Part shown: positions 1 through 64,000 of the stretch, in pieces | How positions within the stretch are numbered: the stretch's first letter is position 1 | How the letters are laid out: each line of letters starts with the position of its first letter | Assembly: GCA_965242695.1 (NCBI GenBank) | Contig: CBDESU010000002.1 | Span: 192,001 to 256,000, forward strand | Length of the DNA: 64,000 bases | From: Cenarchaeum sp. | GTDB taxonomy: Archaea; Thermoproteota; Nitrososphaeria; Nitrososphaerales; Nitrosopumilaceae | Reading direction: 5' to 3' | Notes under the pieces: model-generated | Databases searched by the model: none | What the model was told of the DNA's origin: nothing | Seen by the model: the letters and a program-made list of their open reading frames with translations, nothing else | Program-made: the position numbers and the translations under genes

Positions 1-1
1 G

Positions 2-253
2 AAAATTCAGTCGGTGCTAAATGATGCCAAGGCGTTTGCAGTCGATTTTGAAGATGCAAGGGAGAAAAATGAAGGGCTGGAGTGCACCGTAGTGATGGAA
101 CCGGCGGCGGCCGGCGAGTGCGAGGGGGCAGAGTCATGCGCCCAAGCAATCGGTCACCTAAAAGACAGAGACTGCAAGGTAATCCGGCGGAACGGCATAA
201 AACCGTGCGCCCAACAACTGGGGCGGCGCCTGGGGGCATCCGGCCTGCCATAA
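2..253 (+). CDS. C-terminal end of a protein truncated by the window edge (hypothetical)
   Basis: Frame open from base 2 (KIQSVLNDAKAFAVDFEDAREKNEGLECTVVMEP...) to TAA at 251-253. Lower GC than flanks and a normal amino-acid composition. Confidence 0.5.
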   Translation, partial: KIQSVLNDAKAFAVDFEDAREKNEGLECTVVMEPAAAGECEGAESCAQAIGHLKDRDCKVIRRNGIKPCAQQLGRRLGASGLP

Positions 254-514
254 TGTCCGCCACATCAAACCTCACGGCCGCGGGCCTAGCGCTACGCAAC
301 CGGCGCAGGGCTGCCGGGATCCGCAGGACAGTAAATTCCATAGAAAGCCTTATCTGCCTACTCGGCGGCCGCTCTCCGAAGTGAGGCATCACAACGACAA
401 CAGTGCCGGTCCATTCCAGATCCCCTGCCTGCAGGCAGGCAAGGACGATGACACGCTGCGCGGGGAAGCACGCGGGCGGCGCAGTGAAGCGCGTCAACAG
501 AGACTAGAAGGACG

Positions 515-1066
515 GTGGATCACGTGACAGACTCAAGTCAGAAAGGGCTCGTCATAGTGTACACGGGCGGCGGCAAGGGAAAGACCACCGCCGCCCTCGG
601 CCTCGCGCTGCGGGCGTCGGGGTACGGGCGCCGCATCTGCATGGTCCAGTTCATAAAGGGATCGTGGCACTACGGCGAGATGGACTCGGCAGAGATGCTC
701 GGGCCCCGGTTCGAGCTCGTCCCGGCCGGCAAGGGGTTCGTCGGAATCATAGACGACAAGAGCCCGCGCTCCGAGCACGAGGCCGCCGCGCGGGCGGCCC
801 TCGCCGAGGCAAAGAGACGCATCGACTCGGACGCGTACGACCTGGTCATACTCGACGAGGTCAACTACGCCGTAGGACTCGGCCTGGTCGGCATCGGGGA
901 CGTGCTCGACATAGTCCGCGGCAGGCCCGCGCGCCTGGATGTGGTGCTGACCGGCAACGGGGCGCGCGAGGAGCTGATCGGCGAGGCCGACCTGGTCACG
1001 GAGATGAGAGAGATCAAGCACCCGTACAAGTCGGGCATCAAGGCCAAGAAGGGAATCGACTTTTGA
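515..1066 (+). CDS. cobO: Cob(I)yrinic acid a,c-diamide adenosyltransferase (CobO/BtuR)
   Basis: Motifs GLVIVYTGGGKGKTTAALG, VQFIKG, LVILDEVN, VVLTG, ADLVTEM and KHPYKSGIKAKKGIDF are all CobO/BtuR signatures. Confidence 0.95.
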   Translation: MDHVTDSSQKGLVIVYTGGGKGKTTAALGLALRASGYGRRICMVQFIKGSWHYGEMDSAEMLGPRFELVPAGKGFVGIIDDKSPRSEHEAAARAALAEAKRRIDSDAYDLVILDEVNYAVGLGLVGIGDVLDIVRGRPARLDVVLTGNGAREELIGEADLVTEMREIKHPYKSGIKAKKGIDF

Positions 1067-1134
1067 GCGCCCGCGGGCGGCGGCACGACGCGGCCGCTTG
1101 GCGGCCTTTAGGAGAAATGGGGGGCCGGGCAGGC

Positions 1135-1356
1135 CTAGAAACCCTGCCAAGCGCCCGGCGCGGATGCGCCCTGCCTGTTCTTGAACGGGCAGGTGCCTCC
1201 TTCCCCGTCGTACTCGCCGTCGTGTGCACCGTCGGCGCCCGTCGGCTCGGCCTGCCCGCCTGGTGCCGCGTACGCGTACCCGATCGGGGCGACCGCAATC
1301 GAAAGGATCGCCGTCACTGCAACGGCCGCAAGCACGGCCGTCGTTGCCTTGTTCAT
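1135..1356 (-). CDS. Small secreted/membrane-anchored hypothetical protein
   Basis: N-terminal signal-like hydrophobic stretch (MNKATTAVLAAVAVTAILSIAVAPIGYAYA), then acidic DGEYDGEGGTCPFK. TTAA element upstream at ~1381. Confidence 0.6.
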   Translation of the reverse strand: MNKATTAVLAAVAVTAILSIAVAPIGYAYAAPGGQAEPTGADGAHDGEYDGEGGTCPFKNRQGASAPGAWQGF

Positions 1357-1689
1357 GCCCCGCCCCGCAGGCGGCCCTACTTAACAGTTGGGCAAGCGGC
1401 CCGCGGCGGCCCGCGGCGGCCCCGCACGGCGCAGGGGCAGCGCCGGACGCTGCCGGCAAGAGGCCCGAACAGCCCGGCCTGCCCGCTGCGCGCGGCCCCC
1501 GCCCGGGCTCCCCCATGCCAGGGCGCCAAGGGAATGCCGCGCGCCGCCGGACCGCTACGCAGGGACGGCGCGCGGCACGGGACTGCGCGCAGCCCGCATC
1601 GCAGCCCTGGCCCGGCGCCCGCGCCCGCCGTGCGCGCCCCAGCCACGGCTCGCGCCGCCCGTCCCGCATCCTCGGGATCGCACTGGCTC

Positions 1690-2349
1690 CTACTCCCGCC
1701 GAACATGCCTTACGACGTCCTCTGGCCCGTCCACTAGGACAGCCCCGTGCCCGACCAGCCCTCCCGCCCAAGAGGCTGCGGGGCCCGACACGACCGACCG
1801 GTGCAGGAACAGCGGCCTGCCGAGCCTGATCGCATCCAGGGCGTGGTGCCTTGTCCCGCTAGAGCTGCCCGTCGCGCTCGCAACCACGGTTGCATCCGAC
1901 AGCAGGGCCATCGTAGTGTTGCGCCTGACAAAGTTCGACCGCGATACCGGGCTGCCCTCCTCAAACTGCGAGACGGCCAGGTGGCCGCGCACGATCTCTT
2001 CCTGTAGGCCGGCGTTTGACGCGGGGTACGACCTTTCAAGGGGCGTGCCGATCACCGCGATTGTGCGTCCTCCCGAGTCGATGGCCTCGCGGTGCGCCGC
2101 CGCGTCCACTCCCGCGGCCAGCCCGCTGACGACCACGGCACCGGCCCCCGACAGGGCCCTCGAGACGGCGCGGGCCGCGGCCAGGCCAGAGTCGGGGGCG
2201 TTCCTCGACCCTATTACCGAGACCCTCGGCCCGGGCAGGGGAATCTCCATGGGGCCCGCCGCATGCAGCGCGCGCGGGGCGCACTTTGCCTCCGCTGCGG
2301 CGAGCCGGCGGCCAAGCAGGTCCTCCATGCCGACCGTCCGAACCGCCAT
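1690..2349 (-). CDS. dprA: DprA/Smf-family (Rossmann-fold) DNA-processing protein
   Basis: VSVIGSR, VVVSGLAAGVDAAAH, RTIAVIGTPL..YPASN, SQF, NFVRRN and SGT motifs. Start chosen at ATG 2349 (MAVRTVG); the longer ORF adds only Arg/Pro/Gly-rich low-complexity sequence. Confidence 0.85.
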   Translation of the reverse strand: MAVRTVGMEDLLGRRLAAAEAKCAPRALHAAGPMEIPLPGPRVSVIGSRNAPDSGLAAARAVSRALSGAGAVVVSGLAAGVDAAAHREAIDSGGRTIAVIGTPLERSYPASNAGLQEEIVRGHLAVSQFEEGSPVSRSNFVRRNTTMALLSDATVVASATGSSSGTRHHALDAIRLGRPLFLHRSVVSGPAASWAGGLVGHGAVLVDGPEDVVRHVRRE

Positions 2350-2659
2350 TCCCGCCCGGCCTCTTGGCCGGGCCCCGGTCACCACGACCCCGCGCCCCCG
2401 GCGGGCGGCCCCGGCGCCATCGGCCCGCCCCGCGGCGCTGGAGCCAGGCGGCGCCCCACCCAGCGGCAGCTGCTCCTGCACGGCCAACGGCGGCGGCCGG
2501 CGGCGCCCGCCTAAATGCATTCGCCGGCCGAGGCGCCCGAAGTTCGGACGGGAGGAACGGCGCCGCATGCTCCGCGCCGGCGCAGGCTAGGGCCAGGCCG
2601 CGTCACGCGGAAAGGAGAACCCTGCCGCGCGGCCGCCGCGGATGCTGCGGGGCCGAGTG

Positions 2660-3121
2660 CTACGGGGCGTACGTTCCCGTCAGGACGGCCCGCTCGATCA
2701 CGTGCCCCTTCACGGCCCCCTCGAGCGCGGCGCGATCCGAGCCGGCGGCAAGCCCGATCCTTGCATCCAGTGCGTACAGCGTGAAGACGTACGTGTGCCG
2801 GCCGTCGGGCGGGGCCGGCCCGCCGTAGCCCGTGCTACCAAAGTCCGTGAGGCCCTCTGCGGCCCCCTCGGGCAGCGGGCCCGTCCCCCCGCCTAGCCGC
2901 CCCGCCTCCGGCGGAATGTCCCACACCGTCCAGTGCACCCACACCCTGCCGGCCGGCTTCATTGCGTCCGGGTCGTCGACCACCAACGCAAGCGAGCGGC
3001 ACCCGTCCGGCACGCCGGAAAACTCGAGCGGCGGCGTGGCGTTGCCGTTCTTGTAGCCGTGCCTGCGCGGAATCTCCGCGCCGTCCGCGAACGCGGGGCT
3101 CGACAAGCGCAGTGCCGCCAT
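2660..3121 (-). CDS. YbhB/YbcL (PEBP, Raf-kinase-inhibitor-like) protein
   Basis: LSSPAF..G.EIP, SLALVVDDPDA, WVHWTVWDIP, GYGGPAPP and HTYVFTLYALD motifs. Confidence 0.92.
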   Translation of the reverse strand: MAALRLSSPAFADGAEIPRRHGYKNGNATPPLEFSGVPDGCRSLALVVDDPDAMKPAGRVWVHWTVWDIPPEAGRLGGGTGPLPEGAAEGLTDFGSTGYGGPAPPDGRHTYVFTLYALDARIGLAAGSDRAALEGAVKGHVIERAVLTGTYAP

Positions 3122-3200
3122 GCGGCGCGGCGCCGCTGGCTTGCAATTAACCCTTCCGGGGGCGCGCCGCGGGGCGCGATCGGCGCCCGCTCCAGCGCAG

Positions 3201-4274
3201 TCATCGGCCGGCCCCGGCCCCCGCCGCCGCACCGCCGGCGCCCCGGCCGCGCATCCACGAGATCACCTCGTCCAGGCTCTCGCCGAGGGACACCTCGGCC
3301 TCGAACCCGAGGACGCGCCTGGCCTTTCCCACGTCCGGCACGCGCCGCTGCACGTCGTGCTCGTACGGCGGGTCGGATACGAGCCTGAGCGGCCGCCCCG
3401 GGTTGATCCTCTCCCACACCATCCGGGCAAGCTCGGATACCGTCGTCCCCCTCGCCGACGACAGGTTGAAGTCTTCGTTTGCGGCATCGGGCGACTCCAT
3501 GGCCATCCGCAGCCCCCTCGCCACGTCCCTCCCGTTCGTGTAGTGCCGCACCTGCGCGCCCGACCCGAGGATGCGCAGGGGGTCCTGGCCGGCCAGGCAC
3601 TTTGCGGCCAGGTCGGGCACCACGTGCGACATGAGGAGCCTGACGTTGCCCGACATCACCTCTTCCTCGCCGAGCGCCCTGTCCTCGCCGACTCCGACGC
3701 AGTTGAACGGCCTCACTATCGTGTATGGCAGGCCGTACTGCTCGCGCGCGCCGTACGCAAAGTACTCGGACGCGAGCTTTTGAAAGCCGTACGTCGACGA
3801 CGGCGGCGGGCACGCGGCCTCGTGCCCCTCGGGCGTCGGCCATACGGACGCATTCTCAAAGACCATGCTCGAGCTGACGACGACGATGCGGCGGAGGCGT
3901 CCCCTCGAGTGCCGGTCCACCGCGATATCGAACGTGTTGGCCAGTATGCGTTCGTTGGCTGCGAGCAGGTCGTACGCCCGCCTGTGAAAGTACGATATGC
4001 CCCCGATCATGGCCGCGCCGGCCACGATGTAGTCGAACTCGGTGCCGGCCTCCTCCCCCTCTACCAGGCTGCGGCGGAACGCCTCGCCGGCGCAGTCGGC
4101 CCTGACAAGGCGGAACGACGGGTGCGAGTCGTGCGGGCGCACGAGCGGGCCGTACTTTGAGTAGTCGTCGACGCCGACGACCGAGTACCCGCGGCCGAGC
4201 AGCTCGGCGCACACGTACGAGCCGATGAACCCCTGCGATCCGGTGACGAGCACCGTCCCCCTCTCCGCCGCCAA
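3201..4274 (-). CDS. NAD-dependent epimerase/dehydratase (extended SDR)
   Basis: VLVTGSQGFIG, SSSMV, YGFQK (YxxxK), RPFN and RHYT motifs. Confidence 0.92.
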   Translation of the reverse strand: MAAERGTVLVTGSQGFIGSYVCAELLGRGYSVVGVDDYSKYGPLVRPHDSHPSFRLVRADCAGEAFRRSLVEGEEAGTEFDYIVAGAAMIGGISYFHRRAYDLLAANERILANTFDIAVDRHSRGRLRRIVVVSSSMVFENASVWPTPEGHEAACPPPSSTYGFQKLASEYFAYGAREQYGLPYTIVRPFNCVGVGEDRALGEEEVMSGNVRLLMSHVVPDLAAKCLAGQDPLRILGSGAQVRHYTNGRDVARGLRMAMESPDAANEDFNLSSARGTTVSELARMVWERINPGRPLRLVSDPPYEHDVQRRVPDVGKARRVLGFEAEVSLGESLDEVISWMRGRGAGGAAAGAGAGR

Positions 4275-4392
4275 CGGAGCGGCGGGCGCGGCCGAGCGTA
4301 ATAAGCGGTCGGGAGGGGGGCGCAGGAGGGGGGGGCGGAGGCTCCCGCATGCCGCGCAAAACCCTCAAAAGCCGCCCCGGTGCGGCCCCTGC

Positions 4393-4923
4393 ATGAAATG
4401 GAAGATGAGGTGCCTCGTGTGCGGCGGGCAGTTCGCCGTCGATGCCATAGAGGCGCACCTGCCCGAGTGCCTAGAGAAGGCAGGTGCAAAGGGAGGCCCC
4501 CGGTGCAAGGAGGAAACGTTCGTCGTGACGGCCAAGTGGAAGGGCCAGCGCCTGATAGTCAGGGTGGCCGCCTCCGCCAGCCTGTACGACCTGGAGCATC
4601 TCGTCCGGTACGAGTGGTTCCACTGGGACCACCTGAGCGCCTTTGTCATCGAGGGCGCCGAGTACGCGTGGAACGAGGATGATGCGAGCATGCGCGGCGT
4701 CCCGACGATGGAGGAGACGAAGGTCGGCGACGTGTTGCGCGGCGTGTCCCGCTTCAAGTACGAGTACGACTTTGGATCCACCAAGCGGGTGTACCTCGCG
4801 TCGAGCCCCGTGCCGGCCGGCGCCGCCGCAATGAAGGAAGAGATCGACGTGGTCGCCGAGCGCGTCGAGGAGGAAAAGGAGCCTGCCGCAGAGCGGAAGG
4901 ACATGGCCTTGGAGGATTTTTAG
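4393..4923 (+). CDS. pRiA4b ORF-3/TnpR-like protein with N-terminal CxxC-HxxxC zinc finger
   Basis: CLVC...HLPEC, then SLYDL..L...WF..DHLSAF and FKYEYDFGST, the pRiA4b ORF-3 family pattern. Confidence 0.7.
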   Translation: MKWKMRCLVCGGQFAVDAIEAHLPECLEKAGAKGGPRCKEETFVVTAKWKGQRLIVRVAASASLYDLEHLVRYEWFHWDHLSAFVIEGAEYAWNEDDASMRGVPTMEETKVGDVLRGVSRFKYEYDFGSTKRVYLASSPVPAGAAAMKEEIDVVAERVEEEKEPAAERKDMALEDF

Positions 4924-5282
4924 TAAGAATAGGACGCGGGCCCAGAGGCGGCCGCCATGCGCACGGTCGCCGGCCCACCCCTTCTGCCAGAGCCTGGGCA
5001 GGCGGACGGCATACGGCTTTGCCTCGAACCGCATGCTAGGCACGCCCCGCGGAAAGTCCCTAGTGGCCCTGCGGGACACATGCGCCGGGGAACACTTTCC
5101 GGTAGTGTGGATAGAGGCGGCGCTTGTGGGTCAAGAGAAGCAGATTAATAGCCCATGCCCGGACTGCGCACGATTGCCATGCTGGTGAAAAAGTTGGGCC
5201 CCGCGGGCGTCGGGGGCACGGGCCCCGCGGGCGTCGGGCTCGTCCAGCTCAACTCGCGGATTGAAACCTACGGTGATGAGAT

Positions 5283-6413
5283 ATGACAGACGGTGACAGT
5301 CTCCCAAGAGTGCAAAGCAAAAAAGAGTTTCATGAATGCCTTGAAAGCTGGATATCTCCACCCAAGCGCGAAAACGACGAAGAGTTGGGAGGACGCCTCG
5401 GGGAGCTCAAGTCATACGTGCTAGAGACAAATGGCGGTTGTAAAAAAGAAGGAACGGAGGGCGGCATGGCGTGGTCTGTGACTGACACAGGGGTGAACAA
5501 GTTGAAAATCTTACAGGTGAGATGCGACGGGGTTGTATACGAAGCATTTATGGACACGTCCGATAGTCGCTTCTACGTCCTACATACTAACGAGAGATCG
5601 GAAATCGCCACCAAAATTGTGGATATGTTTACAGACGGTTGGTCACACTCGTTTGACAGGACATGGATGTACCACGGTATACTTAAAGCAATAGCTAAAA
5701 AAACCGGAAATTCGTTCAAGGGATTCGGTGCCAGGTATTCTGATGAACTCCGCCGCAAAGCAAACGAGGACGGTAGCACATCAGAGATTGAAGACATAAA
5801 CCTGACTATCAATGGGTCAATGGCCCACAAAATAGAACAAATTATGCATAACGCAGAAGGCCTTGAAGACACAATTGCATACAACAAGCTTCGCATCATG
5901 CGTGGCGAAGGCACCAACCCCGACGAATATGCTTCTGACGATGTCAGAAATACGGGGTATTTTGCTATGAAACATGGGAAATCTGTACTCGATCACCTAG
6001 ATCTAGTGAGGATATCAAAAGATGTGTACTCAAACACGGTCATCGGTATTGAAGGCCATAGACTAGGAACACGGCAGGTCGACGGTAGGCACATTATAAA
6101 AGGCAAGACTCTAGATTTCACTTTCAAGAAGCCCATAGCAGACTTAAGGCTATTCATAAGCAGAGTGTTCGGATCTAGCAGACCTTTCAATCTCTGGGGG
6201 CTCGAGTCCGAGCTGGAAGATGGCTATTTTGACGTCCTAGGAATCGACCTGCATACGGGCGATTCCATGAACTTTGAGATTGCGAAGGATTTCATGCGAG
6301 TCTACCTCTCGGAAGGAAGCTGTGGTAACTCGGTGCTTCGCCTGCTCACCAACCTGCAGATGTACTACGGTCGAGGGGTAATCTGTGAACGAGTTGATCA
6401 ACTTGTACGCTAA
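5283..6413 (+). CDS. Hypothetical 376-aa protein, divergent member of 'component A' of a two-gene nuclease module
   Basis: Long low-GC ORF. C-terminus (LDFTF..DLRLFI...IDLHTG..F.I...LRLL) loosely parallels 12690 and 45667. Its stop overlaps a PD-(D/E)xK pseudogene. Confidence 0.75.
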   Translation: MTDGDSLPRVQSKKEFHECLESWISPPKRENDEELGGRLGELKSYVLETNGGCKKEGTEGGMAWSVTDTGVNKLKILQVRCDGVVYEAFMDTSDSRFYVLHTNERSEIATKIVDMFTDGWSHSFDRTWMYHGILKAIAKKTGNSFKGFGARYSDELRRKANEDGSTSEIEDINLTINGSMAHKIEQIMHNAEGLEDTIAYNKLRIMRGEGTNPDEYASDDVRNTGYFAMKHGKSVLDHLDLVRISKDVYSNTVIGIEGHRLGTRQVDGRHIIKGKTLDFTFKKPIADLRLFISRVFGSSRPFNLWGLESELEDGYFDVLGIDLHTGDSMNFEIAKDFMRVYLSEGSCGNSVLRLLTNLQMYYGRGVICERVDQLVR

Positions 6414-7247
6414 TAAGCACACAAGACTTGTGAATAAATTTATCGGGCTGTGCGCCGGAGCCGTGGGCTGGCCTTTGCCGCTTGGACCATAGGATATGAG
6501 GTGCAATTGATCGAAGTAGTCGTAATTTTAGACTCGGCCCGTCGAGTCGTCCCCGATCTGATCGCCTGCTCGCAAACCCTCGATCATGCTATTGTGGCAG
6601 AGTGAAAGGGCGGGTCGTCTCTAGATATTGCGCAGGACGAAAAGTACAAAGAGATGACTGCCGCAAACATAACCAGCGTGGTGACAGTTGATAATGGGAT
6701 CAATTGACGCATATCGTGGCATATGTGGTCGATTCTGACAAATACAGTCAGCTTTACGCCAACACGTCGTCTCCTTTATAGTATTCGGCGACGATTGTGT
6801 AGGGGGCGGGGAGATTTTAAATTGGAAAAGCTTAACAACGCTCTGCAAAAAGTGGAATTTCATGGTACGCGACTATAGTCCACCAAATACTGCTCTTTTT
6901 CACACGACGATGCAACTGGCGTGATCGTCTCGTATGCGATTAATGCGGTAATGCAGTGTATCAAAAAACATCCCAAATTTAAATTTGATCCAAGCGATGA
7001 GGATAGCATTACGGCAATACTAAAATGAACGCATGCATGTTATGACCTGATTTCAAGCAAACATCAAAGAGTCCTGCGGAGGAAAATCAGAGAAATGTTA
7101 AAGCAAATAAAGCAAGCCAATCCATATTTCACAAGGCAGATTACCAAGATACGGATGAAAGGGCACAGTATTGCCGTCATTCGTGAGCTTAATATAATAT
7201 GTAAAAGAATAATCAGCGACTATGTAGTCCAACAACGCCTAGATTGA
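6403..7247 (+). pseudogene. Disrupted PD-(D/E)xK nuclease ('component B')
   Basis: TTG 6403 overlaps the upstream stop. Frameshift near 6490. Reads VVPDLIACSQTLDHAIVAE*KGGSSLDIAQDEKY with TGA at 6603 inside the ExK motif. Further stops at 6705 and 7026. Ends VVQQRLD* at 7247. Confidence 0.7.
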
Positions 7248-8051
7248 CACGACCAAGCAAGGTCGTCCATGTCGACTACGTCGCAGGGCTGAGCCCTCTT
7301 TTGCAGGACAGCGGCGGGGGCAGAGATGTCGCGGCCGGGCCGCCCCGCTCGCCGGCGGCGACGGGGGCAGCTGGGGCAGGGCGCGGCGCCGGGCATCCCG
7401 GGGGCGCCGCCCGGGCCCGCGTCGGCGCGGCAGGGCCCGCCGCCCCGCAGTCCCGCATCTTCGAAAAGCCGCAGGACTGTCCTTGCCCTGACTGCGACGG
7501 GGGCCCGCATCCCGCCCTCCCCCTTGTAGTCCCGGCGCTCGAACGGCAGGCGCCGCCGGCGCCACCGCTCGACCGGGCCCTTAAAGTCGACGACCCTTGT
7601 GCCCTCTACGAGCCGCTCGCCCTCGAGCCTTCGCAGCAGCTTGTAGGTCCGCGCGTGCCCGACGCCCACCAGCCTGGCCGCGCACTGCCTTGAAGGGTCT
7701 CCGCGCGGCTAGTTGAGCGGCGCCCCGGTGATCCCGCCCTTGAAGCAGGTTCAGTACTCGGTCTTCACGGCAAGCCACGCGCGCGGCACTACAAAAAATA
7801 TGATGTTTTTTGCCCTGTGGCGGCCTAAAAACGACATATGTGCTTTTGAGGGGTGTGGGAAAAGGCGGCAGCCGAGCAGCCGCAGGCATCAGATCACGCG
7901 CGCGGGCAGGAGCAGACGAGGAAAGCGATGGCATTCGCATCCCTCTGTGCCGTGCGTTGCGGGCGCGCGCCTAGCCCATGCGGCCTCCGCTCGGCGCCGG
8001 ATCGTCCTCCTGCTCAGGGTTTAATTGGCACGCATGCGGCGGCGCGCCGTC

Positions 8052-8855
8052 ATGCCGCCCGATCCGCCCCCCGAGCTGCCCGAAGAGGGCGACATCGTAA
8101 TCGGCACCGTCGTCGAGATCATCGACCACGGCGCGTACGTCTCGCTCGACGAGTTCGACGGCATGCGCGGCTTCCTGCACATTGGCGAGATAGCCCCAGG
8201 CTGGATACGGTCCATACGGCGCCACCTCAAGGACGGCGAGAAAAAGGTCCTCCGCGTAAAGCGCGTCGACCCGCGCAGGTCCGACGTGTTCCTGTCGCTC
8301 AAGCAGGTCTCTGCCGAGCAGCGCAAGATGAAGATGCACGAGGCCAAAAAGTACGAAAAGGGTCGGACCCTGCTCGACAGCGTCCGCGAGCGCGCCGGCC
8401 TCACCGACGAGGAGACGGCAAGGATAGAGGCGGCCCTCGACGCCAAGTTCAACACCGTCCACGACGCCTTCCTGGAGATAGCCCGCGCCGGCGGCCCCGA
8501 CGGGCTCCTCAAGGGGCTTCGCCTGCCCCCAAAGGCCGCAAAGGCCATAGCCGAGGTCAGCTCCAAGATACGCCTCCCGTCCGTCGAGATCAGGGGGATA
8601 ATGGAGATTACGAGCGCCAGGCCCGACGGCGTAGAGGTGATCAAAAAGGCCCTGTCCGGCGCGCTCGGCATGCCCGGCGTCGAGGTCACGTACCTCGGGG
8701 CCCCAAAGTACCGCATCGCCGTGACCGCAAAGGACTTCAAGTCGGCCGAGAGGGAGCTAAAGCCGATCGTCGACGGCGTCCAGCGCGCCGTCGAGAAGAA
8801 AAAGGGCTCGTTCGCGTTCTCGCGCGAAGAGTCCAGGAAGACCAGGGAGGGCTGA
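8052..8855 (+). CDS. eif2a: Translation initiation factor 2 alpha subunit (aIF2-alpha)
   Basis: S1 domain (LPEEGDIVIGTV..I.DHGAYVSLDEF...GFLHIGEIAPGWIR) and the C-terminal YLGAPKYRI motif. Confidence 0.95.
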   Translation: MPPDPPPELPEEGDIVIGTVVEIIDHGAYVSLDEFDGMRGFLHIGEIAPGWIRSIRRHLKDGEKKVLRVKRVDPRRSDVFLSLKQVSAEQRKMKMHEAKKYEKGRTLLDSVRERAGLTDEETARIEAALDAKFNTVHDAFLEIARAGGPDGLLKGLRLPPKAAKAIAEVSSKIRLPSVEIRGIMEITSARPDGVEVIKKALSGALGMPGVEVTYLGAPKYRIAVTAKDFKSAERELKPIVDGVQRAVEKKKGSFAFSREESRKTREG

Positions 8856-8875
8856 CAAAACTGGCAAAGCCGCTG

Positions 8876-9121
8876 ATGCGCAGGTGCCCCGCATGCGGCC
8901 GCTACACGCTGAAGCGCGAGTGCGGTGAGTGCGGTGAGGATACGGCCGGCGCCCACCCCGCCAGGTACTCGCCCGACGACAAGTACGCAAGGTACAGGCT
9001 AGCCGAGAGGTACGCCGAGGCCGGCGGGCAGGGGCCGGGCGAAGAGGCGGGCCCTGGGCCCGCCGCAGGCGAAGAGGCCAAGGAGGGCGCGGCGGGCGCC
9101 CCGGCGGTGCCCGGGGCGTGA
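8876..9121 (+). CDS. nop10: H/ACA RNP protein Nop10
   Basis: MRRCPACGRYTLKRECGECG....AHPARYSPDDKYARYR, in the conserved position after aIF2-alpha. Start may be CTG 8861. Confidence 0.9.
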   Translation: MRRCPACGRYTLKRECGECGEDTAGAHPARYSPDDKYARYRLAERYAEAGGQGPGEEAGPGPAAGEEAKEGAAGAPAVPGA

Positions 9122-10134
9122 GCGCGCACCTGCCGGCCGACCCGCACATGCTGTACGCGGCCGCCGCGGCCGCGGCCGCCGCATTCGGCGTAGTGTACCT
9201 GGCGACCCCGCCCCTGATCAAATGGCTCGAGGCGCGCGGCATGGGCGTGCCGGACATACACAAGCCCGGCCGCCCCACGGTCGTCCGGCCCGGCGGCATA
9301 TCCATAGCGGCCGGGCTGCTAGCCGGCATGGCCGCGCTGTACGCCGCAGCCCCGTCGAACGCGGTAGCCGCAGTGGCGGCCGTGGCGGCCGCCGCCTTTG
9401 CCGTCGGCATCGTCGACGACCTGCGCGTCATGGGCGGCTGGTTCAAGCCCGTCTGCCTTGCGGCATGCTCGGCGCCCATACTCGCCCTCGGCGCGTACGA
9501 CACCTCGATGGCGTTCCCGCCGTTTGGCGACGTGCGCATACCCATCCTGTACCTGGCCGTCGTGCCCGTGATGGTCTCGACCATGGGCAACACGGCCAAC
9601 TCGATAGACGTCGGCAATGGCATACTGAGCGGGGCGATGGCCATGGCCGGGGCGGCCCTGGCGGCCGCGCTGGCCATGGACGGGAGCCTCGCCATGGCCG
9701 GCGCGGCCGCTGCCCTGTCTGCCGCCTCGCTTGCCTTCTACAGGTTCCACCGCCTGCCGAGCCGCATATTCCCGGGCGACTCTGGGGCCCTCGTCCTCGG
9801 CGCCTCGTACGGCGCGATCGCCGTCGCAGGCGGCGCCGAGATCGTCGCCGTGATCGCCGTCCTGCCGGCCGTCTTCAACTCGTTCCTGTACCTGGCAAGC
9901 GTGAGGCGCATCGTCGAGCACAGGCAGCTAGAGGGCGGCAGCGGCGTCGACATACTGCCGGACTGCAGGCTGGCGGCATCGCCGCGGCCGAACGCGCCCC
10001 TCTCGCTCGTGCGGCTCCTCGTCTCGGACGGCCCGCTGACCGAGGGGCAGATGTGCGCGGCCATACTGCGGCTCGTCGCGTTCACGAGCTGCCTGGCCGT
10101 GGCGACGGCCGCCGCGGGGGCGCTGGTGCAGTGA
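9118..10134 (+). CDS. Polyprenyl-phosphate GlcNAc-1-phosphate transferase (GT4/MraY-like; AglH/Alg7-like)
   Basis: DIHK, GGI, GIVDD, N..N.ID..NG and IFPGDSG motifs; many TM helices. Confidence 0.88.
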   Translation: MSAHLPADPHMLYAAAAAAAAAFGVVYLATPPLIKWLEARGMGVPDIHKPGRPTVVRPGGISIAAGLLAGMAALYAAAPSNAVAAVAAVAAAAFAVGIVDDLRVMGGWFKPVCLAACSAPILALGAYDTSMAFPPFGDVRIPILYLAVVPVMVSTMGNTANSIDVGNGILSGAMAMAGAALAAALAMDGSLAMAGAAAALSAASLAFYRFHRLPSRIFPGDSGALVLGASYGAIAVAGGAEIVAVIAVLPAVFNSFLYLASVRRIVEHRQLEGGSGVDILPDCRLAASPRPNAPLSLVRLLVSDGPLTEGQMCAAILRLVAFTSCLAVATAAAGALVQ

Positions 10135-10400
10135 CGGCCCGCGCCGCGACGCGGCTGTACGCGTTCATGGCCGTCATGTGGGGCATGCTGCTCGGCGGCG
10201 GCGGGCTGTTCGTCCTCGTCCTCGGCCCCCTCTCCGTGTCGGGGCTCGGGCAGTACGACGCGGCGGCCTCGTCGGCCCTCAAGGCTGCGGTCGCCGCGGG
10301 GTTTGTCGCCGCGTGGGTGATCGCGCTCGCAAGGGCGAACAGCTGGATGTTCCGGCGCGGGGAGAATGTAAGGGAAGAGGACACGAAGGGGAGGGCGTAA
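10131..10400 (+). CDS. Small two-TM membrane protein
   Basis: GTGA overlap with the upstream stop. Two hydrophobic helices (YAFMAVMWGMLLGGGGLFVLVLGP; ALKAAVAAGFVAAWVIAL). Confidence 0.65.
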   Translation: MTARAATRLYAFMAVMWGMLLGGGGLFVLVLGPLSVSGLGQYDAAASSALKAAVAAGFVAAWVIALARANSWMFRRGENVREEDTKGRA

Positions 10401-10947
10401 AGACATACAGCCCGGCGGGCGCCTGCGCCCCCAGTGCGCCCGCGAGCCGCGGTCGGGACTCCCGTTACATTCGCTGCATGCAGTGAGGGGGCACAAAGGG
10501 CTGCACTTGGCGGCAGCGCCGGGCGTCGGCTCTGCACGGCGGCGCCCCTCGACGCCTCGGGGACAAGCATCCGTACGCCGCTGCAACCAAAGGCCATGTC
10601 GTCTAGCTTCTAGAATCAGATTTTCCATGTGTTGATCGCGAAGGGCATGCATGCGACTACCAAGGAACCGAAGGTTGGGAATCACACGTCTAATCCAGTA
10701 GAAATACGGCGAAAGCCCACCGAAGAGACGGTGCAGCTCCGCCTGCCATCCGCCGGCCGTCCGGCGCCACGGCGCGATCGGCGGCGCAGTCCGCAACGCG
10801 CAGCCCGGCGGCGCGATCGCCCCAAGTGGACACAAAGTACCCGACTGTGAGTGCAAGGCCGTGGGGGCAAGGCACCGCGGGCGGTGCGGCGAACCGCCTC
10901 AATAACCTGCGACCAAGTGCTATATCGCCCACCGGATCGCTGCGGCC

Positions 10948-12087
10948 ATGGCAAGGCAGTCCATGGCGGGGGCAGAGCGGCGCCACAGTGCAGGAGCGTT
11001 GCCCCCGTACCTTCAGCAGCTTGGAGGCTGGGACCAGTGCGCAGAGGCCATAGAGGACATGCTCGGAGGCGATCCGAACAGCCAGATCAGCATGCTCCTG
11101 CTCGTATCGGATGAGGACGTCATCAAGGCAATCCAGAGAGCGGCGCCCAAGATAGGGATCGCGAGGAGTGCCGGCGCCGCGCCGAAGACGGCGGTTTCGC
11201 TGTCGGTCAGAGGGAGCTCGAAGGCCAGGCCGGGACGCCTCCTCGTGCTGCAAACCGGCGTCCCCATGGTCTACCTGGCAATCACGCACGAGAGGCCCGC
11301 CTTCGTCCGCGCCATGCAGTCCGTCCTCGAAGAGGTGTGCCCACGCGCCTTCGTCCCGCGCTTCAGCTCAGGCGAGATGCGGTCCGTGCTAGAGCTGCTC
11401 GAGTCAGAGACCGGCCTGATGCTGACGGCGATGCGCATCACGTCCCACAGCCGGGCCGGCAAAAAGGCGACATGCCGGCGAAGCGAGAAAAAAGTGAGGG
11501 CGGGCGGCGGCCGCAGCGGGTCCGAAATCATCCACGTCGGCGTTCCCTACGGGGGCGCGATCGAGTCGTCGCTAGAAAACGGCCAGTGGATCGGCGATGC
11601 CCAGTTCATCCTCTTGGAGGGCGGCGACGTTCGCTTGGAGGGGTACTTTTCTCGGGGAGGCCTGTTCAAGTTCCGCCATTCGTTCCTAGTTTTCAAGAGG
11701 CACGTCCTGCCGCACATACTCGACATGGCCAGGAGAAGGTTCGAGCTCTACTCAAACCGCTCAAGGGAGGACAACGGCGGCGACGACGCCTCGCCGCTAG
11801 TCATAAAGCTCCAGACGGACACGTTCGACGACCCCGAGCAGAGCCGCAGGTTCATCGAGGCCGTACAGGGAATGAAGCACGCCTCGGGCAGCGTCTACCG
11901 CGCCAGCCCCTACGTGAACATGTCGGTCGTCGACCTCGAGGACGGGTCTGCGTTCAAGATATGGATCATGTCGCCGGACGAGATCACGATCGTCCCCCAG
12001 GCGAGGGCCACCCAGGCGTCGTTTTCCCGACTGATCAGCCACATCTTTGAAAGGTTCCAAGAGGGCGACGTCCGTGAGTACGAGTAG
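10948..12087 (+). CDS. Component A paralog (GC-richer tandem copy of 12690-13823)
   Basis: Colinear full-length similarity to 12690 (MARQSM, QISxxLL, LESETGL, EGYxSRGGLFKFRHSFL, YSNRSREDN, ITIVPQ, HIFExFQEGDV). TATA-like CTATAT at ~10920. Confidence 0.8.
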   Translation: MARQSMAGAERRHSAGALPPYLQQLGGWDQCAEAIEDMLGGDPNSQISMLLLVSDEDVIKAIQRAAPKIGIARSAGAAPKTAVSLSVRGSSKARPGRLLVLQTGVPMVYLAITHERPAFVRAMQSVLEEVCPRAFVPRFSSGEMRSVLELLESETGLMLTAMRITSHSRAGKKATCRRSEKKVRAGGGRSGSEIIHVGVPYGGAIESSLENGQWIGDAQFILLEGGDVRLEGYFSRGGLFKFRHSFLVFKRHVLPHILDMARRRFELYSNRSREDNGGDDASPLVIKLQTDTFDDPEQSRRFIEAVQGMKHASGSVYRASPYVNMSVVDLEDGSAFKIWIMSPDEITIVPQARATQASFSRLISHIFERFQEGDVREYE

Positions 12088-12570
12088 CGCGCGGCAGAGG
12101 ATGCGATCCTGGACGACATAGACAGCTACACGCAGACCCAGGAATCCATGTGCGCGTTCGCTCGGGTGCTGGAAAAGCACTACGGCGCAGAGTCGAGAAT
12201 CGCCCCCGCGATGCGCCCGGGCCGCCGCGGCGGGAGCCTGGCGGGCGGCGCCGTCACGCCCGACATACTGTCACAGGGAAGGGGCATCGATCTTGTCATC
12301 GAAGTCAAGCGATCGCTGCCAGGCGGCGGGGCCGGCAGGGCCGCCGCCCTTGGCCAGCTTGGAAGGTACGACGACGATCTTGACGGCTGGAGGCGCAGTC
12401 CCCCGACGCACGACATAGTGCCGATGACGCACATGTCCAAGAGCGCCCAGTGGGCAGACTTTCTCAAGGACGCGCTGAAAAGGAAAAAGGCCTCGTTCAA
12501 CAGGAAGGTCTCCATCGTCGAATGCGTGCGCGACTCGGAGCGCGCCACCTACATGATCTTGAAGGGCAGC
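12074..12570 (+). pseudogene. Truncated copy of the PD-(D/E)xK nuclease at 13804
   Basis: VTPDILSQGRGIDLVIEVKRSLP...QLGRYDDD aligns with 13804. Frameshift near the start, and homology stops at about YMILK (~12565), so the C-terminal half is missing. Confidence 0.75.
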
Positions 12571-12689
12571 ATGCGGCGGCAACGCCTAGCGCCGGCTCCG
12601 TGCGGCGCGCCCCTCTCGGCGCCCCAGGCACAAGCGTCCGTGCGACGCCAACGGCCAAGGGTTATAACATCTACCGTGCCGAAGTGGGC

Positions 12690-13823
12690 ATGGCAAGGCA
12701 ATCCATGACGACGGAGGATCAACCCGGCTCGGAGGTGCAGCCGCGATACCTGCGGTCGCTAGGAGGCCCAGGGCAGTGTGCCAGAGCTTTGGAAGACATG
12801 CTCAACGGCGATTCCAGCAGCCAGATCAGTATATTCCTGCTCGCAGCGGACGGGGACATCGTCAAGACGATTCAGAGGGCTGGACCCGGAGTAAAAATCG
12901 AGAAAGAAGGCAGGGCGGGACAGAGCACAGCGGTCGCCCTGAGGATAGAAGGGAGTTCCGAAGACAGGTCGGGTCGGCTGCTTGTCGTGCAGACCGACAT
13001 TCCCCAGATTTACCTTGCAGTCACCCATGGAAAGCCCCTCTTCGTCAACACCCTCCCATCGGTACTTGAAAAAATGCATCCATATGCCTATGTGCCGCAC
13101 TTCACCTCCAGTGAAATACTGGGCATGCTTGGGATGCTCGAATCAGAGACCGGACTCACGCTGACGACAAAGCGGATCACTGGACACAGACGAATTGGCA
13201 AAAAAATGACACATGTGAGAAAGTCGAAAAAGCTGAAGTCGAGTGCAGACCACAGAGAATCCGCGATCACGTATACCGGCGTCCCCTACAGAGAGTCGAT
13301 CAGATTGGCGCTAGAGAATGGCCAGTGGATCGACAAGGCACAATTTGTCCTGGCGGAGGGCAGCGACGTGCTCCTAGAGGGATACCTTTCGCGCGGCGGG
13401 CTGTTCAAATTCCGGCATTCGTTCCTGGCTTTCAAGGAGCGTGTTCTGCCGCACGTCCTCAGTCTGGCCATGAACAAGTTCAACCTCTATTCAAATCGCT
13501 CAAGAGAGGATAACGATGGCGAAGTTTCGCCGCTAGTCATAAAGCTCGAAACAGACACCTTCGATGACCGCAAACAGAACCGCAGGTTTATCGATGCCAT
13601 CCAGAGCATGAAATACACTTCAGCCTGCACCTACCATGCAAATCCCTACATAAACATGTCTCTCGTCGACCACATGGACGGATCGTCGTTCGAGATATGG
13701 GTGATGTCATCAGACAAAATCACGATCGTGCCTCAGCTGAGGACAACCCAGGCATCGCTATCTCGCCTGATTGCACACATTTTTGAAAAGTTTCAAGAGG
13801 GGGATGTTGTCGAGTACAAATGA
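12690..13823 (+). CDS. Hypothetical 377-aa protein, component A of the two-gene nuclease module
   Basis: ATG 12690 follows TTATAA at 12662. Lower GC. Homologous to 10948 and 45667. Confidence 0.85.
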   Translation: MARQSMTTEDQPGSEVQPRYLRSLGGPGQCARALEDMLNGDSSSQISIFLLAADGDIVKTIQRAGPGVKIEKEGRAGQSTAVALRIEGSSEDRSGRLLVVQTDIPQIYLAVTHGKPLFVNTLPSVLEKMHPYAYVPHFTSSEILGMLGMLESETGLTLTTKRITGHRRIGKKMTHVRKSKKLKSSADHRESAITYTGVPYRESIRLALENGQWIDKAQFVLAEGSDVLLEGYLSRGGLFKFRHSFLAFKERVLPHVLSLAMNKFNLYSNRSREDNDGEVSPLVIKLETDTFDDRKQNRRFIDAIQSMKYTSACTYHANPYINMSLVDHMDGSSFEIWVMSSDKITIVPQLRTTQASLSRLIAHIFEKFQEGDVVEYK

Positions 13824-14796
13824 AAGCCGGACGGCCGAAGACAGGACGCTAGACAGCATAGACAACTACAAGACGACCCTAGGAGCCATGTGTGCGCTTG
13901 CGCACGTACTAGAAAGGCACTACGGGGCAGAATCACGCATTGCGCCCGTAATGCACCCCAGCCCCCGTAACAGGATCCAGGCGACCGACCCCGTTACACC
14001 AGACATGGTATCGGAAGGAAAGGATGTCGATCTCGTTGTCGAAGTCAAGCGGTCGCTGCCAAATAACAAAAGCGGCCAAATCGACGCTCTCAACCAGATT
14101 AGAAAATACGATGACGATTTCGCCGGCTGGAAGCGCAATACTACAGCACACGATATAATGTTGATGGTGCACACATCCAAGAGCTCCCGGTGGGTCGTCT
14201 TTCTTGGCAAGAAACAAAGCGAAAAAAAGGCCTCGTTTGATAGAAAAGTAACAATTGTAGAGTACATGCGAAGTTCTGAGCGCGAAACCTATTTTCAATT
14301 GAAGAGGGTATGGGGCAAGACAAGCAACGCCGTGCTAAATCGGCACCTATACAATGGCATAATAGTAAAATCCGAACAGATCATAAAAATGATCAGCGTT
14401 GCCAAGTTTTGCGACAGCAAGCCAGATATAGCATATACCATGAGCATCCTCTGGAATTATATTTTTTCATCACTGATCGCTAAAGATAAACATTTGAGCA
14501 CCAAGGGGCGGAAAGCGGTAGATCATATGTTTGATCTGAAAGAAATAATGGACAAACTCAGAGATGCAGAAGGCCCGTTCTCCTATCCGCCAAAGCAAGC
14601 GTGGATTAGCGAAGCACTAAACGCGTTTGTCATATTGAAAATGGCTGAAAGGCACTCTGGAGATCGCTTTTTGGTGCACTACAAGTCCATCCGCGGCGAC
14701 TTGGTGGAGTTTTTTGTTAAAAAGCTTGCAAAATCCGCCGTGCGCAAGAGGCAGGATCGCAATAAGCAGGATCGGATGGGAGATATTCGAGACTAA
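13804..14796 (+). CDS. PD-(D/E)xK nuclease with probable C-terminal winged helix (component B)
   Basis: VTPDMV...VVEVKRS...QIRKY matches PD-ExK plus QxxxY. C-terminal helix pattern (WISEALNAFVILKMAER..GDRF). Overlaps component A by 20 nt. Confidence 0.8.
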   Translation: MLSSTNESRTAEDRTLDSIDNYKTTLGAMCALAHVLERHYGAESRIAPVMHPSPRNRIQATDPVTPDMVSEGKDVDLVVEVKRSLPNNKSGQIDALNQIRKYDDDFAGWKRNTTAHDIMLMVHTSKSSRWVVFLGKKQSEKKASFDRKVTIVEYMRSSERETYFQLKRVWGKTSNAVLNRHLYNGIIVKSEQIIKMISVAKFCDSKPDIAYTMSILWNYIFSSLIAKDKHLSTKGRKAVDHMFDLKEIMDKLRDAEGPFSYPPKQAWISEALNAFVILKMAERHSGDRFLVHYKSIRGDLVEFFVKKLAKSAVRKRQDRNKQDRMGDIRD

Positions 14797-15104
14797 TTCC
14801 AAAAAGACAAATCAAGCAGGAAACCCACGACGTAAGCGCATTCAGACCAGTGCCACAATCCATGCGGCAAAAATCCTCCCCTGCCGTCCTGTGCACTGCC
14901 TAACGGCAGCCGCAGATCAGTCCCGCGGCGGATAAAAGCCGTGTCAGCCGGCGAGTGTCGTCCGGCACAGCACATACGGCCTGCCACAGGTTACGGCGTA
15001 TCTGTACATACCATTCCGCGGTCGTAGCGGCAACCCAGAGCATGCGAGTCGTGGGTCATAGCTTCCACCCTGCTAGGGCCACGTCGTTAAACAGGCAGGC
15101 TTCC

Positions 15105-16040
15105 CTACTCCAGGTCCAAATACACCGGCGCCCCGTTCCGGCTCGAGAGCAGGGCCGCCTCGGCCACGCGCGTGACGCGCACGGCGTCGGCAGGGGCCAC
15201 GAGCGGGGCAGGGCCGCCCTCGGCGGCGGCGATGAACGCCTCGATCTCGGCGAGCAGCGGCTCGGACCACGCCGCCCTCGGCGAGCGCGTCTCCTCGCCC
15301 GTCTCTATCCGCACGGTCTGCGCGATAAAGTCGCCCGAGACGACGGCCCCCGTAAACACGGCGCTGAACGTGCGCGACCTAGTCGGCGTCACCCAGTTCG
15401 ACGATATGACGGCGGCCCTGTCCCCGCCGAACCCGAGCATTATGGTCGCAAAGTCCTCGTGCTCGTGCCGTATGCTGCCGGCCCTCGCGAAGACGACCTC
15501 GGGTGCCGCGCCGAACAGCCACATGGCCGTGTCGATGTCGTGCACGGCCGTGTCGTATATGACGCCGACATCGCGTATGTGCGGCGGCATCCGCCCCTCC
15601 CTGTGGAACTCGGCCATTACCAGGCCGCCGTGCTCGCCCGATGCGACCATCCCGCGCACCGACGACACGCACGGGTTGTACCGCTCGATGTACCCGCACG
15701 TGAGCACGACCGAGCGGCGGGCGGCCATTGCCGCCAGCGCCTCGCCGTCGCCGGGGTCGTACGTCATCGGCTTCTCGACCATCACGTGCTTGCCGGCGCC
15801 GATCAGCTCGGACGCGACCTCTACGTGCGTCGACGTCGGGGTGCACACGATGGCCGCCCCGAACCGCTCGGCAGACAGGGCGTCCGAGACGGACATATAG
15901 TGCGGGACGCCGTGGCGCCTGCCGTACTCGGCGGCCCTCTCCTCGTCGGCGTCGCACACGGCCGCCAGCGCCCCCTTTTGCGCGAGTATCCTGGCGTGGT
16001 TGTGGCCCCAGCCGCCCGTGCCGACCTGGAGGACCCTCAC
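15105..16040 (-). CDS. Gfo/Idh/MocA oxidoreductase (WbpB/WlbA-like nucleotide-sugar 3-dehydrogenase)
   Basis: VGTGGWG.NH, CTPTSTH, HVMVEKPM, GYIERYNP and D.GVIYDTAVHDID motifs. Confidence 0.9.
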   Translation of the reverse strand: MRVLQVGTGGWGHNHARILAQKGALAAVCDADEERAAEYGRRHGVPHYMSVSDALSAERFGAAIVCTPTSTHVEVASELIGAGKHVMVEKPMTYDPGDGEALAAMAARRSVVLTCGYIERYNPCVSSVRGMVASGEHGGLVMAEFHREGRMPPHIRDVGVIYDTAVHDIDTAMWLFGAAPEVVFARAGSIRHEHEDFATIMLGFGGDRAAVISSNWVTPTRSRTFSAVFTGAVVSGDFIAQTVRIETGEETRSPRAAWSEPLLAEIEAFIAAAEGGPAPLVAPADAVRVTRVAEAALLSSRNGAPVYLDLE

Positions 16041-16068
16041 CGTTCACCGCCCCCGGCGCGGCGCGTGC

Positions 16069-16620
16069 CTAGCACGCGATCAACTCCTCGCACGACGGGA
16101 GGCAGTCCGCAAAATGAACCCTACTGGCCCATCCAAGCCCCGTCACCATGTCGCGCATGCGGGAGCTCGCATCCCTGTCCCTGCTTGCGAATATGATTTG
16201 ACGGTCGGACCATGCGCGGGTGCGCCCTACGGCCGACAAGAGGGCAAAGAACGGCCTGTCGAAGCGGTCGCCCTTCCATCGGCCTGCATCCGCGTCGTCC
16301 GTTTTTACCGGCTGCACCGCGAAGAGAAGCCGTCGGGGGCGGCTGACTGCCCTAGTAATCTTTATCCTTCGCAAGCTGTGCCAGTAGGAGCTGGGGGCGG
16401 CCAGGCCGGCCCGGCCGAGTCGGGCCCCATAGTCGCGGTACACCCCCGCCGAGACGAACACGGTGATGGATCTGCCGCGCGGGGGCGGGTTGATCCTGCC
16501 CACGACGCCGGCGGCCCACTCGAACATAGCGTCATGCAGTGTCTTCTCGGGGCGGTCGGACAGGACATCAAGGACGATGCCCGTGTCCATGATCAGCCCC
16601 AAGCTGTGGCTAGGGAGCAT
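16069..16620 (-). CDS. PIN-like protein
   Basis: LIMDTGIVLDVL near the N-terminus, D.FDRPFFAL and IIFASRDRD: the acidic PIN pattern. Start overlaps the ATPase stop by 11 nt. Confidence 0.55.
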   Translation of the reverse strand: MLPSHSLGLIMDTGIVLDVLSDRPEKTLHDAMFEWAAGVVGRINPPPRGRSITVFVSAGVYRDYGARLGRAGLAAPSSYWHSLRRIKITRAVSRPRRLLFAVQPVKTDDADAGRWKGDRFDRPFFALLSAVGRTRAWSDRQIIFASRDRDASSRMRDMVTGLGWASRVHFADCLPSCEELIAC

Positions 16621-17698
16621 TTGGCACCACACTCCCGTACGCCAAGGCGTCGATCGCCTCGTCGAACAGCTCTTGCTCAGCCTCGCCGGCCCCGTTGACG
16701 CGTATTCTTTCGACGTCCGTGTACGATCCCCGCCTGCGCCGAAAGTAGTACATGCCAAGGTCCTCGGGCCCCACGGCGCCGCTGCCGACCAGCCCCAAAA
16801 CCGCATGCGCCACAAAGGGGCTGTGCGTCGTGACCACCATGTTGATGCCGCGCGCCGATGCGGCCTTGACCATTTCGCCGACGAGCTTTATCTGCCTTAT
16901 CGGCTCTATATGCTCCTCGGGATCCTCGACGACGAGCATCCCGGCCGGATCGAGGTGGTTCAGGGCCACCATGATTGGGAATGCGGACGCGACGCCAGAT
17001 GCGGCCGAGCCGATCCCGGCCTCGAAGCCGAGCGGGTCGGCGTAGGCATTCGCCCGGATGCCGGGCGCGCCGGGCGCCTTGATCGAGCCTCGAAACACCC
17101 TCGAGAACATCTCCTGCGCCCGCCCGTCGAGCCCGCCAGAGAGCGCCTCGAGTGCAATGCGGCAGAACTGCGCGAGGTGCCCGGGCATCCGGTGGCAGAC
17201 ATCGAGCGGCGCGGGGGCTTCGAGGCGCAGGGCCGAACTTGAGGGGCCGCCCCCTGCCGGCACCAGTGCGAGGAGCGACTGGATCATCGCCGCCCTCCCG
17301 GCGGGGACGTACACGCTGCGCTCGCCGGCGCCGTCCGCCCCGGCCTCGGCCGGCGCCGGCGGCACGGGCCGCATCCCGCCCTGCGGTCCGCCCCGTCCAA
17401 AGTCGAGCACCGCGCCGCCTCCGGAGCCGGCGCCCACCAGCTCGATGCGGCCCGACGGCATCGAGTGTGTGACCGCATCGGATCCCTCTATTCCGGCGCC
17501 CCGGAGCACGGCGCCGGCGAGCGCGCCGGCGCCGGCGCCGTCGGGGAGGAGTCCGAGCCGGCGGGCCGCGTGCAGGAGCCGCGCCGCGATGGACTTGCCC
17601 GAGCAGTTCGGGCCGACGAACACGGTCAGCCTGTGATCCCCGATCGCCGCGCGCCTTATCGGCCCTATGTTTTCAAGCCGGGCCTCGCTGAACATCAT
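16610..17698 (-). CDS. ABC-type/AAA_21 ATPase
   Basis: LENIGPI, Walker A GPNCSGKS, signature SAASG, Walker B VVEDPEEH and TTHS. Confidence 0.85.
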   Translation of the reverse strand: MMFSEARLENIGPIRRAAIGDHRLTVFVGPNCSGKSIAARLLHAARRLGLLPDGAGAGALAGAVLRGAGIEGSDAVTHSMPSGRIELVGAGSGGGAVLDFGRGGPQGGMRPVPPAPAEAGADGAGERSVYVPAGRAAMIQSLLALVPAGGGPSSSALRLEAPAPLDVCHRMPGHLAQFCRIALEALSGGLDGRAQEMFSRVFRGSIKAPGAPGIRANAYADPLGFEAGIGSAASGVASAFPIMVALNHLDPAGMLVVEDPEEHIEPIRQIKLVGEMVKAASARGINMVVTTHSPFVAHAVLGLVGSGAVGPEDLGMYYFRRRRGSYTDVERIRVNGAGEAEQELFDEAIDALAYGSVVPNAP

Positions 17699-18451
17699 GC
17701 CCGCCGCGCGCCCTGCGCCGCCCATATTAGGCGTTTCCATGGAGGCTGCCGAGCGCGTTGCATGCGCCGCCCGCCGCCGCGGCCCTGCGTCGCGCCGCAT
17801 TCCAGCCGCGCCCCTCCGCGGCAGCGCATCGCGGGCGGACGGCCCGCGGCGCGCCGCCGCGCCGTCCCGCCATGCCGATCACGATCCCCGCCGCACATGC
17901 ATCGCCCGCCGCCACAGACGCCGAGCACACGCAGGACAATCTCCGCCCTAGCCGGCTGCGCGCCAAGGCCCTGCTTGACAAGTGCGAGATCGAGGCAGTG
18001 CGGCGGCGGGCCTGCCTCTTCCGCCAGCGGACCGCGGCTGGCGTCCGTGGGAGGGCCGCCCGCGCGCCAGCGGCGCCTCTGCAAACCCCGCATCACACCG
18101 GCAGGCGGCCTTCGGCCGCCGCGTTCCGCAGCAACCCGCGCAGGCTTGGCCGCAGGCCTGCGCCCGTCCCAGATCCCCCAATCCCGATGCAGGGAGCCCG
18201 CGCAGGCGGGCTGCAGCCCCGCGCCGCAGGCGCCAAGAGGGGGCGAAGGGCGGCCTCGTAGCGGCCCGTTGCAACCAATATAGCCCAGTGCATGCGTGCG
18301 GCGACATGGAGGCGGGCGCAATTCCACCGCATGCCGCAGGCATGCACGCCCGCGCGCTCGCACTGTGCCGCGCCGTCGCCCCCGGCCCGCAGGCACGGGC
18401 GCACCCCGCCCACTTCCCGCTTAGGCCCGCGCGCGCCGGAGGCCCGCGCCG

Positions 18452-18720
18452 TTGACCCTCCTCATGGCCTCGCAGGCGGACGACGGCGCCGCGGCCGTCT
18501 CCGACCGCAAGGAAGGCCGCCCCGACAAGGAGGTCACAAAATGCCACATGGTCGATAGCGGCCGGTTCTACATCGCCCTTGCCGGCGACGGGAGGGCCGC
18601 AAGAGGGCGGCTCCGGAGAGTCGCGGAGGGCAGGACGGTCCAGGCCACCGTCATAGAAAAAAGGATATGTGATCTTGCCGCGTCCATCTACGACCAAGGC
18701 AGGCGCATGTCAAAGTCGAT
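18452..18720 (+). pseudogene. Possible Ntn-hydrolase (proteasome-beta-like) N-terminal remnant
   Basis: (M)TLLMASQADDGAAAVSDRK...VTK...YIALAGD resembles the Thr1-type Ntn start; the sequence degenerates after ~18720. Confidence 0.3.
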
Positions 18721-18877
18721 GGGCGCAAGGCGTGCGGGTTCGGCCTTGTGGTCTTCGGGCGGGGCGGGGCAGAGCTGCACGAGCGATGCACTGCCGAGAT
18801 GGGCACGCTGGAGATACTCTTCCGCATCGGCCCGGCAGCCGGGCAGGCCGGCACAGGCAAGGAATGGGGGCAGGCGC

Positions 18878-20278
18878 ATGGATGACCGCATCGCGGACCG
18901 CATCAAGGCCCTGGCCGGCGAAAAGGATCCGCGCTACTTTGCAGAGAACTCCCTTGGCGACCTGCTCGGGGAGGCCGGAATCGGGCGGGATGCGGCCGAT
19001 ATCGGCGAGGCGACCCGAATGCTTGCCGAATGCGACGTGTATGCGTTTGTCGGGGCCGTATCGAGCGGCCTGCGGGAGACGGCCACCGACTGCGGCGAGT
19101 TCGCCAGGCTGGTCAGCTGCATAGCCGACAAGGTCCGGTACGACCTGGCGCAGGGCCCCGTCGTTCGTGCGCTCATCAAGATCGGCAAGGCCGATCCGCG
19201 CACCGGCGCGGCCCTTGCGTCGCGCCTCGTCGGACTCGGCGATGCGGACTATGCGGCCTTTCTGGCCGGCGGGGCCCGGGCGGGGGCCCCGCGCGAGTGC
19301 GACGATCTCGCCGAATCCCTCCTGTCGTCCGACGATCCCCAGCACGTTGCGGCAGGCCTGCGCCTGCTGCGCGTGGCCCGCGCGGAGCACGGAGAGCCGG
19401 GGGCGGATGCCGTGCTCGACGCGGTCCAGGCGGCGCTCCGCCGCGCCGGCGGCGACGAGCGCGTCGACTGCGAAGCCATCGATTCCCTCCTAGTCGCCTA
19501 CGGCGAGAGCCCGGAAAGGACGGGCCCCATGATCGAGGACCTGGCGCTGAGGCGGCCGGCCTGCCGGCCCGTCCTGACGAGCCGCATCGCCGGCCGGTCG
19601 CCGTTTGGCGGCGACGTGGGCCTGCGCTACCTCGACATATGCGCCAGCGGCCTTGACGAGAAGAGCGCGGACGGCGACGTTCACGACGTCTGCCGCGCCC
19701 TTGCCGGGCTGGCCGGCAGGCAGCCCGAGGGGGTCGCCAGGTCAATCCTCGCCATGGCGGGGAGCGGGGCGTACGCCGACAGGCACGGCGGCCGAGTGCT
19801 GGAGGAGCTGGGCCGCGCGCACGCGTCGGCCGCGTCCGGGGCCATTCTGAAGGTGCTGAGCGGGCCTCACGGGCCGGCGGTGAGCCGCCACCTGCCGTCC
19901 ATGATGCGGCGCCTGGGCACGCACGCGGACATGCGGGAGGCGGCTGGGCCGTTTCTTGGCGCGCTCGACTCGGTGCCCGCGGCTGCACGCCACTGCCTGA
20001 CGGCCCTCTATGCGCTGGCAGTGTGCAACCATCTTGGAAGGCGGGGCGGCGGCGCGGCGGCGGCAATTCTTGGCCGCCTGCGGGATCATGCCGCCAACGC
20101 AGGAGTCCCAGTGCAGGCACGGTACGCATCCGCGGTGGATCCCTGCGCAGAGCTGTGCAGCCTGATCGACGACCTGCGGCGCCCAGGCGCTGCGGCAAGG
20201 AGTGACATGGAGGCTGCCACAGGGTACGTCTTCTTCAAGCTACCATGCGTAAGCACTTCCCGAGCAAGAGCGGCATAG
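18878..20278 (+). CDS. Hypothetical alpha-helical (HEAT/ARM-like) protein
   Basis: Long ORF with amphipathic helical periodicity and realistic composition from MDDRIADRIK; no catalytic motif seen. Confidence 0.6.
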   Translation: MDDRIADRIKALAGEKDPRYFAENSLGDLLGEAGIGRDAADIGEATRMLAECDVYAFVGAVSSGLRETATDCGEFARLVSCIADKVRYDLAQGPVVRALIKIGKADPRTGAALASRLVGLGDADYAAFLAGGARAGAPRECDDLAESLLSSDDPQHVAAGLRLLRVARAEHGEPGADAVLDAVQAALRRAGGDERVDCEAIDSLLVAYGESPERTGPMIEDLALRRPACRPVLTSRIAGRSPFGGDVGLRYLDICASGLDEKSADGDVHDVCRALAGLAGRQPEGVARSILAMAGSGAYADRHGGRVLEELGRAHASAASGAILKVLSGPHGPAVSRHLPSMMRRLGTHADMREAAGPFLGALDSVPAAARHCLTALYALAVCNHLGRRGGGAAAAILGRLRDHAANAGVPVQARYASAVDPCAELCSLIDDLRRPGAAARSDMEAATGYVFFKLPCVSTSRARAA

Positions 20279-20416
20279 CAAGGGTCGACAGGCGGCCAAT
20301 CCGACCCTGCGGCCGCATCCGTACCGCTAGTGACTAGGTGCGCCCTCGCCTTGCCCCGGAACGGCGGATCGCCTGGCAGCCTAGTCATCTTTCAGCCGAA
20401 GATGGGATCTACGCCA

Positions 20417-20945
20417 TGATCGATGCCACCCCGGCTCCCGTATCTGAGGGATCTGTACTTGCCGCCTTTGATCTGATCGGCGTATGGGCGCTGCCGGACT
20501 CGGCCGCCCTGCATTCCGGCAGGCTCTCGTACGATAAAAACGACATGATACTCACCATTATGGAGCTTGCCAATATCTAGACCGCCTTCCAGAAAATTCC
20601 AGACCGGGCTTCTGAGAAGGCAGACACCATACGCGGGGTTATAGAAACGGGCGAACATGTGCTCCTTGACAGGTGCTTTGGCTTCAAGAGCCAGTTCATG
20701 ATGAACCAATCAGAGCCATGGGCAGACCACGAAGGCAATAAAATTCCAGGAGGCGTCTACACCGTAAGAAGGGCAACGTACAGGGCAAAAGCCATGTACG
20801 TGTCAAAGGCGCCCGTACCCGACAGGCCAGCGTCTGCCATGGTGTCCGTCTCGTACACCAGCCTGTTCACATGGCTGAACAACTATGCCATAAACACAAA
20901 CATCAACAAGGAGTCCGCGCCGATCACGTTTGTGACCCAAGGCGG
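20417..20945 (+). pseudogene. ApeA-like N-terminal domain fragment
   Basis: GVWALP....SGRLSYD...LTI, in-frame TAG at 20578, then IRGVIETGEHVLLDRCF, YRAKAMYV and VSYTSLFTWL. Truncated before any HEPN domain. Confidence 0.55.
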
Positions 20946-21101
20946 CGCGGCGCCTAAACGGCGGTTCCGAGGTCCGGCGCCGGCTCCATCCACCTGGGAG
21001 TGCGCGCCAAGGGCAGTGTCCAACAAGGATAGGCACGATACTAGGGCAGATGCGCAGTCAAAACGCCCACCCTTCCTCCTAAACATGGCCAGCGTGCTGC
21101 G

Positions 21102-21560
21102 CTAGTCGATGCCGTATTCTCGTGCGATGTGGGGAATCCTTATCTCGCGCACTTGGCTCTCTTCCGTCACTATGACAGGCGCGGGGCCGCCGTCGACGCC
21201 CTCCCTTATGGAGAGTGCAAGCGCGATCAGGTGCGGATCCGCGCGGTCGCGCCCGCTCCTGCGGCCGCCAAGGGACGGGTGGTCGCGCGCCACCCCCGCC
21301 GCTCGCGCGTCCGTCGCACCGGTGCGGGGCACAAAGGCGCTTCTGTGCTTGTCCGCCCACATCACAAGCTCGTCGTTGTCCATGCGAATCTCGTCAAGGA
21401 CGGTGCGGTGCAGTGCAGTGCGAGAGCATCCGCCGATCTGATCATCTCCTCGCAGCGGAGCGCCAAGCTTGGAAACACGCTGGCGGGATAAACCTTGTTC
21501 AGATGTATCCATGTGCTGGTGCCCACGACGTACACCGGACTTTGCAATTCAGCCGCCCCA
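21102..21560 (-). pseudogene. DUF4411 (PIN-like) toxin, frameshifted
   Basis: YVVGTSTWI.L..YP..VFPSL in one frame; VLDEI...DEL..W, ADPHLIALA, VIVTEE and RIPHIA..YGI in another. Conserved DT appears as GT. Confidence 0.7.
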
Positions 21561-22778
21561 CACCCTTGCCCGCAGGCCGTCAAAGTGCCTTGCCTTGAGA
21601 TTTAGGTACATGGCCATGTCGCACTCTGTGATAAGGCCGTCCTCTTCCGAGTCTGATACCAGCTGGACGTATCGCCGCCCGCGCCTGTTCAGGCATGCCA
21701 CGTCTGGCGGGACATGCCCGCCGCCCGCCGAGTCCCCAGGCTCCGGCGGGGGCCCCATCTCCCTGTAGCGGCCCAGGTAGGCCCTTTTGGCCGGCCCCTC
21801 GCTCAGGCCAATGGCGCGGACAAGCACCGTACGCCTGCTCAGGAGGAACCTTTGCGACAGCGCGTTCAGGACTCCGCCCACGGCGCGGCCGCCCTCCTCG
21901 TCTAGCGCGGCAAGGAACTCCTTCCTGGGCATGAGAACCGACGAGGCAAACGAGTCGCACCATCCCTCGACCGCCTTTCCGCTGCCAAAGCCGTCGGTCT
22001 CGAGGCTTTCGGGGGCCGGGCGGCACAGGCTCCCGCCGGCGAGCATCACATGCGCGTACTCGTGGAGAAGCGTGAATATGCGGGATCCGACCGCATCGGC
22101 CGAGTTGACCACAATGACGGGCGGCCCCTCGCCCACCACGGCAAGGCCCTTTGCCTCCCCCACGGGAAAGTCCGCCTGCGCGACAAACACGCCGCGCGAC
22201 TCGACCGCGTCCCGCAGAGCGGCGTAGAGTAGCTGGGTCCTGCCGTGCCGGTCAAGCCCGGCCGGGCCGCTCCCGGCCGCGCCTCCGGACACCCCCATGC
22301 GGGCCGACTCGCCGGCTGCGACGAGCTCGGGATCGTCCGTGCACTTCGCCGCCGCCGCCGCCGCCGCGGCCGCCAAGCCGCCTTTGGGGGGCGCAGGATC
22401 GCCCGTGGCGTACTCCCACAGCTCTCGCGCGTTGTGCTGGATTTCGCGCGCCATCTTCACGGCCGAGCACAGCTGCTTGGACGGCGGCGCTTCCGGCGAG
22501 TCGGGTCCGAGCCGAAAGCCGGCCACCGGCGCCTCGCGCGGGGGCTCGGCGGCCATGAAGGCCGACAGGGGCCACTTGATACTCCGGGCAATCCTTCTCA
22601 GGTCGCCCATGCGGATCTCGGACTCGCGCAGCCGCCACTGCCTGATCAAACTGACGCTGATCCCGGTCCTCGATGCCAGCTCGCCGTCCCGCCATCCCGC
22701 GCTGTCCAGGACCCATCGCATCACATGGGGGCTGACCTTTAGTGCGAATCCCTTGCCGCTGGCACTCCCGCCGGTCAT
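21549..22778 (-). CDS. XRE-HTH plus ImmA/IrrE Zn-metallopeptidase
   Basis: N-terminal HTH (ELASRTGISVSLIRQW); PPVIVVNSAD...RIFTLLHEYAH; E.WCD.FA..VLMP. Confidence 0.9.
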   Translation of the reverse strand: MTGGSASGKGFALKVSPHVMRWVLDSAGWRDGELASRTGISVSLIRQWRLRESEIRMGDLRRIARSIKWPLSAFMAAEPPREAPVAGFRLGPDSPEAPPSKQLCSAVKMAREIQHNARELWEYATGDPAPPKGGLAAAAAAAAAKCTDDPELVAAGESARMGVSGGAAGSGPAGLDRHGRTQLLYAALRDAVESRGVFVAQADFPVGEAKGLAVVGEGPPVIVVNSADAVGSRIFTLLHEYAHVMLAGGSLCRPAPESLETDGFGSGKAVEGWCDSFASSVLMPRKEFLAALDEEGGRAVGGVLNALSQRFLLSRRTVLVRAIGLSEGPAKRAYLGRYREMGPPPEPGDSAGGGHVPPDVACLNRRGRRYVQLVSDSEEDGLITECDMAMYLNLKARHFDGLRARVWGG

Positions 22779-22947
22779 GCCCCCGCACCCTCCCGCCCGT
22801 GCGCGGCGCGCTCGGGGCGGGGCGCGGCGCGGCGCGCGATGCGGCGCGGAGTCACGCCCCCGCATCCCGTCCGCGGCATCATGTGCGCCGTTGCCAGCAC
22901 CCCTATATGCCCTGCGATCATGCACTGCGGTCCGCCGGTCCGCGCCG

Positions 22948-23142
22948 CTACTCGCCGTCTGCCAGCACGGCGTCCAGGTGCTCCAAGTACTCCTTGGCGC
23001 TCGGATAGACGGTCGTCTCGATCCTCCCCGACCGTATGTCGTCGATCGTGCGCCGCAGGCTCTCGCTGGGCATCTCGCCGCAGTCCTCCCCCTGCCGTTC
23101 CGTGCACTCTTCCGCCCCGCTGCCGGGCGCCGATCCGTCCAT
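22948..23142 (-). CDS. Small acidic antitoxin-like protein (copy 1)
   Basis: 64 aa, LRRTIDDIRSGRIETTVYPSAKEYLEHL. Near-identical copy at 25909. TATA-like CTATAT upstream on the minus strand. Confidence 0.55.
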   Translation of the reverse strand: MDGSAPGSGAEECTERQGEDCGEMPSESLRRTIDDIRSGRIETTVYPSAKEYLEHLDAVLADGE

Positions 23143-23454
23143 GCGGCCGGCCGCCCCGCGCGGCCATATAGCCGATGCGGGCAGCGGGCCGCCTCCTCCG
23201 CCGCCGGGCCGAACGCCGAGCCTCGTGGCAGCGGCGCGGGTGCGGCTCGGCCAGTCCGTCAAAGGGCTTTGTCGGGCCGGGCATCTGCGCCCTTGCGCCC
23301 GCTGCGCACCTTCGGCAGGCATGCAGTAGCCCCGCGCGGCAGGCGCCGGGGCGGCGCGGTGCCGCGCGCTGGGCGCCTGCGCGGCCAAGGGCCGCCTTTG
23401 CAAAGCCTGCAAGTCGTACCCAAAGGTTATATACACACCGCTGGCCGGCCCGGC

Positions 23455-25230
23455 GTGGGAAGGCGAAGAATCCGGGCGCGATCGGTCGCAAAGCTGCCCC
23501 GCATCGGGCTGGAAGGCGCCGTCTTCAGGCTGTTCCGGCTACTCCCGCTGCTTGCAAGCGCCGACCCCGACATACGCAACCTGGTCGTCATCAGGCTCGC
23601 GACGGTGATCGAGGAGGTGTGCAGGCGCCTGCTGGAGGTGTACCTGGACTCCAACCCCGACGACGACTCGATGGAGCTGATCATGCGGCGCGCCCCCTTT
23701 GATTCCGCCCGGCGCGGAGGATGGGGAGGCGCCGTCGCGGCCAGCCTGAACGTCTCGACCATCGACGGCGTCCGCTCCATCCTCGACAAGTGCGGAGCGG
23801 GCGCCGCGCTGAAGGGGGGCGTGGCAGAGATCCTGATAGACGTCATGAGCCAGCGCAACATGGTGGTCCACGGGGAGGGCGATGCGACCCTAGACGTGGC
23901 AAAGGCCCACCGCGGCGTAGAGGAGTTCGCCCGGGGCGCGTTCAGGGACAGCCCGCCGGTCCAGGTCATGATCGACTCTGCAAAGGCCCACGCGATGGCG
24001 CGGCTGCCCGGCCGCTCCCGGATCGCGCGCGAGCTGCACGAGTCCGTCATCCGCCGGTGCAGGGCGGCCGGCGCGGAGCCGCCCACGCCCGCAATGCTCG
24101 TCTACATGGGGATCTCGTGCGCAGCGCTCGGGCGGAACGCGGAGGCGCTCGGGGCATACGATGATGCCATTGAGATCGACGGAGGAAATGCGGCGGCGCA
24201 TGCCGGGCGCGGCGATGCGCTCGCAGCCGCCGGCCGGCACGGGGAGGCGCTTGCGGCGTACGATGATGCAGTCGGGATCGACGTAGGGAGCGCCGCGGCG
24301 CATGCCGGGCGCGGCAGATCCCTTGCGGCGCTCGGGCGGCACGGCGATGCGCTTGCGGCGTACGATGCGGCCGTCGGGATCGACGGAGGGAGCGCCGCGG
24401 CGCATGCCGGGCGCGGCAGATCCTTGGCCGCCCTAGGCCGGCACGGCGATGCGCTTGCGGCGTACGATGCGGCCGTCGGGATCGACGTAGGGAGCGCCGC
24501 GGCGCATGCCGGGCGCGGCGATGCGCTTGCGGCGCTCGGGCGGCACGGCGATGCGCTTGCGGCGTACGATGCGGCCGTCGGGATCGACGGAGGAAATGCG
24601 GCGGCGCATGCCGGGCGCGGCAGATCCTTGGCCGCCCTAGGCCGGCACGGCGATGCGCTTGCGGCGTACGATGCGGCCGTCGGGATCGACGGAGGAAATG
24701 CGGCGGCGCATGCCGGGCGCGGCAGATCCTTGGCCGCCCTAGGCCGGCACGGCGATGCGCTTGCGGCGTACGATGCGGCCGTCGGGATCGACGGAGGAAA
24801 TGCGGCGGCGCATGCCGGGCGCGGCGATGCGCTTGCGGCGCTCGGGCGGCACGGGGAGGCGCTTGCGGCGTACGATGCGGCCGTTGGGATCGACGGAGGA
24901 AATGCGGCGGCGCATGCCGGGCGCGGCAGATCCTTGGCCGCCCTAGGCCGGCACGGCAATGCGCTTGCGGCGTACGATGCGGCCGTCGGGATCGACGGAG
25001 GAAATGCGGCGGCGCATGCCGGGCGCGGCAGATCCTTGGCCGCCCTAGGCCGGCACGGCGATGCGCTTGCGGCGTACGATGCGGCCGTCGGGATCGACGG
25101 AGGAAATGCGGCGGCGCATGCCGGGCGCGGCGATGCGCTTGCGGCGCTCGGGCGGCACGGCGATGCGCTTGCGGCGTACGATGCGGCTAGGCGCCTTGTC
25201 CGCGGCCCTGATCGCGCCCGGCGCGCCTAG
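23455..25230 (+). CDS. HEPN-like domain plus TPR-array protein
   Basis: TTATATA at 23427, GTG start. IRLATVIEEVCR...RNMVVH gives E...RxxxxH, followed by ~10.5 34-aa TPR repeats. Confidence 0.75.
   Translation: MGRRRIRARSVAKLPRIGLEGAVFRLFRLLPLLASADPDIRNLVVIRLATVIEEVCRRLLEVYLDSNPDDDSMELIMRRAPFDSARRGGWGGAVAASLNVSTIDGVRSILDKCGAGAALKGGVAEILIDVMSQRNMVVHGEGDATLDVAKAHRGVEEFARGAFRDSPPVQVMIDSAKAHAMARLPGRSRIARELHESVIRRCRAAGAEPPTPAMLVYMGISCAALGRNAEALGAYDDAIEIDGGNAAAHAGRGDALAAAGRHGEALAAYDDAVGIDVGSAAAHAGRGRSLAALGRHGDALAAYDAAVGIDGGSAAAHAGRGRSLAALGRHGDALAAYDAAVGIDVGSAAAHAGRGDALAALGRHGDALAAYDAAVGIDGGNAAAHAGRGRSLAALGRHGDALAAYDAAVGIDGGNAAAHAGRGRSLAALGRHGDALAAYDAAVGIDGGNAAAHAGRGDALAALGRHGEALAAYDAAVGIDGGNAAAHAGRGRSLAALGRHGNALAAYDAAVGIDGGNAAAHAGRGRSLAALGRHGDALAAYDAAVGIDGGNAAAHAGRGDALAALGRHGDALAAYDAARRLVRGPDRARRA
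24124..25188 (+). repeat. 102-bp tandem repeat, ~10.5 near-identical units encoding TPRs
   Basis: Unit ALGRHGDALAAYDAAVGIDGGNAAAHAGRG(RS/DA)LA repeated at nucleotide level. Confidence 0.95.
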
Positions 25231-25264
25231 GGAGACAGTCGCGGCCAGGGCTGCAGCCGCGGGC

Positions 25265-25792
25265 CTAGTCGTCGCAGCAGTCGCAGCGGCGCGAGTCCTG
25301 TCCTATGGCTAGCGCCGAGTCGCTGCAGCAGTCGCAGGCGCACGAGCCCTTTCTTATGATGCGCGCCTGGTCGCTCGTATGGAGTAGCTCCTCGGGAGTA
25401 ATCGGCGACGGCTTGACGCCGTTGCGGGCGTGCATCCCCGGAAGGTAGACGTCGCATGTAGTGCCCGCGTCGTACCATTCGACGTCGAGTATGGTGGTCT
25501 GGTCAGAGTCCTCGTCGACCTCTATCATGCGGTCACGGTTGTACTCTAGGCTGTACTTTCTGTTTTCCTCTAGCTGCGCCTCTAGCTGCGCCTCTAGCTG
25601 CGCTTTTTGATGCGCCTTTTGATGCTCTATGGGGCCGCGCTTTGCCCAGTACGCCCTCTCCGCCTCTACGGCCGCGATCAGCTTGGCGTCCGCGACGTCC
25701 TCTTGCCGCTCCGCAGCCGCCTGCCGGCCCCGGCCGGCGCCCGCCACAGGAGCCGGCGCATCCTCCGGCGGCGTCCCGGCCTCTTGCAGCAT
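25265..25792 (-). CDS. Hypothetical protein with Cys-rich C-terminus
   Basis: TATA-like element at ~25824-25830. Internal 12-bp repeats (HQKA x2, AQLE x3). Ends CACDCC...CDCCDD. Confidence 0.55.
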   Translation of the reverse strand: MLQEAGTPPEDAPAPVAGAGRGRQAAAERQEDVADAKLIAAVEAERAYWAKRGPIEHQKAHQKAQLEAQLEAQLEENRKYSLEYNRDRMIEVDEDSDQTTILDVEWYDAGTTCDVYLPGMHARNGVKPSPITPEELLHTSDQARIIRKGSCACDCCSDSALAIGQDSRRCDCCDD

Positions 25793-25908
25793 GTTGCTCA
25801 CGCGCGGGCCTGCCATAGGCCGGTATATATCATTTGTGCGCAGTGCGATCCCGCTGCCCCATCGCGATGCGGCCGTCGGGATCGACGGAGGGAGCGCCGC
25901 CTGGGCCG

Positions 25909-26103
25909 CTACTCGTCGCCGGCCAGCACGGCGTCGAGGTGCTCCAGATACTCCTTGGCGCTCGGATAGTCGGTCGTCTCTATCCTCCCCGACTCTATGT
26001 CGTCGATCATGCGCCGCAGGCTCTCGCTGGGCCACTCGCCGCAGTCCTCCCCCTGCCGTTCCGTGCACTCCCCCGCCCCGCCGCCGGGCGCCGATCCGTC
26101 CAT
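25909..26103 (-). CDS. Small acidic antitoxin-like protein (copy 2)
   Basis: Paralog of 22948-23142 with the same length and an open frame. Confidence 0.55.
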   Translation of the reverse strand: MDGSAPGGGAGECTERQGEDCGEWPSESLRRMIDDIESGRIETTDYPSAKEYLEHLDAVLAGDE

Positions 26104-26240
26104 CGGCAGGGCCGCCGCGCGCGCCCATATAGCCGATGCGGTAGGCGGGCGGGGCGGCCGCGCCGTGCCGAAGCAAAGGGGCGCAGGAGGGCGGGGGCGG
26201 GGGGCGATCTTTTTTATGCCCGCCGCATTCCGATGCGGGC

Positions 26241-26720
26241 ATGGACAGGCTGACGATTGATCTCGGGCACATACTGCGGCAGCTTCCCGACCTGGACTTT
26301 AGCATGTCCGACTTTGAGCACCGCCTGCGCATCCAAAAATTCGTCTACCTCGTGCAGGCGTTCGACGTGTACCTCGGCTACGACTACTCGTGGTACCTGC
26401 ACGGGCCGTACTGCACCAGGCTTGCGACGGTCGGCCATGCGCTGACATCCATATACGACATGGTGCCATACGACAAGGACATGGTGTTTGTCAACCCCGC
26501 CGTGCAGGAGCGCTTCGGGCGCTTCAAGAAGTTTATCAGGGGGCGCGAGAACGACAGCGACTTTCTCGAGATCGCCGCGTCTCTGCACATACTCCACAAG
26601 GCATGCGGCATGGCGCGCGCCGACGCTGTCGAAAAAGTCGCCTCAAAGCGGGATCGCTTCAAGGGGGACAGGTGCAACCGGGTCTGGGAGGAGATGGCAG
26701 GATGCGGCCTGATGGCATGA
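26241..26720 (+). CDS. SocA/YwgA-like winged-helix (DUF4065-related) antitoxin-type protein
   Basis: RLRIQKFVYL...LGYDYSWYLHGPYC..LA, LEIAAS. TTTTTAT upstream at ~26211. Confidence 0.75.
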   Translation: MDRLTIDLGHILRQLPDLDFSMSDFEHRLRIQKFVYLVQAFDVYLGYDYSWYLHGPYCTRLATVGHALTSIYDMVPYDKDMVFVNPAVQERFGRFKKFIRGRENDSDFLEIAASLHILHKACGMARADAVEKVASKRDRFKGDRCNRVWEEMAGCGLMA

Positions 26721-26968
26721 CGGCCGGCGCGGAGGCGCCCGGCCTGATCGCGCTCCGCGATCCCGACCGCCTGCGATCCGGCACGGGGGACGGGCCGCCC
26801 GACCCGGGGATCCGCCACCTCTTGGAGGATGCGGAGGAGTCCAAGGGGGAGATATTCAAAGTCGGCAGAAGCGCCCCCGGGCCGGGCGAGGGGCGCCCGC
26901 GCGCCGACGAGGTGATCATATTCAGCGCGGGCCTGGCGCTGGGCCTAAAGCGGCAGAGATGGGGCTAG
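26717..26968 (+). CDS. Small hypothetical protein
   Basis: ATGA overlap with the upstream gene; no recognisable motif. Confidence 0.35.
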   Translation: MTAGAEAPGLIALRDPDRLRSGTGDGPPDPGIRHLLEDAEESKGEIFKVGRSAPGPGEGRPRADEVIIFSAGLALGLKRQRWG

Positions 26969-27087
26969 CGGCCCCGAGGAAGCGGCGCCCTGGAAGCCTA
27001 TGGCGCCCAAGGACAAGGCCCCGTACGGGAGGAGCGGGCCGCCATGCACGGCGGCGGGATCGCGGCGCTCGGCGCCGGGCGGGCCGC

Positions 27088-28230
27088 TCACCCGGACTGC
27101 TGCCGCCTCCCCGCGACCGACCGCACTATCCGGGCCGTCCTTTTGATATCCTCCTCGCCGACGCCCGGGTGCACCGGCAGCGAGAGCACCGTACGGGCCG
27201 CGCGGTACGTCGCCGCCAGCGGCCGCGCGGGCCGCCGCGTGGCCGTGTCGTAGAACGGCATGCGGTGCACGGGCACCGGATAGTACGCCGTCGCGCCGAT
27301 TCCGGCCGCGTTGAGCCTGCGGGCCAGCTCGTCGCGGATGCGGCCGCTCGCGGCCGAGACCGTGTACAGGTACCAGTTGACATCCTCGCCGGCGCGCGGC
27401 GAGGGCAGCCGCACGTTGGCGCCGGCGAGCAGCCCCGAGAGCATCTCGGCGTTGCGGCGGCGCGCCTTCAGGAACCGCGGCAGCTTTGCAAGCTGCGCCC
27501 TCCCCACGGCGGCGGCCACCTCGGGCATGCGCAGGTTCAGCCCTGGCATGCGCGCGTCGTGGCCGCGCAGCATCCCGTGGTTGCGCGCCATCCGCATGCG
27601 GTCGCGCAGGCGCGGCCTGTCCGTGGCCGCAAAGCCGCCCTCGCCCCCCGCCGTCATCACCTTTGCCGGGTACAGGCTGAAGCAGCCCGCATCGCCGAGC
27701 GTGCCCGCATGCCTCCCGTCGAGCCTCGAGCCTAGCGCCTGCGCGGCATCCTCTATGACGCGCGCGCCCCTCCTCCTTGCCGCCTCTCCAATCTCGTCCA
27801 TCCTGGCCACATGGCCGTACAGGTGCACCGGTATTACGGCCCTCGTCCTCGGCGTCATCCGCGCCTCCAGGTCCGACGGGTCCATCGTGTAAGAGTCCTC
27901 GTCAATGTCGACGAACACGGGCCTGGCGCCGACCGAGACGACCGCGTTGGCAGTCGCCACGAACGTAAACGAGGGGACCAAGACGTCGTCGCCGCGGCCC
28001 ACCCCGAGGGCCAAGAGGGCGGCCTGGAGGGCGGCGGTTCCCGAGTTTACCGCTACCGCGTACGAGGCGCCCGTGTACGAGGCGGCCTCGGACTCGAAGC
28101 CGCGCACCTGCTCGCCGCCCTCGTGCGATGCGGACGTGAGGGCGCCGGACCGCAGGACGGCCGCGGCCGCCGCTGCCTCCTCGCGGCCGGTCAGCGGGGC
28201 GTTCGGCGGGACGCGCTGCACGAGCCGCAC
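27088..28230 (-). CDS. DegT/DnrJ/EryC1/StrS PLP aminotransferase (WbpE-like)
   Basis: AVNSGTAAL, FTFVATAN, PVHLYG, VIEDAAQA and CFSLYPAKVMTAGGEGG motifs. Confidence 0.95.
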   Translation of the reverse strand: MRLVQRVPPNAPLTGREEAAAAAAVLRSGALTSASHEGGEQVRGFESEAASYTGASYAVAVNSGTAALQAALLALGVGRGDDVLVPSFTFVATANAVVSVGARPVFVDIDEDSYTMDPSDLEARMTPRTRAVIPVHLYGHVARMDEIGEAARRRGARVIEDAAQALGSRLDGRHAGTLGDAGCFSLYPAKVMTAGGEGGFAATDRPRLRDRMRMARNHGMLRGHDARMPGLNLRMPEVAAAVGRAQLAKLPRFLKARRRNAEMLSGLLAGANVRLPSPRAGEDVNWYLYTVSAASGRIRDELARRLNAAGIGATAYYPVPVHRMPFYDTATRRPARPLAATYRAARTVLSLPVHPGVGEEDIKRTARIVRSVAGRRQQSG

Positions 28231-28609
28231 CGCGGGGCGGCGGTAATAAACCGCGGCGGGATGGCCGCCGCCCGGGCGCGGAGGGGGCTGGAGGAGGAGG
28301 CGATCCCCGGGCGGTGCTGTACGGGCGCCGCCAGCGGGCGGGCCGAGGGATGGGGCGGCTGGCGGTCACGGGCCCGGGCGCCCAGGCACAATGCATCTGC
28401 CGGCTTGCGGAGTAGTGCGGCGGTTCAAGGCGCCCGCCTTCAAGCGGCCTCGCCCCGATCCCATCCCTTGCAAGCGTCTCGCAGTCTGCCAGGGCGTCGC
28501 GGCGGCCGGGTTCGCAAGCCCGCATCCCCGGCTTCCGAGGCGCGCCGCGCGCGCGATCCGCCCCTGCGCGGCAGCCGCGCCGCGCGCCATCCGGCAAGCC
28601 CCCTTCCCG

Positions 28610-29653
28610 TCACCACTCGTACTCGCCGATCTCGCCCTCGCAGAACGCCGACGCCAGGAACCCCGTGAGCCGCAGCAGCGACGCCTTGGTCGTCCTTACC
28701 TGCGGTATTATGGCCAGCGCATCGCCGCCGACGGACCTAAGGGCGATCGTAGAGTTGTCCAGCCTGTCCACCACGGACACGTAGAGGTGCGAGCCGCCGG
28801 CATGCACGACCACATAGTTGCAGCGCGGATAGCCGGCGATCAGCTCGCAGAACCTCCTCATGTCGCCGCCGCCGGCGAACACGGCCCTCCTGTACCTGAC
28901 CAGCAGGGGCCTCGGCTCCCTGTCGGGCCGCTCGCCCCGGCTGCGGCGCGAAAAGAGGGCGAGCCGCGCCATTCCGCGGTCCAGGATCGGCCGCAGTATG
29001 CCGTCGTAGACGCCCCCGATGCCTCCGCGGTGGACGGCCACCCGGCCCCTGCGGGAGACCGTGACGTCCAGGCCGCCGTCCCCGTCCGCAAACGCCCGCA
29101 GGCTGTCGATCACCAGGCCCCGCCTCTCGGCGTCCGCATAGGCGCTCCCGACCGTCCCATACCTGCGGCTCTTGGCGGCCCCGTCCCATCCAGGACGGTC
29201 CTGGGCATGGCGCCGGCGGTCCTCTTCTTCACCGACCTTTTGTGCCTCAGGGACACGCCTGCGCTCTCCTCAAGCCCCTCAAGGATGCCACGGATCGCCG
29301 CAGACTCGGTAAACGGCGCCATCACCCCCGGCTGCAGCCTCCTGACGGCGCGCAGCGCTATGTCAAAGAGCCTGCCCCCCTCGCCGAACAGGAGCACGCG
29401 GCCGCCCTGCTGCAGCGAGTGGAGCGTCCCGCTAGCGCCGTCGCGAGCCACTGAATACCCGCAGTGCACGAACGGGCCGCGCAGATCCCTAGAGATCATC
29501 TCCACCCTGGCGGCGGCCCCGCCCTCCGCGGCGACCGCGCTCGAAAAGTCCCCGTCCGACAAGAGGCACTGCGCCTTTAGCGGCCCGCGGCCCCCCCTGC
29601 AGGAATCGACCGCCGCGGCAACGTCCGGCGGCATGCGCGGGGAAGGGCTCACG
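28610..29653 (-). pseudogene. GC-rich frameshifted copy of component A (45667-46713), partner nuclease absent
   Basis: Two fragments align to 45667 (LKAQCLLSDGD; SLRHKRSVKKRT; IDSLRAF; SVGGDALAIIPQ..EGEIGEYEW). Frameshifts around 29110-29190. The overlapping nuclease ATG is mutated to ACG. Confidence 0.85.
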
Positions 29654-30493
29654 GGGCCTGCGCCCGGGCCGCCCATCTAAACCCTGCCGCCTGCCCTCTC
29701 CGCAGGGCCCTAGACTGCCGCGGCCTCATCCTCCCGAGGCCGGGGCGCGGGGAGGCGGGGAGGCGGGGCGCGGCGGCCGGCATGGCGGCGGAGGATACCC
29801 CCGAGCGCGCCCGCGCGCGCATCTAGGGATGCCGACGAGCCGGCCGAGTGCGGGAGGAGCAGCCACAGATCAAGGGGACGGCGGCGGGCTCGCCCGGAGG
29901 CGATCACGCCGGGGCATGCGACCGGCTTCCGCAACGGGCCGCACCGCTGCCCGCCTGGCCCGAATGGGCGCCGGCATCGCACGCCTGCGCTGCCGGGGCG
30001 GCGAGGCCCTGCGGCTGGCGGCGGACTGCACCAAGTGGCGGCGTACACGGGCGGCGTCCGCACGGCAGCGGCCAAGGCCGTCTAGCTTGCCACCGACTGT
30101 GCACTGCGGCATGAGGCTCGGGTGCGAATCCGCCCATGTGCCACGCTAGACAGGGGGCCGGCCACATGACCGCCCCCCTCCACACCGAACAGGCGCCCCG
30201 CGGCAGGGGCGGGCCATTCCGGCGCGAGTAGGGAAGCGGGACGGCCGGCAGGCGCGCGCCCATGCCGCGCCCCCGCGCCAGATCGCGGGCGGGCAGGTGG
30301 GCGGGGCAGCCTCTGGGCTGCGCGTGGCGCCCGTACGCCAGCTCAAAGATCGCAAGCGTTATAACAGACCCTTGTGCCTCCTCGGCCAATGAGCGCAGGG
30401 AGGACGGGGGCTTCAGGGCGGGCCGGCCACACGCGATGTTGGCGGGCCCTATGCATGCGACCTATAGCCCATCGAGCGGACAGCTAGCATGCC

Positions 30494-30976
30494 ATGTGCG
30501 ACATGGATCGTTACGAGCTTGCGGTCATCCTCAAGGATGTCGGCAACTTTAGCATGGACGACTTTGCGGGGCGGCTCACGCTGCAAAAGACGGTCCGCCT
30601 CCTCCAGGCGTTCGGCGTGGACCTGGGGTACCGATTTGGGTGGTACCTGCACGGGCCGTACTGCAAGGCGCTGTTCAGGGACGGCCAGGGGGCGCGCCGG
30701 GTCTTTGACACGCTGCCCGAGGTCAACGTGTCCTTTGACGAGGAAGAGACGCAGAGGCGCTATGAGCAGTTCAAGGAGTTCATGGAGGACAAGAAGCACG
30801 ATCCTGCCCTGCTCGAGATCGGCGCGTCAATCTGCCACCTTGCGGCCAGGGGGTTCGACAAGGACGTCGTGCTCGGGGCCGTCGAAGACAAAAAGCCCGA
30901 ATTTAGCCGAGGCCAGTGCGTGTCCATGTGGGACGAGCTCGAAAGGTACGGGGTGGTATGCGATGGAGCCGCATAG
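30494..30976 (+). CDS. SocA/YwgA-like winged-helix protein (paralog of 26241)
   Basis: RLTLQKTVRLLQAFGVDLGYRFGWYLHGPYCKAL, LEIGAS. Confidence 0.75.
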   Translation: MCDMDRYELAVILKDVGNFSMDDFAGRLTLQKTVRLLQAFGVDLGYRFGWYLHGPYCKALFRDGQGARRVFDTLPEVNVSFDEEETQRRYEQFKEFMEDKKHDPALLEIGASICHLAARGFDKDVVLGAVEDKKPEFSRGQCVSMWDELERYGVVCDGAA

Positions 30977-31496
30977 CGGAGTGGCGCTTCGAAGGATCGA
31001 GGATGACGACCTGGCTAGGTACATGCGCCTAGCCGGATCGAGGGGCGTCGTCGATGCGGCGCGGGTGGTTCATGATGACAACTGCTTCATTCTGCGCAAC
31101 GGGGACGGGCTGGTCGAGCACTTGGAGAAGCTTTCCCGCGCGGGCTCCAGCCGTTGCACCGTGCACGTGTCGATGTCATGCGAGGCGTCTGGCGGCGAGG
31201 GGGCGAAGCCTCCCCAGGCCGGCGGGTACAAGGTCATGTTTGTGCGGAGCCGCAAGGAAGGCGGCGAGGAGGCGAGGGGCGCAAGGCTGGCCAGCGAGAC
31301 AAGGGAGGGGCTGGCAAGGGCGCGTCCCGGGCGCCCGCTCCGAATGCTGAACCTCGGCCTCGGCGTAACCATCTTTGCCACCATGTCCGCCACATCCCTA
31401 GTGGCCATCTCCCCGCCGCTCAGCTACGTCTTTGCACTCGGCGCGCTGGCGCCTGCGGGCATCATGCTGGCCCGGGCGGCAAGGGGACATGTCTGA
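30963..31496 (+). CDS. Hypothetical protein with two C-terminal TM helices
   Basis: Overlaps the upstream gene by 14 nt. Hydrophobic LNLGLGVTIFATMSATSLVAI and LSYVFALGALAPAGIMLA. Confidence 0.55.
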   Translation: MEPHSGVALRRIEDDDLARYMRLAGSRGVVDAARVVHDDNCFILRNGDGLVEHLEKLSRAGSSRCTVHVSMSCEASGGEGAKPPQAGGYKVMFVRSRKEGGEEARGARLASETREGLARARPGRPLRMLNLGLGVTIFATMSATSLVAISPPLSYVFALGALAPAGIMLARAARGHV

Positions 31497-31761
31497 CCTG
31501 TGGGCGATCGGAAAAAACCCATGCGCTCTTTGCCGCGGCGTGGTGGCAATTGTGGCGCTGTCAGGATTTTCGATATTCAGCGATCATGGAGTGGCCAACT
31601 CGGATTTCTTCGGGCTGAGGCATTACGCGGGCGTCCACATCCCTCCCGCCGTGGACTCGTTCCTGACATTCCTGCTGGTAGCGGCCATATGGATCCTGTG
31701 CGAGCGGGTCATAGTCGCATACTTCATATGCAGGAAGCCCGCAAGGGGCGATGAGCCATAG
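31489..31761 (+). CDS. Small two-TM membrane protein
   Basis: Overlaps the upstream stop; two hydrophobic segments. Confidence 0.5.
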   Translation: MSDLWAIGKNPCALCRGVVAIVALSGFSIFSDHGVANSDFFGLRHYAGVHIPPAVDSFLTFLLVAAIWILCERVIVAYFICRKPARGDEP

Positions 31762-31806
31762 CATCCAAACACATCTAGATGGGCCGGACGGCACCTAGCA
31801 TCGCCC

Positions 31807-31965
31807 CGCCCGCAGACGATCGGCCGCCGGCCGCCGGCGTATGCCGTGCTTCTTGATCTTTTCGATGAGATCATCCCGCCCGCAGACGATCGGCCGCCGG
31901 CGATTCCGCGGGCCGCCCGCCGTCCTGCATCGAGCCCGCCGCGCCCGCAGACGATCGGCCGCCGG
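31807..31965. repeat. Three exact 24-bp direct repeats with 46- and 41-nt spacers
   Basis: CGCCCGCAGACGATCGGCCGCCGG at 31807, 31877 and 31942. Confidence 0.85.
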
Positions 31966-32130
31966 GCCGCCCTGCCTCCGCCTCTCCGAGGCCGGTCAAG
32001 GCATACGGGCCATCCTCATCGGGTCCCCCCTGCAACGCCGGGATACACCGACAACGGCGGCGATCACCGGCTCGCCGCGCCCAAGCTGCCCATGACTTTC
32101 AACGGAAAAAACCCCTCGCGGGCGGGCCGT

Positions 32131-32379
32131 TCAGTCCTGCCCGCCTGCGGTACGGCACGGCTTGTCGGGGCGCCTGTCTTCAAACGGCCTCACCTCGATC
32201 CTGTCCTTGCTGAACGTCTCGTAGTCCACCAGGCCGGCGCGGACGGGCGCGTACTCGTCGTACTGCGCCTGCGTCTCGGCAACCGTCAGCGGCTTGCCGG
32301 TCGCCTTGTTGTAGACCATGCCGCTTGCGATGGCCTCCCTGCACAGCTCGGTGTCCCTCTCGGTCCACTTTCTAGCCAT
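32131..32379 (-). CDS. Small hypothetical protein
   Basis: MARKWTERDTELCREAIASGMVYNKATGKPLT...; normal composition within GC-rich surroundings. Confidence 0.55.
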   Translation of the reverse strand: MARKWTERDTELCREAIASGMVYNKATGKPLTVAETQAQYDEYAPVRAGLVDYETFSKDRIEVRPFEDRRPDKPCRTAGGQD

Positions 32380-32718
32380 AGTTCCTGCCATGCCGGGGGC
32401 CGGACTGCGGCCGCATATGAACGTGCCTTCAGGCATGGTCACGCCCTGCCCCGCCGCGGCGGGGGCGGAGTGGGCTGCGGCGATCCACGGGGTGCGGACT
32501 GCACACGAACTGTCGGCCGAGGGCCGGCTTTTTCACGGCATCGGGGGAAGATGCAGTGCGCGGTGCCGCAGTCGGCGCCGCTGTGCCGTGCAGGCTGCCG
32601 AAAAAGGCGGCAGCGCATGGCGCGTTGATGGCGGTGCTCATGCCGCATGGCATGCCGCCTGCAGGCATGCACGCCGACATCTCAAGCAGGGATGCCGTCC
32701 CGCAAGAAAATCGCGCTG

Positions 32719-32728
32719 AAAAAAAAAA
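32719..32728 (-). terminator. Oligo-T archaeal-type terminator candidate
   Basis: T10 on the minus strand, 12 nt after the stop of 32741-33055. Confidence 0.45.
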
Positions 32729-32740
32729 GAGTCTGCCCTG

Positions 32741-33055
32741 TCATTCCTCGATCATGAGGGGTATCGGCTCTTCGAGCAGCTCCTCCGTGAGGCGGCCGGC
32801 CCTGGGCCTGGCGTTGCGCACGATCTCGAGCATCTTTTCGACGTCTTCCGGCACGTTGACCTCGGCCACCCCGTGCGGGCATCTCGACTTGAGCCGTAGG
32901 TACTCGTGGGCAAATGCCCGGCCCATGAACGCGACCCCCGCAAAGTCCAGCTCCGCCTCGCCATCCCTGAAGGCGGCGTGGTCGAACAGGTGCACGGCCG
33001 TCCCGCGCAGCGCCAAGTTCTTGGCCACCTCTTCCACTACCATCAGCCTTGTCAT
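32741..33055 (-). CDS. STAS-like (DUF4325) protein
   Basis: LALR..A..LF...ELDFAGVAFMGRAFAHEY...VNV..DV..ML..V. TTTATA upstream at ~33080. Confidence 0.7.
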   Translation of the reverse strand: MTRLMVVEEVAKNLALRGTAVHLFDHAAFRDGEAELDFAGVAFMGRAFAHEYLRLKSRCPHGVAEVNVPEDVEKMLEIVRNARPRAGRLTEELLEEPIPLMIEE

Positions 33056-33496
33056 CGGGGGCGGGGCGATTCGGTGCGGTATAAACCGTTGCAGGGGCGG
33101 CCGCGGTGTTAATGCACACTCAGGCGCAGGGCGCCTAGCGCAGGCGCTACACAGGAGACGCCCTGCGCCTGCCAACACCTAATCCGTGCTGCTATTGCCA
33201 TGCCTATCGTTGAAAGATACTAGCAGTATTGATTCACATATGCGGCGTGTCTGCATCCCATGAAGAAACGGACAGCGACAATGCCGTACCGGCCTGCAAT
33301 TGCAACGATTGTGTCCGCTGCGCAGCCCACGCACCAGCGGCGCCGCCTCCGCCGGCGACGGCCGGGCCGGGGCCCCAAGGAGGGCGGCGGCCGGGGCCCC
33401 AAGGAGGGCGGCGGCGGCCCGATCGCGCCTAGCGCCGCGCTCGCAGGTGGCGGGAACCGCCGGCGCAGGGGGCGCCTAGGCAGTCCGAAGGAGCCG

Positions 33497-34377
33497 TCAT
33501 GCATCGCCGATCCTGATCGCGCAGCGGCCGCCTCCGCCTCCGGCGCGCAGGCCGCCGTTCCTGTCCGGGCGCCTCGCAAATTCCTTCACGTCGATCCCGT
33601 CGTCCGGCGGGACGCGGCCGCGAAAGCCGCTCCCGCGCGCGCCGTCCCCGCCCCTGTCCAGACATGCGGCCTCGCACGCCCGCCTGCGCGCCTCCGCCGC
33701 CTCGCGGTATTCTTGGCGGTTCAGTTTCTGGCCGCCGCGCACCCTGACCGCGCCGCCCCTGATCGCAAACCCGCAACCGCCCGCACCGCCGCACAGGCGG
33801 GAAATCGGCCCAGAGGGGATGCTTTCGACATTTTTCCGCCCGCGGCCCCTCAGGACGGCGGCGGCAGGTCCCGCGGCGGCGCCCGCATCGACGCGGGCGG
33901 TCCCGTCGACGGGCCTTGGGCCGCAAATCCAGCAGACCCCCTCCGCATGCTCGCGGCAAGCGGCGCGCAGAGGTACCACGCGTCGTCTATGAGGGTGCAC
34001 CCGAGCAGGCCGGCCTTGGCGCCTCGCGTCTAGCCGCTTGTCCCGACCGCGGGCAGGACAAGAACGAAGAGGCCGCCTCCGGCCCCAAAAGGAGCGGGGC
34101 CTGGCCGGAAGGCGCCCCAAAGGAGCTGGGGCGGCCGGGCAGGGGCCGCTTGAACTGCAGCGGCACGTACCTGCCGTCCAGCAGCCCGACCTGGGAGTCG
34201 CAGCCCATGCGGGCCTCTGCATTCTGGGCCGGCGATGCCATCGCGATGCCGCCCTCGGCAGGGCCTCCCCCGCCCTCAGGGCAGCTTGCCAGGCAACGGA
34301 GCACGTTCACCTCGAGGGACGTCTCGCTCGGCTGCGGGCGCTCCGTACAGGAGCGCTCGCCCGGCTGCGGGCGCCAT
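33497..34377 (-). pseudogene. Frameshifted copy of the restriction-endonuclease-like gene at 37525
   Basis: SLEVNVLR, ASPAQNAEARMGCDSQV and LQFKRP; three frames are needed to align it to 37525-38421. Confidence 0.8.
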
Positions 34378-34898
34378 CGGGCTGGCGCCTGCACGGCATC
34401 GGCACGATCCACGCCCCCCCCCCCCATCTCGGACGGGCCGCCGGCAGGCTTGGGAACCCCGCCTCGAGCCGCCGGCGCGGCGCAGTCGGCCTCCTGCACC
34501 TCCACCCCCTCCGTCGCGGCGTCAGATACGGCTGCTGCGCGTCGAGGCGCGGCACGTCCCCTGGGACGGCAGGGCGGGCCGCAGGCCGGCACGGGCGACC
34601 GCCGCCGCGCGGCGGCGCTGGGCCCAATGGTTGAACCCATGTAAACCCCCGCGGGCGCGGCGGCTTATCGGGCGGTCTTAATTTTCAGCCACCAGCCGCG
34701 CCGTGTCCGCAGGGGCAGTGCGGGAGCAGTCCGCGTCTCTGGACGCGCTGCACGGGTTTGCGTTCCATCCCCAGGTCAGAACCGCCTGCCGCCTACAGAG
34801 TCCAACGCCCCACGGTTGCCATGAACCACGCCATCTTGGACGCAGCGCCTAGCGGCGCCTGCTGAACGTCAGGAGGCCGAACCTCGCAGTCCGGCCCG

Positions 34899-34925
34899 CT
34901 TTATATACAAACAATCTTTTTATAG
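34899..34925 (+). promoter_or_regulatory. TATA-box region for the antitoxin/Doc-TPR operon
   Basis: CTTTATATAC and TTTTTATA 28-50 nt upstream of ATG 34953. Confidence 0.55.
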
Positions 34926-34952
34926 TCGGTCGGCGCACCTGCGCCGACCGAC

Positions 34953-35225
34953 ATGCCATCAATAAGCACGGATCAGCACAACACGGCGTACGTGCAAACA
35001 GGCCTGTTGCGGTGTCCGCACCACAGGCGGGAGACGGTCCGAGCGCGGCCCCCGAGCGCCGGGGTCGACGTGCAGGGGCCGGGCCACAGCGACGAGTACA
35101 TCAAGTCGTGGCAGGCGCTCATGCCCTTGGACGCCCGGAACCTAACACCCGAGCAGAGGCGTATAATCCTAGACAAGCTGTACCGCCGGCACTTCATAGT
35201 GTACGACCGGCTCGCGGAGATCTAG
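34953..35225 (+). CDS. Putative Doc antitoxin
   Basis: Small ORF directly upstream of Doc. C-terminal helix ILDKLYRRHFIVYDRLAEI resembles Phd-type Doc-neutralising tails. Confidence 0.55.
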   Translation: MPSISTDQHNTAYVQTGLLRCPHHRRETVRARPPSAGVDVQGPGHSDEYIKSWQALMPLDARNLTPEQRRIILDKLYRRHFIVYDRLAEI

Positions 35226-35349
35226 CACGGGCGGTTGCATGTGATGCCGCCTTTGCCACATGCTAGACGCGGGATCGCGCTCAAGGAGCGCCCGCTCCGC
35301 GGCGTCCATGCTGGTACGGCGAAGGCAGAAGGGGCGGGGCGAACGACAC

Positions 35350-37113
35350 ATGGTTATCTATAGCCTGGCGTACGACGACATAATGGACATGCTCGGGACG
35401 CTAAACCGCCGTCATTGCGTGAATGCCACGGTAATGAACAAGGGCCAGCTAGAAGCGGCCCTAGAAAAACCGGATTTGTCCATGTTCGGCAAAGTGTTCT
35501 ATCCCGAACTGCATCAAAAGGCCGCAATTCTTATGGAGTCTCTCTGCAAATCCCACTGTCTAAGCGACGGGAATAAACGCACATCGATGATGGCGGCGGA
35601 GTACCTGGTCAGCGCAAATGGCGCTACGCTCGTACTTCCGCTAAAATCCATACGCCTAACTGTCGATTGCGCCATGGACAAAGACGACAAGATGTCCGAC
35701 GAGCTGATCATGTGGTTCAAGACCCACATCGCTCAAGACCCGATCCAGCTCTCCATAATGTTTGAAGAGCTGATCGAGGAGCGGTTGATCGTGACCACGC
35801 TACTGAGCCAAGGCGAGTATGACAAGGCTGAGAAGATTGTCGACAAATGGCTTGTTTTTGACAATTATCCCGAAAGCAAGGCGATGTGGGATGATCTGAC
35901 GGACAAATGGAAAAAGCGAGACAGATCGATGGGATCTGAGCCGGGGGCGTCACGATCGAATTTTTCTCCATGGCTGTCTATAAGCCCCGAACTCAGAATA
36001 GAGGACAGTGTTAACCTTGCATCGATCCTGCCTGATGCCAGAGCAACCAACCCCGTTTATACGGAACACAGCATGAGCGAGCTAAAAAGGGTAGAAAATT
36101 ACATACAGGCGCAATCTGCACAGAGTAGTACGTCTTCGCTGCAGCGGGCAGCAGGCATCTTGGAAGGCTTCCACAGTCACAAGAATGCGTGTTTGGTTTA
36201 CGACAAGTTGATCGAAGTGGAGGGGAGGAGCAATCGCATTATGCATCGCAAGTTGTTTAACTTAGTCTTTAGCGAGCAATACAATGAAGCGCTGGCCTTG
36301 TCGAACCAGTTGCTAGAGTTGGATCAAAACTCCGTCCACGTAAACAGACTCAGAGCCAGAACGTGCGACATCATGGGAGATCGTTTGTCGGCACTGGAGT
36401 CTGCAAACCGAGTCCTAAAACAGATCCCGGATGATCTCCCCATGCTTAAAATCAAGGTGGACATAATCCGTGAGGATTATCCGTCGGACGCCACAAAACT
36501 GGACAGGGAAATATACCGCCTAGACCCCGACGATCTCGTGTCAGCTAAAAATATGGCGGTGTCGCTATCCGATCAGGGCAGAAACGAGGAAGCCATAAAA
36601 CTATTTGACAAAATACTGTCCAGAGCGCCCCGAGATGCCGCGGCGCATTATAGCAAGGGGCTATGTCTGTCACGCTTGGACAAAAACGAGGATGCGCTGA
36701 CATATTATGAAAAATCACTGCAAGTCGACCCAAGATATGTCATGGCGTTAATTAACATGGGAGCCATCTATATGAATGATGACAAAAAGAATGAAGCGTA
36801 TGACTGCCTATCCAAAGCGCTGAAATTGAGCCCCGAACACCCCATTGGTCTGCTAAATATGGGGGTAGTGCTACTGTCGCAGGAAAATGCTCAAGAGTCT
36901 ATCAACGTGCTCAACAAACTCCTTTCGGTCGATCATCTTAATGCCAACGGCATGTACTTGCTAGCACAGGCATACGTAAAACGTGATAAAACAGTCCACT
37001 CGCTTGACATTCTAGAGCGCCTTGTAAACATAGACCCGTCCTACAAATCTCGGATAAAAAATGACCCCAATTTTTATCAATTGCGAGACTTGCGCCGCTT
37101 TCAAAATCTGTAG
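35350..37113 (+). CDS. Fic/Doc toxin fused to C-terminal TPR repeats
   Basis: LEAALEKP, FGKVFYPELHQKAA and HCLSDGNKRTS (Doc-type GNKRT); multiple TPRs (AHYSKGLCLSRLDK.EDAL..YEKSL.VDP). Low GC. Confidence 0.88.
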   Translation: MVIYSLAYDDIMDMLGTLNRRHCVNATVMNKGQLEAALEKPDLSMFGKVFYPELHQKAAILMESLCKSHCLSDGNKRTSMMAAEYLVSANGATLVLPLKSIRLTVDCAMDKDDKMSDELIMWFKTHIAQDPIQLSIMFEELIEERLIVTTLLSQGEYDKAEKIVDKWLVFDNYPESKAMWDDLTDKWKKRDRSMGSEPGASRSNFSPWLSISPELRIEDSVNLASILPDARATNPVYTEHSMSELKRVENYIQAQSAQSSTSSLQRAAGILEGFHSHKNACLVYDKLIEVEGRSNRIMHRKLFNLVFSEQYNEALALSNQLLELDQNSVHVNRLRARTCDIMGDRLSALESANRVLKQIPDDLPMLKIKVDIIREDYPSDATKLDREIYRLDPDDLVSAKNMAVSLSDQGRNEEAIKLFDKILSRAPRDAAAHYSKGLCLSRLDKNEDALTYYEKSLQVDPRYVMALINMGAIYMNDDKKNEAYDCLSKALKLSPEHPIGLLNMGVVLLSQENAQESINVLNKLLSVDHLNANGMYLLAQAYVKRDKTVHSLDILERLVNIDPSYKSRIKNDPNFYQLRDLRRFQNL

Positions 37114-37253
37114 TCACGACGAAAAATTTAGAGATGGCAGGGCAATTACACAGTTTAATTTTGTAATAATCCAGTTCGATGAAATGTACAAGGTGGCCTC
37201 CATATCATTGCGGACACCAACTGACAGGCCATTTACCCTGCACGCGACATGAA

Positions 37254-37476
37254 CGGGAGACGGGTCGGGCGCAGTCACCGAACACCGAGGGCACCGCGCA
37301 AGAGCCGGGTCACAGCGACGAGTGCATCAGGTCATGGCAGGCGCTCATGTCCTTGGACGCCCGGAACCTGACACCCAAGCAGAGGCAGACGATCCTAGAC
37401 AAGTTGCACAGCGGCACTCCATACTGTGCGACCGGCTCGCGGAGACCTAGCACGGGCGGTCGTGCGCGATGCCGCC
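37254..37476 (+). pseudogene. Degenerate copy of the antitoxin 3' part (direct repeat of 35028-35251)
   Basis: PGHSDECIRSWQALMSLDARNLTPKQRQTILDKL matches 34953, followed by a frameshift. Confidence 0.8.
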
Positions 37477-37524
37477 CTGGCGGCGGCCGGACGCGGGAAT
37501 GCGCCGGGCGGAGCGGCAGGGCAG

Positions 37525-38421
37525 TCATGCATCGCCGATCCTGATCGCATAGCGGCCGCCTCTGGCAGCAGAGGCGGTGCCCGTTCCGCTCCCGCCAGGA
37601 CTCTCCGTGTTGCCCTCTTCGCGCGCGTGCCCAAGCGCGGTCGGGACCTCGGAGGCGGGTGCGTGCAGGTCTCCCCCGTCCTTGTAGTCAGGGTGCGCCT
37701 CTGCATGCGCCCGTGCGCGCCCCGCTGCCGCCTCCCTCCATTCCTTGCAGCCCCACTTCCCGCCGCCGCGCATCCTGACCGAGCCGCCCCTTACTGCAAA
37801 CCCAAGGCCGCCCGTGCCGTCGCACATGCTCGAAATCGGCCTGGAGTAGAGTCCCTCGATCCACTTCCGCCCGCGTCCCTGCGAGACGTCGACGGCGGCC
37901 CCTGCGCCGGCAGCGGCATCGGCGGCGTCAACGCGGACGGTCCGGACGAACGTCTTGGCACTGCGAACCCAGCGGCGGCCCTCCGTCGTGCTGGCCGCAA
38001 GCGGCATGTAGAGGTCCCACGCGTCGACGACGAGGGTGCGGCCGAGCAGGCCGGCCCTGGCGCCCCACATCTTGCCGTTCGTCCCGACCGCGGGCAGGAC
38101 AAGGAACGAGGATGCCGGGCAGGTCTTCAGGAGCGCCGAGACCTGGCGGGAGGGCACCTTGAAGGACAGCGTGTCGCCGCTTGGCAGGGGCCGCTTGAAC
38201 TGCAGCAGCACGTACCTGCCGTCCGGCAGCTTGACCTGCGAGTCGTAGCCTAGGAGGGCCTCTGCATTCTGGGTCGGCGATGCCATCTCAACATAGCCCT
38301 CCTCAAGGGGTACCTTGCGCTCGATGCAGTTTGCTAGGTAGCGGAGCACGTTCACCTCGAGGGACATCTCGCTCGGTGCGGACGCGCCGGACAGGAGCGT
38401 TCGCTTGGCTGCGGGCGCCAT
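37525..38421 (-). CDS. PD-(D/E)xK-variant (D...QxK) restriction-endonuclease-like protein
   Basis: SEMSLEVN, SPTQNAEALLGYD and YVLLQFKRP motifs. Confidence 0.65.
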   Translation of the reverse strand: MAPAAKRTLLSGASAPSEMSLEVNVLRYLANCIERKVPLEEGYVEMASPTQNAEALLGYDSQVKLPDGRYVLLQFKRPLPSGDTLSFKVPSRQVSALLKTCPASSFLVLPAVGTNGKMWGARAGLLGRTLVVDAWDLYMPLAASTTEGRRWVRSAKTFVRTVRVDAADAAAGAGAAVDVSQGRGRKWIEGLYSRPISSMCDGTGGLGFAVRGGSVRMRGGGKWGCKEWREAAAGRARAHAEAHPDYKDGGDLHAPASEVPTALGHAREEGNTESPGGSGTGTASAARGGRYAIRIGDA

Positions 38422-38685
38422 CGGGCGGGCACCCCGCACGGGCGTAATAGCGCTTTGCCGTCCGATCGCCTTGATGCCGTCAGCCGTCACAAGGGCCATT
38501 GCGGCGAGCCGCCCGAGCGCCCCGCGCCACCTGCGGCCAGGGTGCGGGCAGGGGGCGCAGTCGGCCCGCCGCTCCCGCACCCCGTGCCGCCTGCGCAGGC
38601 GCTCCCGAGATGTAGCTGCCGCCCCGCCAAGCAATGCCGCCGGAAGCGCCGCGCCCCGAGCGCCGCGGCGGCCTTGGACTGCGGC

Positions 38686-39156
38686 TCACCACATCTCGTA
38701 CTTGCTGAGCGCGGCGTACTCGGGGTACCTTGCATAGACGTGCCTCAAGAGGTCGGGCAGGGCGGTGTCGTTGAACTCGGCCTTTATTTCCTCAAGCTTG
38801 TCGTACGCCTTGTTGAAGCCGTATTCTTCGTACCGCGGATCGGACAAGAGCCTGCCGGCGGTCTCCCTGCCCGCCTCGGTGATGGTATAGGTGTACACCG
38901 TCCTGGCGGGGCGATCAGAGTCTGACCTGCCCTCGCCTATCAGCCCGTCCGACGTGAGCGCGTCGATGTCCCGCTGAAGCGTCTTCGAGTACGGCCCGTA
39001 GTCGAACGGGGCAAAGCCCAAGTTGGGAATGCGCTCATCGTCCTTGAGGTGCTCCCGCATGAGAAAGATCATCTTTTGGAAGCGCGTCCGGCCTCGGACG
39101 GGCGCGCCGCCGCATGCATGCGCCAAGAGGAGCGGGTATACCTGCCTAGGAGTCAA
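38686..39156 (-). CDS. SocA/DUF4065-like winged-helix protein
   Basis: VRGRTRFQKMIFL, F.PFDYGPYSKTL..DIDAL, YTITEAG and LLRHVYARYPEY. TTG start overlaps the TrmB stop. Confidence 0.75.
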   Translation of the reverse strand: MTPRQVYPLLLAHACGGAPVRGRTRFQKMIFLMREHLKDDERIPNLGFAPFDYGPYSKTLQRDIDALTSDGLIGEGRSDSDRPARTVYTYTITEAGRETAGRLLSDPRYEEYGFNKAYDKLEEIKAEFNDTALPDLLRHVYARYPEYAALSKYEMW

Positions 39157-39886
39157 GATCCGGCACCCTAACCTCCTTGCCTGCCTTAAACCCCCTCTTG
39201 AACCTTTCCACATGCGGCGCCGCAAAGCTGCGATCCCTGACCAGCAGGGCGCAGTCGGGCGCCTCAAACCTGGCCATGACGACCTCGTCGTCAATCAGGC
39301 AGCACGTCTCAATGTCCCTGCACGTGCGGGCCTCTGCCCCGCGCATGTAGGGCTCGCCCGACATTGAAAGGGACTCGGGCACGGCCAGCTCGACCTTCAC
39401 CGTCTCCGCCTTTTTTGCCAGCATCTCGGCATGCGCATCAAGCCACCGCAGGTCGCGATCCGCTATCCTCACCGACTCCTTGCAGCCGGCCAAGAGCTCG
39501 TGCATCTGCACCTGTATGCCTCCCATGCCGTACACCGTCCAGCAGGCCGCGCTCCGGGCACCCTGCGCGTGCCTCTCCTCGTACGCCTCTTCGGCCGCGC
39601 CGACTGCCGCGTCCCTTGATGCCTGAAGGGCCGTGAGCTCCTTGTCGAGGACCCCCCGCGGGTGTTGCGCGTCGTACAGGGCGGGCCTGTCGCCGATCTT
39701 TACGATGACGCCCCTCTGGTTGAGCTCCTCAAGGACGGAGTATATCTTGCCCTGGGCGACCCCCGACCTAGCAGCCAGGTCGGCTGGCTTCATCACCCCC
39801 TGCTCGACCAGGGTGGCATAGACGGATGCGTTGCCCTCGCTCCAGCCGATCCCCTTTAACGCCTCGACGAGGCGATCGCGGGCCAT
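39146..39886 (-). CDS. TrmB-family transcriptional regulator
   Basis: L..IG.SE..A.VY.TL...G......LA..SGV.QGKIYSVL..L..RG, RPALY.A..P, followed by a PLD-like effector domain. Confidence 0.88.
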   Translation of the reverse strand: MARDRLVEALKGIGWSEGNASVYATLVEQGVMKPADLAARSGVAQGKIYSVLEELNQRGVIVKIGDRPALYDAQHPRGVLDKELTALQASRDAAVGAAEEAYEERHAQGARSAACWTVYGMGGIQVQMHELLAGCKESVRIADRDLRWLDAHAEMLAKKAETVKVELAVPESLSMSGEPYMRGAEARTCRDIETCCLIDDEVVMARFEAPDCALLVRDRSFAAPHVERFKRGFKAGKEVRVPDLDS

Positions 39887-39904
39887 CCGGCCGCGCCGCC
39901 TCAT

Positions 39905-39985
39905 GCTCCCTTATAACAATACTATCGTACGCGGGGCCAACCTGTGTTCATCCGTGAGTTTTTTTGAGTGCTTTTATATAGGGGG
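39905..39985. promoter_or_regulatory. Divergent promoter region between TrmB and the Ubl operon
   Basis: TTATAA at 39911 (25 nt before TrmB ATG) and TTTTATATA at 39972 (26 nt before Ubl ATG); AT-rich island. Confidence 0.65.
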
Positions 39986-40005
39986 GTAGAAGGCCCCCCG
40001 GCAAG

Positions 40006-40302
40006 ATGAGGAAAAATGTCATCGTCATCGATGCCGCCAACGCCCGAGAGGCAAGCGTGAGCGTCGATGACGGCGAGACAATCGACTCTGCCCTCGACAG
40101 GGGGTACGAGGAGCTCGGAGAGACGCGCCGCCCCAACGCCCATTTTGTGGACGGAGAGGGGAATAGCCTCGACGGCAAGCTGAGCGAGCCGGTCCGCACG
40201 ATCGAGACCGACCAGGACGGCAACACGACCATCGAGATCAGGAGCCCCACAGGGGGCGCCTGCCTTTTTTCTATCGGAGGGGACGGGGATGGCGCCTGCT
40301 AG
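40006..40302 (+). CDS. Ubiquitin-like (beta-grasp) protein with GG at 83-84 and a 14-aa extension (BilA-like)
   Basis: Beta-beta-alpha pattern (NVIVID..ASVSVDDGETIDSALDRGYEELG), ends TIEIRSPTGG-A; first gene of an E2/JAB/E1 operon. Confidence 0.7.
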   Translation: MRKNVIVIDAANAREASVSVDDGETIDSALDRGYEELGETRRPNAHFVDGEGNSLDGKLSEPVRTIETDQDGNTTIEIRSPTGGACLFSIGGDGDGAC

Positions 40303-40819
40303 GCCCGACACCGCGATCGCCCGATCGCAGTTCAAAGAGGACCTGATCAAGGTCGCGGGCAGCAGGCGCGCCAGGCAGCACGGCTGGCTGTTCAAGCCGG
40401 ACTACAAGGGCCTGCGCCTGCGCGTCGACATGTGGTCGCTTGACAAAGGCTGCGAACGGCGCGACGACTACCACATAGACATGGACATGTCGTACTACCG
40501 CGACTGGCCGCCCGGCGTGACCTTTGTCAACCCGGACACGGGATCCTTCGATCCGAACAGGGACGCGCGGTGGCTTCCCGCAAACCCCGCCATGAACCCA
40601 CCCGGCGTCAATATCGGCTACCACCTCTCGTACACCCTGACCGACGGCGTGACCAAGCAGATGGTCTGCAACTCGATGGTGCTAGAGTACTACCAGTCGA
40701 ACCATGCGCCCAAGCCCGAAGAGGTGTGGGATTCCAGGCGCCACACCCTGCATGCGACCCTGACGGTGCTCCAAGACCTGCTAAGGGAGCCGTACTACGG
40801 AGGTCGACGCTCGCAATGA
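40289..40819 (+). CDS. Prokaryotic E2 ubiquitin-conjugating-like enzyme (BilB-like)
   Basis: DMSYYRDWPPGVTFVNP (E2 Y..PP.V.F motif) and MVCNSMVLEYY..NH...W with a candidate catalytic Cys. Confidence 0.75.
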   Translation: MAPARPDTAIARSQFKEDLIKVAGSRRARQHGWLFKPDYKGLRLRVDMWSLDKGCERRDDYHIDMDMSYYRDWPPGVTFVNPDTGSFDPNRDARWLPANPAMNPPGVNIGYHLSYTLTDGVTKQMVCNSMVLEYYQSNHAPKPEEVWDSRRHTLHATLTVLQDLLREPYYGGRRSQ

Positions 40820-41364
40820 GCCCCTCTCAGGACGCTATCCCGATCGCGGCTGCGGGCGACGGCAAAAGGACGCTCCTTGTCCAGAAAAGCCTCGTCGAGG
40901 AGACGTACCGCATGTTCGAGCGAAACAGGTGCAGGCAGAGGGTGTCGGTCGCCTACTGGTACGGGACAGGACGGCCGCAACTCGGGACAAGCGCCGTCCT
41001 GTCCTTGGGAGTGCCCCGGGCCGAGTGCAATGTGGTCGACTACCATGTGGAAGAGCCAGAGATCGCCCGCCTCGGCCACGCAATAAGGAGACAGGCGCCG
41101 GGGTCGATGGGGTCGCTGGCGCAGTTCTATACCCAGCCGAGCGGGGACGGACGACACTCCAAGAACGAAGACCTCAACGCCATCAGCCTGCGCGACGGCT
41201 TTCTGTCCCTGGCCGCGCCCTACTACGGGAAGAGGACGGAGCCGCTCATGGGCAACATAACCGTGCACGAGTGCTGGAAGGGCCGCTGGCGCGTACTGGG
41301 AGAGTCGGAGCGCCCTGGGCGCATCAAGATCATCGACAGCCTTGTCGACATGGAGGCGGGCTGA
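40816..41364 (+). CDS. Catalytically degenerate JAB/JAMM protein
   Basis: Paralog of 43107 with E to V, HTH to YTQ and SxxD to SxxE. ATGA-coupled to the E2 gene. Confidence 0.75.
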   Translation: MSPSQDAIPIAAAGDGKRTLLVQKSLVEETYRMFERNRCRQRVSVAYWYGTGRPQLGTSAVLSLGVPRAECNVVDYHVEEPEIARLGHAIRRQAPGSMGSLAQFYTQPSGDGRHSKNEDLNAISLRDGFLSLAAPYYGKRTEPLMGNITVHECWKGRWRVLGESERPGRIKIIDSLVDMEAG

Positions 41365-43110
41365 ATGGAAAGGCACCTGGACAGCCGCGGGGGCCGCCTG
41401 CCTCGAATCGGTGCAGGGGCCAAGAGGGTGGCCGTCTCCATATCCGAGGCGGCCGCGGAGGGTTCCGAGGGGCAGGCCATGCTGTGGACCGCCTGCAACC
41501 TGCTGTGCAGGCTAAAGGGAGTCGTCGGCGAGCTGGCAGTCTGCGTCCCAGAGGGGGTCGACGTGGCGGCAGGCGCTCCCCCTCCCGCGCCAGGGCGGGG
41601 CGATCTTGGCAGGTCCCTCGTCGACTCGCTCGACGCGTGCTCGCGCGGCTGCGATGTGCGGCTCGCGCAGGGCGAGCCGGAGCAGGGGCTTGATGCCGCC
41701 GTGCTGCTCGGCACGGGCGCACCAGCCGGCACGGGGGCGGCATTCGAGGTCCATGCGGCCTGCTCGGGATGGCTGGCATACGTGTGGCAGGGCTCGAGAC
41801 CCGCGCCGGATGCGGCCGCGCCTAGCGGCGACGGCCACAACCCGTTCGGCGCGGCGACGGCGGCCTGCCTTGCGGTCGGAGAGGTGTTCAAGCGCCTAGG
41901 CGGCCTGGACGTCAAAAAGGGCCGGTTTGCCGAGTCGCTGTGCTTTTCGACCTACGATCTAGAGGTGCATGGAGGACGGGAGGATGCCCCGGCCAACCCG
42001 GCCCTGCCTGCGCATATAGATCTCGGGCGGATTGCGGTCTGCGGCGCCGGCGCAGTGGCGCATGCGTTCTGCCAGGCGATCGCCTCGCTTGGCGAAGTCA
42101 AGGCCGACCTGCTCGTCGTCGACAGAAAGTCCAACTACGCCCTGGGCGACGAGTCCGTCGAGCCGACCAACCTGGCGCGGTACGTCATGGCGACTGGCGC
42201 CGACATAGGGCGCCCCAAGGCCGAGGTACTGTGCGGGAGGATCCGCTCGCCCTGCATACGGGCGGAGCACACCGACGAGGGGATAGAGGCCCTGGCCAGC
42301 AGCGGCGGGCTGTCCGGCGAGGGGCACGTCGTCTCGTGCGTCGACAACAACAGGGCGCGGCACGCCATCCAGGGCTGCATCCCCCGCATCATACGCGGCG
42401 GCAGCGTGTACGACCTGTCCTCCAGGGTGTCCGTATACGACATGGCAGGCGGCACCGCGTGCCTCAGGTGCGAGAACCCCGTCGAGGCGGGCGAGAGCGA
42501 CGAGGGCGTGGCCGAGCGGCTGCGCGACATGGAGCCGGATCGGCGGCGGGCCGAGGCGGGGCGCGCCGGCGTAGACCCCGGCGACCTGGACAGGTACCTA
42601 GAGTCGCCCGCGTGCGGCGCGCTCTCGGGCGATGCGCTGCGCAGGCTCGCCGCCGCCCTTCCCCCCGAATTCTCGGTCAACTTTGCGACCATGCTGAGCG
42701 GCACCCTCCTCGCCGCCGAGGCGTTCAAGGCGGCCTGCCCGCCCCTGCGCCCCGCGCTGGACGGGGCGGCGCGCTCGGACATGTTCTACAGCTTTTGGAA
42801 CTGCCGCCACCGGCTCTCGCGCACGGCGCCGTTCCCCGAGTGCTGGTGCCGCGCAGGGGGCACGACGCCGAGGGACATACATGGAGAAAAGTGGGGGCCG
42901 AAGGCGGCAGCGGCTGGACGGCAAGGGGCAAGCCGCGCCCTGCGCGGCGGGGCGGCGCCGGAGGCGGGCGGGGCGGCAGGAGACGAATGGCGTCCGGCAG
43001 GGGGCCCGAAGGGGAGGGGCGCAGGAGTGGCCGGCCGACTCGAACCCCGCCTCCACGTGCGCCCGCAAGCTGGGGCGGCAGGGCTGCGGCGCGGAGCGTG
43101 GCGCGCATGA
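41365..43110 (+). CDS. E1 ubiquitin-activating-like enzyme (ThiF) with N-terminal inactive domain (BilD-like)
   Basis: N-terminal GW.A..NPFGA..AACLAVGEVFK; GAGAV, D..VEPTNLARY, KAEV and SCVDNNRAR; CLRC; candidate catalytic CG; C-terminal CWC. Confidence 0.88.
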   Translation: MERHLDSRGGRLPRIGAGAKRVAVSISEAAAEGSEGQAMLWTACNLLCRLKGVVGELAVCVPEGVDVAAGAPPPAPGRGDLGRSLVDSLDACSRGCDVRLAQGEPEQGLDAAVLLGTGAPAGTGAAFEVHAACSGWLAYVWQGSRPAPDAAAPSGDGHNPFGAATAACLAVGEVFKRLGGLDVKKGRFAESLCFSTYDLEVHGGREDAPANPALPAHIDLGRIAVCGAGAVAHAFCQAIASLGEVKADLLVVDRKSNYALGDESVEPTNLARYVMATGADIGRPKAEVLCGRIRSPCIRAEHTDEGIEALASSGGLSGEGHVVSCVDNNRARHAIQGCIPRIIRGGSVYDLSSRVSVYDMAGGTACLRCENPVEAGESDEGVAERLRDMEPDRRRAEAGRAGVDPGDLDRYLESPACGALSGDALRRLAAALPPEFSVNFATMLSGTLLAAEAFKAACPPLRPALDGAARSDMFYSFWNCRHRLSRTAPFPECWCRAGGTTPRDIHGEKWGPKAAAAGRQGASRALRGGAAPEAGGAAGDEWRPAGGPKGRGAGVAGRLEPRLHVRPQAGAAGLRRGAWRA

Positions 43111-43847
43111 GCGGATACTGGCGGCCGAGCCACGAGGTCCTGCGGGCCAGCAAGAGCGGCAGGCGCCTTGCCGTGCCGAGGCGCCTGCTGGACGCGACGT
43201 ACGACATATTCGCCGAGCACGGGGACCGCCGCGAGGAGTCCGTGGTCTACTGGTACGGGGCCGAGTCGCTCCGCACCGGCCGCGGCGGAAAGATCGACTT
43301 GGTCGCGGCGGTCGGGGTGCCCCGCGGCAGGTACGCCGAGGGGCAGTTCGCGGTGCAGGCCGACGACGCGGCGCGCCTGGGCAGGGCGATGATGTCGCAG
43401 TCCCTCTCGTGCCTGGCGCAGTTCCACACGCATCCCGGCCGCGGCACCGAGCACTCCGACCACGACGACGGGAACGCGATCAGCATGCGCGACGGCTTTC
43501 TGTCGCTCGTCGCGCCCTGCTACGGGGGCGCAGGGCGCTCCCTGCGGGACGGCGTGACCGTTCACGAGGCCTGGGGGCGCCGGTGGTGCGTGCTGGGCGG
43601 CGGGGCGGCCGAAAAAAGAATCTTTGTCATTGACGACATTGTCGACCAGCGGCAACCGCTGCGCGGAGAAAGGGGCGGCGGGGCCGAGGCCGGGACGGGC
43701 GGGGCGCCGCCTGCGCCGCCCGTACTGCGCCGCGCCGGCGCTGGGGACGCAGACGGAACGGCGCCTGGGCGCGGCGCGGCCGGGCCGCTCTCCCGCGCGG
43801 CATCAGTCATACTATGCAGGATAAAGAGGGCTTTCGGCAGGGCGTAG
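43107..43847 (+). CDS. JAB/JAMM metallopeptidase, intact motif (BilC-like)
   Basis: REESVVYWYG ... AQFHTHPGRGTEHSDHDD matches E...HxH...SxxD. ATGA overlap with the E1 gene. Confidence 0.88.
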   Translation: MSGYWRPSHEVLRASKSGRRLAVPRRLLDATYDIFAEHGDRREESVVYWYGAESLRTGRGGKIDLVAAVGVPRGRYAEGQFAVQADDAARLGRAMMSQSLSCLAQFHTHPGRGTEHSDHDDGNAISMRDGFLSLVAPCYGGAGRSLRDGVTVHEAWGRRWCVLGGGAAEKRIFVIDDIVDQRQPLRGERGGGAEAGTGGAPPAPPVLRRAGAGDADGTAPGRGAAGPLSRAASVILCRIKRAFGRA

Positions 43848-43989
43848 GCAGATCCCGCGTGGGGCGCCGCTGGCCCGGAGGGGCGCGAGGGTGGCGGCGC
43901 GGGGCGCCGTCCCCGGGCGGTGCGGCAGAGCCGCCCGGCGGGCGGTCCTGTCCATGGGGGTGCGGCGCGCCGCTGGCCGCACTTGTGGC

Positions 43990-44606
43990 GCTGGCAGGCG
44001 CGGCCGATGCGACAAGGCTCCTGCCCAGGCACATAATCCTGCTGTACATCTGGTACGCCAAGACGAACGCCTACTAGGACAGCATCGCCATTCAGAGGAG
44101 GATCGGGCAGAAGACTGCGAGTCGCTACATAGCAATCGCCAAGGATGTGCTGTCCCGGACGCTCCCGACGCAGTGCAAATACGGCGGGCACATCCAGAGG
44201 CAGGCCCACATGCGCGAGATGAAAAAGTACCTGCCGGGCCGGACCGCGGCACGCGCATCGAGGACGGCATGCTCAACAGGATGCAGCGGTCGGGGCAGAA
44301 GGGCCCTCACGACAGGTCGTACAACGGGCGCAAAAAGGCCTACATGGCAACACGCTGGGCAGGTTCAGCGCCCGCGGCGAGATGGTCCCGGTGACTCCGA
44401 CCGACAAGGGCACATGCAACGACGTCACCATGGCGAGGAAGTACTGCCTGCACCGGGTCATTGCCACGCAGTGGCTGCACGATCCACACGCGCCGCAGAT
44501 GGACCGCGTGCACCGCATCGACGACACGGAGTTCGCATGCATCGAGACGGAAAAGCCCTGCGCGGACACGTTCGGGCCGGGCCAGAACCACCCCCGCGTC
44601 GACTAG
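43990..44606 (+). mobile_element. IS5-family (ISL2/DDE_Tnp_4-like) transposase pseudogene
   Basis: LLPRHIILLYIWYAKTNAY*DSIA...IGQKTASRYI (HTH_Tnp_4-like), IEDG...RMQRS...RSYNGRKKAY and KGT.NDVTM; contains stops and frameshifts. Confidence 0.6.
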
Positions 44607-44705
44607 ATCGCAGTCGACGACACGGCCCTCTGGCGCGCCGCATACTGTGGCAGTGAGCGGCTCGGCCACCACCACTAGCGTGCCGGCGATCGGCTACGTG
44701 TACAA

Positions 44706-45677
44706 TCAATGATCGTCAAGTGTAGTCTGAACCGCAGACATGTTTTCGCTACACATCTTGTCCAAGAGAAATTCCCTGACATTCTTTTGGCGTGGTAGTG
44801 CATTAATGCGGTACCTGCCATCAGGAAGTTTTTTCGCTAATTTCATTTTATATAGCGTTTTCAGTCCGCGTGTTATCCAGCGAGTCCTTATCTGACTTTG
44901 CTCACCTTGTAGCCCCGACCAGCTTGCATAGTAGTTGTCAAGTCTACTTTTGAGATCTTCAACTGTCACTGTAATGTAGCCCTTCTTGTCAGCAATCAAT
45001 GGCAGTACGTTTTGGTAAAGCATGGACAGCACATAAAGGTCTGGAGGACTCGCTCTTACAAACAATCTTTTTTCATACCTGGCATGCGTCACCTCTATAG
45101 GCATCTCAATGCAAGCGTTCAGGCGTTTGTCGAAATACTTGCAGCCGGTACTTCCACTATCAAGGCCAAGTCGTATCACCTCCCGGGTCTTTCGACCCTT
45201 TATTTTTACTTCCTCCCAATGACCCAAACATAGATTTGTTGCGGTGATGGATGCACCGCTCTTATTTTTTTGCATCAGGACGCGGGCGTGTTCTACATCA
45301 ACCTTACGGACAAGAAGCAGTATAGAGTGCTCCCTGATTCTACCGTTATTAGTCTTCCATCCCGTCTCAATTTCGGCATATTTGGCGATTTGTTCCCCCA
45401 GGTCACGAACCATGTGCTCCTGGTCCTGCGGCAACGACGACTTGATTTCGCAGACTATTCCTTTTCTGTCATTGTCACACTGGAAAATTGCATCGGGCTG
45501 GACATCTTTTGATGCAGCCGTGCGCATTGTCGGCTCGCTTACCTTGAAGCTGCACTCCTCGTTGGGGCCAAAGGCATCTTTCAGTCCCACAGATACTACC
45601 ACTGTGGCATAGTATGCATCGTATTCAGCGTTGCACCGTTCTCTGCAGTTTTCTGCGGAGTGCTCGTCACCATTCAT
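44706..45677 (-). CDS. PD-(D/E)xK nuclease with probable C-terminal winged helix (component B)
   Basis: VQPDAIFQ...IVCEIKSSLP...QIAKY; WITRGLKTLYKMKLAKKLPDGRY; ends QTTLDDH. Overlaps component A by 11 nt. Confidence 0.8.
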   Translation of the reverse strand: MNGDEHSAENCRERCNAEYDAYYATVVVSVGLKDAFGPNEECSFKVSEPTMRTAASKDVQPDAIFQCDNDRKGIVCEIKSSLPQDQEHMVRDLGEQIAKYAEIETGWKTNNGRIREHSILLLVRKVDVEHARVLMQKNKSGASITATNLCLGHWEEVKIKGRKTREVIRLGLDSGSTGCKYFDKRLNACIEMPIEVTHARYEKRLFVRASPPDLYVLSMLYQNVLPLIADKKGYITVTVEDLKSRLDNYYASWSGLQGEQSQIRTRWITRGLKTLYKMKLAKKLPDGRYRINALPRQKNVREFLLDKMCSENMSAVQTTLDDH

Positions 45678-46713
45678 ACTCGCCGATCACGCCCTCGTAA
45701 AATGCAGATGCCAGGAACTCTGTAAGTCGCAGCAACGACGCCTCGGATGTCCGGATCTGCGGTATTATGGCCAGTGCATCGTCACCCACAGACCTTACGG
45801 CAATTGTGGAGTTGTCCATTCTGTCCACTATGGATATGTAGAGGTGTGGGTTGCCGGCATGCACTATCACATAGTTGCAGTGTGTATACTCATCGATCAG
45901 ATTGCAAAACCGCTTCATGTCGTCATCGTCTGCGAACACGTCCCTTTTGTACTTGATCAGCAAAGGCTTCGGTTCTTTGTCAGCGCGTTCGCTCCGGCTG
46001 CGGTGCGAAAAGCGGTTGCGGCGTTCTAATCCATTGTCTATGATCGGGCGCAGTACGTTGGCGTATATCCCCTCTACGTTTCCACTGTGGATAGTGATCA
46101 GCCCCTTGCGGGATACAGTTATGTCCATGGCCTCGCGTCCATCTGTGAATGCGCGTAGGCTGTCAATCACCAAGTTCTTTTTTTCGGCGTCTTTGAATAC
46201 ATCTTCGACAGCGTCATACTCGCGGTTCGCAGCAGTTTTGTCCCATTCCAGAGAGGTCTTTGGCATGGTGCCAATGGTCCTTTTCTTCACGGATTTCTTG
46301 TGCTTTAGTGACGCGCCTGTATTCGCCTCAAACTCTGCAAGGATGCTCCTGATTTTTCCAGACTCGGTAAACGGTGCAAGCACCTCCGGCCCTAGTCTCT
46401 TGACGATGCGCTGTACTATGTCAAAAAACCCACCTCCTTCGCCGCTGAACAGGAGCACATGGCTGTCCTGCTGTAGCGAGTGGAGCCTTCCGTTGGTGTC
46501 TTCGCATGTCACTGAATATATGCTATGGGTGAACGAATCGTGCTGGTCCTTGGAGATCATTGCCACCTTGGCGACAGCATGACTCACTGTGGTGATCATG
46601 CTGGAAATGTCCCCCTCCGACATGAGGCACTGGACCTTTAGCGATCTGCACTCCCTCATGTAGGAATTGACCGCCATGGCTAGATCCAGCGGCATGTCTA
46701 TCGAGTCGCTCAC
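45667..46713 (-). CDS. Hypothetical 348-aa protein, component A
   Basis: C-terminal half aligns with 12690 (RSR, PL.IK, F.D, RF, H..NP, VD..D.S, I.PQ.RT..ASL.RL, F.EG...EY). Low GC. Confidence 0.85.
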   Translation of the reverse strand: MSDSIDMPLDLAMAVNSYMRECRSLKVQCLMSEGDISSMITTVSHAVAKVAMISKDQHDSFTHSIYSVTCEDTNGRLHSLQQDSHVLLFSGEGGGFFDIVQRIVKRLGPEVLAPFTESGKIRSILAEFEANTGASLKHKKSVKKRTIGTMPKTSLEWDKTAANREYDAVEDVFKDAEKKNLVIDSLRAFTDGREAMDITVSRKGLITIHSGNVEGIYANVLRPIIDNGLERRNRFSHRSRSERADKEPKPLLIKYKRDVFADDDDMKRFCNLIDEYTHCNYVIVHAGNPHLYISIVDRMDNSTIAVRSVGDDALAIIPQIRTSEASLLRLTEFLASAFYEGVIGEYEW

Positions 46714-47019
46714 GAGGCCTGCGCCCAGGCTAGCTATCTAAACCTTGCCCCTTGTCTCCTTCCGCAGGCCCCGTAGCGGTGCCGCGCGGGACGCTGCATC
46801 CCCTGCGAGGCGCGCGCGTACACGAACGGCGCAGTCGCGCCAAGGCGGCGCGCCGCCATGCGCCAGCCGATGCCACCTGGCGGCTGGCGCGCCGTAGAGC
46901 GCGCGGCAGGCAGAGCCTAGAGCCGGCGGGCGCTGCATCTAGAGCCGCCATCCGCTTGCGCCCCTCCTCCCCTCCTCCCCCCGCCAAGCCTATTAATGCG
47001 CCCGCGCCGGCGGCGGCGC

Positions 47020-47610
47020 ATGGGCGACGCGTACGGGCCGCAGTTCAAGCCTCCCCCGTCGGCGACCGGCAGGAGGCCCCTCCCCTACATAGAGGAGCAG
47101 CTGCATGCGGCCGTTCCCGACCTGTTCACGGGCGCCCACAAGAGCGCGCTGTACGTCGGGGCCAACCGGCGGCGGCAGCACTTTCTTGACGACTTTATCG
47201 CCGCATGCGAGACGGTCACCATCGTAGAGGCGTTTCCCGAGAACGCGCGGTTCCTGAAGGAGGCCTACGAGGGCCCAAGGGTCCGCGTAGTCGAAGGCGA
47301 CGTGCGCAGCATATCCGGCCTCGTCGAGGAGCGGTTCGACGCGTGCTTTTTCTGGCACGGCCCCGAGCACCTCGGCGAGTCCGAGGCGCCCGGCGTGCTG
47401 CGCGCCCTAGAGGCCATGACCGACCGTACAGTGGTCCTCGGCATGCCCTACGGCAGGCACTACCAGGGCGACGAGTACCGCAACAAGTACGAGAGGCACC
47501 TGTGGCACATCTACCCCGAGGACATGCGCAGGCTAGGCTACGAGACGAGCACCGCCGGCAAGGTAGACGACCGCATGGGCAACATGGTCGCGTGGAAGCG
47601 CGTGGGATGA
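47020..47610 (+). CDS. Class I SAM-dependent methyltransferase-like protein
   Basis: SALYVGA, TIVEAF, VVEGDVR, FDACFFWHGPEHL, MPYG and N.YE.H motifs. Confidence 0.75.
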   Translation: MGDAYGPQFKPPPSATGRRPLPYIEEQLHAAVPDLFTGAHKSALYVGANRRRQHFLDDFIAACETVTIVEAFPENARFLKEAYEGPRVRVVEGDVRSISGLVEERFDACFFWHGPEHLGESEAPGVLRALEAMTDRTVVLGMPYGRHYQGDEYRNKYERHLWHIYPEDMRRLGYETSTAGKVDDRMGNMVAWKRVG

Positions 47611-47646
47611 CCTGCGCGGCGCGTCCGCCGGGGCGGCGCCCATCCC

Positions 47647-50361
47647 CTACGGTATCAGCACCGTCTGTATCCTGGTCTCGGCCGGATCGGCGGGCTGCTC
47701 TGGGAACCTGCCGCCCTCGAGCTCGACTGACGCTAGCGCATCGACCGTAGCATGCCCCTCCGTCACCATGCCAAACACCGTGTACTGCCCGTCGAGCCAC
47801 GGCGCATCCCCTAGAACGACAAAGAACTGCGAGCCGGCGCTGTCGATGTCGGCCCCCCTTGCCATCGACACCGCGTACTTTGTGTGCGTCGCCATGCCGC
47901 TGATCTCGGCGGGTATCGCGTAGCCTGGGCCGCCGGCCCCCCACGTCTCGCGCTCGCCCCCTATGGTATTTGGATCCCCGCCCTGCATGACAAACCCGGG
48001 GTTTATCCGGTGGAATATCGTCCCGTCGTAGAAGCCCGCGCTGGCCAGGCTCCTAAAGTTCTCCACCGTGCGCGGCGCAATGTCCGGCCTCAGCTCTATC
48101 GTAAAGTCGCCTGCGGCGGTCCTCACCACGGCAGTCCCGAGCGCCATCCTCTGCTGCTCGGCGATCATCTCCTGCACCTCTTCCATCGTCGGCACGTCCG
48201 GATCGTACTCCTTGTTCACCTCGTACACCAGAACGGCCGTCACCGGCCCCGGCGACTCGCGCCAAAACGTCTCGGACGCGTACGCGAGCCGGAACGGGCC
48301 CGTACCGTCGGGCGGGTACTTCAAGTCCATCGCGTACACGGGCGTGTACCCCGGGACGTACGAGCCGGACTGCTCGTTGGTCATCGGGTTTACGTACGCG
48401 ATGACAGAGTAGGGGATGATCCTGCCGGCCAGGGTGCTGTCCCAAAAGTGGTCAGTCCCCGACAGGCCGTCCACATGCAGGTATTTTTCCACGGGATCGT
48501 CGGCGGCAATCCTCATGAACCACTGCTTCTTGCTCTCGTCGCCGCCCCCGTTGAGCAGGTACGCCCCGACGGGCTCGCTCTGTATCTTTGTCCCCGCCAC
48601 GAATATCAGCACATAGTCGGCCCCCATCTCGTTGAGCCTCTTCCACGCCTCGTCCGGGTCGGCGAGCATCGTCCGCGCGATCTCGCGGATCGCCGACGTG
48701 TCCATCGTCGCGTTGTCGGCAAGCGACGTGCGGTTTCCAAGCGTCGTAATCCAGTACCCGTAGTCCCACCAGGCGGCGACCACGGATCCCTCGGGCGTCT
48801 GCGTCCGCATCCACTCGAGCGAGTCCGGCCAGTCGCCGAACACGGCGCCAAAGTTGGTCCCCCCGTTGAGTATGGTCGGCGGCGCCCGCACGCTGTCGAC
48901 CCAGTTGCCCTGTATGGGGACGACGGTAGGCACGAGAAGCAGGCCGACCACGGCCGAGACGAACGCGATCTTGCCGGCAAGCGGCATGCCGCGCACGTGC
49001 CGCTTTGTGCGCACGTCGGGGCGGAGGGCCTCAGACGCCAGCACTGCAAGCCCTATCGACGAGAGCACGATGACGGCAAGCGATGCGAACAGCTCGAGGC
49101 GGATGAACGTAGAGCTCACGTACGCGCCGGCCACGCCGAATATGAGCGCAAACGCGATCATGTCGGCCGGCAGGCGGATCCTGTACGACCGTATGCGCTC
49201 CCTGTTCGAGAATATCAGCCAGGCGCCGATCCCCGCGAACACCATCAGTATCGACAAAAAGAAGAACGACTGCGCGGTCGTCGTCGTGGCGTGCTCGGCG
49301 ACCGAGTCGACGAGCGGGTCGACCGACCTGAGGAACGGGTTGAGCGCGTTCTGGTACCGGAACGAGGGGAGCGCTATGAACCCCGCCGCGGCGTTGGCGG
49401 CGAGCACGCCGGCGCCGGCTGCGACCGTCCCGCCCAGGAAGATCAGGCCGTTGCGCAGGGCGGCGGCCCTGCGCGAAAAGCGCTGCAGCAGCGACGAGGC
49501 GGCGAGGTACGCGGCCGAGCCGCCGACCAGCACGCCGCCGATCCCCTCGACGAACCCGATCCCCGGCCTCTCAAAGAGCGGCACCGTCCCGAGGAACGCG
49601 ACCGCGAACACTGGCACAGACCACGCAAGGAACGAGTGGTCGCGGCGCAGCAGCGGCAGCGCCAGCAGGAACAGGCACAGGGGCACCACTATGTACTGGA
49701 TGCCGCCCCACGACGCCAGTCCGAACGTGAGCATGACGCCGCCGGCGGCCATGCGGGCCCCGGCGATCGCCCGGCCCCGGGGCGTCCCTCCCCCGTCGCC
49801 TCCCCTAAGCGCGCTCAGGAACAGGTACACGCCGAGCAGGCCGTAGAACAGGCCGACCGGCTCGGACTTGAACCAGCCGATCGTCCCCCTCACTATCACG
49901 GGCACGGACACGGCAAAGAGCAGGGACGCGAACAGGCCGGCCGTCGTCCCGCCGATCACCCTGACCAGCGCGAACACGACGACCGCCGTCAGCGAGCCGA
50001 ACACGGCGGGCACCAGTATCGTAAAGTCGTACAGGGGCATTCCGCCGCCAAAGGCGGCGTACGTGTAGGCGGCCGTAATGTGGAGCATGGTCTGCGAGGT
50101 AGCCGAGATGTCGCGGCCGTTGGGGAACCAGCTCATCGTGTCGTGCCAGTCCAGGTACGCCGGCAGGCCGTGGTCCACGAGGTACTCGGTGGCGCGGTAG
50201 TTGAAGAACGGGTCGAACTCGTTGAGCTCGTACCCAAACTCGGCAGGCTGCGCCCGTATCAGGAACGAGACGGAGAATGCGGCGGCGAGCACACCGACGA
50301 CGAGCAGGTGGTGCAGGCGCAGCTCGAACCGGCCCACGGTCGCCAGGCGGGCGTTGGACAT
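47647..50361 (-). CDS. aglB: Oligosaccharyltransferase AglB/STT3 fused to a C-terminal cyclophilin PPIase
   Basis: EFDPFFNYR, SVAEH, WWDYGYW, ADNAT and GGDESK motifs, then FYDGTIFHR..PGFVMQGGD, SMAR, AGSQFF and WLDGQYTVFG. Confidence 0.93.
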   Translation of the reverse strand: MSNARLATVGRFELRLHHLLVVGVLAAAFSVSFLIRAQPAEFGYELNEFDPFFNYRATEYLVDHGLPAYLDWHDTMSWFPNGRDISATSQTMLHITAAYTYAAFGGGMPLYDFTILVPAVFGSLTAVVVFALVRVIGGTTAGLFASLLFAVSVPVIVRGTIGWFKSEPVGLFYGLLGVYLFLSALRGGDGGGTPRGRAIAGARMAAGGVMLTFGLASWGGIQYIVVPLCLFLLALPLLRRDHSFLAWSVPVFAVAFLGTVPLFERPGIGFVEGIGGVLVGGSAAYLAASSLLQRFSRRAAALRNGLIFLGGTVAAGAGVLAANAAAGFIALPSFRYQNALNPFLRSVDPLVDSVAEHATTTTAQSFFFLSILMVFAGIGAWLIFSNRERIRSYRIRLPADMIAFALIFGVAGAYVSSTFIRLELFASLAVIVLSSIGLAVLASEALRPDVRTKRHVRGMPLAGKIAFVSAVVGLLLVPTVVPIQGNWVDSVRAPPTILNGGTNFGAVFGDWPDSLEWMRTQTPEGSVVAAWWDYGYWITTLGNRTSLADNATMDTSAIREIARTMLADPDEAWKRLNEMGADYVLIFVAGTKIQSEPVGAYLLNGGGDESKKQWFMRIAADDPVEKYLHVDGLSGTDHFWDSTLAGRIIPYSVIAYVNPMTNEQSGSYVPGYTPVYAMDLKYPPDGTGPFRLAYASETFWRESPGPVTAVLVYEVNKEYDPDVPTMEEVQEMIAEQQRMALGTAVVRTAAGDFTIELRPDIAPRTVENFRSLASAGFYDGTIFHRINPGFVMQGGDPNTIGGERETWGAGGPGYAIPAEISGMATHTKYAVSMARGADIDSAGSQFFVVLGDAPWLDGQYTVFGMVTEGHATVDALASVELEGGRFPEQPADPAETRIQTVLIP

Positions 50362-50652
50362 CAAGCGAGCGGCGCGGGCGGCGCGGCGCATATTACCTTT
50401 TGTGGGGCGCGGGCCGCGGCTGCGCATGGGTCTGGACGGCATCCAGGCCGCGGCGTCTCCCTGTCGGCGGGCGGGGCGATCGCGGGCAGGGGGCGCCGCC
50501 CCTTGTCCGGCCCGCCCCCTCCCGCCGAGGGACGGGGGCGCCCTTCCCTCCCGGCCCGCGGCAGGCCGCGTGCGCGATGCGCCCCGGGGCCGCATCCGCG
50601 GCCCGGCACTGCGCCGGAAAGATTATTGAAGACGGGGCGCGGGCCGCCCCCG

Positions 50653-51708
50653 TTGAGGGTATGGTTCGACATTCTCACGCCCAAGCAGGTCGTCTTCTTC
50701 GAGCCCATGGTGCGCAGGCTTAGAAGGGGCGGCCACAGGGTGCTGTGCACGTCGCGCTCGTACAGGGAGGCGACCGAGCTGGCCAGGGTGCGCCGCTTCC
50801 CCACCGTGCAGATCGGCAGGCACGGCGGGGGCACCCGGGGCGGCAAGCTTGCGGCCGGCGCGCGGCGCATCAAGGAGCTGGTTCCGGCCGCGTCCAGGTT
50901 CAGCCCCGACCTTGCGGTCAGCTTTTGCTCGCCCGACGCGGCGTTCGCCGCGCACGGCCTCGGAATCGACCACATTGCGTTCATCGACGCGCCGCACTCG
51001 CACAAGGTCCTCAGCCTCACCGCGCCGCTCGTCGCAAAGCTCCTCGTGCCGTGGATCGTGCCCAGGGCGGCCATCGCGCGGCACGGCATGCCGCGCGCGG
51101 ATGTCGTCCAGTACAGGTCGATAGACGGCGCCATAACGGCAAAGAGGCCTGCTGCGCGCGGGGGCGGCCGCCTCCCCGTCGATCCGTCAAAAAGGACGAT
51201 ACTCGTCAGGCCCACCGAGACGCAGGCGTCGTACACCGACGGCTCGAACGTCGCCGACGGCGCCATCAGGGCCCTGGCCGGGGCGTTTCCCTCCGAGAAC
51301 ATACTCGTGCTGTCCCGGTACGCCGAGCAGACCAGGCGGATCAGGTCCATGTTCGGCAGCGCCGTCACCGTAACCGGCATGGCGCACGACGGAAGGCACC
51401 TGCTCGACAACTGCGACGTGTTCGTCGGGTCGGGCGGGACGATGACGGCCGAGGCGGCCCTGTCGGGCGTCCCGACCGTGTCCTACAACGGCGTCCCCAA
51501 CGTCATCGAGCGGTACCTTGTGCGCAGGCGCCTTGCAAGCAGGGAGACGACCGAGCGGGGCATACGGCGGCGCGTGGCGGGCATGCTCGCCGCCGGCGCG
51601 GCCGGAAAGAGGGCCGCCGCGGCGCGGGCCCGCAGCGAGGTGGCATCCATGGAGGACCCGTTCGACTGCCTTGCAAGGGCGGCGGCATCCATCGGCAGGC
51701 CGCTGTAG
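50653..51708 (+). CDS. DUF354 (GT-B fold) protein
   Basis: RVWFDILTPKQ, IGRHGG, PDLAVSFCSP, GSGGTMTAEAALSGVPTVS and MEDP motifs. Confidence 0.88.
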   Translation: MRVWFDILTPKQVVFFEPMVRRLRRGGHRVLCTSRSYREATELARVRRFPTVQIGRHGGGTRGGKLAAGARRIKELVPAASRFSPDLAVSFCSPDAAFAAHGLGIDHIAFIDAPHSHKVLSLTAPLVAKLLVPWIVPRAAIARHGMPRADVVQYRSIDGAITAKRPAARGGGRLPVDPSKRTILVRPTETQASYTDGSNVADGAIRALAGAFPSENILVLSRYAEQTRRIRSMFGSAVTVTGMAHDGRHLLDNCDVFVGSGGTMTAEAALSGVPTVSYNGVPNVIERYLVRRRLASRETTERGIRRRVAGMLAAGAAGKRAAAARARSEVASMEDPFDCLARAAASIGRPL

Positions 51709-51771
51709 GCCGCGCGGGCGCGGGCCGCGGCGCAAAAGAACAGTTATTGAGACTCTTGGCGGGGCGGCCCC

Positions 51772-53262
51772 GTGGCAGGAGGCGGCGATGCGGGCGGGAC
51801 GGCCCTTGCGGCGACGCTAGAGGCCGTGCGGGCCGGCCGGTACGCCGTCGAGGTGTACGGCCTCGGGTACGTCGGGCTCCCCCTTGCCGTCCGCCTCGCC
51901 AGCGGCGGCGGCGTGCGCGTGGCCGGAATCGACGTCGATGCGGGCCGCGTCGAGAGGCTGCGCGCCGGGCGCCTGATGAGCTCCGAGGCGCACCTGGCCG
52001 GCGAGTTCGGCAGGGCCGTCGAGTCGGGGCTCCTCTCCGTCGGGGGCGGCCCCCCTCCGAACGCCGTCGTCCCCCGAATCGGCATCATCTGCGTCCCGAC
52101 CCCGCTGCCCGGCGGGCCCGAGCCGTCGTCGGCGAGGGTCATGGCGGCGGCCGAGGCGTTTGTCGGCGCCGGCTCTGGGCCCGGCGATGTCGTCATTATA
52201 GAGAGCAGCGTCGGCAGCGGCACGACCGACACGGTGCGCCGCATGATCGAGTCGCGCGGCCTGGCCGTCGGCAGGGACTGCGGGCTGGCGTTCTGCCCCG
52301 AGAGGATAGACCCCGCAAACAAGAGGTGGGGCCTGGAGAACATACCGCGCGTCGCGTACTGCTCGGACGACCTGACGTACGGCATCGCAAGCGAGGTGTA
52401 CAGGCGCGTCAACAGCGCGAGCCTGTTTCGGGTAAGCTCGGCCGCCGCCGCCGAGGTCGTAAAGTCGTACGAGAACGCGTTCCGCCTCGTCAACATATCG
52501 CTGGTCAACGAGCTGGCCGTCCTGTGCGACGCGCTCGGCATAGACTCGCGCGAGGTCATCGCGGCGGCGGCCACCAAGCCGTTCGGGTTCATGCCGTTCG
52601 CGCCGGGCGCCGGCGCCGGCGGCCACTGCATACCAAAGGACCCGAGGTTCCTGTCCGAGGCGGCAAGGGAGTCGTCGGGCGGCCGGCCGTTCACGACAAT
52701 CGACAACGCCCTTGCGACCAACGCCGCAATGCCCGAGTACGTGTGCGGGCGCATACTCGGCAGGGTCGAGTCGATGGGGCTGGCCAGGACGGCCATGGTA
52801 TGCGGCATGGCCTACAAGGCCGACGTCGAGGACATGCGGGACTCGCCGGGCTTTCGCATCGCGGCGGGCCTGGCCGGCCTCGGCTTCAAGGTGCGCACGT
52901 TCGATCCCTACTACGACGAGGCGCTGCAGCCCAGGTACCTCCTCGAGAACGGCATGGGCGGCGGCCCGGCGCGGTTCAGGGCCGCCGGCGAGCTGAGCGC
53001 GGCCACGCTGCGCGGAACGAGCTGCCTGTGCATAGTCCAGCACCACGCCAGGGCGCGCCGGCAGGTCGAGGAGGCGTACGCGGCCTCGCTCGTCCCCGTC
53101 GTATACGACTGCCAGAACAGGCTCATGCCGGTCGCCGGAAGCCGCTCCATCCTCGACAGGCTCGGCGCGCCGGCGGCGGGGGAGGGTGGAGGCGGGAACG
53201 GGGCCGCGGAAGGCCCGGCCGGCAATACGGTTATTGCCCGCGGAGGCGGCGGCGCCGCATGA
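51772..53262 (+). CDS. Nucleotide-sugar 6-dehydrogenase (WbpA/WecC-like)
   Basis: GLGYVGLPLA, ICVPTP, ESS, FCPERIDP, K.YEN.FR.VNI.LVNE, GGHCIPKDP and AYK.DV.D.R.SP motifs. Confidence 0.93.
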   Translation: MAGGGDAGGTALAATLEAVRAGRYAVEVYGLGYVGLPLAVRLASGGGVRVAGIDVDAGRVERLRAGRLMSSEAHLAGEFGRAVESGLLSVGGGPPPNAVVPRIGIICVPTPLPGGPEPSSARVMAAAEAFVGAGSGPGDVVIIESSVGSGTTDTVRRMIESRGLAVGRDCGLAFCPERIDPANKRWGLENIPRVAYCSDDLTYGIASEVYRRVNSASLFRVSSAAAAEVVKSYENAFRLVNISLVNELAVLCDALGIDSREVIAAAATKPFGFMPFAPGAGAGGHCIPKDPRFLSEAARESSGGRPFTTIDNALATNAAMPEYVCGRILGRVESMGLARTAMVCGMAYKADVEDMRDSPGFRIAAGLAGLGFKVRTFDPYYDEALQPRYLLENGMGGGPARFRAAGELSAATLRGTSCLCIVQHHARARRQVEEAYAASLVPVVYDCQNRLMPVAGSRSILDRLGAPAAGEGGGGNGAAEGPAGNTVIARGGGGAA

Positions 53263-54401
53263 GGGTCTGGTTCGACGCGCCGGCGGCCAGGGACCTGCTC
53301 TTCCTCGAGGGCGCCGTCTCGAGGGTCGCCCGCCGGCACGAGACGCTGCTCACGACGTCCGGCGATCCGACCGCGCTTGCCTTGTCCCGCGCGCGGCGGC
53401 TGGGGGCGCGGCGGGCCGGCGGGCCGGCTGCGGCTGCGGCTGCGGCCCATTCCCCGGCAGGCCGCGCCGGGGACGGGAAGGGGAGTGCGGCGGCCAAGAG
53501 GAGGGCCAGGCTCGATGCAAGGGTGTCAAGGCTCGGCCCCTTGGCTCGCCTGGCGTCCGGCTTTTCCCCCGACCTTGCCGTGAGCGTCTCGTCGGCAGAG
53601 GCGGCCCGCGCGGCCTTTGGCCTTGCCGTTCCCCATGTCGCGTTCGGCATGGACGAGCCGGGCGACGACGAGCTTGCCAGGCTGACGGCGCCGCTGGTCC
53701 AAAAGATGATCATACCGCGGCATGCCCCCGCCGCGCCGCTCGTCCGGCGCGGGCTGGCCGCGGCCGACATCGTGCGGTTCAGGGGGACGATCGCCTCGGC
53801 AACGGCGCGGCGCAAGCCGGCGCCTGCGGAGGGCGGGGCGAAGCGGCGGCTGCAGCAGAGGGCGGTCTCGGCCGCGGAGGGATACGTCCTTGCCAGGCCT
53901 CCCGCCGGCGGGGGCGCCGCATGGGCAAAGGAGGTCGCCGAGGCCGTCCTTGGAGGGCGCCGCCTGGCCATGGTCGCCGTCCTGCCGAGGCCCGGGCAGG
54001 CAAGGGGCCTTAGGTCCTCGCTCGGCATTGCAGCAAGGGTCATCGCCGGCGGGGTGCACGACGGCATGCCCCTGCTCGGCGCATGCCGCGCCTTTGTCGG
54101 GGCGGCCGGATCGACCATGGCATTCGAGGCGGCCCTGCGCGGCGTGCCGGCCGTCGCGTACGGGCCTGACGCGGGCGGGGCCCGCGCGGATGCCACCGGC
54201 GAGTCGCGCCTTGTGCGGCTTCGCCTGCTGTCCAGGGCCAGCACGGCGGCGGGCCTGCGAGCCAGGATCGGGGCCCTGCTGTCCGCTGGTCCCGGCGCGC
54301 GGGCAAGGGCCAGGGCCAGGGCCAGGGCCGAGCTGTCGTCCATGGAAGAGCCGTTCGCGGCGCTGTCAAGGGCAGCGCGGGCGGCCGGGGCAAGGCTGTA
54401 G
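53259..54401 (+). CDS. Divergent DUF354 paralog
   Basis: MRVWFDA, FSPDLAVS, GSTMAFEAALRGVPAV and MEEPF; extremely Ala/Arg/Gly-rich. Confidence 0.7.
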   Translation: MRVWFDAPAARDLLFLEGAVSRVARRHETLLTTSGDPTALALSRARRLGARRAGGPAAAAAAAHSPAGRAGDGKGSAAAKRRARLDARVSRLGPLARLASGFSPDLAVSVSSAEAARAAFGLAVPHVAFGMDEPGDDELARLTAPLVQKMIIPRHAPAAPLVRRGLAAADIVRFRGTIASATARRKPAPAEGGAKRRLQQRAVSAAEGYVLARPPAGGGAAWAKEVAEAVLGGRRLAMVAVLPRPGQARGLRSSLGIAARVIAGGVHDGMPLLGACRAFVGAAGSTMAFEAALRGVPAVAYGPDAGGARADATGESRLVRLRLLSRASTAAGLRARIGALLSAGPGARARARARARAELSSMEEPFAALSRAARAAGARL

Positions 54402-54622
54402 GGGCTCTCCCGCCCGCTCGGTTGCGGCATACTTCACACTGCCGAGGCCGGCGCGGGGAGTGGAAGTAGGCGCGCGGCGGCTGCGAAGTCCTCCCTGCGC
54501 GCCTCATGACATGGATGCGCTAGGGCAGTGGTGCCGCGCGCGGAGCCGCGGGCCGATCCGTGATGCGGAGCCATGCAAGCCCCAAGTGCAGGTCAAGGCC
54601 TTTTTCACAGGCGAGGGAACTG

Positions 54623-56410
54623 TCATGCGCTCTGTACGCCAAGTATCTCGCACAGCCTTGTCCCAAACGGATCTCGGCCTCCCATGTACTTGCGCCATCT
54701 TTCCCTTCGCCGGTACAGGCTCGGCAGCTTGTTCTCCTTGCGAAGCGGATCGCGCAAATAGTACATCTTCTGCTCGCTGAGGGGCTTGTCGGCATGGTCT
54801 CCTATGACTTCCGTAATTTCGTCCGCAATCCAGATGACAAGATCCATCAGCTCGTCGTCCATCTTGTCCATGACGTCGGCGTCGTACCTGATCGCATTGT
54901 CGATGATTGCGTCCACAACGGCGTTTTTTGTGTTTGTATCCATCGAGCCGAGTATTCGGCCAACTAGTCCTATCACGTAGTACCGCCCAATTTTGTACCT
55001 CAGCAGAAACCGGGCGTTTTTCTCGTCTTTGCCGACGCCGATGCCCTCCCCAATCCGTCTCTTGATTCTGCCAAGCAGGTGGTCAAAGACGCTAGGCACG
55101 ATGAAATCTTTCGGACCCGCATCCTCGTAGAGGCCGATGAACGGCTGCGACTTATCCGGGTCTTTCGGATCAAACGTGAATATCTTTGACGCCGACAGCT
55201 GCATTGACAAATCGGGGCTTCCCGTGTATGCCAGCTTTAGCCGGGCCGCGTCCACATTTCTGATCAGGTACAGTGCTTGCCTGGTTCTAGGGCGCTCGGT
55301 CCAGGTCAGCCACAGCCCCCTCTTCCGCTCGAAGAAGAACTTGTCGTAGTCTTTGAACCGCTCCTCGAGCTTTTTCAGGTACGGATGGTTGGATTGCATG
55401 TCCGGGTCTTTTATGACATTCTGGTGGTTTGTGCACCTGCTTATGTTTTCGCTAAATTCTGTGTCGCTCGTTTCCGACAGGCGAATCACCAGTCCCGCTC
55501 TCGGATCAACGTCGTCCATGTTGGCTATGGTTGTGATGGTCTGGCATCCATTGACTATCTTCAGGTTGTCTATCCACGCAATGCCGGTCTCCTTGTTGTA
55601 TTCAAAACGCTCGCATATTGCGCTAATGCCGTTGTTGTAGTGCCAGAGTCTTGCAGGCTCGGACTCTACAGTTTCCTTGATTTTTTTGGAAACAACGGAC
55701 TTCGAACCCAGGGACGATCGTGGGTTTAGGGAAAAAAGTGTCGGGACGCCGACAGATTTGCACACCTCCTTCAGCTCGGAAGCCGGCACGGTGGCGACCA
55801 TTCTTTTCACCTGCGTACCGGCTGCTGCGCCCACAAAGCACTCTCCTTTGATCAAGCGCAGCTCGCGTGGAGGGGTTTTTGGGTTACCCACATAGGCAAT
55901 CAGATCCCCGATTTCGAGGAATTCGAATGTTGTATCGCTGGGCATGTTCTGGTCCACCGACGGTGTGATGCTTTTCGCAGATTCGGACAGGGTCGCAGTT
56001 GTGACAAAAAGCAGTCGCGTCGAATATTTTTGCTCAACTAGACTCTTATACCGTTTTTGCTGCTCCTGAAAGCGTGAACTGCAGTCGCCGGTATTGGACA
56101 GCAGCTTCTTCGGAATCGCGTAAAAGTCAAGGACTGCTTTTGGCTCCACTTTGGACGACCTGTCTTCGCTGAATTTTGCCTGTATGATTGTGACTGTTTT
56201 GTTCGCGCAGTCCACATGGAAATAGTCTATTCCCCCGTCGGCCCCCATGGCGTCTTCCAGCGCGTCGTTCACATCCTTGTCTTCGACTCCCAGCACGTTT
56301 GAGGCAGACCAGTGTTGGAAGGCCCGGTCGAGATCGCGGTATGTATAATCGTCCCGAATGTGCTTTACTTCCTCCACAAGCACGTGCCGCAGCTCTTCTT
56401 CCCTGTCCAT
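54623..56410 (-). CDS. AIPR-family (abortive infection phage resistance) protein
   Basis: DGGID, IIQAKF, LFSLNPRSSLG, IKET...P..LWHYNNGIS, IVNGCQT and TNHQN motifs. Low GC. Confidence 0.9.
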   Translation of the reverse strand: MDREEELRHVLVEEVKHIRDDYTYRDLDRAFQHWSASNVLGVEDKDVNDALEDAMGADGGIDYFHVDCANKTVTIIQAKFSEDRSSKVEPKAVLDFYAIPKKLLSNTGDCSSRFQEQQKRYKSLVEQKYSTRLLFVTTATLSESAKSITPSVDQNMPSDTTFEFLEIGDLIAYVGNPKTPPRELRLIKGECFVGAAAGTQVKRMVATVPASELKEVCKSVGVPTLFSLNPRSSLGSKSVVSKKIKETVESEPARLWHYNNGISAICERFEYNKETGIAWIDNLKIVNGCQTITTIANMDDVDPRAGLVIRLSETSDTEFSENISRCTNHQNVIKDPDMQSNHPYLKKLEERFKDYDKFFFERKRGLWLTWTERPRTRQALYLIRNVDAARLKLAYTGSPDLSMQLSASKIFTFDPKDPDKSQPFIGLYEDAGPKDFIVPSVFDHLLGRIKRRIGEGIGVGKDEKNARFLLRYKIGRYYVIGLVGRILGSMDTNTKNAVVDAIIDNAIRYDADVMDKMDDELMDLVIWIADEITEVIGDHADKPLSEQKMYYLRDPLRKENKLPSLYRRRERWRKYMGGRDPFGTRLCEILGVQSA

Positions 56411-57227
56411 TCAGCATGCGGATTTCCTTAATGTATATCAATGTGTCGGTATGCGTGCACCTGCGTCGCTGATTGCACATTTGAACGGTGTTGATCGCCT
56501 CCCAATGCGCAGTGTCAAATTAGAACGTGCGTCCAATTGTGCGCTTGCGCGCGTCGGTGCGCATCAAGCATGCGTAAGCCGCCGCGCAAGTGCAGTGGCG
56601 ATCGCATTGCTCGTAGCATGCTCCGCATCCCGCAAAGGAAAAAGCCGAGGCTCCCACGACAGCGCCTGCCGGCTGTCACTGGGCGGATCGCCCTGCTCAA
56701 GCGCCGCGCGGGGGGCGTGTCGGCCGAGGCGGTCCAAAACTTGCACGTGCAGAGCCATAGAATTGCCGGTGCTCGCATGCTTGGGGGCGCCGCCGCCAGC
56801 GATCGCCCGCGGATACGCCCACTGCCTGCGGGCGTCCGTCGAGGGCCGCTCAAGCAGGGCGGCCGCAGCCAGGAAGCTGCAAGCGGCGACCACGTGCCGC
56901 TTGCCCCGCCGCGTCCCGCTGTCTGTTCCCACACCCCGCCCACCCCTCCCCCCGCAGGGAGCCTGCGCAGGGGCACTCTCCTGCGCGCATGCTCGGGCCT
57001 CTTGACGGCACTCGCCGGCGCAGGGCGCTGAGCCGCAGTGCCGGGGCGGGCAGAGCGGCCGTGGGCGCCATTGTCGGTGGCAGCAACGGCCGGTGCCGAA
57101 TGCGCCAAGGCCAGTGGCGCAACGCAGCTTCGAGCCCTCCCCCAGGCCCAGTTCGGGCCGCATCAACGGCAGGCGCTGGAAGGACAGGGGGCGCAACGCA
57201 CAAAAGCCGGCGGGCGCGGGCGGCGGC

Positions 57228-58040
57228 ATGGCGGGCGGCGATGCACGGGTAGCAGACGGCGCCGTCCTGCGCGGCGACGTGCGGCTCGGCCGCGGCGCGC
57301 GCATAGGCCACGGCTGCATCCTAGAGGGAGACATCGCGGTGGGCGACGGCACGCGCATAGACGACTACTGCACCGTGCGCGGGCGCGTCGAGATCGGCCC
57401 GGGCAACTGGATATACCCATACTGCACCATAGGGACGGGCCCGCAGCACTCGGCGCACCTGGAGGATCCCGAGGCCGATCCCGCCGAGAGCCCCGCGCGC
57501 GGCAGCATAACAATCGGGTCGGGCAACATCATACGCGAGTACAGCACCGTCCACCTTCCCGCCGTCGATGAGAGCACCTCGATCGGCTCGCGCTGCCACG
57601 TGCTGTCGTACTCGCACATAGCGCACGACTGCGCCGTCGGCGACTCCGTCACCATGGCCAACGGGACCACGCTCGGCGGCCACTCGAGCGTCGAGGGCGG
57701 GGCCAACCTCGGCTTCAACGTGTCGGTCCACCCGTACTGCCGGATAGGCGCGTACGCCATGGTCGCAATGATGATGCCCGTCGTCAAGGACGTGCTGCCG
57801 TACGCGCTGGTCAACCGCCAGAGGCTTGCCGGCGTCAACGAGGAGGGCATGAAGAGGGCCGGCATGACGGCGTCCGACATGGCCGACGTCAGGGCCGCGT
57901 ACGGGAGGCTCGGCCTGCAGGGCGGCGGTGGGGGCAGGTTCGACGACGAGCTGCGGCGGTTCGTCAAGGCATCCAAGAGGGGCTGCTACCTGCCGGAGAT
58001 CGTGGGCGGCGCCGAGGGCGGCTCGTCGGACGAGCCGTAG
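57228..58040 (+). CDS. LpxA-like hexapeptide-repeat acyltransferase
   Basis: Hexapeptide repeats, IG..PQ, N.IREYSTVH, HIAHDC, LGGH, VKDV.PY and GVN..G.KR motifs. Confidence 0.85.
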   Translation: MAGGDARVADGAVLRGDVRLGRGARIGHGCILEGDIAVGDGTRIDDYCTVRGRVEIGPGNWIYPYCTIGTGPQHSAHLEDPEADPAESPARGSITIGSGNIIREYSTVHLPAVDESTSIGSRCHVLSYSHIAHDCAVGDSVTMANGTTLGGHSSVEGGANLGFNVSVHPYCRIGAYAMVAMMMPVVKDVLPYALVNRQRLAGVNEEGMKRAGMTASDMADVRAAYGRLGLQGGGGGRFDDELRRFVKASKRGCYLPEIVGGAEGGSSDEP

Positions 58041-58149
58041 GACTAGCCGGCGCGTCTGCGGCCCTGCAGGGTCCGGGTCCCGGGCCCGCGCGCCGTACGC
58101 AGGCGCATGCGCTTTGGCGGGCAGTGCCGCAGACGGGTGCAATGCCGCA

Positions 58150-58560
58150 CAGGGTCGTTGGCGACCTGCCCGAGGCGAACGTGTCCTTTGAGGGGGAGGA
58201 GACGCAGAGGCGCTACGAGCGGTTCATGGAGTGTATACGGGACAAGAAGCACAGCCCGGCGCTGCTCGAGATCGGCGCGCCGATCTACCGCCTTGCGGCC
58301 ACGGGGATCGACAGGGACTACATACTCGAGGCCGCCGAGGGCAAGAAAGCCCGAATTCAGCCGCGGGCGGTGCGCGTCGGTGTGGAACGAGCTGGAAAGA
58401 CGCGGGGCGGCAGGCCACGGAGCCGCATGGCAGAACAGCCCCCCGTAAGATCGAGGGCGCGATCCGGGCGGGCGCATGCGCTTGGCCGGCCCGAGGGGCG
58501 CGATCGATGCGGTGCGGGCGGTTCATGGCGGCAGCTGCATCATTCTGAACGGCGGGGACG
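58150..58560 (+). pseudogene. Degenerate copy of the 30700-31110 segment (SocA-like 3' end plus next gene 5' end)
   Basis: LPEANVSFEGEETQRRYERFME..DKKH.PALLEIGA matches 30494, with downstream frameshifts. Confidence 0.8.
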
Positions 58561-58575
58561 GCCCTGCCGAGCCCG

Positions 58576-59898
58576 CTACTGCTGCTGCTGCTGGCCGGCC
58601 GCCCCCTCCTGCGTGCGCGCCGCCGCGGTCGCGTTGAGGATCAGCTCGACGTCCTCGCCGTCCGTGTACCACATGTACTCCCTGAAAAAGTCGCGCACCT
58701 CGGCTGTGGTATAGTTCCTGCGGGTCAGCATGTCGTTGACTATCTCGTCCGTGTCGCCATGGCCCCACCTGTACGCCGCCGCAAGCAGGTCGTCGCCCAT
58801 GCGGACCGCGTCGGCCTGCTCCTCGGTGTAGCCCATTATGTGCACAAAGAACTCGCGTATGTCGCTGCGCAGGTAGCCCCAGTAGAACAGCTCGTCGACT
58901 ATCTGGTCCTCGGTGTAGTTTAGCTCGATGTACGCATTTGCAAACGACGTGAGCATTGTGTTGTACTCCCCGAGCAGCGTGGTCTTGTTGAGGGCATGGG
59001 TCGGCACCGACAGCCCGATGTCGAGCTCGGTAAACTGCGGCGGCTCCACCTCCTGCCCCCGTGCCATCATGTGGTCCAGGTACGTCTGCCCTGTCGCAGC
59101 GTACTCGTCTAGGGGCATGGACTTGTTTTTCGACACCGCCATGTATATCTCTGCAACATCGCTACTAAACCCACCTCCGACTATTCTCGCGACGCCCTCC
59201 TTCAATATCTTGAACTTCGCCTTTACGGTATAGGTCTCGCCCGGCTGCGCGACCGTGGTCACGTTGTCGGGATCGTAGGGCCTGAAAACGCCGGGGTCGC
59301 CCGTCCCTATGTTCGAGACCACATCAAAGACGCTGTCCGGCTGGGAGCGGCCAGACATGGTGCTGACTCCCACCACAAGGCTTGCCAGCGGGTGAACTGC
59401 GCCAGGGCCAAATGCGCTCGAGTCGGAGTAGTCCACAGTGAACGTCATCTCTGCCACTTCGCCGACCACGGGATACTTGGAGACTGACAGGGTGTTGTGG
59501 TGCCAATGCGGCAGGCGCGGGGCGGAGGTGCTACTGTGCCCCGCCAGGCTCGGTTCTCGGGCATCTGATGCGTCGGAAGCGCGATCCCGGCCGTCCGGGT
59601 GCGTCTCCAAGCCTTGCTCCACATCTTTTGTGGGCCCCTCTAGCCAACCGCGGCCCACAAGCGTGTCGAGCGACCCCGTAAACACGCATGCCAGTGCACC
59701 TCCAGGCGAGAGCAGCGGTATCCGGCCCTCATTGCACAGTACGTCGACTGCATCCACCCCCGCTTCCAACTGCTTGAGGGGCGCGGGCACGCCGAAATCG
59801 GCCGCCGCGGGAGCCAGCACTGCAAGGGCCGTTGCCGCCGCCGTCATCAAGCATGCAACCGTCACGCTACCCACGCATATGCCGCTGAATCGCCGCAT
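58576..59898 (-). CDS. Secreted/surface protein with thaumarchaeal-type PLKQ-C-CV-RGW domain
   Basis: Signal peptide; APLKQLEAGV....VLCNEG..L......ACV......LVGRGW; Ig-like middle; duplicated acidic helical C-terminal unit. Confidence 0.75.
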   Translation of the reverse strand: MRRFSGICVGSVTVACLMTAAATALAVLAPAAADFGVPAPLKQLEAGVDAVDVLCNEGRIPLLSPGGALACVFTGSLDTLVGRGWLEGPTKDVEQGLETHPDGRDRASDASDAREPSLAGHSSTSAPRLPHWHHNTLSVSKYPVVGEVAEMTFTVDYSDSSAFGPGAVHPLASLVVGVSTMSGRSQPDSVFDVVSNIGTGDPGVFRPYDPDNVTTVAQPGETYTVKAKFKILKEGVARIVGGGFSSDVAEIYMAVSKNKSMPLDEYAATGQTYLDHMMARGQEVEPPQFTELDIGLSVPTHALNKTTLLGEYNTMLTSFANAYIELNYTEDQIVDELFYWGYLRSDIREFFVHIMGYTEEQADAVRMGDDLLAAAYRWGHGDTDEIVNDMLTRRNYTTAEVRDFFREYMWYTDGEDVELILNATAAARTQEGAAGQQQQQ

Positions 59899-60181
59899 AA
59901 AAGGATTTGACTGAGGGGCAAGACGGGGAGCGGGTCGCAAAGCGCAAGCATGCAACAAGAGAACGAAGATCTGACCGCACGCAACGTCAGACGCGGCTGT
60001 GCTGATCCCCATCATGCTGCCGCATTGTACAAGATGACGGAAAGATGTGCGCCGCGGTGGCCGCGCTAGCGTGCGCAGGAATGATGGCACGAGTGCCGTA
60101 GATATGGCTCCGCGCAGCGCACACTCTTGGCCGCATCTCCAAGCCACGGAGCATGCCCCCGCCGCCGCAACCGTGCGCGCC

Positions 60182-60211
60182 GTATTCCCCGCGCAGGCGG
60201 GCGTAATGTCC
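60182..60211 (+). repeat. Solitary type I-E CRISPR-repeat-like sequence
   Basis: GTATTCCCCGCGCAGGCGGGCGTAATGTCC with a CCCGC/GCGGG stem; no neighbouring copies at ~61-nt spacing. Confidence 0.35.
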
Positions 60212-60659
60212 ATGCAGGGGCGCACTGCGGCGAAGCATGTCTCGCGCACGCCATGCCATGAAGCGCAAGGCACACCACGAGCCTGCTTCGTGATGTAAGC
60301 CGCGCCGCCGGCAGGCGCGGTTCTAACCTGTGTCGGCAGCCGCTTCATCCTGCCGGTCCTGCAGCGGCTGACACGACTCCCTGCATGTCCACTGCGCGGA
60401 GGAGAGTATGAAGGAGCGGCATGCGGGCCTCGGCCGGCAGGCGCGCCCAAGATCAAGTCAGACAAGTAGCAACGCCCACCGGTGCGAGTCCTTCCATGAC
60501 CTGCCCCATGCAGGGCTCCGGCGGGCGCCCGCGCCACCCCGGTGCGCGCCCCTCCGGCCGCCGCATCCGGCGGCCCGCCGCCCCTCGGCCGCCGGCGGCA
60601 GCCCGCACCGAGCTCTGCGTCCAAGTTCGCCGCGCACCCCCGATGCGCAACTCGCAGCC

Positions 60660-63600
60660 CTAGCACGGATCGAGGCCGTCGATCGTGCAGCTCGTGCCGC
60701 CCACGGCATTCGCCGCGCCGCCCCAGGGTCCGGCCGCGGCGCCCGTCACGCCCCCTCCCGGCGGCGCAGCCGGCGCAGCGCGAACCGCTACCGCATCGGA
60801 CGGCGGAGAGACGACGCTGCCTAGCTGCGCATGGACGCGGAATACATACTCTGCGATCCCGCCGCCCTGCGGGGGCTTGTACTCGAACGAGTTGTGCGGC
60901 GTCCGCCCTAGCTGCGCCCACGAGCCGCCCGCCTCCTGCATCTCCACTGTGTAGTATCGGAACAGCGGCGCGTGATCCCAGCCGAGGTAGATGACGGTCC
61001 CGGCCGCAGTGTCGGACGGGGCGGCCGCCAAGTTCAGCGGGGCCTGGATAGAGTCTGGAATCCTGACGGTTGCGTTCCCCGAGAAGAGTTGCTGCGGGCC
61101 CACCCGCTCGGACACCCTGTACGCCAGCGTCGAGCCGAGCCACTCGGGCCGGACGGCCTGCTCCGCGCCTGCGGGGGAAGCACGGCGCGCTCCTGCCGCC
61201 TCGAACTGTCCTCCGTCGATCGACACCTCGAGGCGGTGCCTGCCGCTGCTCCCGACTCCGTTCGTGTCGTGCCACCAAAGGTCTATCTTGTCCGAGGCGG
61301 CGCGCAGCGATGCCTCCAGGAGCAGCCCCGGCGGGAGGGATGCGGAACCTAACGGGAGGGTCGTTGCGCGCACGGAGCTCTGCGTCGTGTCGTCCCCCCT
61401 GACGCCGACGCGCACCACGTACTCGGTCGACGGCTCTAGGCCGGTCAGCCGGTAGCGAGACTCGGTCACGTTTGCGTCTGCGGTGCGGTTTTGCGGCGAG
61501 TCGGCCCTGTTCACGACCACCTTGTATCGGTCGGCGCCCGGGTGGTCGTCCCAGTCTACGACCACGTCCGTGTCGTACGCGTACTTTTCGGTTATCACAA
61601 TCCTGGTGCCATTCGACGCTTGCATTTCGAGCAGCTCGTGAACCTTCAGGGTGCTGTGCACCGGCGGCGCGCCGGCCAGCAGGCCGCTGATGCCCGGCCC
61701 CGCCGCGGCAGGCGGCGGCGGCGGGAATGATGGCGGGGCAGGAACTAGGACTTGCGGGGCCTGCGACATCGGGGCCGTCTCGTTGCGCGGTGCGGCCAGG
61801 GCCAGTGACCCGTACGACTGCACCGCGGATGCGGGCGCTGCGCCGCCCTGTCCCTCTTCTCCCGCGCCGCCCTGCGCGCCGCCGCTGCCGCACGTGGCGG
61901 TGTACGTCATCGCCTGGCTGACCCGGCGCACGGTGGAGGGCAGCGCGGGCTCGCCGCCGAAGTTGTACCTGTACTGCATGTCAAGCGAGCCGCCCACCGG
62001 GATAGGTCCGAGCTGCACCAGGCTTGACGCCGGGGTCCAAGACGGCAGCCCGGCCGCCGCCGACCGCACCTCGGCCACCGAGGGGGGCAGGGTGAACGAC
62101 GTTGGGCTTCCCCGCGAGTCGAGGCCCGTAATCCGCGAGAATGCAACCGAGAGCGCCGAGATTGGAAGCGTTCCCGTGTTGCGCACGGTCTGGGTGTCGA
62201 ACCCGCTCGTCCCCGTCCATCTGGGGGTGAACCCCACGTCCAGGAACCTCTTGGCCAGGTCCATCCCGCACGTGCTGGGCACCTGCCCCTCCACCTTCAG
62301 GTCGTCAAGGTAGAACCGCTGGTCCCAGTTGGCTATCCAGCTGTCGTGCAGGTGCACGAACACCGTGCACGGGCACCGCCCGGGGTCGAACGACGGCATT
62401 GTGATCGACGAGGTGCGCAGGCCCGTGTCCCGCACGACCGTGTCGCGCAGCCCCTGGAAGAGGGCCCCGCGGGCCACGACGTTGCCGGCCGAGTCGCTGA
62501 CTATCATGTGCAGGTTGTTGGTGTGGCCGCCCGTCGAGTGCCTCAGCCCGGTAAAGCTCTGGAACCGGGCGGTCACGTTGATATCCGCCAGGCTAAGGGA
62601 CGACGGCACGTCGAACGTCCTGACGGCGCCGGCGTTGCCGAACCAGCAGGTGCGGACGTAGCCCACGTACGCCGACCCGCCGTGCTCCTGCGAGTGCGAC
62701 AGCGCGTACGCCGTATTGTTCCGGCCGCCGCAGTACATGCGGTTGAGGCTGTCTGACGAGACCTGCCGGTACGTCCAGCCCTCGAGCGAGGCCGCGAACC
62801 CGCTAGACAGCGCATCGACCGTGTCGCCGGCCCTGGCGGGCACCGTGCCGTTGATCACGACATCGTCGACCGCCGCATCCGAGGTGGAGTACGACAGCCT
62901 TGCCGCGAACCTCACCTTGAAGTCGGTGCTGTCCAGGTAGGGCGCCAGCGACATCGTCTCGCGGTGCCACCCGTCGTCGCCCCCCGACCCGCGACCCCAC
63001 GTGTACGCCGTGCTCCAGGTCGAGCCGCCGTCGGGCGAGACGTCGACCCGCAGGTAGTCGCCGCGGCGGATGTGGCTGTCGACGAACCGCCAGAACGACA
63101 GCTCGGCCGTCTCGTATCCCGACAGATCGACTCCGTCCCCAAGCGTCAAGACGCACTCGGCGGCGCAGTGGCGCACGTTTGCGACCGTGTTGCCGTCAGG
63201 GTGGTGCTCCGACGGCTGCCTGCCCTCGTTGGGGGCGCCCGCGCGCCAGTTCGGGGTGCCCGATTCCTCCCACTTGCCGAGCCCGCCGAACCGGTCATGC
63301 AGGCGCGTCCCGTCGACGAACCCCATCGCGTGCAGCTCCATCACATTGCGCGCCGAGTGCGCCGGCGCCCGGGCAGACTCCCATGCCGAGTAAAAGTCCT
63401 CAAAGCTAGAGTATGTGGCCGCCCTAAACGTGCCGATGATCTCGTCGTCGCCCATGGCCAGGTCGTCGAGCGCCCGGTTCAGCCTGCTGTGGCCTGCCTT
63501 GTCGAGCTCGGCGTCGACGAGAGAGTCCTTTATGTCCCACAGGGCGGCCGCGACCTGCCCCTCGACCAAGTGACCCTCGTTGCCCGTCGCGCCCGTCCTG

Positions 63601-64000
63601 GCGAAGCTCGTCGATACCGTGCGGGGTATGTACTCAATCCTGTCCCGCTCCAGATTTATGTAGACGCCATCGACCCACCGCAGGCTGGAGCTGTTGTCCA
63701 CCATATGGGGCACAAAGTCGGCCCATCCCTCCGTCCATGCGCAGCTCGAGCCGCTTTGGTTGTGAAGGTAGTGGGGGGACGGGCAGCTCCGATCGGCCGG
63801 AAGCCTTCCCGCAGTATCCATTGCATGATGCCCGAACTCGTGCAGTATCGTCCACCTGTTGTGCGAGTCGTCGCCTGCCATCGCTCCGACCCCGTTGAGC
63901 CACATGGTGTTGCTTGATGCATCGTACGCGGCAGAGTTATTGCCCCTGTCGGCAAAGTCGCTGGCGCCGGCATTGTGCTGCCACTTTACTGTCAAGGAGG
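60660..64000 (-). CDS. Large secreted zincin metalloprotease with beta-sandwich/MAM-like and FN3 domains (5' end beyond window)
   Basis: TILHEFGH, AWTEGWADF and VEG.VAAALWD; LSFWR...LRVDVSPDGG.TW; FN3 (LTGLEPSTEYVVRV). Frame open to the window edge. Confidence 0.85.
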   Translation of the reverse strand, partial: SLTVKWQHNAGASDFADRGNNSAAYDASSNTMWLNGVGAMAGDDSHNRWTILHEFGHHAMDTAGRLPADRSCPSPHYLHNQSGSSCAWTEGWADFVPHMVDNSSSLRWVDGVYINLERDRIEYIPRTVSTSFARTGATGNEGHLVEGQVAAALWDIKDSLVDAELDKAGHSRLNRALDDLAMGDDEIIGTFRAATYSSFEDFYSAWESARAPAHSARNVMELHAMGFVDGTRLHDRFGGLGKWEESGTPNWRAGAPNEGRQPSEHHPDGNTVANVRHCAAECVLTLGDGVDLSGYETAELSFWRFVDSHIRRGDYLRVDVSPDGGSTWSTAYTWGRGSGGDDGWHRETMSLAPYLDSTDFKVRFAARLSYSTSDAAVDDVVINGTVPARAGDTVDALSSGFAASLEGWTYRQVSSDSLNRMYCGGRNNTAYALSHSQEHGGSAYVGYVRTCWFGNAGAVRTFDVPSSLSLADINVTARFQSFTGLRHSTGGHTNNLHMIVSDSAGNVVARGALFQGLRDTVVRDTGLRTSSITMPSFDPGRCPCTVFVHLHDSWIANWDQRFYLDDLKVEGQVPSTCGMDLAKRFLDVGFTPRWTGTSGFDTQTVRNTGTLPISALSVAFSRITGLDSRGSPTSFTLPPSVAEVRSAAAGLPSWTPASSLVQLGPIPVGGSLDMQYRYNFGGEPALPSTVRRVSQAMTYTATCGSGGAQGGAGEEGQGGAAPASAVQSYGSLALAAPRNETAPMSQAPQVLVPAPPSFPPPPPAAAGPGISGLLAGAPPVHSTLKVHELLEMQASNGTRIVITEKYAYDTDVVVDWDDHPGADRYKVVVNRADSPQNRTADANVTESRYRLTGLEPSTEYVVRVGVRGDDTTQSSVRATTLPLGSASLPPGLLLEASLRAASDKIDLWWHDTNGVGSSGRHRLEVSIDGGQFEAAGARRASPAGAEQAVRPEWLGSTLAYRVSERVGPQQLFSGNATVRIPDSIQAPLNLAAAPSDTAAGTVIYLGWDHAPLFRYYTVEMQEAGGSWAQLGRTPHNSFEYKPPQGGGIAEYVFRVHAQLGSVVSPPSDAVAVRAAPAAPPGGGVTGAAAGPWGGAANAVGGTSCTIDGLDPC

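Follow-up and report, generated by a model that had tools for sequence, protein, structure and literature searches.

The closest described systems to the locus analyzed here are the bacterial Bil operons, whose gene order is given as Ubl-E2-JAB-E1 (Ubl, ubiquitin-like protein) in section 5 of preprint 10.1101/2023.09.26.559546. Type II BilABCD operons (CEHH/6C), represented by Ensifer aridi TW10 (8tyx, 8tyy, 8tyz, and 8tz0), show this order without an E3, and an earlier publication lists one archaeal type II Bil; type I BilABCD, as in Collimonas sp. OK412, has the same four functions in the same order and, according to the accessible part of preprint 10.1101/2023.09.04.556158, has been demonstrated to label a phage tail protein. 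We examined a related operon in the window, a 64,000-nucleotide stretch of a Cenarchaeum sp. contig (CBDESU010000002.1), where, as an earlier note on this DNA had read it, five co-oriented genes overlap or abut across 40006-43847; all seven genes that the earlier note had named, including two divergently transcribed ones, were found in place (Table 1). Apart from an added second JAB gene (JABb), the order equals that given in section 5 of the first preprint. The locus represents a complete Ubl conjugation kit in an ammonia-oxidizing-type archaeon, akin to the bacterial anti-phage Bil systems, and we consider it likely to be an archaeal (Nitrosopumilaceae-level), E3-less member of the Bil family, nearest to type II BilABCD and equipped with a dead/live JAB pair.

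Table 1. Features of the operon and its divergent regulators (window positions)
Feature	Position	Strand	Remarks
Panacea/SocA-like protein	38686-39156	-	Second gene of regulator pair; 156 aa from likely TTG start at 39156
TrmB-family winged-helix regulator	39146-39904	-	ORF 252 aa; likely true start Met7 at 39886
Divergent promoter region	39905-40005	.	Two TATA-like elements and conserved stretch; read from sequence
Ubl	40006-40302	+	98 aa
E2	40289-40819	+	176 aa; 14-nt overlap with Ubl gene
JABa	40816-41364	+	182 aa; ATGA overlap at E2 stop
E1	41365-43110	+	581 aa; start is next base past JABa stop
E1 conserved part	41365-42909	+	N-terminal domain without nucleotide loop, ThiF domain, Cys417 insertion, Zn cysteines
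Low-complexity G+C-rich spacer	42910-43110	+	Read as E1 tail of ~65 residues; missing from all relatives
JABb	43107-43847	+	246 aa; ATGA overlap at E1 stop

Third-position GC is 0.81-0.92 across the five operon genes. The gene order recurs in 5 further distinct loci, so that the operon is more than a chance arrangement; the host is thaumarchaeal, as the earlier note had it, and the named relatives are all Thaumarchaeota. The Ubl precursor comprises a beta-grasp domain (residues 1-82), a conserved G83-G84-A85, and a 14-residue tail (40258-40299) that is presumably removed. The GGA triplet is invariant in 11/11 sequences, with tails of 1-14 residues. Type II BilA is likewise a single beta-grasp Ubl in which a conserved Gly precedes a cleavable tail, although tails of 'up to nine' residues are given in the accessible part of preprint 10.1101/2023.09.26.559546. 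Pfam, PADLOC, and NCBIfam returned no match for Ubl, E2, or JABa. The AF2 model of Ubl (mean pLDDT 79.8; ~88 for residues 1-80; below 50 for the tail) has BilA 8tyx_A as its top PDB match in Foldseek (E 1.3e-5), which bears out the GG-bearing beta-grasp protein proposed from the sequence.

The E2 carries a catalytic Cys127, as anticipated, together with E133, Y135, H139, and W147, and these positions are held in 25/29 (C127), 26/29 (E133), 29/29 (Y135), 25/29 (H139), and 29/29 (W147) sequences. Its conserved residues echo the CEHH motif described in the accessible part of preprint 10.1101/2023.09.26.559546: as in type II BilABCD, the Cys is followed by Glu at +6 and His at ~+12/13, whereas a Tyr occupies the second His-equivalent position here. 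The E2 model (pLDDT 93.6, pTM 0.89) adopts a UBC fold, with BilB 8tz0_C as its top Foldseek match (2.4e-4) and its best match in VIA-align (Z 12.9, rmsd 3.5, 138 aligned), against Z ~10 for eukaryotic E2s. By sequence, the same BilB comparison in the PDB yields only E 0.072, and hhalign of our E2 profile with the canonical type II E2 of NGR234 gave 37.8% probability (E 3.4e-4, 86 columns), whereas the E2s of operons from Ralstonia, Sinorhizobium GR64, and a Natrinema plasmid, likewise ordered Ubl-E2-JAB-E1, matched at 99.6% (E 2.4e-24, 160 columns). Judged by these profiles, the E2 is much nearer to the proteobacterial/haloarchaeal group than to the canonical Rhizobiaceae CEHH E2s, against which it is hardly detectable by sequence. 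Ub-like and UBC folds, with eukaryotic E2s and SUMO/ubiquitin as the next-best structural matches, would also be expected of a Bub (6E) system or of a ubiquitin system resembling the eukaryotic one, as in Caldiarchaeum/Asgard. We regard such an identity as very improbable: Bil proteins are the best match in every case, neither a RING E3 nor a DUF6527 gene was found among the neighbors scanned, and the E1 and E2 genes are separate, with both cysteines present, while Bub E1 and E2 are described as fused and lacking catalytic cysteines in the accessible part of PMC11601596.

The two-domain E1 foreseen in the earlier note (an inactive N-terminal domain, ThiF, CxxC/CxC, and a candidate CG) was recovered in all its motifs, namely GxGxxG at 227-232, CxxC at 366/369, CxC at 493/495, and C417-G418. 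Across nine sequences, the GxGxxG, D253, N269/R272, K285, D327, and the four Zn cysteines are invariant (9/9), and Cys417 is present in 8/9. The protein matches Pfam ThiF (4.2e-11) and PADLOC BilD (5.1e-11), and its sole match in a PDB sequence search is BilD 8tyz_A (1.7e-15). Relatives' E1s stop near the counterpart of residue 515, and the spacer that follows the conserved part has a GC by codon position of 0.93/0.77/0.75, unlike coding sequence; by composition, the tails of E1 and JABb both resemble non-coding sequence. The ThiF domain, and weak NCBIfam matches to ThiF, UbaA, and MoeB, are what an archaeal SAMP/UbaA-type or sulfur-carrier system (in which an E1 and a beta-grasp protein serve sulfur transfer or sampylation) would show as well. 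These matches lie far under their cut-offs (23.8 bits versus 450 for the SAMP E1, UbaA), however, and SAMP systems lack the E2, the two JABs, the two-domain E1, and the Cys417 insertion found here, which makes that assignment exceedingly improbable and upholds the distinction from SAMP/UbaA drawn earlier.

Within the Bil family, type II fits best. Among solved structures, the Ensifer aridi type II BilABCD proteins come nearest for each of the four protein types, and the type II E1 likewise has the inactive N-terminal domain, ThiF, an insertion that bears a Cys, and a Zn site formed by four Cys residues. The proposal that an Ubl-E2-JAB-E1 set without an E3 is Bil-type stands, with E1 and JABb matching BilD and BilC in both the PDB and PADLOC, and the Ubl and E2 models matching BilA and BilB. 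The locus differs from type II BilABCD in its archaeal host and in having an extra dead JAB and a relocated live JAB. Type I, which we compared by description only, shares PADLOC Bil model matches for E1 and JABb; the PADLOC BilA and BilB models are silent here, and, according to the accessible part of preprint 10.1101/2023.09.26.559546, type I BilA contains a pair of beta-grasp domains instead of one. Ralstonia pickettii pRp12D0, Sinorhizobium fredii GR64, and a Natrinema zhouii plasmid carry the best tblastn partners of the window E1 among plasmids, in four genes of the same order; these operons have one active JAB only and other regulators, their E1 identity is only 22-27%, and the GR64 Ubl is a multi-ubiquitin, unlike ours. 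A published type II table includes a Ralstonia solanacearum entry with CapP/CapH.

The two JABs differ in their active sites. JABb holds an intact JAMM motif (E44, H107-T-H109, S117, and D120; E...HTHPx7SxxD) in a core of residues 1-182, followed by a 65-residue tail; it matches PADLOC BilC (1.3e-9), its PDB sequence matches are BilC alone (8tyx_B, 2.2e-6), and an orthologue (P0048) shares 91% identity with it from end to end, including the tail. JABa is 40% identical to JABb (E 4e-38), and in it Glu is replaced by Val, HTH by YTQ, and SxxD by SKNE. The same losses recur in 4/4 close homologues (P0042-P0045, 67-88% identical), with which JABa forms a clade (support 100/99), while relatives' loci have one JAB each, with an intact motif, in 5/5 distinct loci. 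Judged by its residues, JABa is a JAB/MPN paralogue that is catalytically dead and sits at the place of the ancestral BilC, and the dead JAB is conserved. The peptidase gene at that position has lost all metal and catalytic residues and yet is kept, and the intact JABb would have been added after E1; JABb could have arisen either by duplication or by acquisition. JABa might instead be a decaying relic without a function of its own, the ancestral peptidase having been inactivated and JABb acquired as a plain replacement, as the loss of every catalytic residue, the low-complexity, non-coding-like flanks of JABb (as expected of an inserted gene), and a tree that cannot place JABb as the sister of JABa would allow. 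We consider this unlikely, since the JABa ORF is intact in the window and the four homologues, 55 columns are invariant in an alignment of the JABa set plus the active P0046, translational coupling to E2 and E1 is retained, and pairing with JABb is predicted. Further, a contig from an independent run (~92% identical, ~7% diverged, spanning Ubl to JABb in the same five-gene layout) differs by 12 listed indels and 2 further ones, and 0/12 listed indels fall in JABa; in its E1-tail spacer, indels and a 69-nt replacement occur.

We read JABa and JABb as a dead/live JAB heterodimer that would descend from a homodimeric ancestor. Complex prediction of JABb (1-185) with JABa gave an ipSAE of 0.82 (runs 0.82, 0.82, and 0.83), whereas the highest value among 3 controls was 0.06; 116/157 solved complexes and 2/215 mismatched pairs reach the ipSAE mark, a calibration that is only rough here because the alignments are shallow and self-made (7 and 6 rows). 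At least 95% of contacts agree between runs, partner pLDDT is at least 79, and the predicted interface is two-fold-like, with the C-terminal strand of each chain lying on residues 63-71 of the other. The fold test supports a JABa-JABb dimer, although a pass may mirror memory of solved MPN dimers, and paralogues of a homodimer would pass even if they no longer pair. Eukaryotic MPN+/MPN- pairs (Rpn11-Rpn8, CSN5-CSN6, and BRCC36-Abraxas) similarly join an active JAMM peptidase to a paralogue without a metal site, and the dead/live JAB pair recalls such protease pairs in eukaryotic ubiquitin machines; ours differs in its separate origin in a prokaryotic operon, in lacking a lid, signalosome, or BRISC-type complex, and in that its pairing is predicted only. 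JABa would be the non-catalytic partner and possibly anchors the peptidase to E1. JAB-E1 fusion proteins occur (P0055 and P0125), and the E1 part of P0055 is the sister of the window E1 (SH-aLRT 100). New here are (i) the conserved dead JAB, (ii) the JABb orthologue and the second five-gene contig, and (iii) the support for a JABa-JABb dimer.

Divergent TrmB and SocA-like genes and a TATA box ahead of the operon, both part of the initial description, were verified. The TrmB product matches Pfam TrmB (1.1e-13, 51.3 bits; cut-off 25.6), with NCBIfam TrmBL1/TrmBL2 matches far under their cut-offs, and orthologues lie at the equivalent position in L007 and L008/L009. The Panacea/SocA-like gene, whose TTG start was picked by resemblance to L007 and L008, has an 11-nt overlap with the TrmB stop, an arrangement that both of these loci share. 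Its product matches PADLOC PDC-M19A (3.6e-11) and DarG (1.5e-5), and a profile of six homologues has as its best PDB match the DNA ADP-ribosyl glycohydrolase DarG (7yk3_B, E 8.1e-5); the L010 homologue scores 0.034 against Pfam SocA_Panacea, under the cut-off. Of 6 distinct loci for which upstream sequence exists, 5 (the window, L007, L008/L009, L010, and L012; not L011) carry a divergent winged-helix (wHTH) plus Panacea-like pair, which occupies the place of the HTH plus ImmA/IrrE peptidase pair of the Ralstonia and GR64 operons. The latter pair, named CapH/CapP, accompanies 15% of type II operons according to the accessible part of preprint 10.1101/2023.09.26.559546. A divergent two-gene regulator is shared with some type II members, whereas a TrmB/HTH_34 plus Panacea-like pair here replaces CapH/CapP. 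Between the divergent genes, TTTATATA lies at 39973-39980, ~29 nt upstream of the Ubl ATG, and TTATAA (minus strand) at 39911-39916, ~27 nt upstream of TrmB Met7. Directly upstream of the Ubl TATA, a stretch TTCA..N5..GAGTTTTTT (39947-39965) is common to the window, L007, and L008 and may be an operator.

We infer that TrmB controls the operon and that, in vivo, JABa and JABb pair in an antiviral system. By analogy with the bacterial systems, the wHTH (TrmB) plus Panacea-like pair would silence the divergent promoter as long as no signal is received; JABb would cleave the Ubl precursor after Gly84, which E1 would adenylate before holding Ubl as a thioester on Cys417 and handing it to Cys127 of E2. 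Without an E3, E2 would join Ubl to target lysines, probably of virus structural proteins, and JABb could also take Ubl off. A search for relatives on viral contigs, which bears on such a role, found none. A regulated protein modification serving the cell's own physiology, such as stress or life in a host, would suit the neighborhood in the window, which consists mainly of (surface-)glycosylation genes, a close copy in a run labeled sponge metagenome, and a TrmB-family regulator, this family being known chiefly for sugar regulation. The 'defense island' proposed at first holds only in part: defense-like genes are present, but scattered among glycosylation genes. We nevertheless find a physiological role rather doubtful, given the specific kinship to Bil systems and the sporadic occurrence of the operon: E2 was found in 3/401 genomes of the class (3/81 genera), the operon is absent in all 4 congeners compared, and E1 searches among 40 close relatives returned nothing above a weak ThiF-level match. 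Also at odds with such a role, some relatives' loci adjoin restriction or methylase genes, and L012 adjoins a restriction-type helicase gene.

The five genes claimed as an operon are co-oriented and closely packed (Ubl and E2 overlap by 14 nt, E2 and JABa as well as E1 and JABb by 4 nt, and JABa abuts E1), and the TATA box proposed ahead of them, TTTATATA, lies at 39973-39980, ∼29 nt 5' of the Ubl ATG. The TrmB and SocA-like genes described as divergent are both present on the minus strand, separated from Ubl by an intergenic region of 101 nt, the opposite strand of which carries a TTATAA ∼27 nt ahead of TrmB Met7; the spacings of both TATA-type elements to their starts are consistent with leaderless archaeal transcripts. 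The TrmB and Panacea/SocA-like genes overlap by 11 nt if a TTG at 39156 is the start of the latter, as in relatives. The gene map agrees with the claimed order of Ubl-E2-JAB-E1 lacking an E3, with RING absent among the scanned neighbours, and this is also the gene order described for type II operons (10.1101/2023.09.26.559546), beyond which an extra JAB gene, JABb, follows E1.

Features of the Bil-type locus and defence-like genes elsewhere in the window
Feature	Coordinates	Strand	Length	Remarks
AAA ATPase like NsnB/AriA/GajA	16610-17800	-		PADLOC NsnB 1.5e-19
Fic-TPR protein	35260-37113	+	617 aa	N-terminal Fic/DOC, long TPR array; PADLOC PDC-S23 weak
Panacea/SocA-like gene	38686-39156	-		
TrmB gene	39146-39904	-		
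Ubl	40006-40302	+	98 aa	
E2	40289-40819	+	176 aa	
JABa	40816-41364	+	182 aa	
E1	41365-43110	+	581 aa	
JABb	43107-43847	+	246 aa	
AIPR/AbiU-like protein	54623-56410	-		Pfam AIPR 1.2e-36, PADLOC AbiU 1.5e-31

Structural models bear out the folds expected of the first two products. The Ubl model is a single β-grasp (β-β-α-β-β; pLDDT ∼88 for residues 1-80, with a disordered tail), whose top PDB match in Foldseek is the Ubl of the Ensifer aridi type II system, BilA (8tyx_A, 1.3e-5), followed by SUMO and ubiquitin. The GG motif claimed for it is present as G83-G84-A85, which is invariant in 11 sequences and is followed by 1-14 unconserved residues. The tail of the window Ubl has 14 residues, compared with the "up to nine" given for type II BilA (10.1101/2023.09.26.559546). 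The same source describes trimming by the bacterial JAB, BilC, of a Ubl precursor with a tail after the Gly, and by analogy the window Ubl, with its GGA and tail, would be a precursor form of the kind that BilC trims.

The E2 product was modeled by AlphaFold2 as a UBC fold (pLDDT 93.6, pTM 0.89); its top PDB match in Foldseek is the bacterial E2, BilB (8tz0_C, 2.4e-4), with eukaryotic E2s as runners-up, and VIA-align gave a Z of 12.9 for BilB (rmsd 3.5, 138 aligned) versus ∼10 for eukaryotic E2s. A single-sequence PDB search with E2 returned only an unrelated match (E 0.73). The large protein collection contains 33 E2 relatives, including the window's own. The model was built on an alignment of the window E2 with 28 of these; P0018 and P0019 were excluded because their contigs are very short, and P0028 and P0032 because they are truncated. 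The claimed catalytic cysteine is present as Cys127, which is shared by 25 of the 29 aligned sequences; Glu133 is found in 26/29, His139 in 25/29, and both Tyr135 and Trp147 in 29/29. The window E2 partly mirrors the BilB signature C-x5-E-x-H-x4-H ("CEHH"; 10.1101/2023.09.26.559546) through C127, E133, and H139, but has Tyr135 at the second His-equivalent position. In four divergent homologues in the alignment (P0029, P0030, P0031, and P0033), Arg replaces Cys127 and His139 is likewise missing; each of them has a Cys aligned to residue 110, on the neighbouring hairpin strand in the model, which may be a migrated catalytic cysteine.

E1 matches Pfam ThiF (4.2e-11) and, over residues 21-337, PADLOC BilD (5.1e-11), and its sole PDB sequence match at E up to 0.01 is the Ensifer aridi E1, BilD (8tyz_A, 1.7e-15, residues 105-386). 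At the sequence level, the E1 appears to be two-domain with an inactive N-terminal domain, as had been suggested: its N-terminal 200 residues fit the BilD profile and lack a nucleotide loop, GxGxxG being confined to the second domain. Residues invariant in an alignment of nine E1s are G227/G229, D253, N269, R272, K285, D327, and C366/C369/C493/C495, the last four constituting the putative Zn CxxC/CxC site. The candidate catalytic cysteine is Cys417, which resides in an insertion and is present in eight of the nine sequences, with the Natrinema protein as the sole exception.

The E1s of relatives end near the equivalent of residue 515, and the window E1 is ∼65 residues longer, continuing through a G+C-rich stretch. 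Because the relatives stop there, and because this stretch is indel-prone and unlike coding sequence in its GC by codon position (0.93/0.77/0.75), we interpret the tail as spacer sequence that is translated by chance. The large protein collection contains the 246-aa JABb but no exact match to the 581-aa E1, which probably has a different start or end in the public annotation. The order of the bacterial groups was not recovered in the E1 tree because of long branches.

We filed the operon as type II-like, with type I compared by description and by non-discriminating PADLOC models only: PADLOC BilC and BilD match the window proteins and the proteins of the canonical type II (CEHH) operon of NGR234 equally well, so these models cannot separate the two types. 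Type I BilABCD, with its Ubl of two β-grasp domains, fits less well, the window Ubl having a single β-grasp domain and the PADLOC BilA and BilB models being silent. A SAMP/UbaA system was set aside since NCBIfam SAMPActivE1UbaA gave 23.8 bits versus a cut-off of 450 and an E2 is present, and the Caldiarchaeum/Asgard operon since the 11 + 31 scanned ORFs gave no match to an E3 family of the RING or zinc-finger type. Bub (6E) systems are described as having DUF6527 (BubE), Ubl-E2 or E2-E1/JAB-E1 fusions, and an E1 and an E2 without catalytic Cys (PMC11601596); here, the scanned ORFs gave no DUF6527 match, the genes are separate, and the E1 and E2 cysteines are present. The NGR234 operon is annotated as a DUF2604 Ubl, a "metal-binding" E2, a JAB, and an "E2 ligase fold family C" E1, and the thaumarchaeal E2 profile matches its E2 with 37.8% probability (E 3.4e-4, 86 columns), versus 99.6% (E 2.4e-24, 160 columns) for the E2s of the Ralstonia, GR64, and Natrinema plasmids. 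The 162 published type II operons are mostly from Rhizobiaceae, with CapH/CapP in 15% (10.1101/2023.09.26.559546); in the type II table of that study, Ralstonia solanacearum is listed with CapP/CapH, the archaea are represented by Candidatus Heimdallarchaeota LC_3 alone, and Nitroso- or halo- entries are absent.

JAB peptidases had been claimed by the earlier note, and at the level of the motif the claim stands for one of the two JAB products. JABb has a complete JAMM motif (E44, H107-T-H109, S117, and D120), as expected of a peptidase; it matches PADLOC BilC (1.3e-9), its best PDB match is BilC (8tyx_B, 2.2e-6), and Pfam Prok-JAB gives 21 bits, which is under the cut-off of 25. JABa, which occupies the BilC position and shares 40% identity with JABb (E 4e-38), lacks the motif (the catalytic Glu is replaced by Val, HTH by YTQ, and SxxD by SKNE) and would be catalytically dead. 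Six JABa relatives, including the window's own, are in the protein collection; four, at 67-88% identity, have the same losses, and another, P0046, at 49% identity, has an intact motif. The dead JABs form one clade (support 100/99), and no placement was obtained for JABb in the JAB tree. A JABb orthologue, P0048, shares 91% identity along its full 247 residues, including the basic C-terminal tail.

Contigs from two public sequencing runs have the same layout, so the five genes, with the JABa frame intact, are maintained in diverged populations. One 4469-nt contig of the first run (X5) spans 40373-43847 with 79 differences from the window, and one 4724-nt contig of the second (X6, labelled a sponge metagenome, from another study) spans 40097-43010 and 43080-43847 at ∼92-93% identity, with the intervening 69 nt at 43011-43079 swapped for 68 other letters. 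Of 14 X6 indels, the 12 that were listed fall in a low-complexity part of E1 (41571/41577), the spacer (42914-42940), and the JABb tail (43664-43675). The pieces from run X4 were fragmented, and run X7 covered 5 of 30 bins. The runs listed as carrying this sequence included no RNA dataset.

A two-chain complex prediction of JABb residues 1-185 with JABa, using shallow alignments, supports a pairing of the two proteins. It gave an ipSAE of 0.82 (runs 0.82, 0.82, and 0.83) versus 0.06 for the best of three controls, a mark reached in 116/157 solved complexes and in 2/215 mismatched pairs. At least 95% of the contacts agree between the runs, the partner pLDDT is at least 79, and the predicted interface is two-fold-like, with each C-terminal strand (∼173-183) placed on residues ∼63-71 of the other chain. 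Since solved MPN dimers exist, the predictor may have reproduced a known arrangement, and the paralogues of a homodimer would pass such a prediction anyway. Further, a representative search identified two proteins, P0055 (646 aa) and P0125 (647 aa), that contain an active JAB and a Bil-type E1 in one chain and are effectively BilC-BilD fusions; the E1 part of P0055 is sister to the window E1 and is its closest relative (49% identity, SH-aLRT 100). These fusions hint that the JAB encoded at the ancestral position acts in physical proximity to E1.

A divergent wHTH gene and a Panacea-like gene lie upstream of the operon in five of six distinct loci, in the place occupied by CapH/CapP in bacterial operons. 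The wHTH is of the TrmB type in the window, in the archaeal locus L007, and in the near-identical loci L008 and L009, and of the HTH_34 type in L010 and L012; no such divergent pair was found at L011. The Panacea-like assignment of the window gene is weak but consistent: its product matches PADLOC PDC-M19A (3.6e-11) and DarG (1.5e-5), and its profile matches a DarG chain in the PDB (7yk3_B, 8.1e-5). Pfam PF13274 SocA_Panacea gave no match for the window protein and 0.034 (15.5 bits, cut-off 25.7) for the L010 homologue. A second Panacea/DarG-C-terminal-like protein is encoded at 26241-26720 (+), with a PADLOC DarG match of 1e-5 and an R-x-QK...GPY signature common to both proteins.

The window, L007, and L008 share a conserved stretch, TTCA-N5-GAGTTTTTT (39947-39965), immediately 5' of the Ubl TATA box, which may be an operator; we infer that the wHTH/Panacea pair acts as a switch. 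An inverted-repeat search of the intergenic region returned a single 9-nt GC-rich pair, which was set aside. Inspection of the alignment by eye places the conserved stretch of L008 within a perfect inverted repeat of 9 bp.

We tentatively propose, at somewhat less than even chances, that JABa and JABb are an independently evolved prokaryotic counterpart to the MPN-/MPN+ heterodimers of eukaryotes and that the wHTH and Panacea proteins are an archaeal stand-in for CapH/CapP. An ancestral homodimeric Bil peptidase would have duplicated, and one copy would have lost catalysis, retaining its dimerisation surface and its position adjacent to E1, at which JAB and E1 are even fused in sister lineages. 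JABa would now position or gate the active peptidase on the E1-E2-Ubl machinery, and the wHTH and Panacea-domain pair would act like the CapH/CapP damage-sensing switch.

The same synteny is found in other archaeal genomes, where every readable locus has the order Ubl-E2-JAB-E1, and the JAB in each relative locus long enough to read is single, with its motif intact. Scanning one genome per species yielded five loci, from records labeled Thaumarchaeota, Nitrosotalea, Nitrosopumilus, or uncultured archaeon; 76 pattern matches in JGI metagenomes reduced to two loci, one too short for context, and none of 44 matches in viral contigs to the E2 profile scan was confirmed. Within the class, the E2 profile was found in 3/401 genomes and 3/81 genera. 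A search for E1 in 40 close relatives, including four congeners, gave nothing above weak ThiF-level matches (6/41 genomes matched at E ≤ 0.001, the other five with values of 1e-5 to 5e-4 and matches that cover part of the ThiF domain). Given these counts and weak matches, the operon is rare and patchy, like mobile accessory systems. A tblastn search of E1 against plasmids gave 14 records; on the Ralstonia pickettii and Sinorhizobium fredii GR64 plasmids, Ubl-E2-JAB-E1 is preceded by divergent ImmA/IrrE peptidase and HTH genes. On a Natrinema zhouii plasmid, Ubl-E2-JAB-E1 (2264-5026) is annotated as hypothetical/Mov34/ThiF; its E1 is without the Cys insertion, and a divergent DUF6293/HFX_2341 (Csa3-like winged-helix) gene adjoins the operon.

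Among prokaryotic systems, those of the Bil type are most clearly related to eukaryotic E1-E2 ubiquitination; to our knowledge, they have been studied in bacteria only until now. A coherent thaumarchaeal clade means that Bil-type systems circulate in abundant ammonia-oxidising-type archaea, and defence censuses based on HMMs would miss it, because Ubl, E2, and JABa have no match in Pfam, PADLOC, or NCBIfam, the PADLOC BilA and BilB models included. As far as we know, pseudo-peptidase partners have been a theme of the proteasome lid, the COP9 signalosome, and BRCC36 complexes; the origin of such partners could be studied in the conserved dead/live JAB pair as a small and tractable model. Moreover, the wHTH and Panacea pair suggests a novel type of switch for a conjugation system. 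Among the papers listed, a search of a full-text library found no account of this thaumarchaeal clade, of a dead Bil peptidase, or of wHTH/Panacea control of a Bil operon; Bil, ubiquitin, ISG15, Thaumarchaeota, and Nitrososphaer have no mention in the main text of an article on archaeal immunity (PMC12988326), "archaea" does not occur in a Bil preprint (10.1101/2023.09.04.556158), and neither Thaumarchaeota nor Nitroso occurs in a review (PMC11354881). A Bil-like system in archaea is not new in itself, since the published type II table includes one archaeal operon; this variant appears to be.

The window is archaeal, as its genes for eIF2-alpha and the oligosaccharyltransferase STT3/AglB indicate, and has a G+C of 54-74%. 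The "defence island" of the earlier note stands in part: defence-like genes, the second Panacea-like gene among them, are present, but they are scattered among surface-glycosylation genes. Two adjacent genes at 44706-46713 (-), encoding 323 and 348 aa, have a G+C below their surroundings (GC 0.54; GC3 0.50-0.65), gave no significant Pfam, PADLOC, or NCBIfam match, and were probably acquired recently. The gene at 47647-50595 (-) encodes a 982-aa protein that combines an STT3/AglB oligosaccharyltransferase domain with a peptidyl-prolyl isomerase domain of the cyclophilin type at its C terminus.

What the first reader, a model, noticed from the sequence alone, without database searches (positions are those of the whole stretch)
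40816..43847. Inactive plus active JAMM paralog pair, reminiscent of eukaryotic MPN-/MPN+ heterodimers
Seen: 40816 and 43107 are clear paralogs (S.V.YWYG, GVPR, LAQF, NAIS.RDGFLSL.AP.YG, TVHE.W..RW.VLG). 40816 has lost the catalytic Glu and the metal ligands (HTH to YTQ, SxxD to SxxE) yet remains full length, codon-normal and translationally coupled in the canonical BilC position. Known: Rpn11/Rpn8, CSN5/CSN6 and BRCC36/Abraxas pair an active JAMM with an inactive one. Inference: a prokaryotic pseudo-DUB acting as activator, scaffold or Ubl reader. I do not know this from described Bil operons.
Basis: partly seen in the sequence, partly recalled or inferred. Interest (0 to 1): 0.85.

Follow-up and report, generated by a model that had tools for sequence, protein, structure and literature searches.

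The report
Dead and live JAB peptidase pair
An archaeal ubiquitin-like tagging operon carries a conserved, catalytically dead copy of its trimming peptidase in the usual slot and a live copy added at the end, and the two are predicted to pair up much as such pairs do in eukaryotic cells.

Summary
Five translationally coupled + strand genes encode a Ubl precursor, an E2-like protein, JAB* (40816-41364), a BilD-like E1 and JAB (43107-43847). JAB* and JAB are 40% identical (E 4e-38).

JAB keeps the catalytic set E/HxH/SxxD. JAB* has V/YxQ/SxxE at the residues that match BilC E33 and D106.

JAB* is not decaying:
- Four intact orthologues at 67-88% identity keep the same lesions.
- Family-conserved sites stay conserved in them, except at the metal site.
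- JAB* diverges 1.7-2.7 times faster than the JAB core but slower than the JAB tail.
- It folds as a BilC-like MPN domain (pLDDT 89.5; 8tyx TM 0.83).

The pair recurs on at least two variant contigs. It was unique among 401 genomes of the class that were searched. Relatives have the canonical Ubl-E2-JAB(active)-E1 operon.

A complex model supports an isologous JAB*/JAB dimer (ipSAE 0.83, best control 0.01). Homodimers were not tested, so heterodimer preference is open.

This is a new variant of Bil-like operons and a convergent analogue of MPN+/MPN- pairs. Its function is untested.

The parts
38686..39294 (-). Small conserved protein encoded divergently from the operon. The listed ORF has 202 aa; homology to the relative begins at residue 47, so the true start is probably near 39156.
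   Evidence: 46% identity over 155 aa to the 154-aa protein in the same position in L005. No Pfam family.
39146..39904 (-). TrmB-family winged-helix regulator, divergent from the operon
   Evidence: Pfam TrmB 1.1e-13. 39% identity to the gene in the same position in L005.
40006..40302 (+). Ubl precursor, 98 aa. Conserved G83-G84-A85 followed by a 14-residue tail.
   Evidence: Aligns with the Ubl genes of L004 and L005, with GGA invariant. blastp 25-26%, E 2e-11 and 6e-10. No Pfam or PDB sequence match.
40289..40819 (+). E2-like protein, 176 aa, with invariant Cys127 in CNSM
   Evidence: 57% and 44% identity to the E2-position genes of L005 and L004, C127 invariant. The AF2 model is poor (pLDDT 53); its three best Foldseek hits are the E2(BilB) chains of 8tz0/8tyz at E 0.014-0.026 and the rest are UBC-fold E2s. 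No Pfam, PADLOC or PDB sequence hit.
40816..41364 (+). JAB*, 182 aa. BilC-like MPN fold with Glu->Val43, His->Tyr105, His->Gln107, Asp->Glu118.
   Evidence: residues. (pLDDT 89.5; 8tyx_B E 1.4e-12, TM 0.83 normalised to the target, rmsd 1.9). (conserved orthologues, purifying selection).
41365..43110 (+). BilD-like E1, 581 aa. Core is residues 1-510 (41365-42894). Residues 511-581 (42895-43110) are a low-complexity tail absent from relatives.
   Evidence: ThiF 4.2e-11, PADLOC BilD 5.1e-11, PDB 8tyz_A BilD 1.7e-15. Aligns to the 518- and 526-aa E1s of L005 and L004 only over residues 1-510 and 1-513. The tail has no coding periodicity (GC1/2/3 0.90/0.79/0.72) and carries indels in a variant contig.
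43107..43847 (+). Active JAB, 246 aa. Core is residues 1-182. A variable linker follows, then a conserved C-terminal motif at about residues 230-246 (about 43794-43844).
   Evidence: PADLOC BilC 1.3e-9, Prok-JAB 3.1e-4 (below Pfam's cut-off), PDB 8tyx_B 2.2e-6. E44/H107/H109/S117/D120 present. Five orthologues at 77-91% identity by the search's own BLASTP figures. Linker variable and C-terminal motif conserved.

Best explanation
This is a five-gene variant of a Bil-like (Type II-like) Ubl-conjugation operon in an archaeon. By the genome search's grouping, the archaeon is in the same family as a Nitrosopumilus MAG.

Inferred from the families:
- The Ubl is made as a precursor with 14 residues after its Gly-Gly, so it must be trimmed by a JAMM peptidase.
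- The E1 activates the trimmed Ubl and the E2 (Cys127) transfers it to targets.
- The only JAMM in the operon with an intact Glu/His-x-His/Ser-x-x-Asp site is the extra gene after the E1, so that copy does the trimming and any deconjugation.

Shown here:
- The copy in the ancestral BilC slot (JAB*) has lost the general base and the zinc ligands.
- It keeps the fold and is kept by selection.

Inferred from one structure prediction:
- JAB* serves as the non-catalytic half of a back-to-back, pseudo-symmetric JAB*/JAB dimer.
- The dimer forms through helix 1, strand 3, helix 2 and the C-terminal strand.
- Neither catalytic-site position lies in the predicted interface.

The arrangement would then parallel eukaryotic MPN-/MPN+ modules, in which a dead subunit positions, stabilises or restrains the live one. 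It arose independently here. What the dead subunit adds (stability, regulation of deconjugation, or a second non-cleaving Ubl site) is not known.
For: Operon identity:
- E1 matches BilD (PADLOC 5.1e-11; PDB 8tyz 1.7e-15) and JAB matches BilC (PADLOC 1.3e-9; 8tyx 2.2e-6).
- A 74-sequence family profile hits 8tyx_B at 1.2e-28 over residues 8-161 of 162.
- Six-gene synteny with L005.

Loss of catalysis:
- JAB* has V43/Y105/Q107/E118.
- BilC E33A and D106A lose cleavage activity (passages).
- The DUB active site is essential for Bil defence (passage).

Selection on JAB*:
- 4 further orthologues at 67-88% identity (by the search's figures), 3 of them full length (179-182 aa) and P0004 recorded from residue 33 on (150 aa), without internal indels apart from one 3-residue gap, all with E->V and H->Y.
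- The share of JAB* columns that never vary rises 0.47, 0.55, 0.75, 0.85 with family conservation (Spearman -0.30, p 4e-5).
- 20 of 26 highly conserved family columns are kept. The 4 of those 26 that vary inside the clade lie in the metal-site motifs: A102, the H107 position, S115 and the D118 position.
- JAB* identity is 88/77/68%, against 96/88/82% for the JAB core and 77/50/57% for the JAB tail, on the same three contig pairs.

Fold: pLDDT 89.5, pTM 0.85; best hit 8tyx_B E 1.4e-12, rmsd 1.9 A.

Pair kept together:
- The contig-length figures pair JAB* and JAB orthologues on three other contigs: 7643, 16549 and 259406 bases.
- Variant contigs X5 record 12 (99 differences, no gaps) and X6 record 20 (290 differences) span JAB*-E1-JAB. 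None of the 12 listed indels (of 14) lies in JAB*.

Dimer:
- ipSAE 0.83/0.83/0.81, best of 3 controls 0.01. The mark was reached by 116 of 157 solved complexes and 2 of 215 mismatched pairs.
- The runs agree in at least 79% of contacts and the partner's pLDDT is 81.
- Catalytic positions are not in the interface list.
- 33 interface columns are shared by both chains.
Against: - The dimer is a prediction only. No homodimer controls (JAB/JAB, JAB*/JAB*) could be run, because the cap is one job. Close cousins of a true partner also pass this test (10 of 12 colicin pairs).
- Both chains used the same family alignment, so the pass may only show a family-wide dimer mode or a likeness to solved MPN dimers.
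- Interface residues are no more conserved than the rest: JAB* 23/39 against 82/138 (p 1.0); JAB 27/37 against 98/140 (p 0.84).
- Published JAMM crystal dimers often do not hold in solution, and their interfaces differ (passage).
- The conserved C-terminal motif of JAB is not in the predicted interface, so it points to some other partner.
- The NJ tree does not place JAB* and JAB as sisters. JAB* groups with the active P0007/P0028 (70% bootstrap) and with P0013/P0014 (95%). The pair is therefore not a simple recent duplicate of a homodimer.
- No dN/dS could be computed, and no expression data are held.
Confidence: 0.5

Rival explanations
1. JAB* acts without touching the live JAB. It keeps an ancestral structural job of the BilC-slot protein, after catalysis passed to the added JAB. 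That job could be docking on the E1 (or the E1:E2 complex), or holding the Ubl or Ubl-conjugates in its uncut groove as a reader or protector.
For: - In all 16 other loci from the class survey the JAB gene directly precedes an E1.
- One family member, P0031, is a JAB-ThiF(E1) fusion.
- In the solved Type I Bub protein BubCD, the JAB domain is 'rigidly docked' on the E1 domain (passage).
- JAB* keeps 20 of 26 family-conserved columns outside the metal site.
- JAB* is translationally coupled to both E2 and E1.
Against: - No JAB*-E1, JAB*-E2 or JAB*-Ubl model could be run.
- The one model that was run places JAB* confidently on JAB.
- No fused form of JAB* was found among longer proteins (weak evidence).
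- This reading and the heterodimer reading do not exclude each other.
Confidence: 0.3
2. JAB* is a decaying duplicate with no function, still open only because stop codons are rare in this G+C-rich DNA.
For: - It evolves 1.7-2.7 times faster than the JAB core.
- The second-His position drifts (Q/R/L), and S115 and E118 vary.
- Long spurious ORFs are common in the other frames here.
Against: - Four other records keep the protein down to 67% identity (three full length, P0004 recorded from residue 33 on), without frameshifts.
- Its variable sites avoid family-conserved columns.
- It diverges more slowly than the low-complexity JAB tail on the same contigs.
- It has normal coding periodicity, unlike the E1 and JAB tails.
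- It gives a confident fold.
Confidence: 0.05
3. JAB* is still an enzyme, using Tyr105, His114, Glu118 or Asp119 in a different chemistry or with a different metal.
For: H114 and D119 are invariant in the family and in JAB*. Y105 is invariant in all 5 JAB* sequences.
Against: - The general-base Glu is Val in 5 of 5.
- The second ligand position is Q/R/L, so it is not constrained.
- BilC E33A and D106A lose robust cleavage, the paper noting likely residual low-level activity for E33A (passages).
- No precedent was seen in the papers I read.
Confidence: 0.03

Closest known systems
Type II BilABCD operon (Ensifer aridi; structures 8tyx/8tyy and 8tyz/8tz0; preprint 10.1101/2023.09.26.559546, passages read)
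   Same: - Ubl with extra residues after the reactive Gly.
- E2 with a catalytic Cys.
- JAB gene between the E2 and the E1.
- The E1 and the JAB have BilD and BilC as their only or best solved relatives.
- A two-gene regulator module is encoded divergently upstream.
   Different: - The BilC-slot JAB is dead and a fifth gene, an active JAB with a tail, follows the E1.
- The paper reports a constant bilA-B-C-D order in all cases.
- The Ubl tail is 14 residues, against 'up to nine' in the paper.
- The upstream genes are a TrmB-like regulator plus a small protein, not CapH/CapP.
- The host is an archaeon.
- Matches to the PADLOC models are weak (about 1e-9 to 1e-11), and the E2 and Ubl match no model.
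Eukaryotic MPN+/MPN- pairs (Rpn11/Rpn8, CSN5/CSN6, BRCC36/Abraxas)
   Same: - A live JAMM paired with a dead paralogue that keeps the fold.
- A predicted dimer that leaves the catalytic groove free.
- Rpn8, CSN6 and Rpn11 chains are among the structural neighbours of JAB*.
   Different: - No common descent of the pairing. Both copies are BilC-like and the dead clade is confined to close relatives of this genome.
- No PCI-type complex is present.
- The dimer is untested.
[quoted passage not shown]
Inactive JAB domains fused to E2-like proteins in Pycsar-like-4 loci (preprint 10.64898/2026.08.12.744502, one passage read)
   Same: A dead JAB next to E2/E1 functions, with a separate active JAB peptidase gene in the same locus.
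   Different: - There the dead JAB is a domain fused to the E2, in a cyclic-nucleotide defence system.
- Here it is a free-standing gene in a Ubl operon.
- I did not compare sequences.
Canonical four-gene operons of related archaea (L004 in a Nitrosopumilus MAG, L005 in a Thaumarchaeota MAG) and a second operon in this genome (L008)
   Same: Same gene families and order. L005 also has the same two upstream genes. E2 identity is 57% and 44%.
   Different: Their BilC-slot JAB is active and no JAB follows the E1. Their E1s end at 518 and 526 aa, without the tail.

Membership tests
JAMM/MPN+ metallopeptidase (asked of JAB*) | Motif E...H-x-H-x7-S-x-x-D (general base and zinc ligands) | tested here: not met
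   JAB* has V43, Y105, Q107, S115, E118. The same holds in all 5 members of its clade (E->V and H->Y in 5 of 5).
JAMM/MPN+ metallopeptidase (asked of JAB*) | MPN fold | tested here: met
   AF2 pLDDT 89.5. Foldseek 8tyx_B E 1.4e-12, TM 0.83; then Rpn11/Rpn8, AMSH and CSN6 chains.
BilC (DUB of Bil operons), asked of the 3' JAB | Sequence match to BilC with an intact catalytic motif | tested here: met
   PADLOC BilC 1.3e-9; PDB 8tyx_B 2.2e-6; E44/H107/H109/S117/D120 present. The Pfam Prok-JAB score (21 bits) is below the 25-bit cut-off.
BilC (DUB of Bil operons), asked of the 3' JAB | Gene lies between bilB and bilD | tested here: not met
   It follows the E1; the slot between E2 and E1 holds JAB*.
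BilC (DUB of Bil operons), asked of the 3' JAB | Cleaves the Ubl precursor and Ubl conjugates | not testable with these tools
   Needs a cleavage assay.
Type II BilABCD operon | E1 of BilD type | tested here: met
   PADLOC BilD 5.1e-11. BilD (8tyz_A, 1.7e-15) is the only PDB sequence match. ThiF 4.2e-11. The inactive-plus-active adenylation domain layout was not examined.
Type II BilABCD operon | E2 (BilB) with a catalytic Cys | tested here: inconclusive
   Cys127 is invariant in 3 of 3 sequences. There is no sequence match to any library or to the PDB. On a pLDDT-53 model the three best Foldseek hits are BilB chains, but only at E 0.014-0.026.
Type II BilABCD operon | Ubl with a reactive C-terminal Gly | tested here: inconclusive
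   GGA is invariant in 3 of 3 Ubl-position proteins, with a 14-residue tail here. The fold was not modelled, and there is no library match.
Type II BilABCD operon | CapH/CapP regulators upstream | tested here: not met
   The upstream divergent genes are a TrmB-family regulator and a small protein with no Pfam match.
Type II BilABCD operon | Anti-phage or anti-virus defence | not testable with these tools
   Occurrence is patchy: 15 of 401 genomes of the class, counting this one. That fits an accessory system but shows nothing about function.
MPN+/MPN- heterodimer module | Paralogous pair, one live and one dead, encoded together | tested here: met
MPN+/MPN- heterodimer module | Physical heterodimer | tested here: inconclusive
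   ipSAE 0.83, best control 0.01 (116 of 157 solved complexes and 2 of 215 mismatched pairs reach the mark). The runs agree in at least 79% of contacts and the partner's pLDDT is 81. Homodimers were not tested, and the interface shows no extra conservation.
MPN+/MPN- heterodimer module | Descent from the eukaryotic Rpn8/Rpn11-type duplication | tested here: not met
   Both copies are nearest to BilC. The dead clade is 5 sequences within a family of 65 representatives.

The most novel reading that the evidence does not exclude
An independently evolved archaeal MPN+/MPN- deubiquitinase. The dead JAB* would be an obligate partner that the live JAB needs, either for activity or to keep it from stripping conjugates, inside a Bil-like tagging system. 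The Rpn8/Rpn11 logic would then have arisen a second time in a prokaryote, and could be studied in a minimal two-protein form.
Probability: 0.4. Interest if true: 0.75.

Novelty: new variant of a known kind. Interest (0 to 1): 0.6.

Why it matters
Dead enzyme partners are a hallmark of eukaryotic JAMM deubiquitinases (proteasome lid, COP9 signalosome, BRISC). A 2018 paper stated that this organisation was not known in archaea (passage).

This operon offers a small, free-standing pair of a live and a dead JAB, with its substrate, E1 and E2 encoded alongside. It also has natural four-gene controls in related genomes and in the same genome.

If the pair does form a complex, it gives a simple system for asking why a pseudo-peptidase is worth keeping. 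It would also show how an added paralogue can free the resident enzyme to become a non-catalytic subunit.

If the pair does not form a complex, JAB* is still a clear case of a selected pseudo-enzyme in a prokaryotic Ubl pathway.

Tried and rejected
No dN/dS was computed.
- Read laying printed only 40 of 371 difference rows and 12 of 14 indels. Among the printed rows, two lie in JAB*: 40980 A>C (Gln to His) and 41295 A>G (synonymous). I do not use the apparent scarcity as evidence.
- A low-depth 214-base contig in X5, about 85% alike, skips 40825-40897. It is unexplained and may come from another organism.
- No RNA holder was listed.
- The search for longer, fused relatives of JAB* found none (weak evidence).
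- Sequence searches of the PDB with JAB*, the E2 (single sequence and profile) and the Ubl gave nothing significant.
- The tree programs were not available. I used my own neighbour-joining tree with 200 bootstraps on 44 of the 88 sequences (ids up to P0049, at least 150 aa, without P0027). It is rougher than maximum likelihood.
- Interface residues are not more conserved than the rest.
- The E2 model is too poor for firm fold claims.
- Earlier notes of this scan held nothing on this genome or sequence.
- Apart from listings and abstracts, I read only matched passages of seven papers.
- The supplementary operon tables of the Bil and Bub preprints could not be seen and might list such variants.

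Full report
ANATOMY

Between 40006 and 43847 five + strand genes abut or overlap:
- a 98-aa Ubl-like protein (40006-40302)
- a 176-aa E2-like protein (40289-40819)
- JAB* (40816-41364, 182 aa)
- an E1 (41365-43110, 581 aa)
- JAB (43107-43847, 246 aa)

The junctions are ATGA (E2/JAB*), TGAATG (JAB*/E1) and ATGA (E1/JAB).

Library matches:
- The E1 matches ThiF (4.2e-11) and PADLOC BilD (5.1e-11). Its only PDB sequence match is BilD (8tyz_A, 1.7e-15).
- JAB matches PADLOC BilC (1.3e-9). Its only PDB sequence match is BilC (8tyx_B, 2.2e-6).
- JAB*, the E2 and the Ubl match no library model.

Divergently upstream lie a TrmB-family regulator (39146-39904, 1.1e-13) and a small protein.

I aligned all 88 family sequences held at that point:
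- 74 carry the full E/H/H/S/D set.
- 8 are fragments that lack the N-terminal part but keep H/H/S/D.
- 1 (P0027) lacks both His.
- 5 are JAB* and its orthologues, with Val for the Glu, Tyr for the first His, Q/R/L for the second His, S/T, and E (D in P0006).

A 74-sequence family profile hits BilC at 1.2e-28 over nearly its whole length. It aligns its Glu column with residue 33 of the E33A chain, and the first Asp of HSxxDD with the BilC stretch HSTTDD. According to the paper passages I read, E33A and D106A abolish robust cleavage by E. aridi BilC. A DUB active-site mutant inactivates the Collimonas Bil system.

JAB* IS KEPT BY SELECTION

Orthologues:
- A word-indexed search found 4 orthologues at 79, 88, 76 and 67% identity, plus one active relative at 49% (6 hits among 178 candidates, counting the query).
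- The orthologues align without internal indels apart from one 3-residue gap, and all share the lesions. P0004 is recorded from residue 33 on (150 aa).

Site pattern, over 177 alignment columns:
- The share of columns invariant within the JAB* clade rises with conservation in the rest of the family: 0.47, 0.55, 0.75, 0.85 (Spearman -0.30, p 4e-5).
- 20 of 26 highly conserved family columns are retained.
- The 6 replaced are E43V, H105Y, H107Q/R/L, D118E, V133A and R180E.
- The 4 that vary inside the clade lie in the metal-site motifs: A102, the H107 position, S115 and the D118 position.

- JAB* identity is 88/77/68%.
- The JAB core is 96/88/82%.
- The low-complexity JAB tail is 77/50/57%.
- JAB* therefore evolves 1.7-2.7 times faster than the live enzyme but slower than a weakly constrained segment.

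Other signs:
- JAB* has normal coding periodicity (GC1/2/3 0.61/0.49/0.84), unlike the E1 and JAB tails.
- The AF2 model is confident (pLDDT 89.5, pTM 0.85).
- Its best structural match is BilC (8tyx_B, E 1.4e-12, TM 0.83 normalised to the target, rmsd 1.9 A), followed by Rpn11/Rpn8, AMSH and CSN6 chains.
- A language-model look-up also lands on Prok-JAB clusters (0.95).

THE PAIR TRAVELS TOGETHER AND IS LINEAGE-SPECIFIC

- JAB has orthologues at 77-91% identity by the search's own figures. The contig-length figures pair P0004/P0008 (7643), P0005/P0010 (16549) and P0006/P0011 (259406). That these are the same contigs is an inference.
- Two variant contigs were laid on the window. X5 record 12 covers 40373-44000 with 99 differences and no gaps. 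X6 record 20 covers 40097-43945 with 290 differences.
- Both span JAB*-E1-JAB. The listed indels lie only in the E1 and in the JAB tail, but just 12 of 14 indels were printed.
- A full HMMER scan of 1.84 billion representatives found only 65 relatives at E up to 0.001.
- In 401 genomes of the same class, 15 (counting this one) have a BilC-like JAB at E up to 1e-5.
- Only this genome has two adjacent copies. G004 has two copies more than 900 kb apart.
- All 16 other matches keep the catalytic motif, and each is followed by an E1.
- L004 (a Nitrosopumilus MAG) and L005 (a Thaumarchaeota MAG) show the canonical Ubl-E2-JAB(active)-E1 operon with no JAB after the E1.
- L005 also shares both upstream genes. 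Identity to the window is Ubl 25%, E2 57%, JAB* 39%, JAB 45%, E1 43%, TrmB 39%, small protein 46%.
- L010, from a genome the tool places in the window's family, is identical to L004 over the Ubl, the E2 and the 500 E1 residues compared.

ORIGIN

- In my neighbour-joining tree (44 sequences, 177 columns, 200 bootstraps), JAB* sits on a long stem.
- It groups with the active P0007/P0028 (70%) and with P0013/P0014 (95%). The operon's own JAB clade (100%) is separate.
- This argues, tentatively, that the 3' JAB was added from a related operon or by an old duplication, and that the resident BilC-slot gene then lost catalysis.
- The E1 aligns to its relatives only up to about residue 510.
- Its 71-residue tail and the linker of JAB lack coding periodicity, share a G-rich 32-nt repeat and carry indels in X6. 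This looks like a seam.

THE DIMER TEST

One job was allowed. I sent full-length JAB and JAB*, each with the 74-row family alignment (result).
- ipSAE was 0.83, 0.83 and 0.81. The best of 3 controls was 0.01.
- The mark was reached by 116 of 157 solved complexes and 2 of 215 mismatched pairs in the tool's calibration, which holds only roughly here because my own alignments were used.
- The runs agree in at least 79% of contacts, and the partner's pLDDT is 81.
- The interface on JAB is residues 20-34, 50-74, 87-100 and 173-185. On JAB* it is 21-36, 51-69, 82-99 and 171-181.
- By the JAB* model's secondary structure these are strand 1/helix 1, strand 3, helix 2 and the C-terminal strand.
- 33 interface columns are shared by both chains, so the interface is isologous.
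- The catalytic positions of both chains lie outside it.

Caveats:
- MPN dimers have been solved, so the pass may reflect likeness to them.
- Close cousins of a true partner also pass this test.
- Homodimers were not tested.
- Interface residues are not more conserved than the rest.
- JAMM crystal dimers are often monomers in solution (passage).
- The conserved C-terminal motif of JAB is not in the interface and may bind something else.

MECHANISM

Shown:
- a dead but selected BilC-fold protein in the BilC slot
- a live JAB appended after the E1
- a Ubl with a 14-residue tail after the invariant GGA

Inferred from the family:
- The live JAB trims the tail and may deconjugate.
- The E1 and the E2 (Cys127 invariant) conjugate the Ubl to targets.

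Inferred from one model: JAB* pairs with JAB.

The main rival is that JAB* keeps a structural role on the E1/E2 machinery or on the Ubl. Support for this comes from:
- the JAB-E1 fusion P0031
- the JAB domain docked on the E1 domain in BubCD
- the E2-inactive-JAB fusions mentioned for Pycsar-like-4 loci

The two readings can both be true.

COMPARISON AND NOVELTY

- The system works like a Type II Bil operon, and its E1 and JAB are nearest to BilD and BilC.
- It fails two stated features of that family: an active JAB between the E2 and the E1, and CapH/CapP upstream.
- The passages I read describe four genes in a constant order.
- It resembles MPN+/MPN- modules in logic, not in descent.
- I rate it a new variant of a known kind. 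It is of real interest to people who study prokaryotic ubiquitin-like systems and pseudo-enzymes, but its key functional claim rests on a single prediction.

Noticed in passing
G000:C2:424561-427839 (locus L008; about 190 kb beyond the window): The same genome holds a second, canonical Bil-like operon: E2-like (L008 767-1234), active JAB (1243-1779) and E1 (1728-3275). Its E2 carries a C...REYHD...H...DPW-type motif like the E. aridi BilB sequence printed in the Bil preprint. A 58-62% identical copy lies in the sister genome G004 (L023).
   Followed up: partly
window 42895-43110 and 43653-43793: The E1 tail (residues 511-581) and the JAB linker are G+C-rich and of low complexity, and lack codon periodicity. 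They share a 32-nt G-rich repeat (42944-42975 and 43675-43706, 81%). The E1 tail carries several indels and a replaced 69-nt stretch in the X6 variant contig. This may be the seam where the second JAB was joined on.
   Followed up: partly
window about 43794-43844 (JAB residues about 230-246): A C-terminal motif, RAAS(I/V)(I/L)LC(R/K)IKRA(F/L)GRA, is conserved in all 6 JAB orthologues behind a variable linker. It is absent from the roughly 176-181-aa family members and from the predicted JAB*/JAB interface. It could be a docking peptide for an unknown partner.
   Followed up: no
window 33493-34390 / 37521-38433 and 34998-35256 / 37224-37481: Two sets of direct repeats, 78-93% identical, flank a lower-G+C gene for a Fic/DOC-TPR protein (35260-37113; Fic 2.5e-8, many TPR families, weak PADLOC PDC-S23). 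The larger repeat holds paralogous minus-strand ORFs.
   Followed up: no
window 44706-46713 (- strand): Two overlapping genes (323 and 348 aa) lie in a 54% G+C island just downstream of the operon. They have no Pfam or PADLOC match and may be foreign accessory genes.
   Followed up: no
window 40006-41364 versus 41365-43652: There is a step in composition inside the operon. Ubl, E2 and JAB* have 63-64.5% G+C. The E1 core and the JAB core have 71%. GC3 is 0.81-0.85 for the first three genes against 0.92 for the JAB core.
   Followed up: no
protein P0031: A 646-aa member of the same JAB family is fused to a ThiF/E1 domain and has an active JAB motif. This shows a natural JAB-E1 fusion within this family.
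   Followed up: partly
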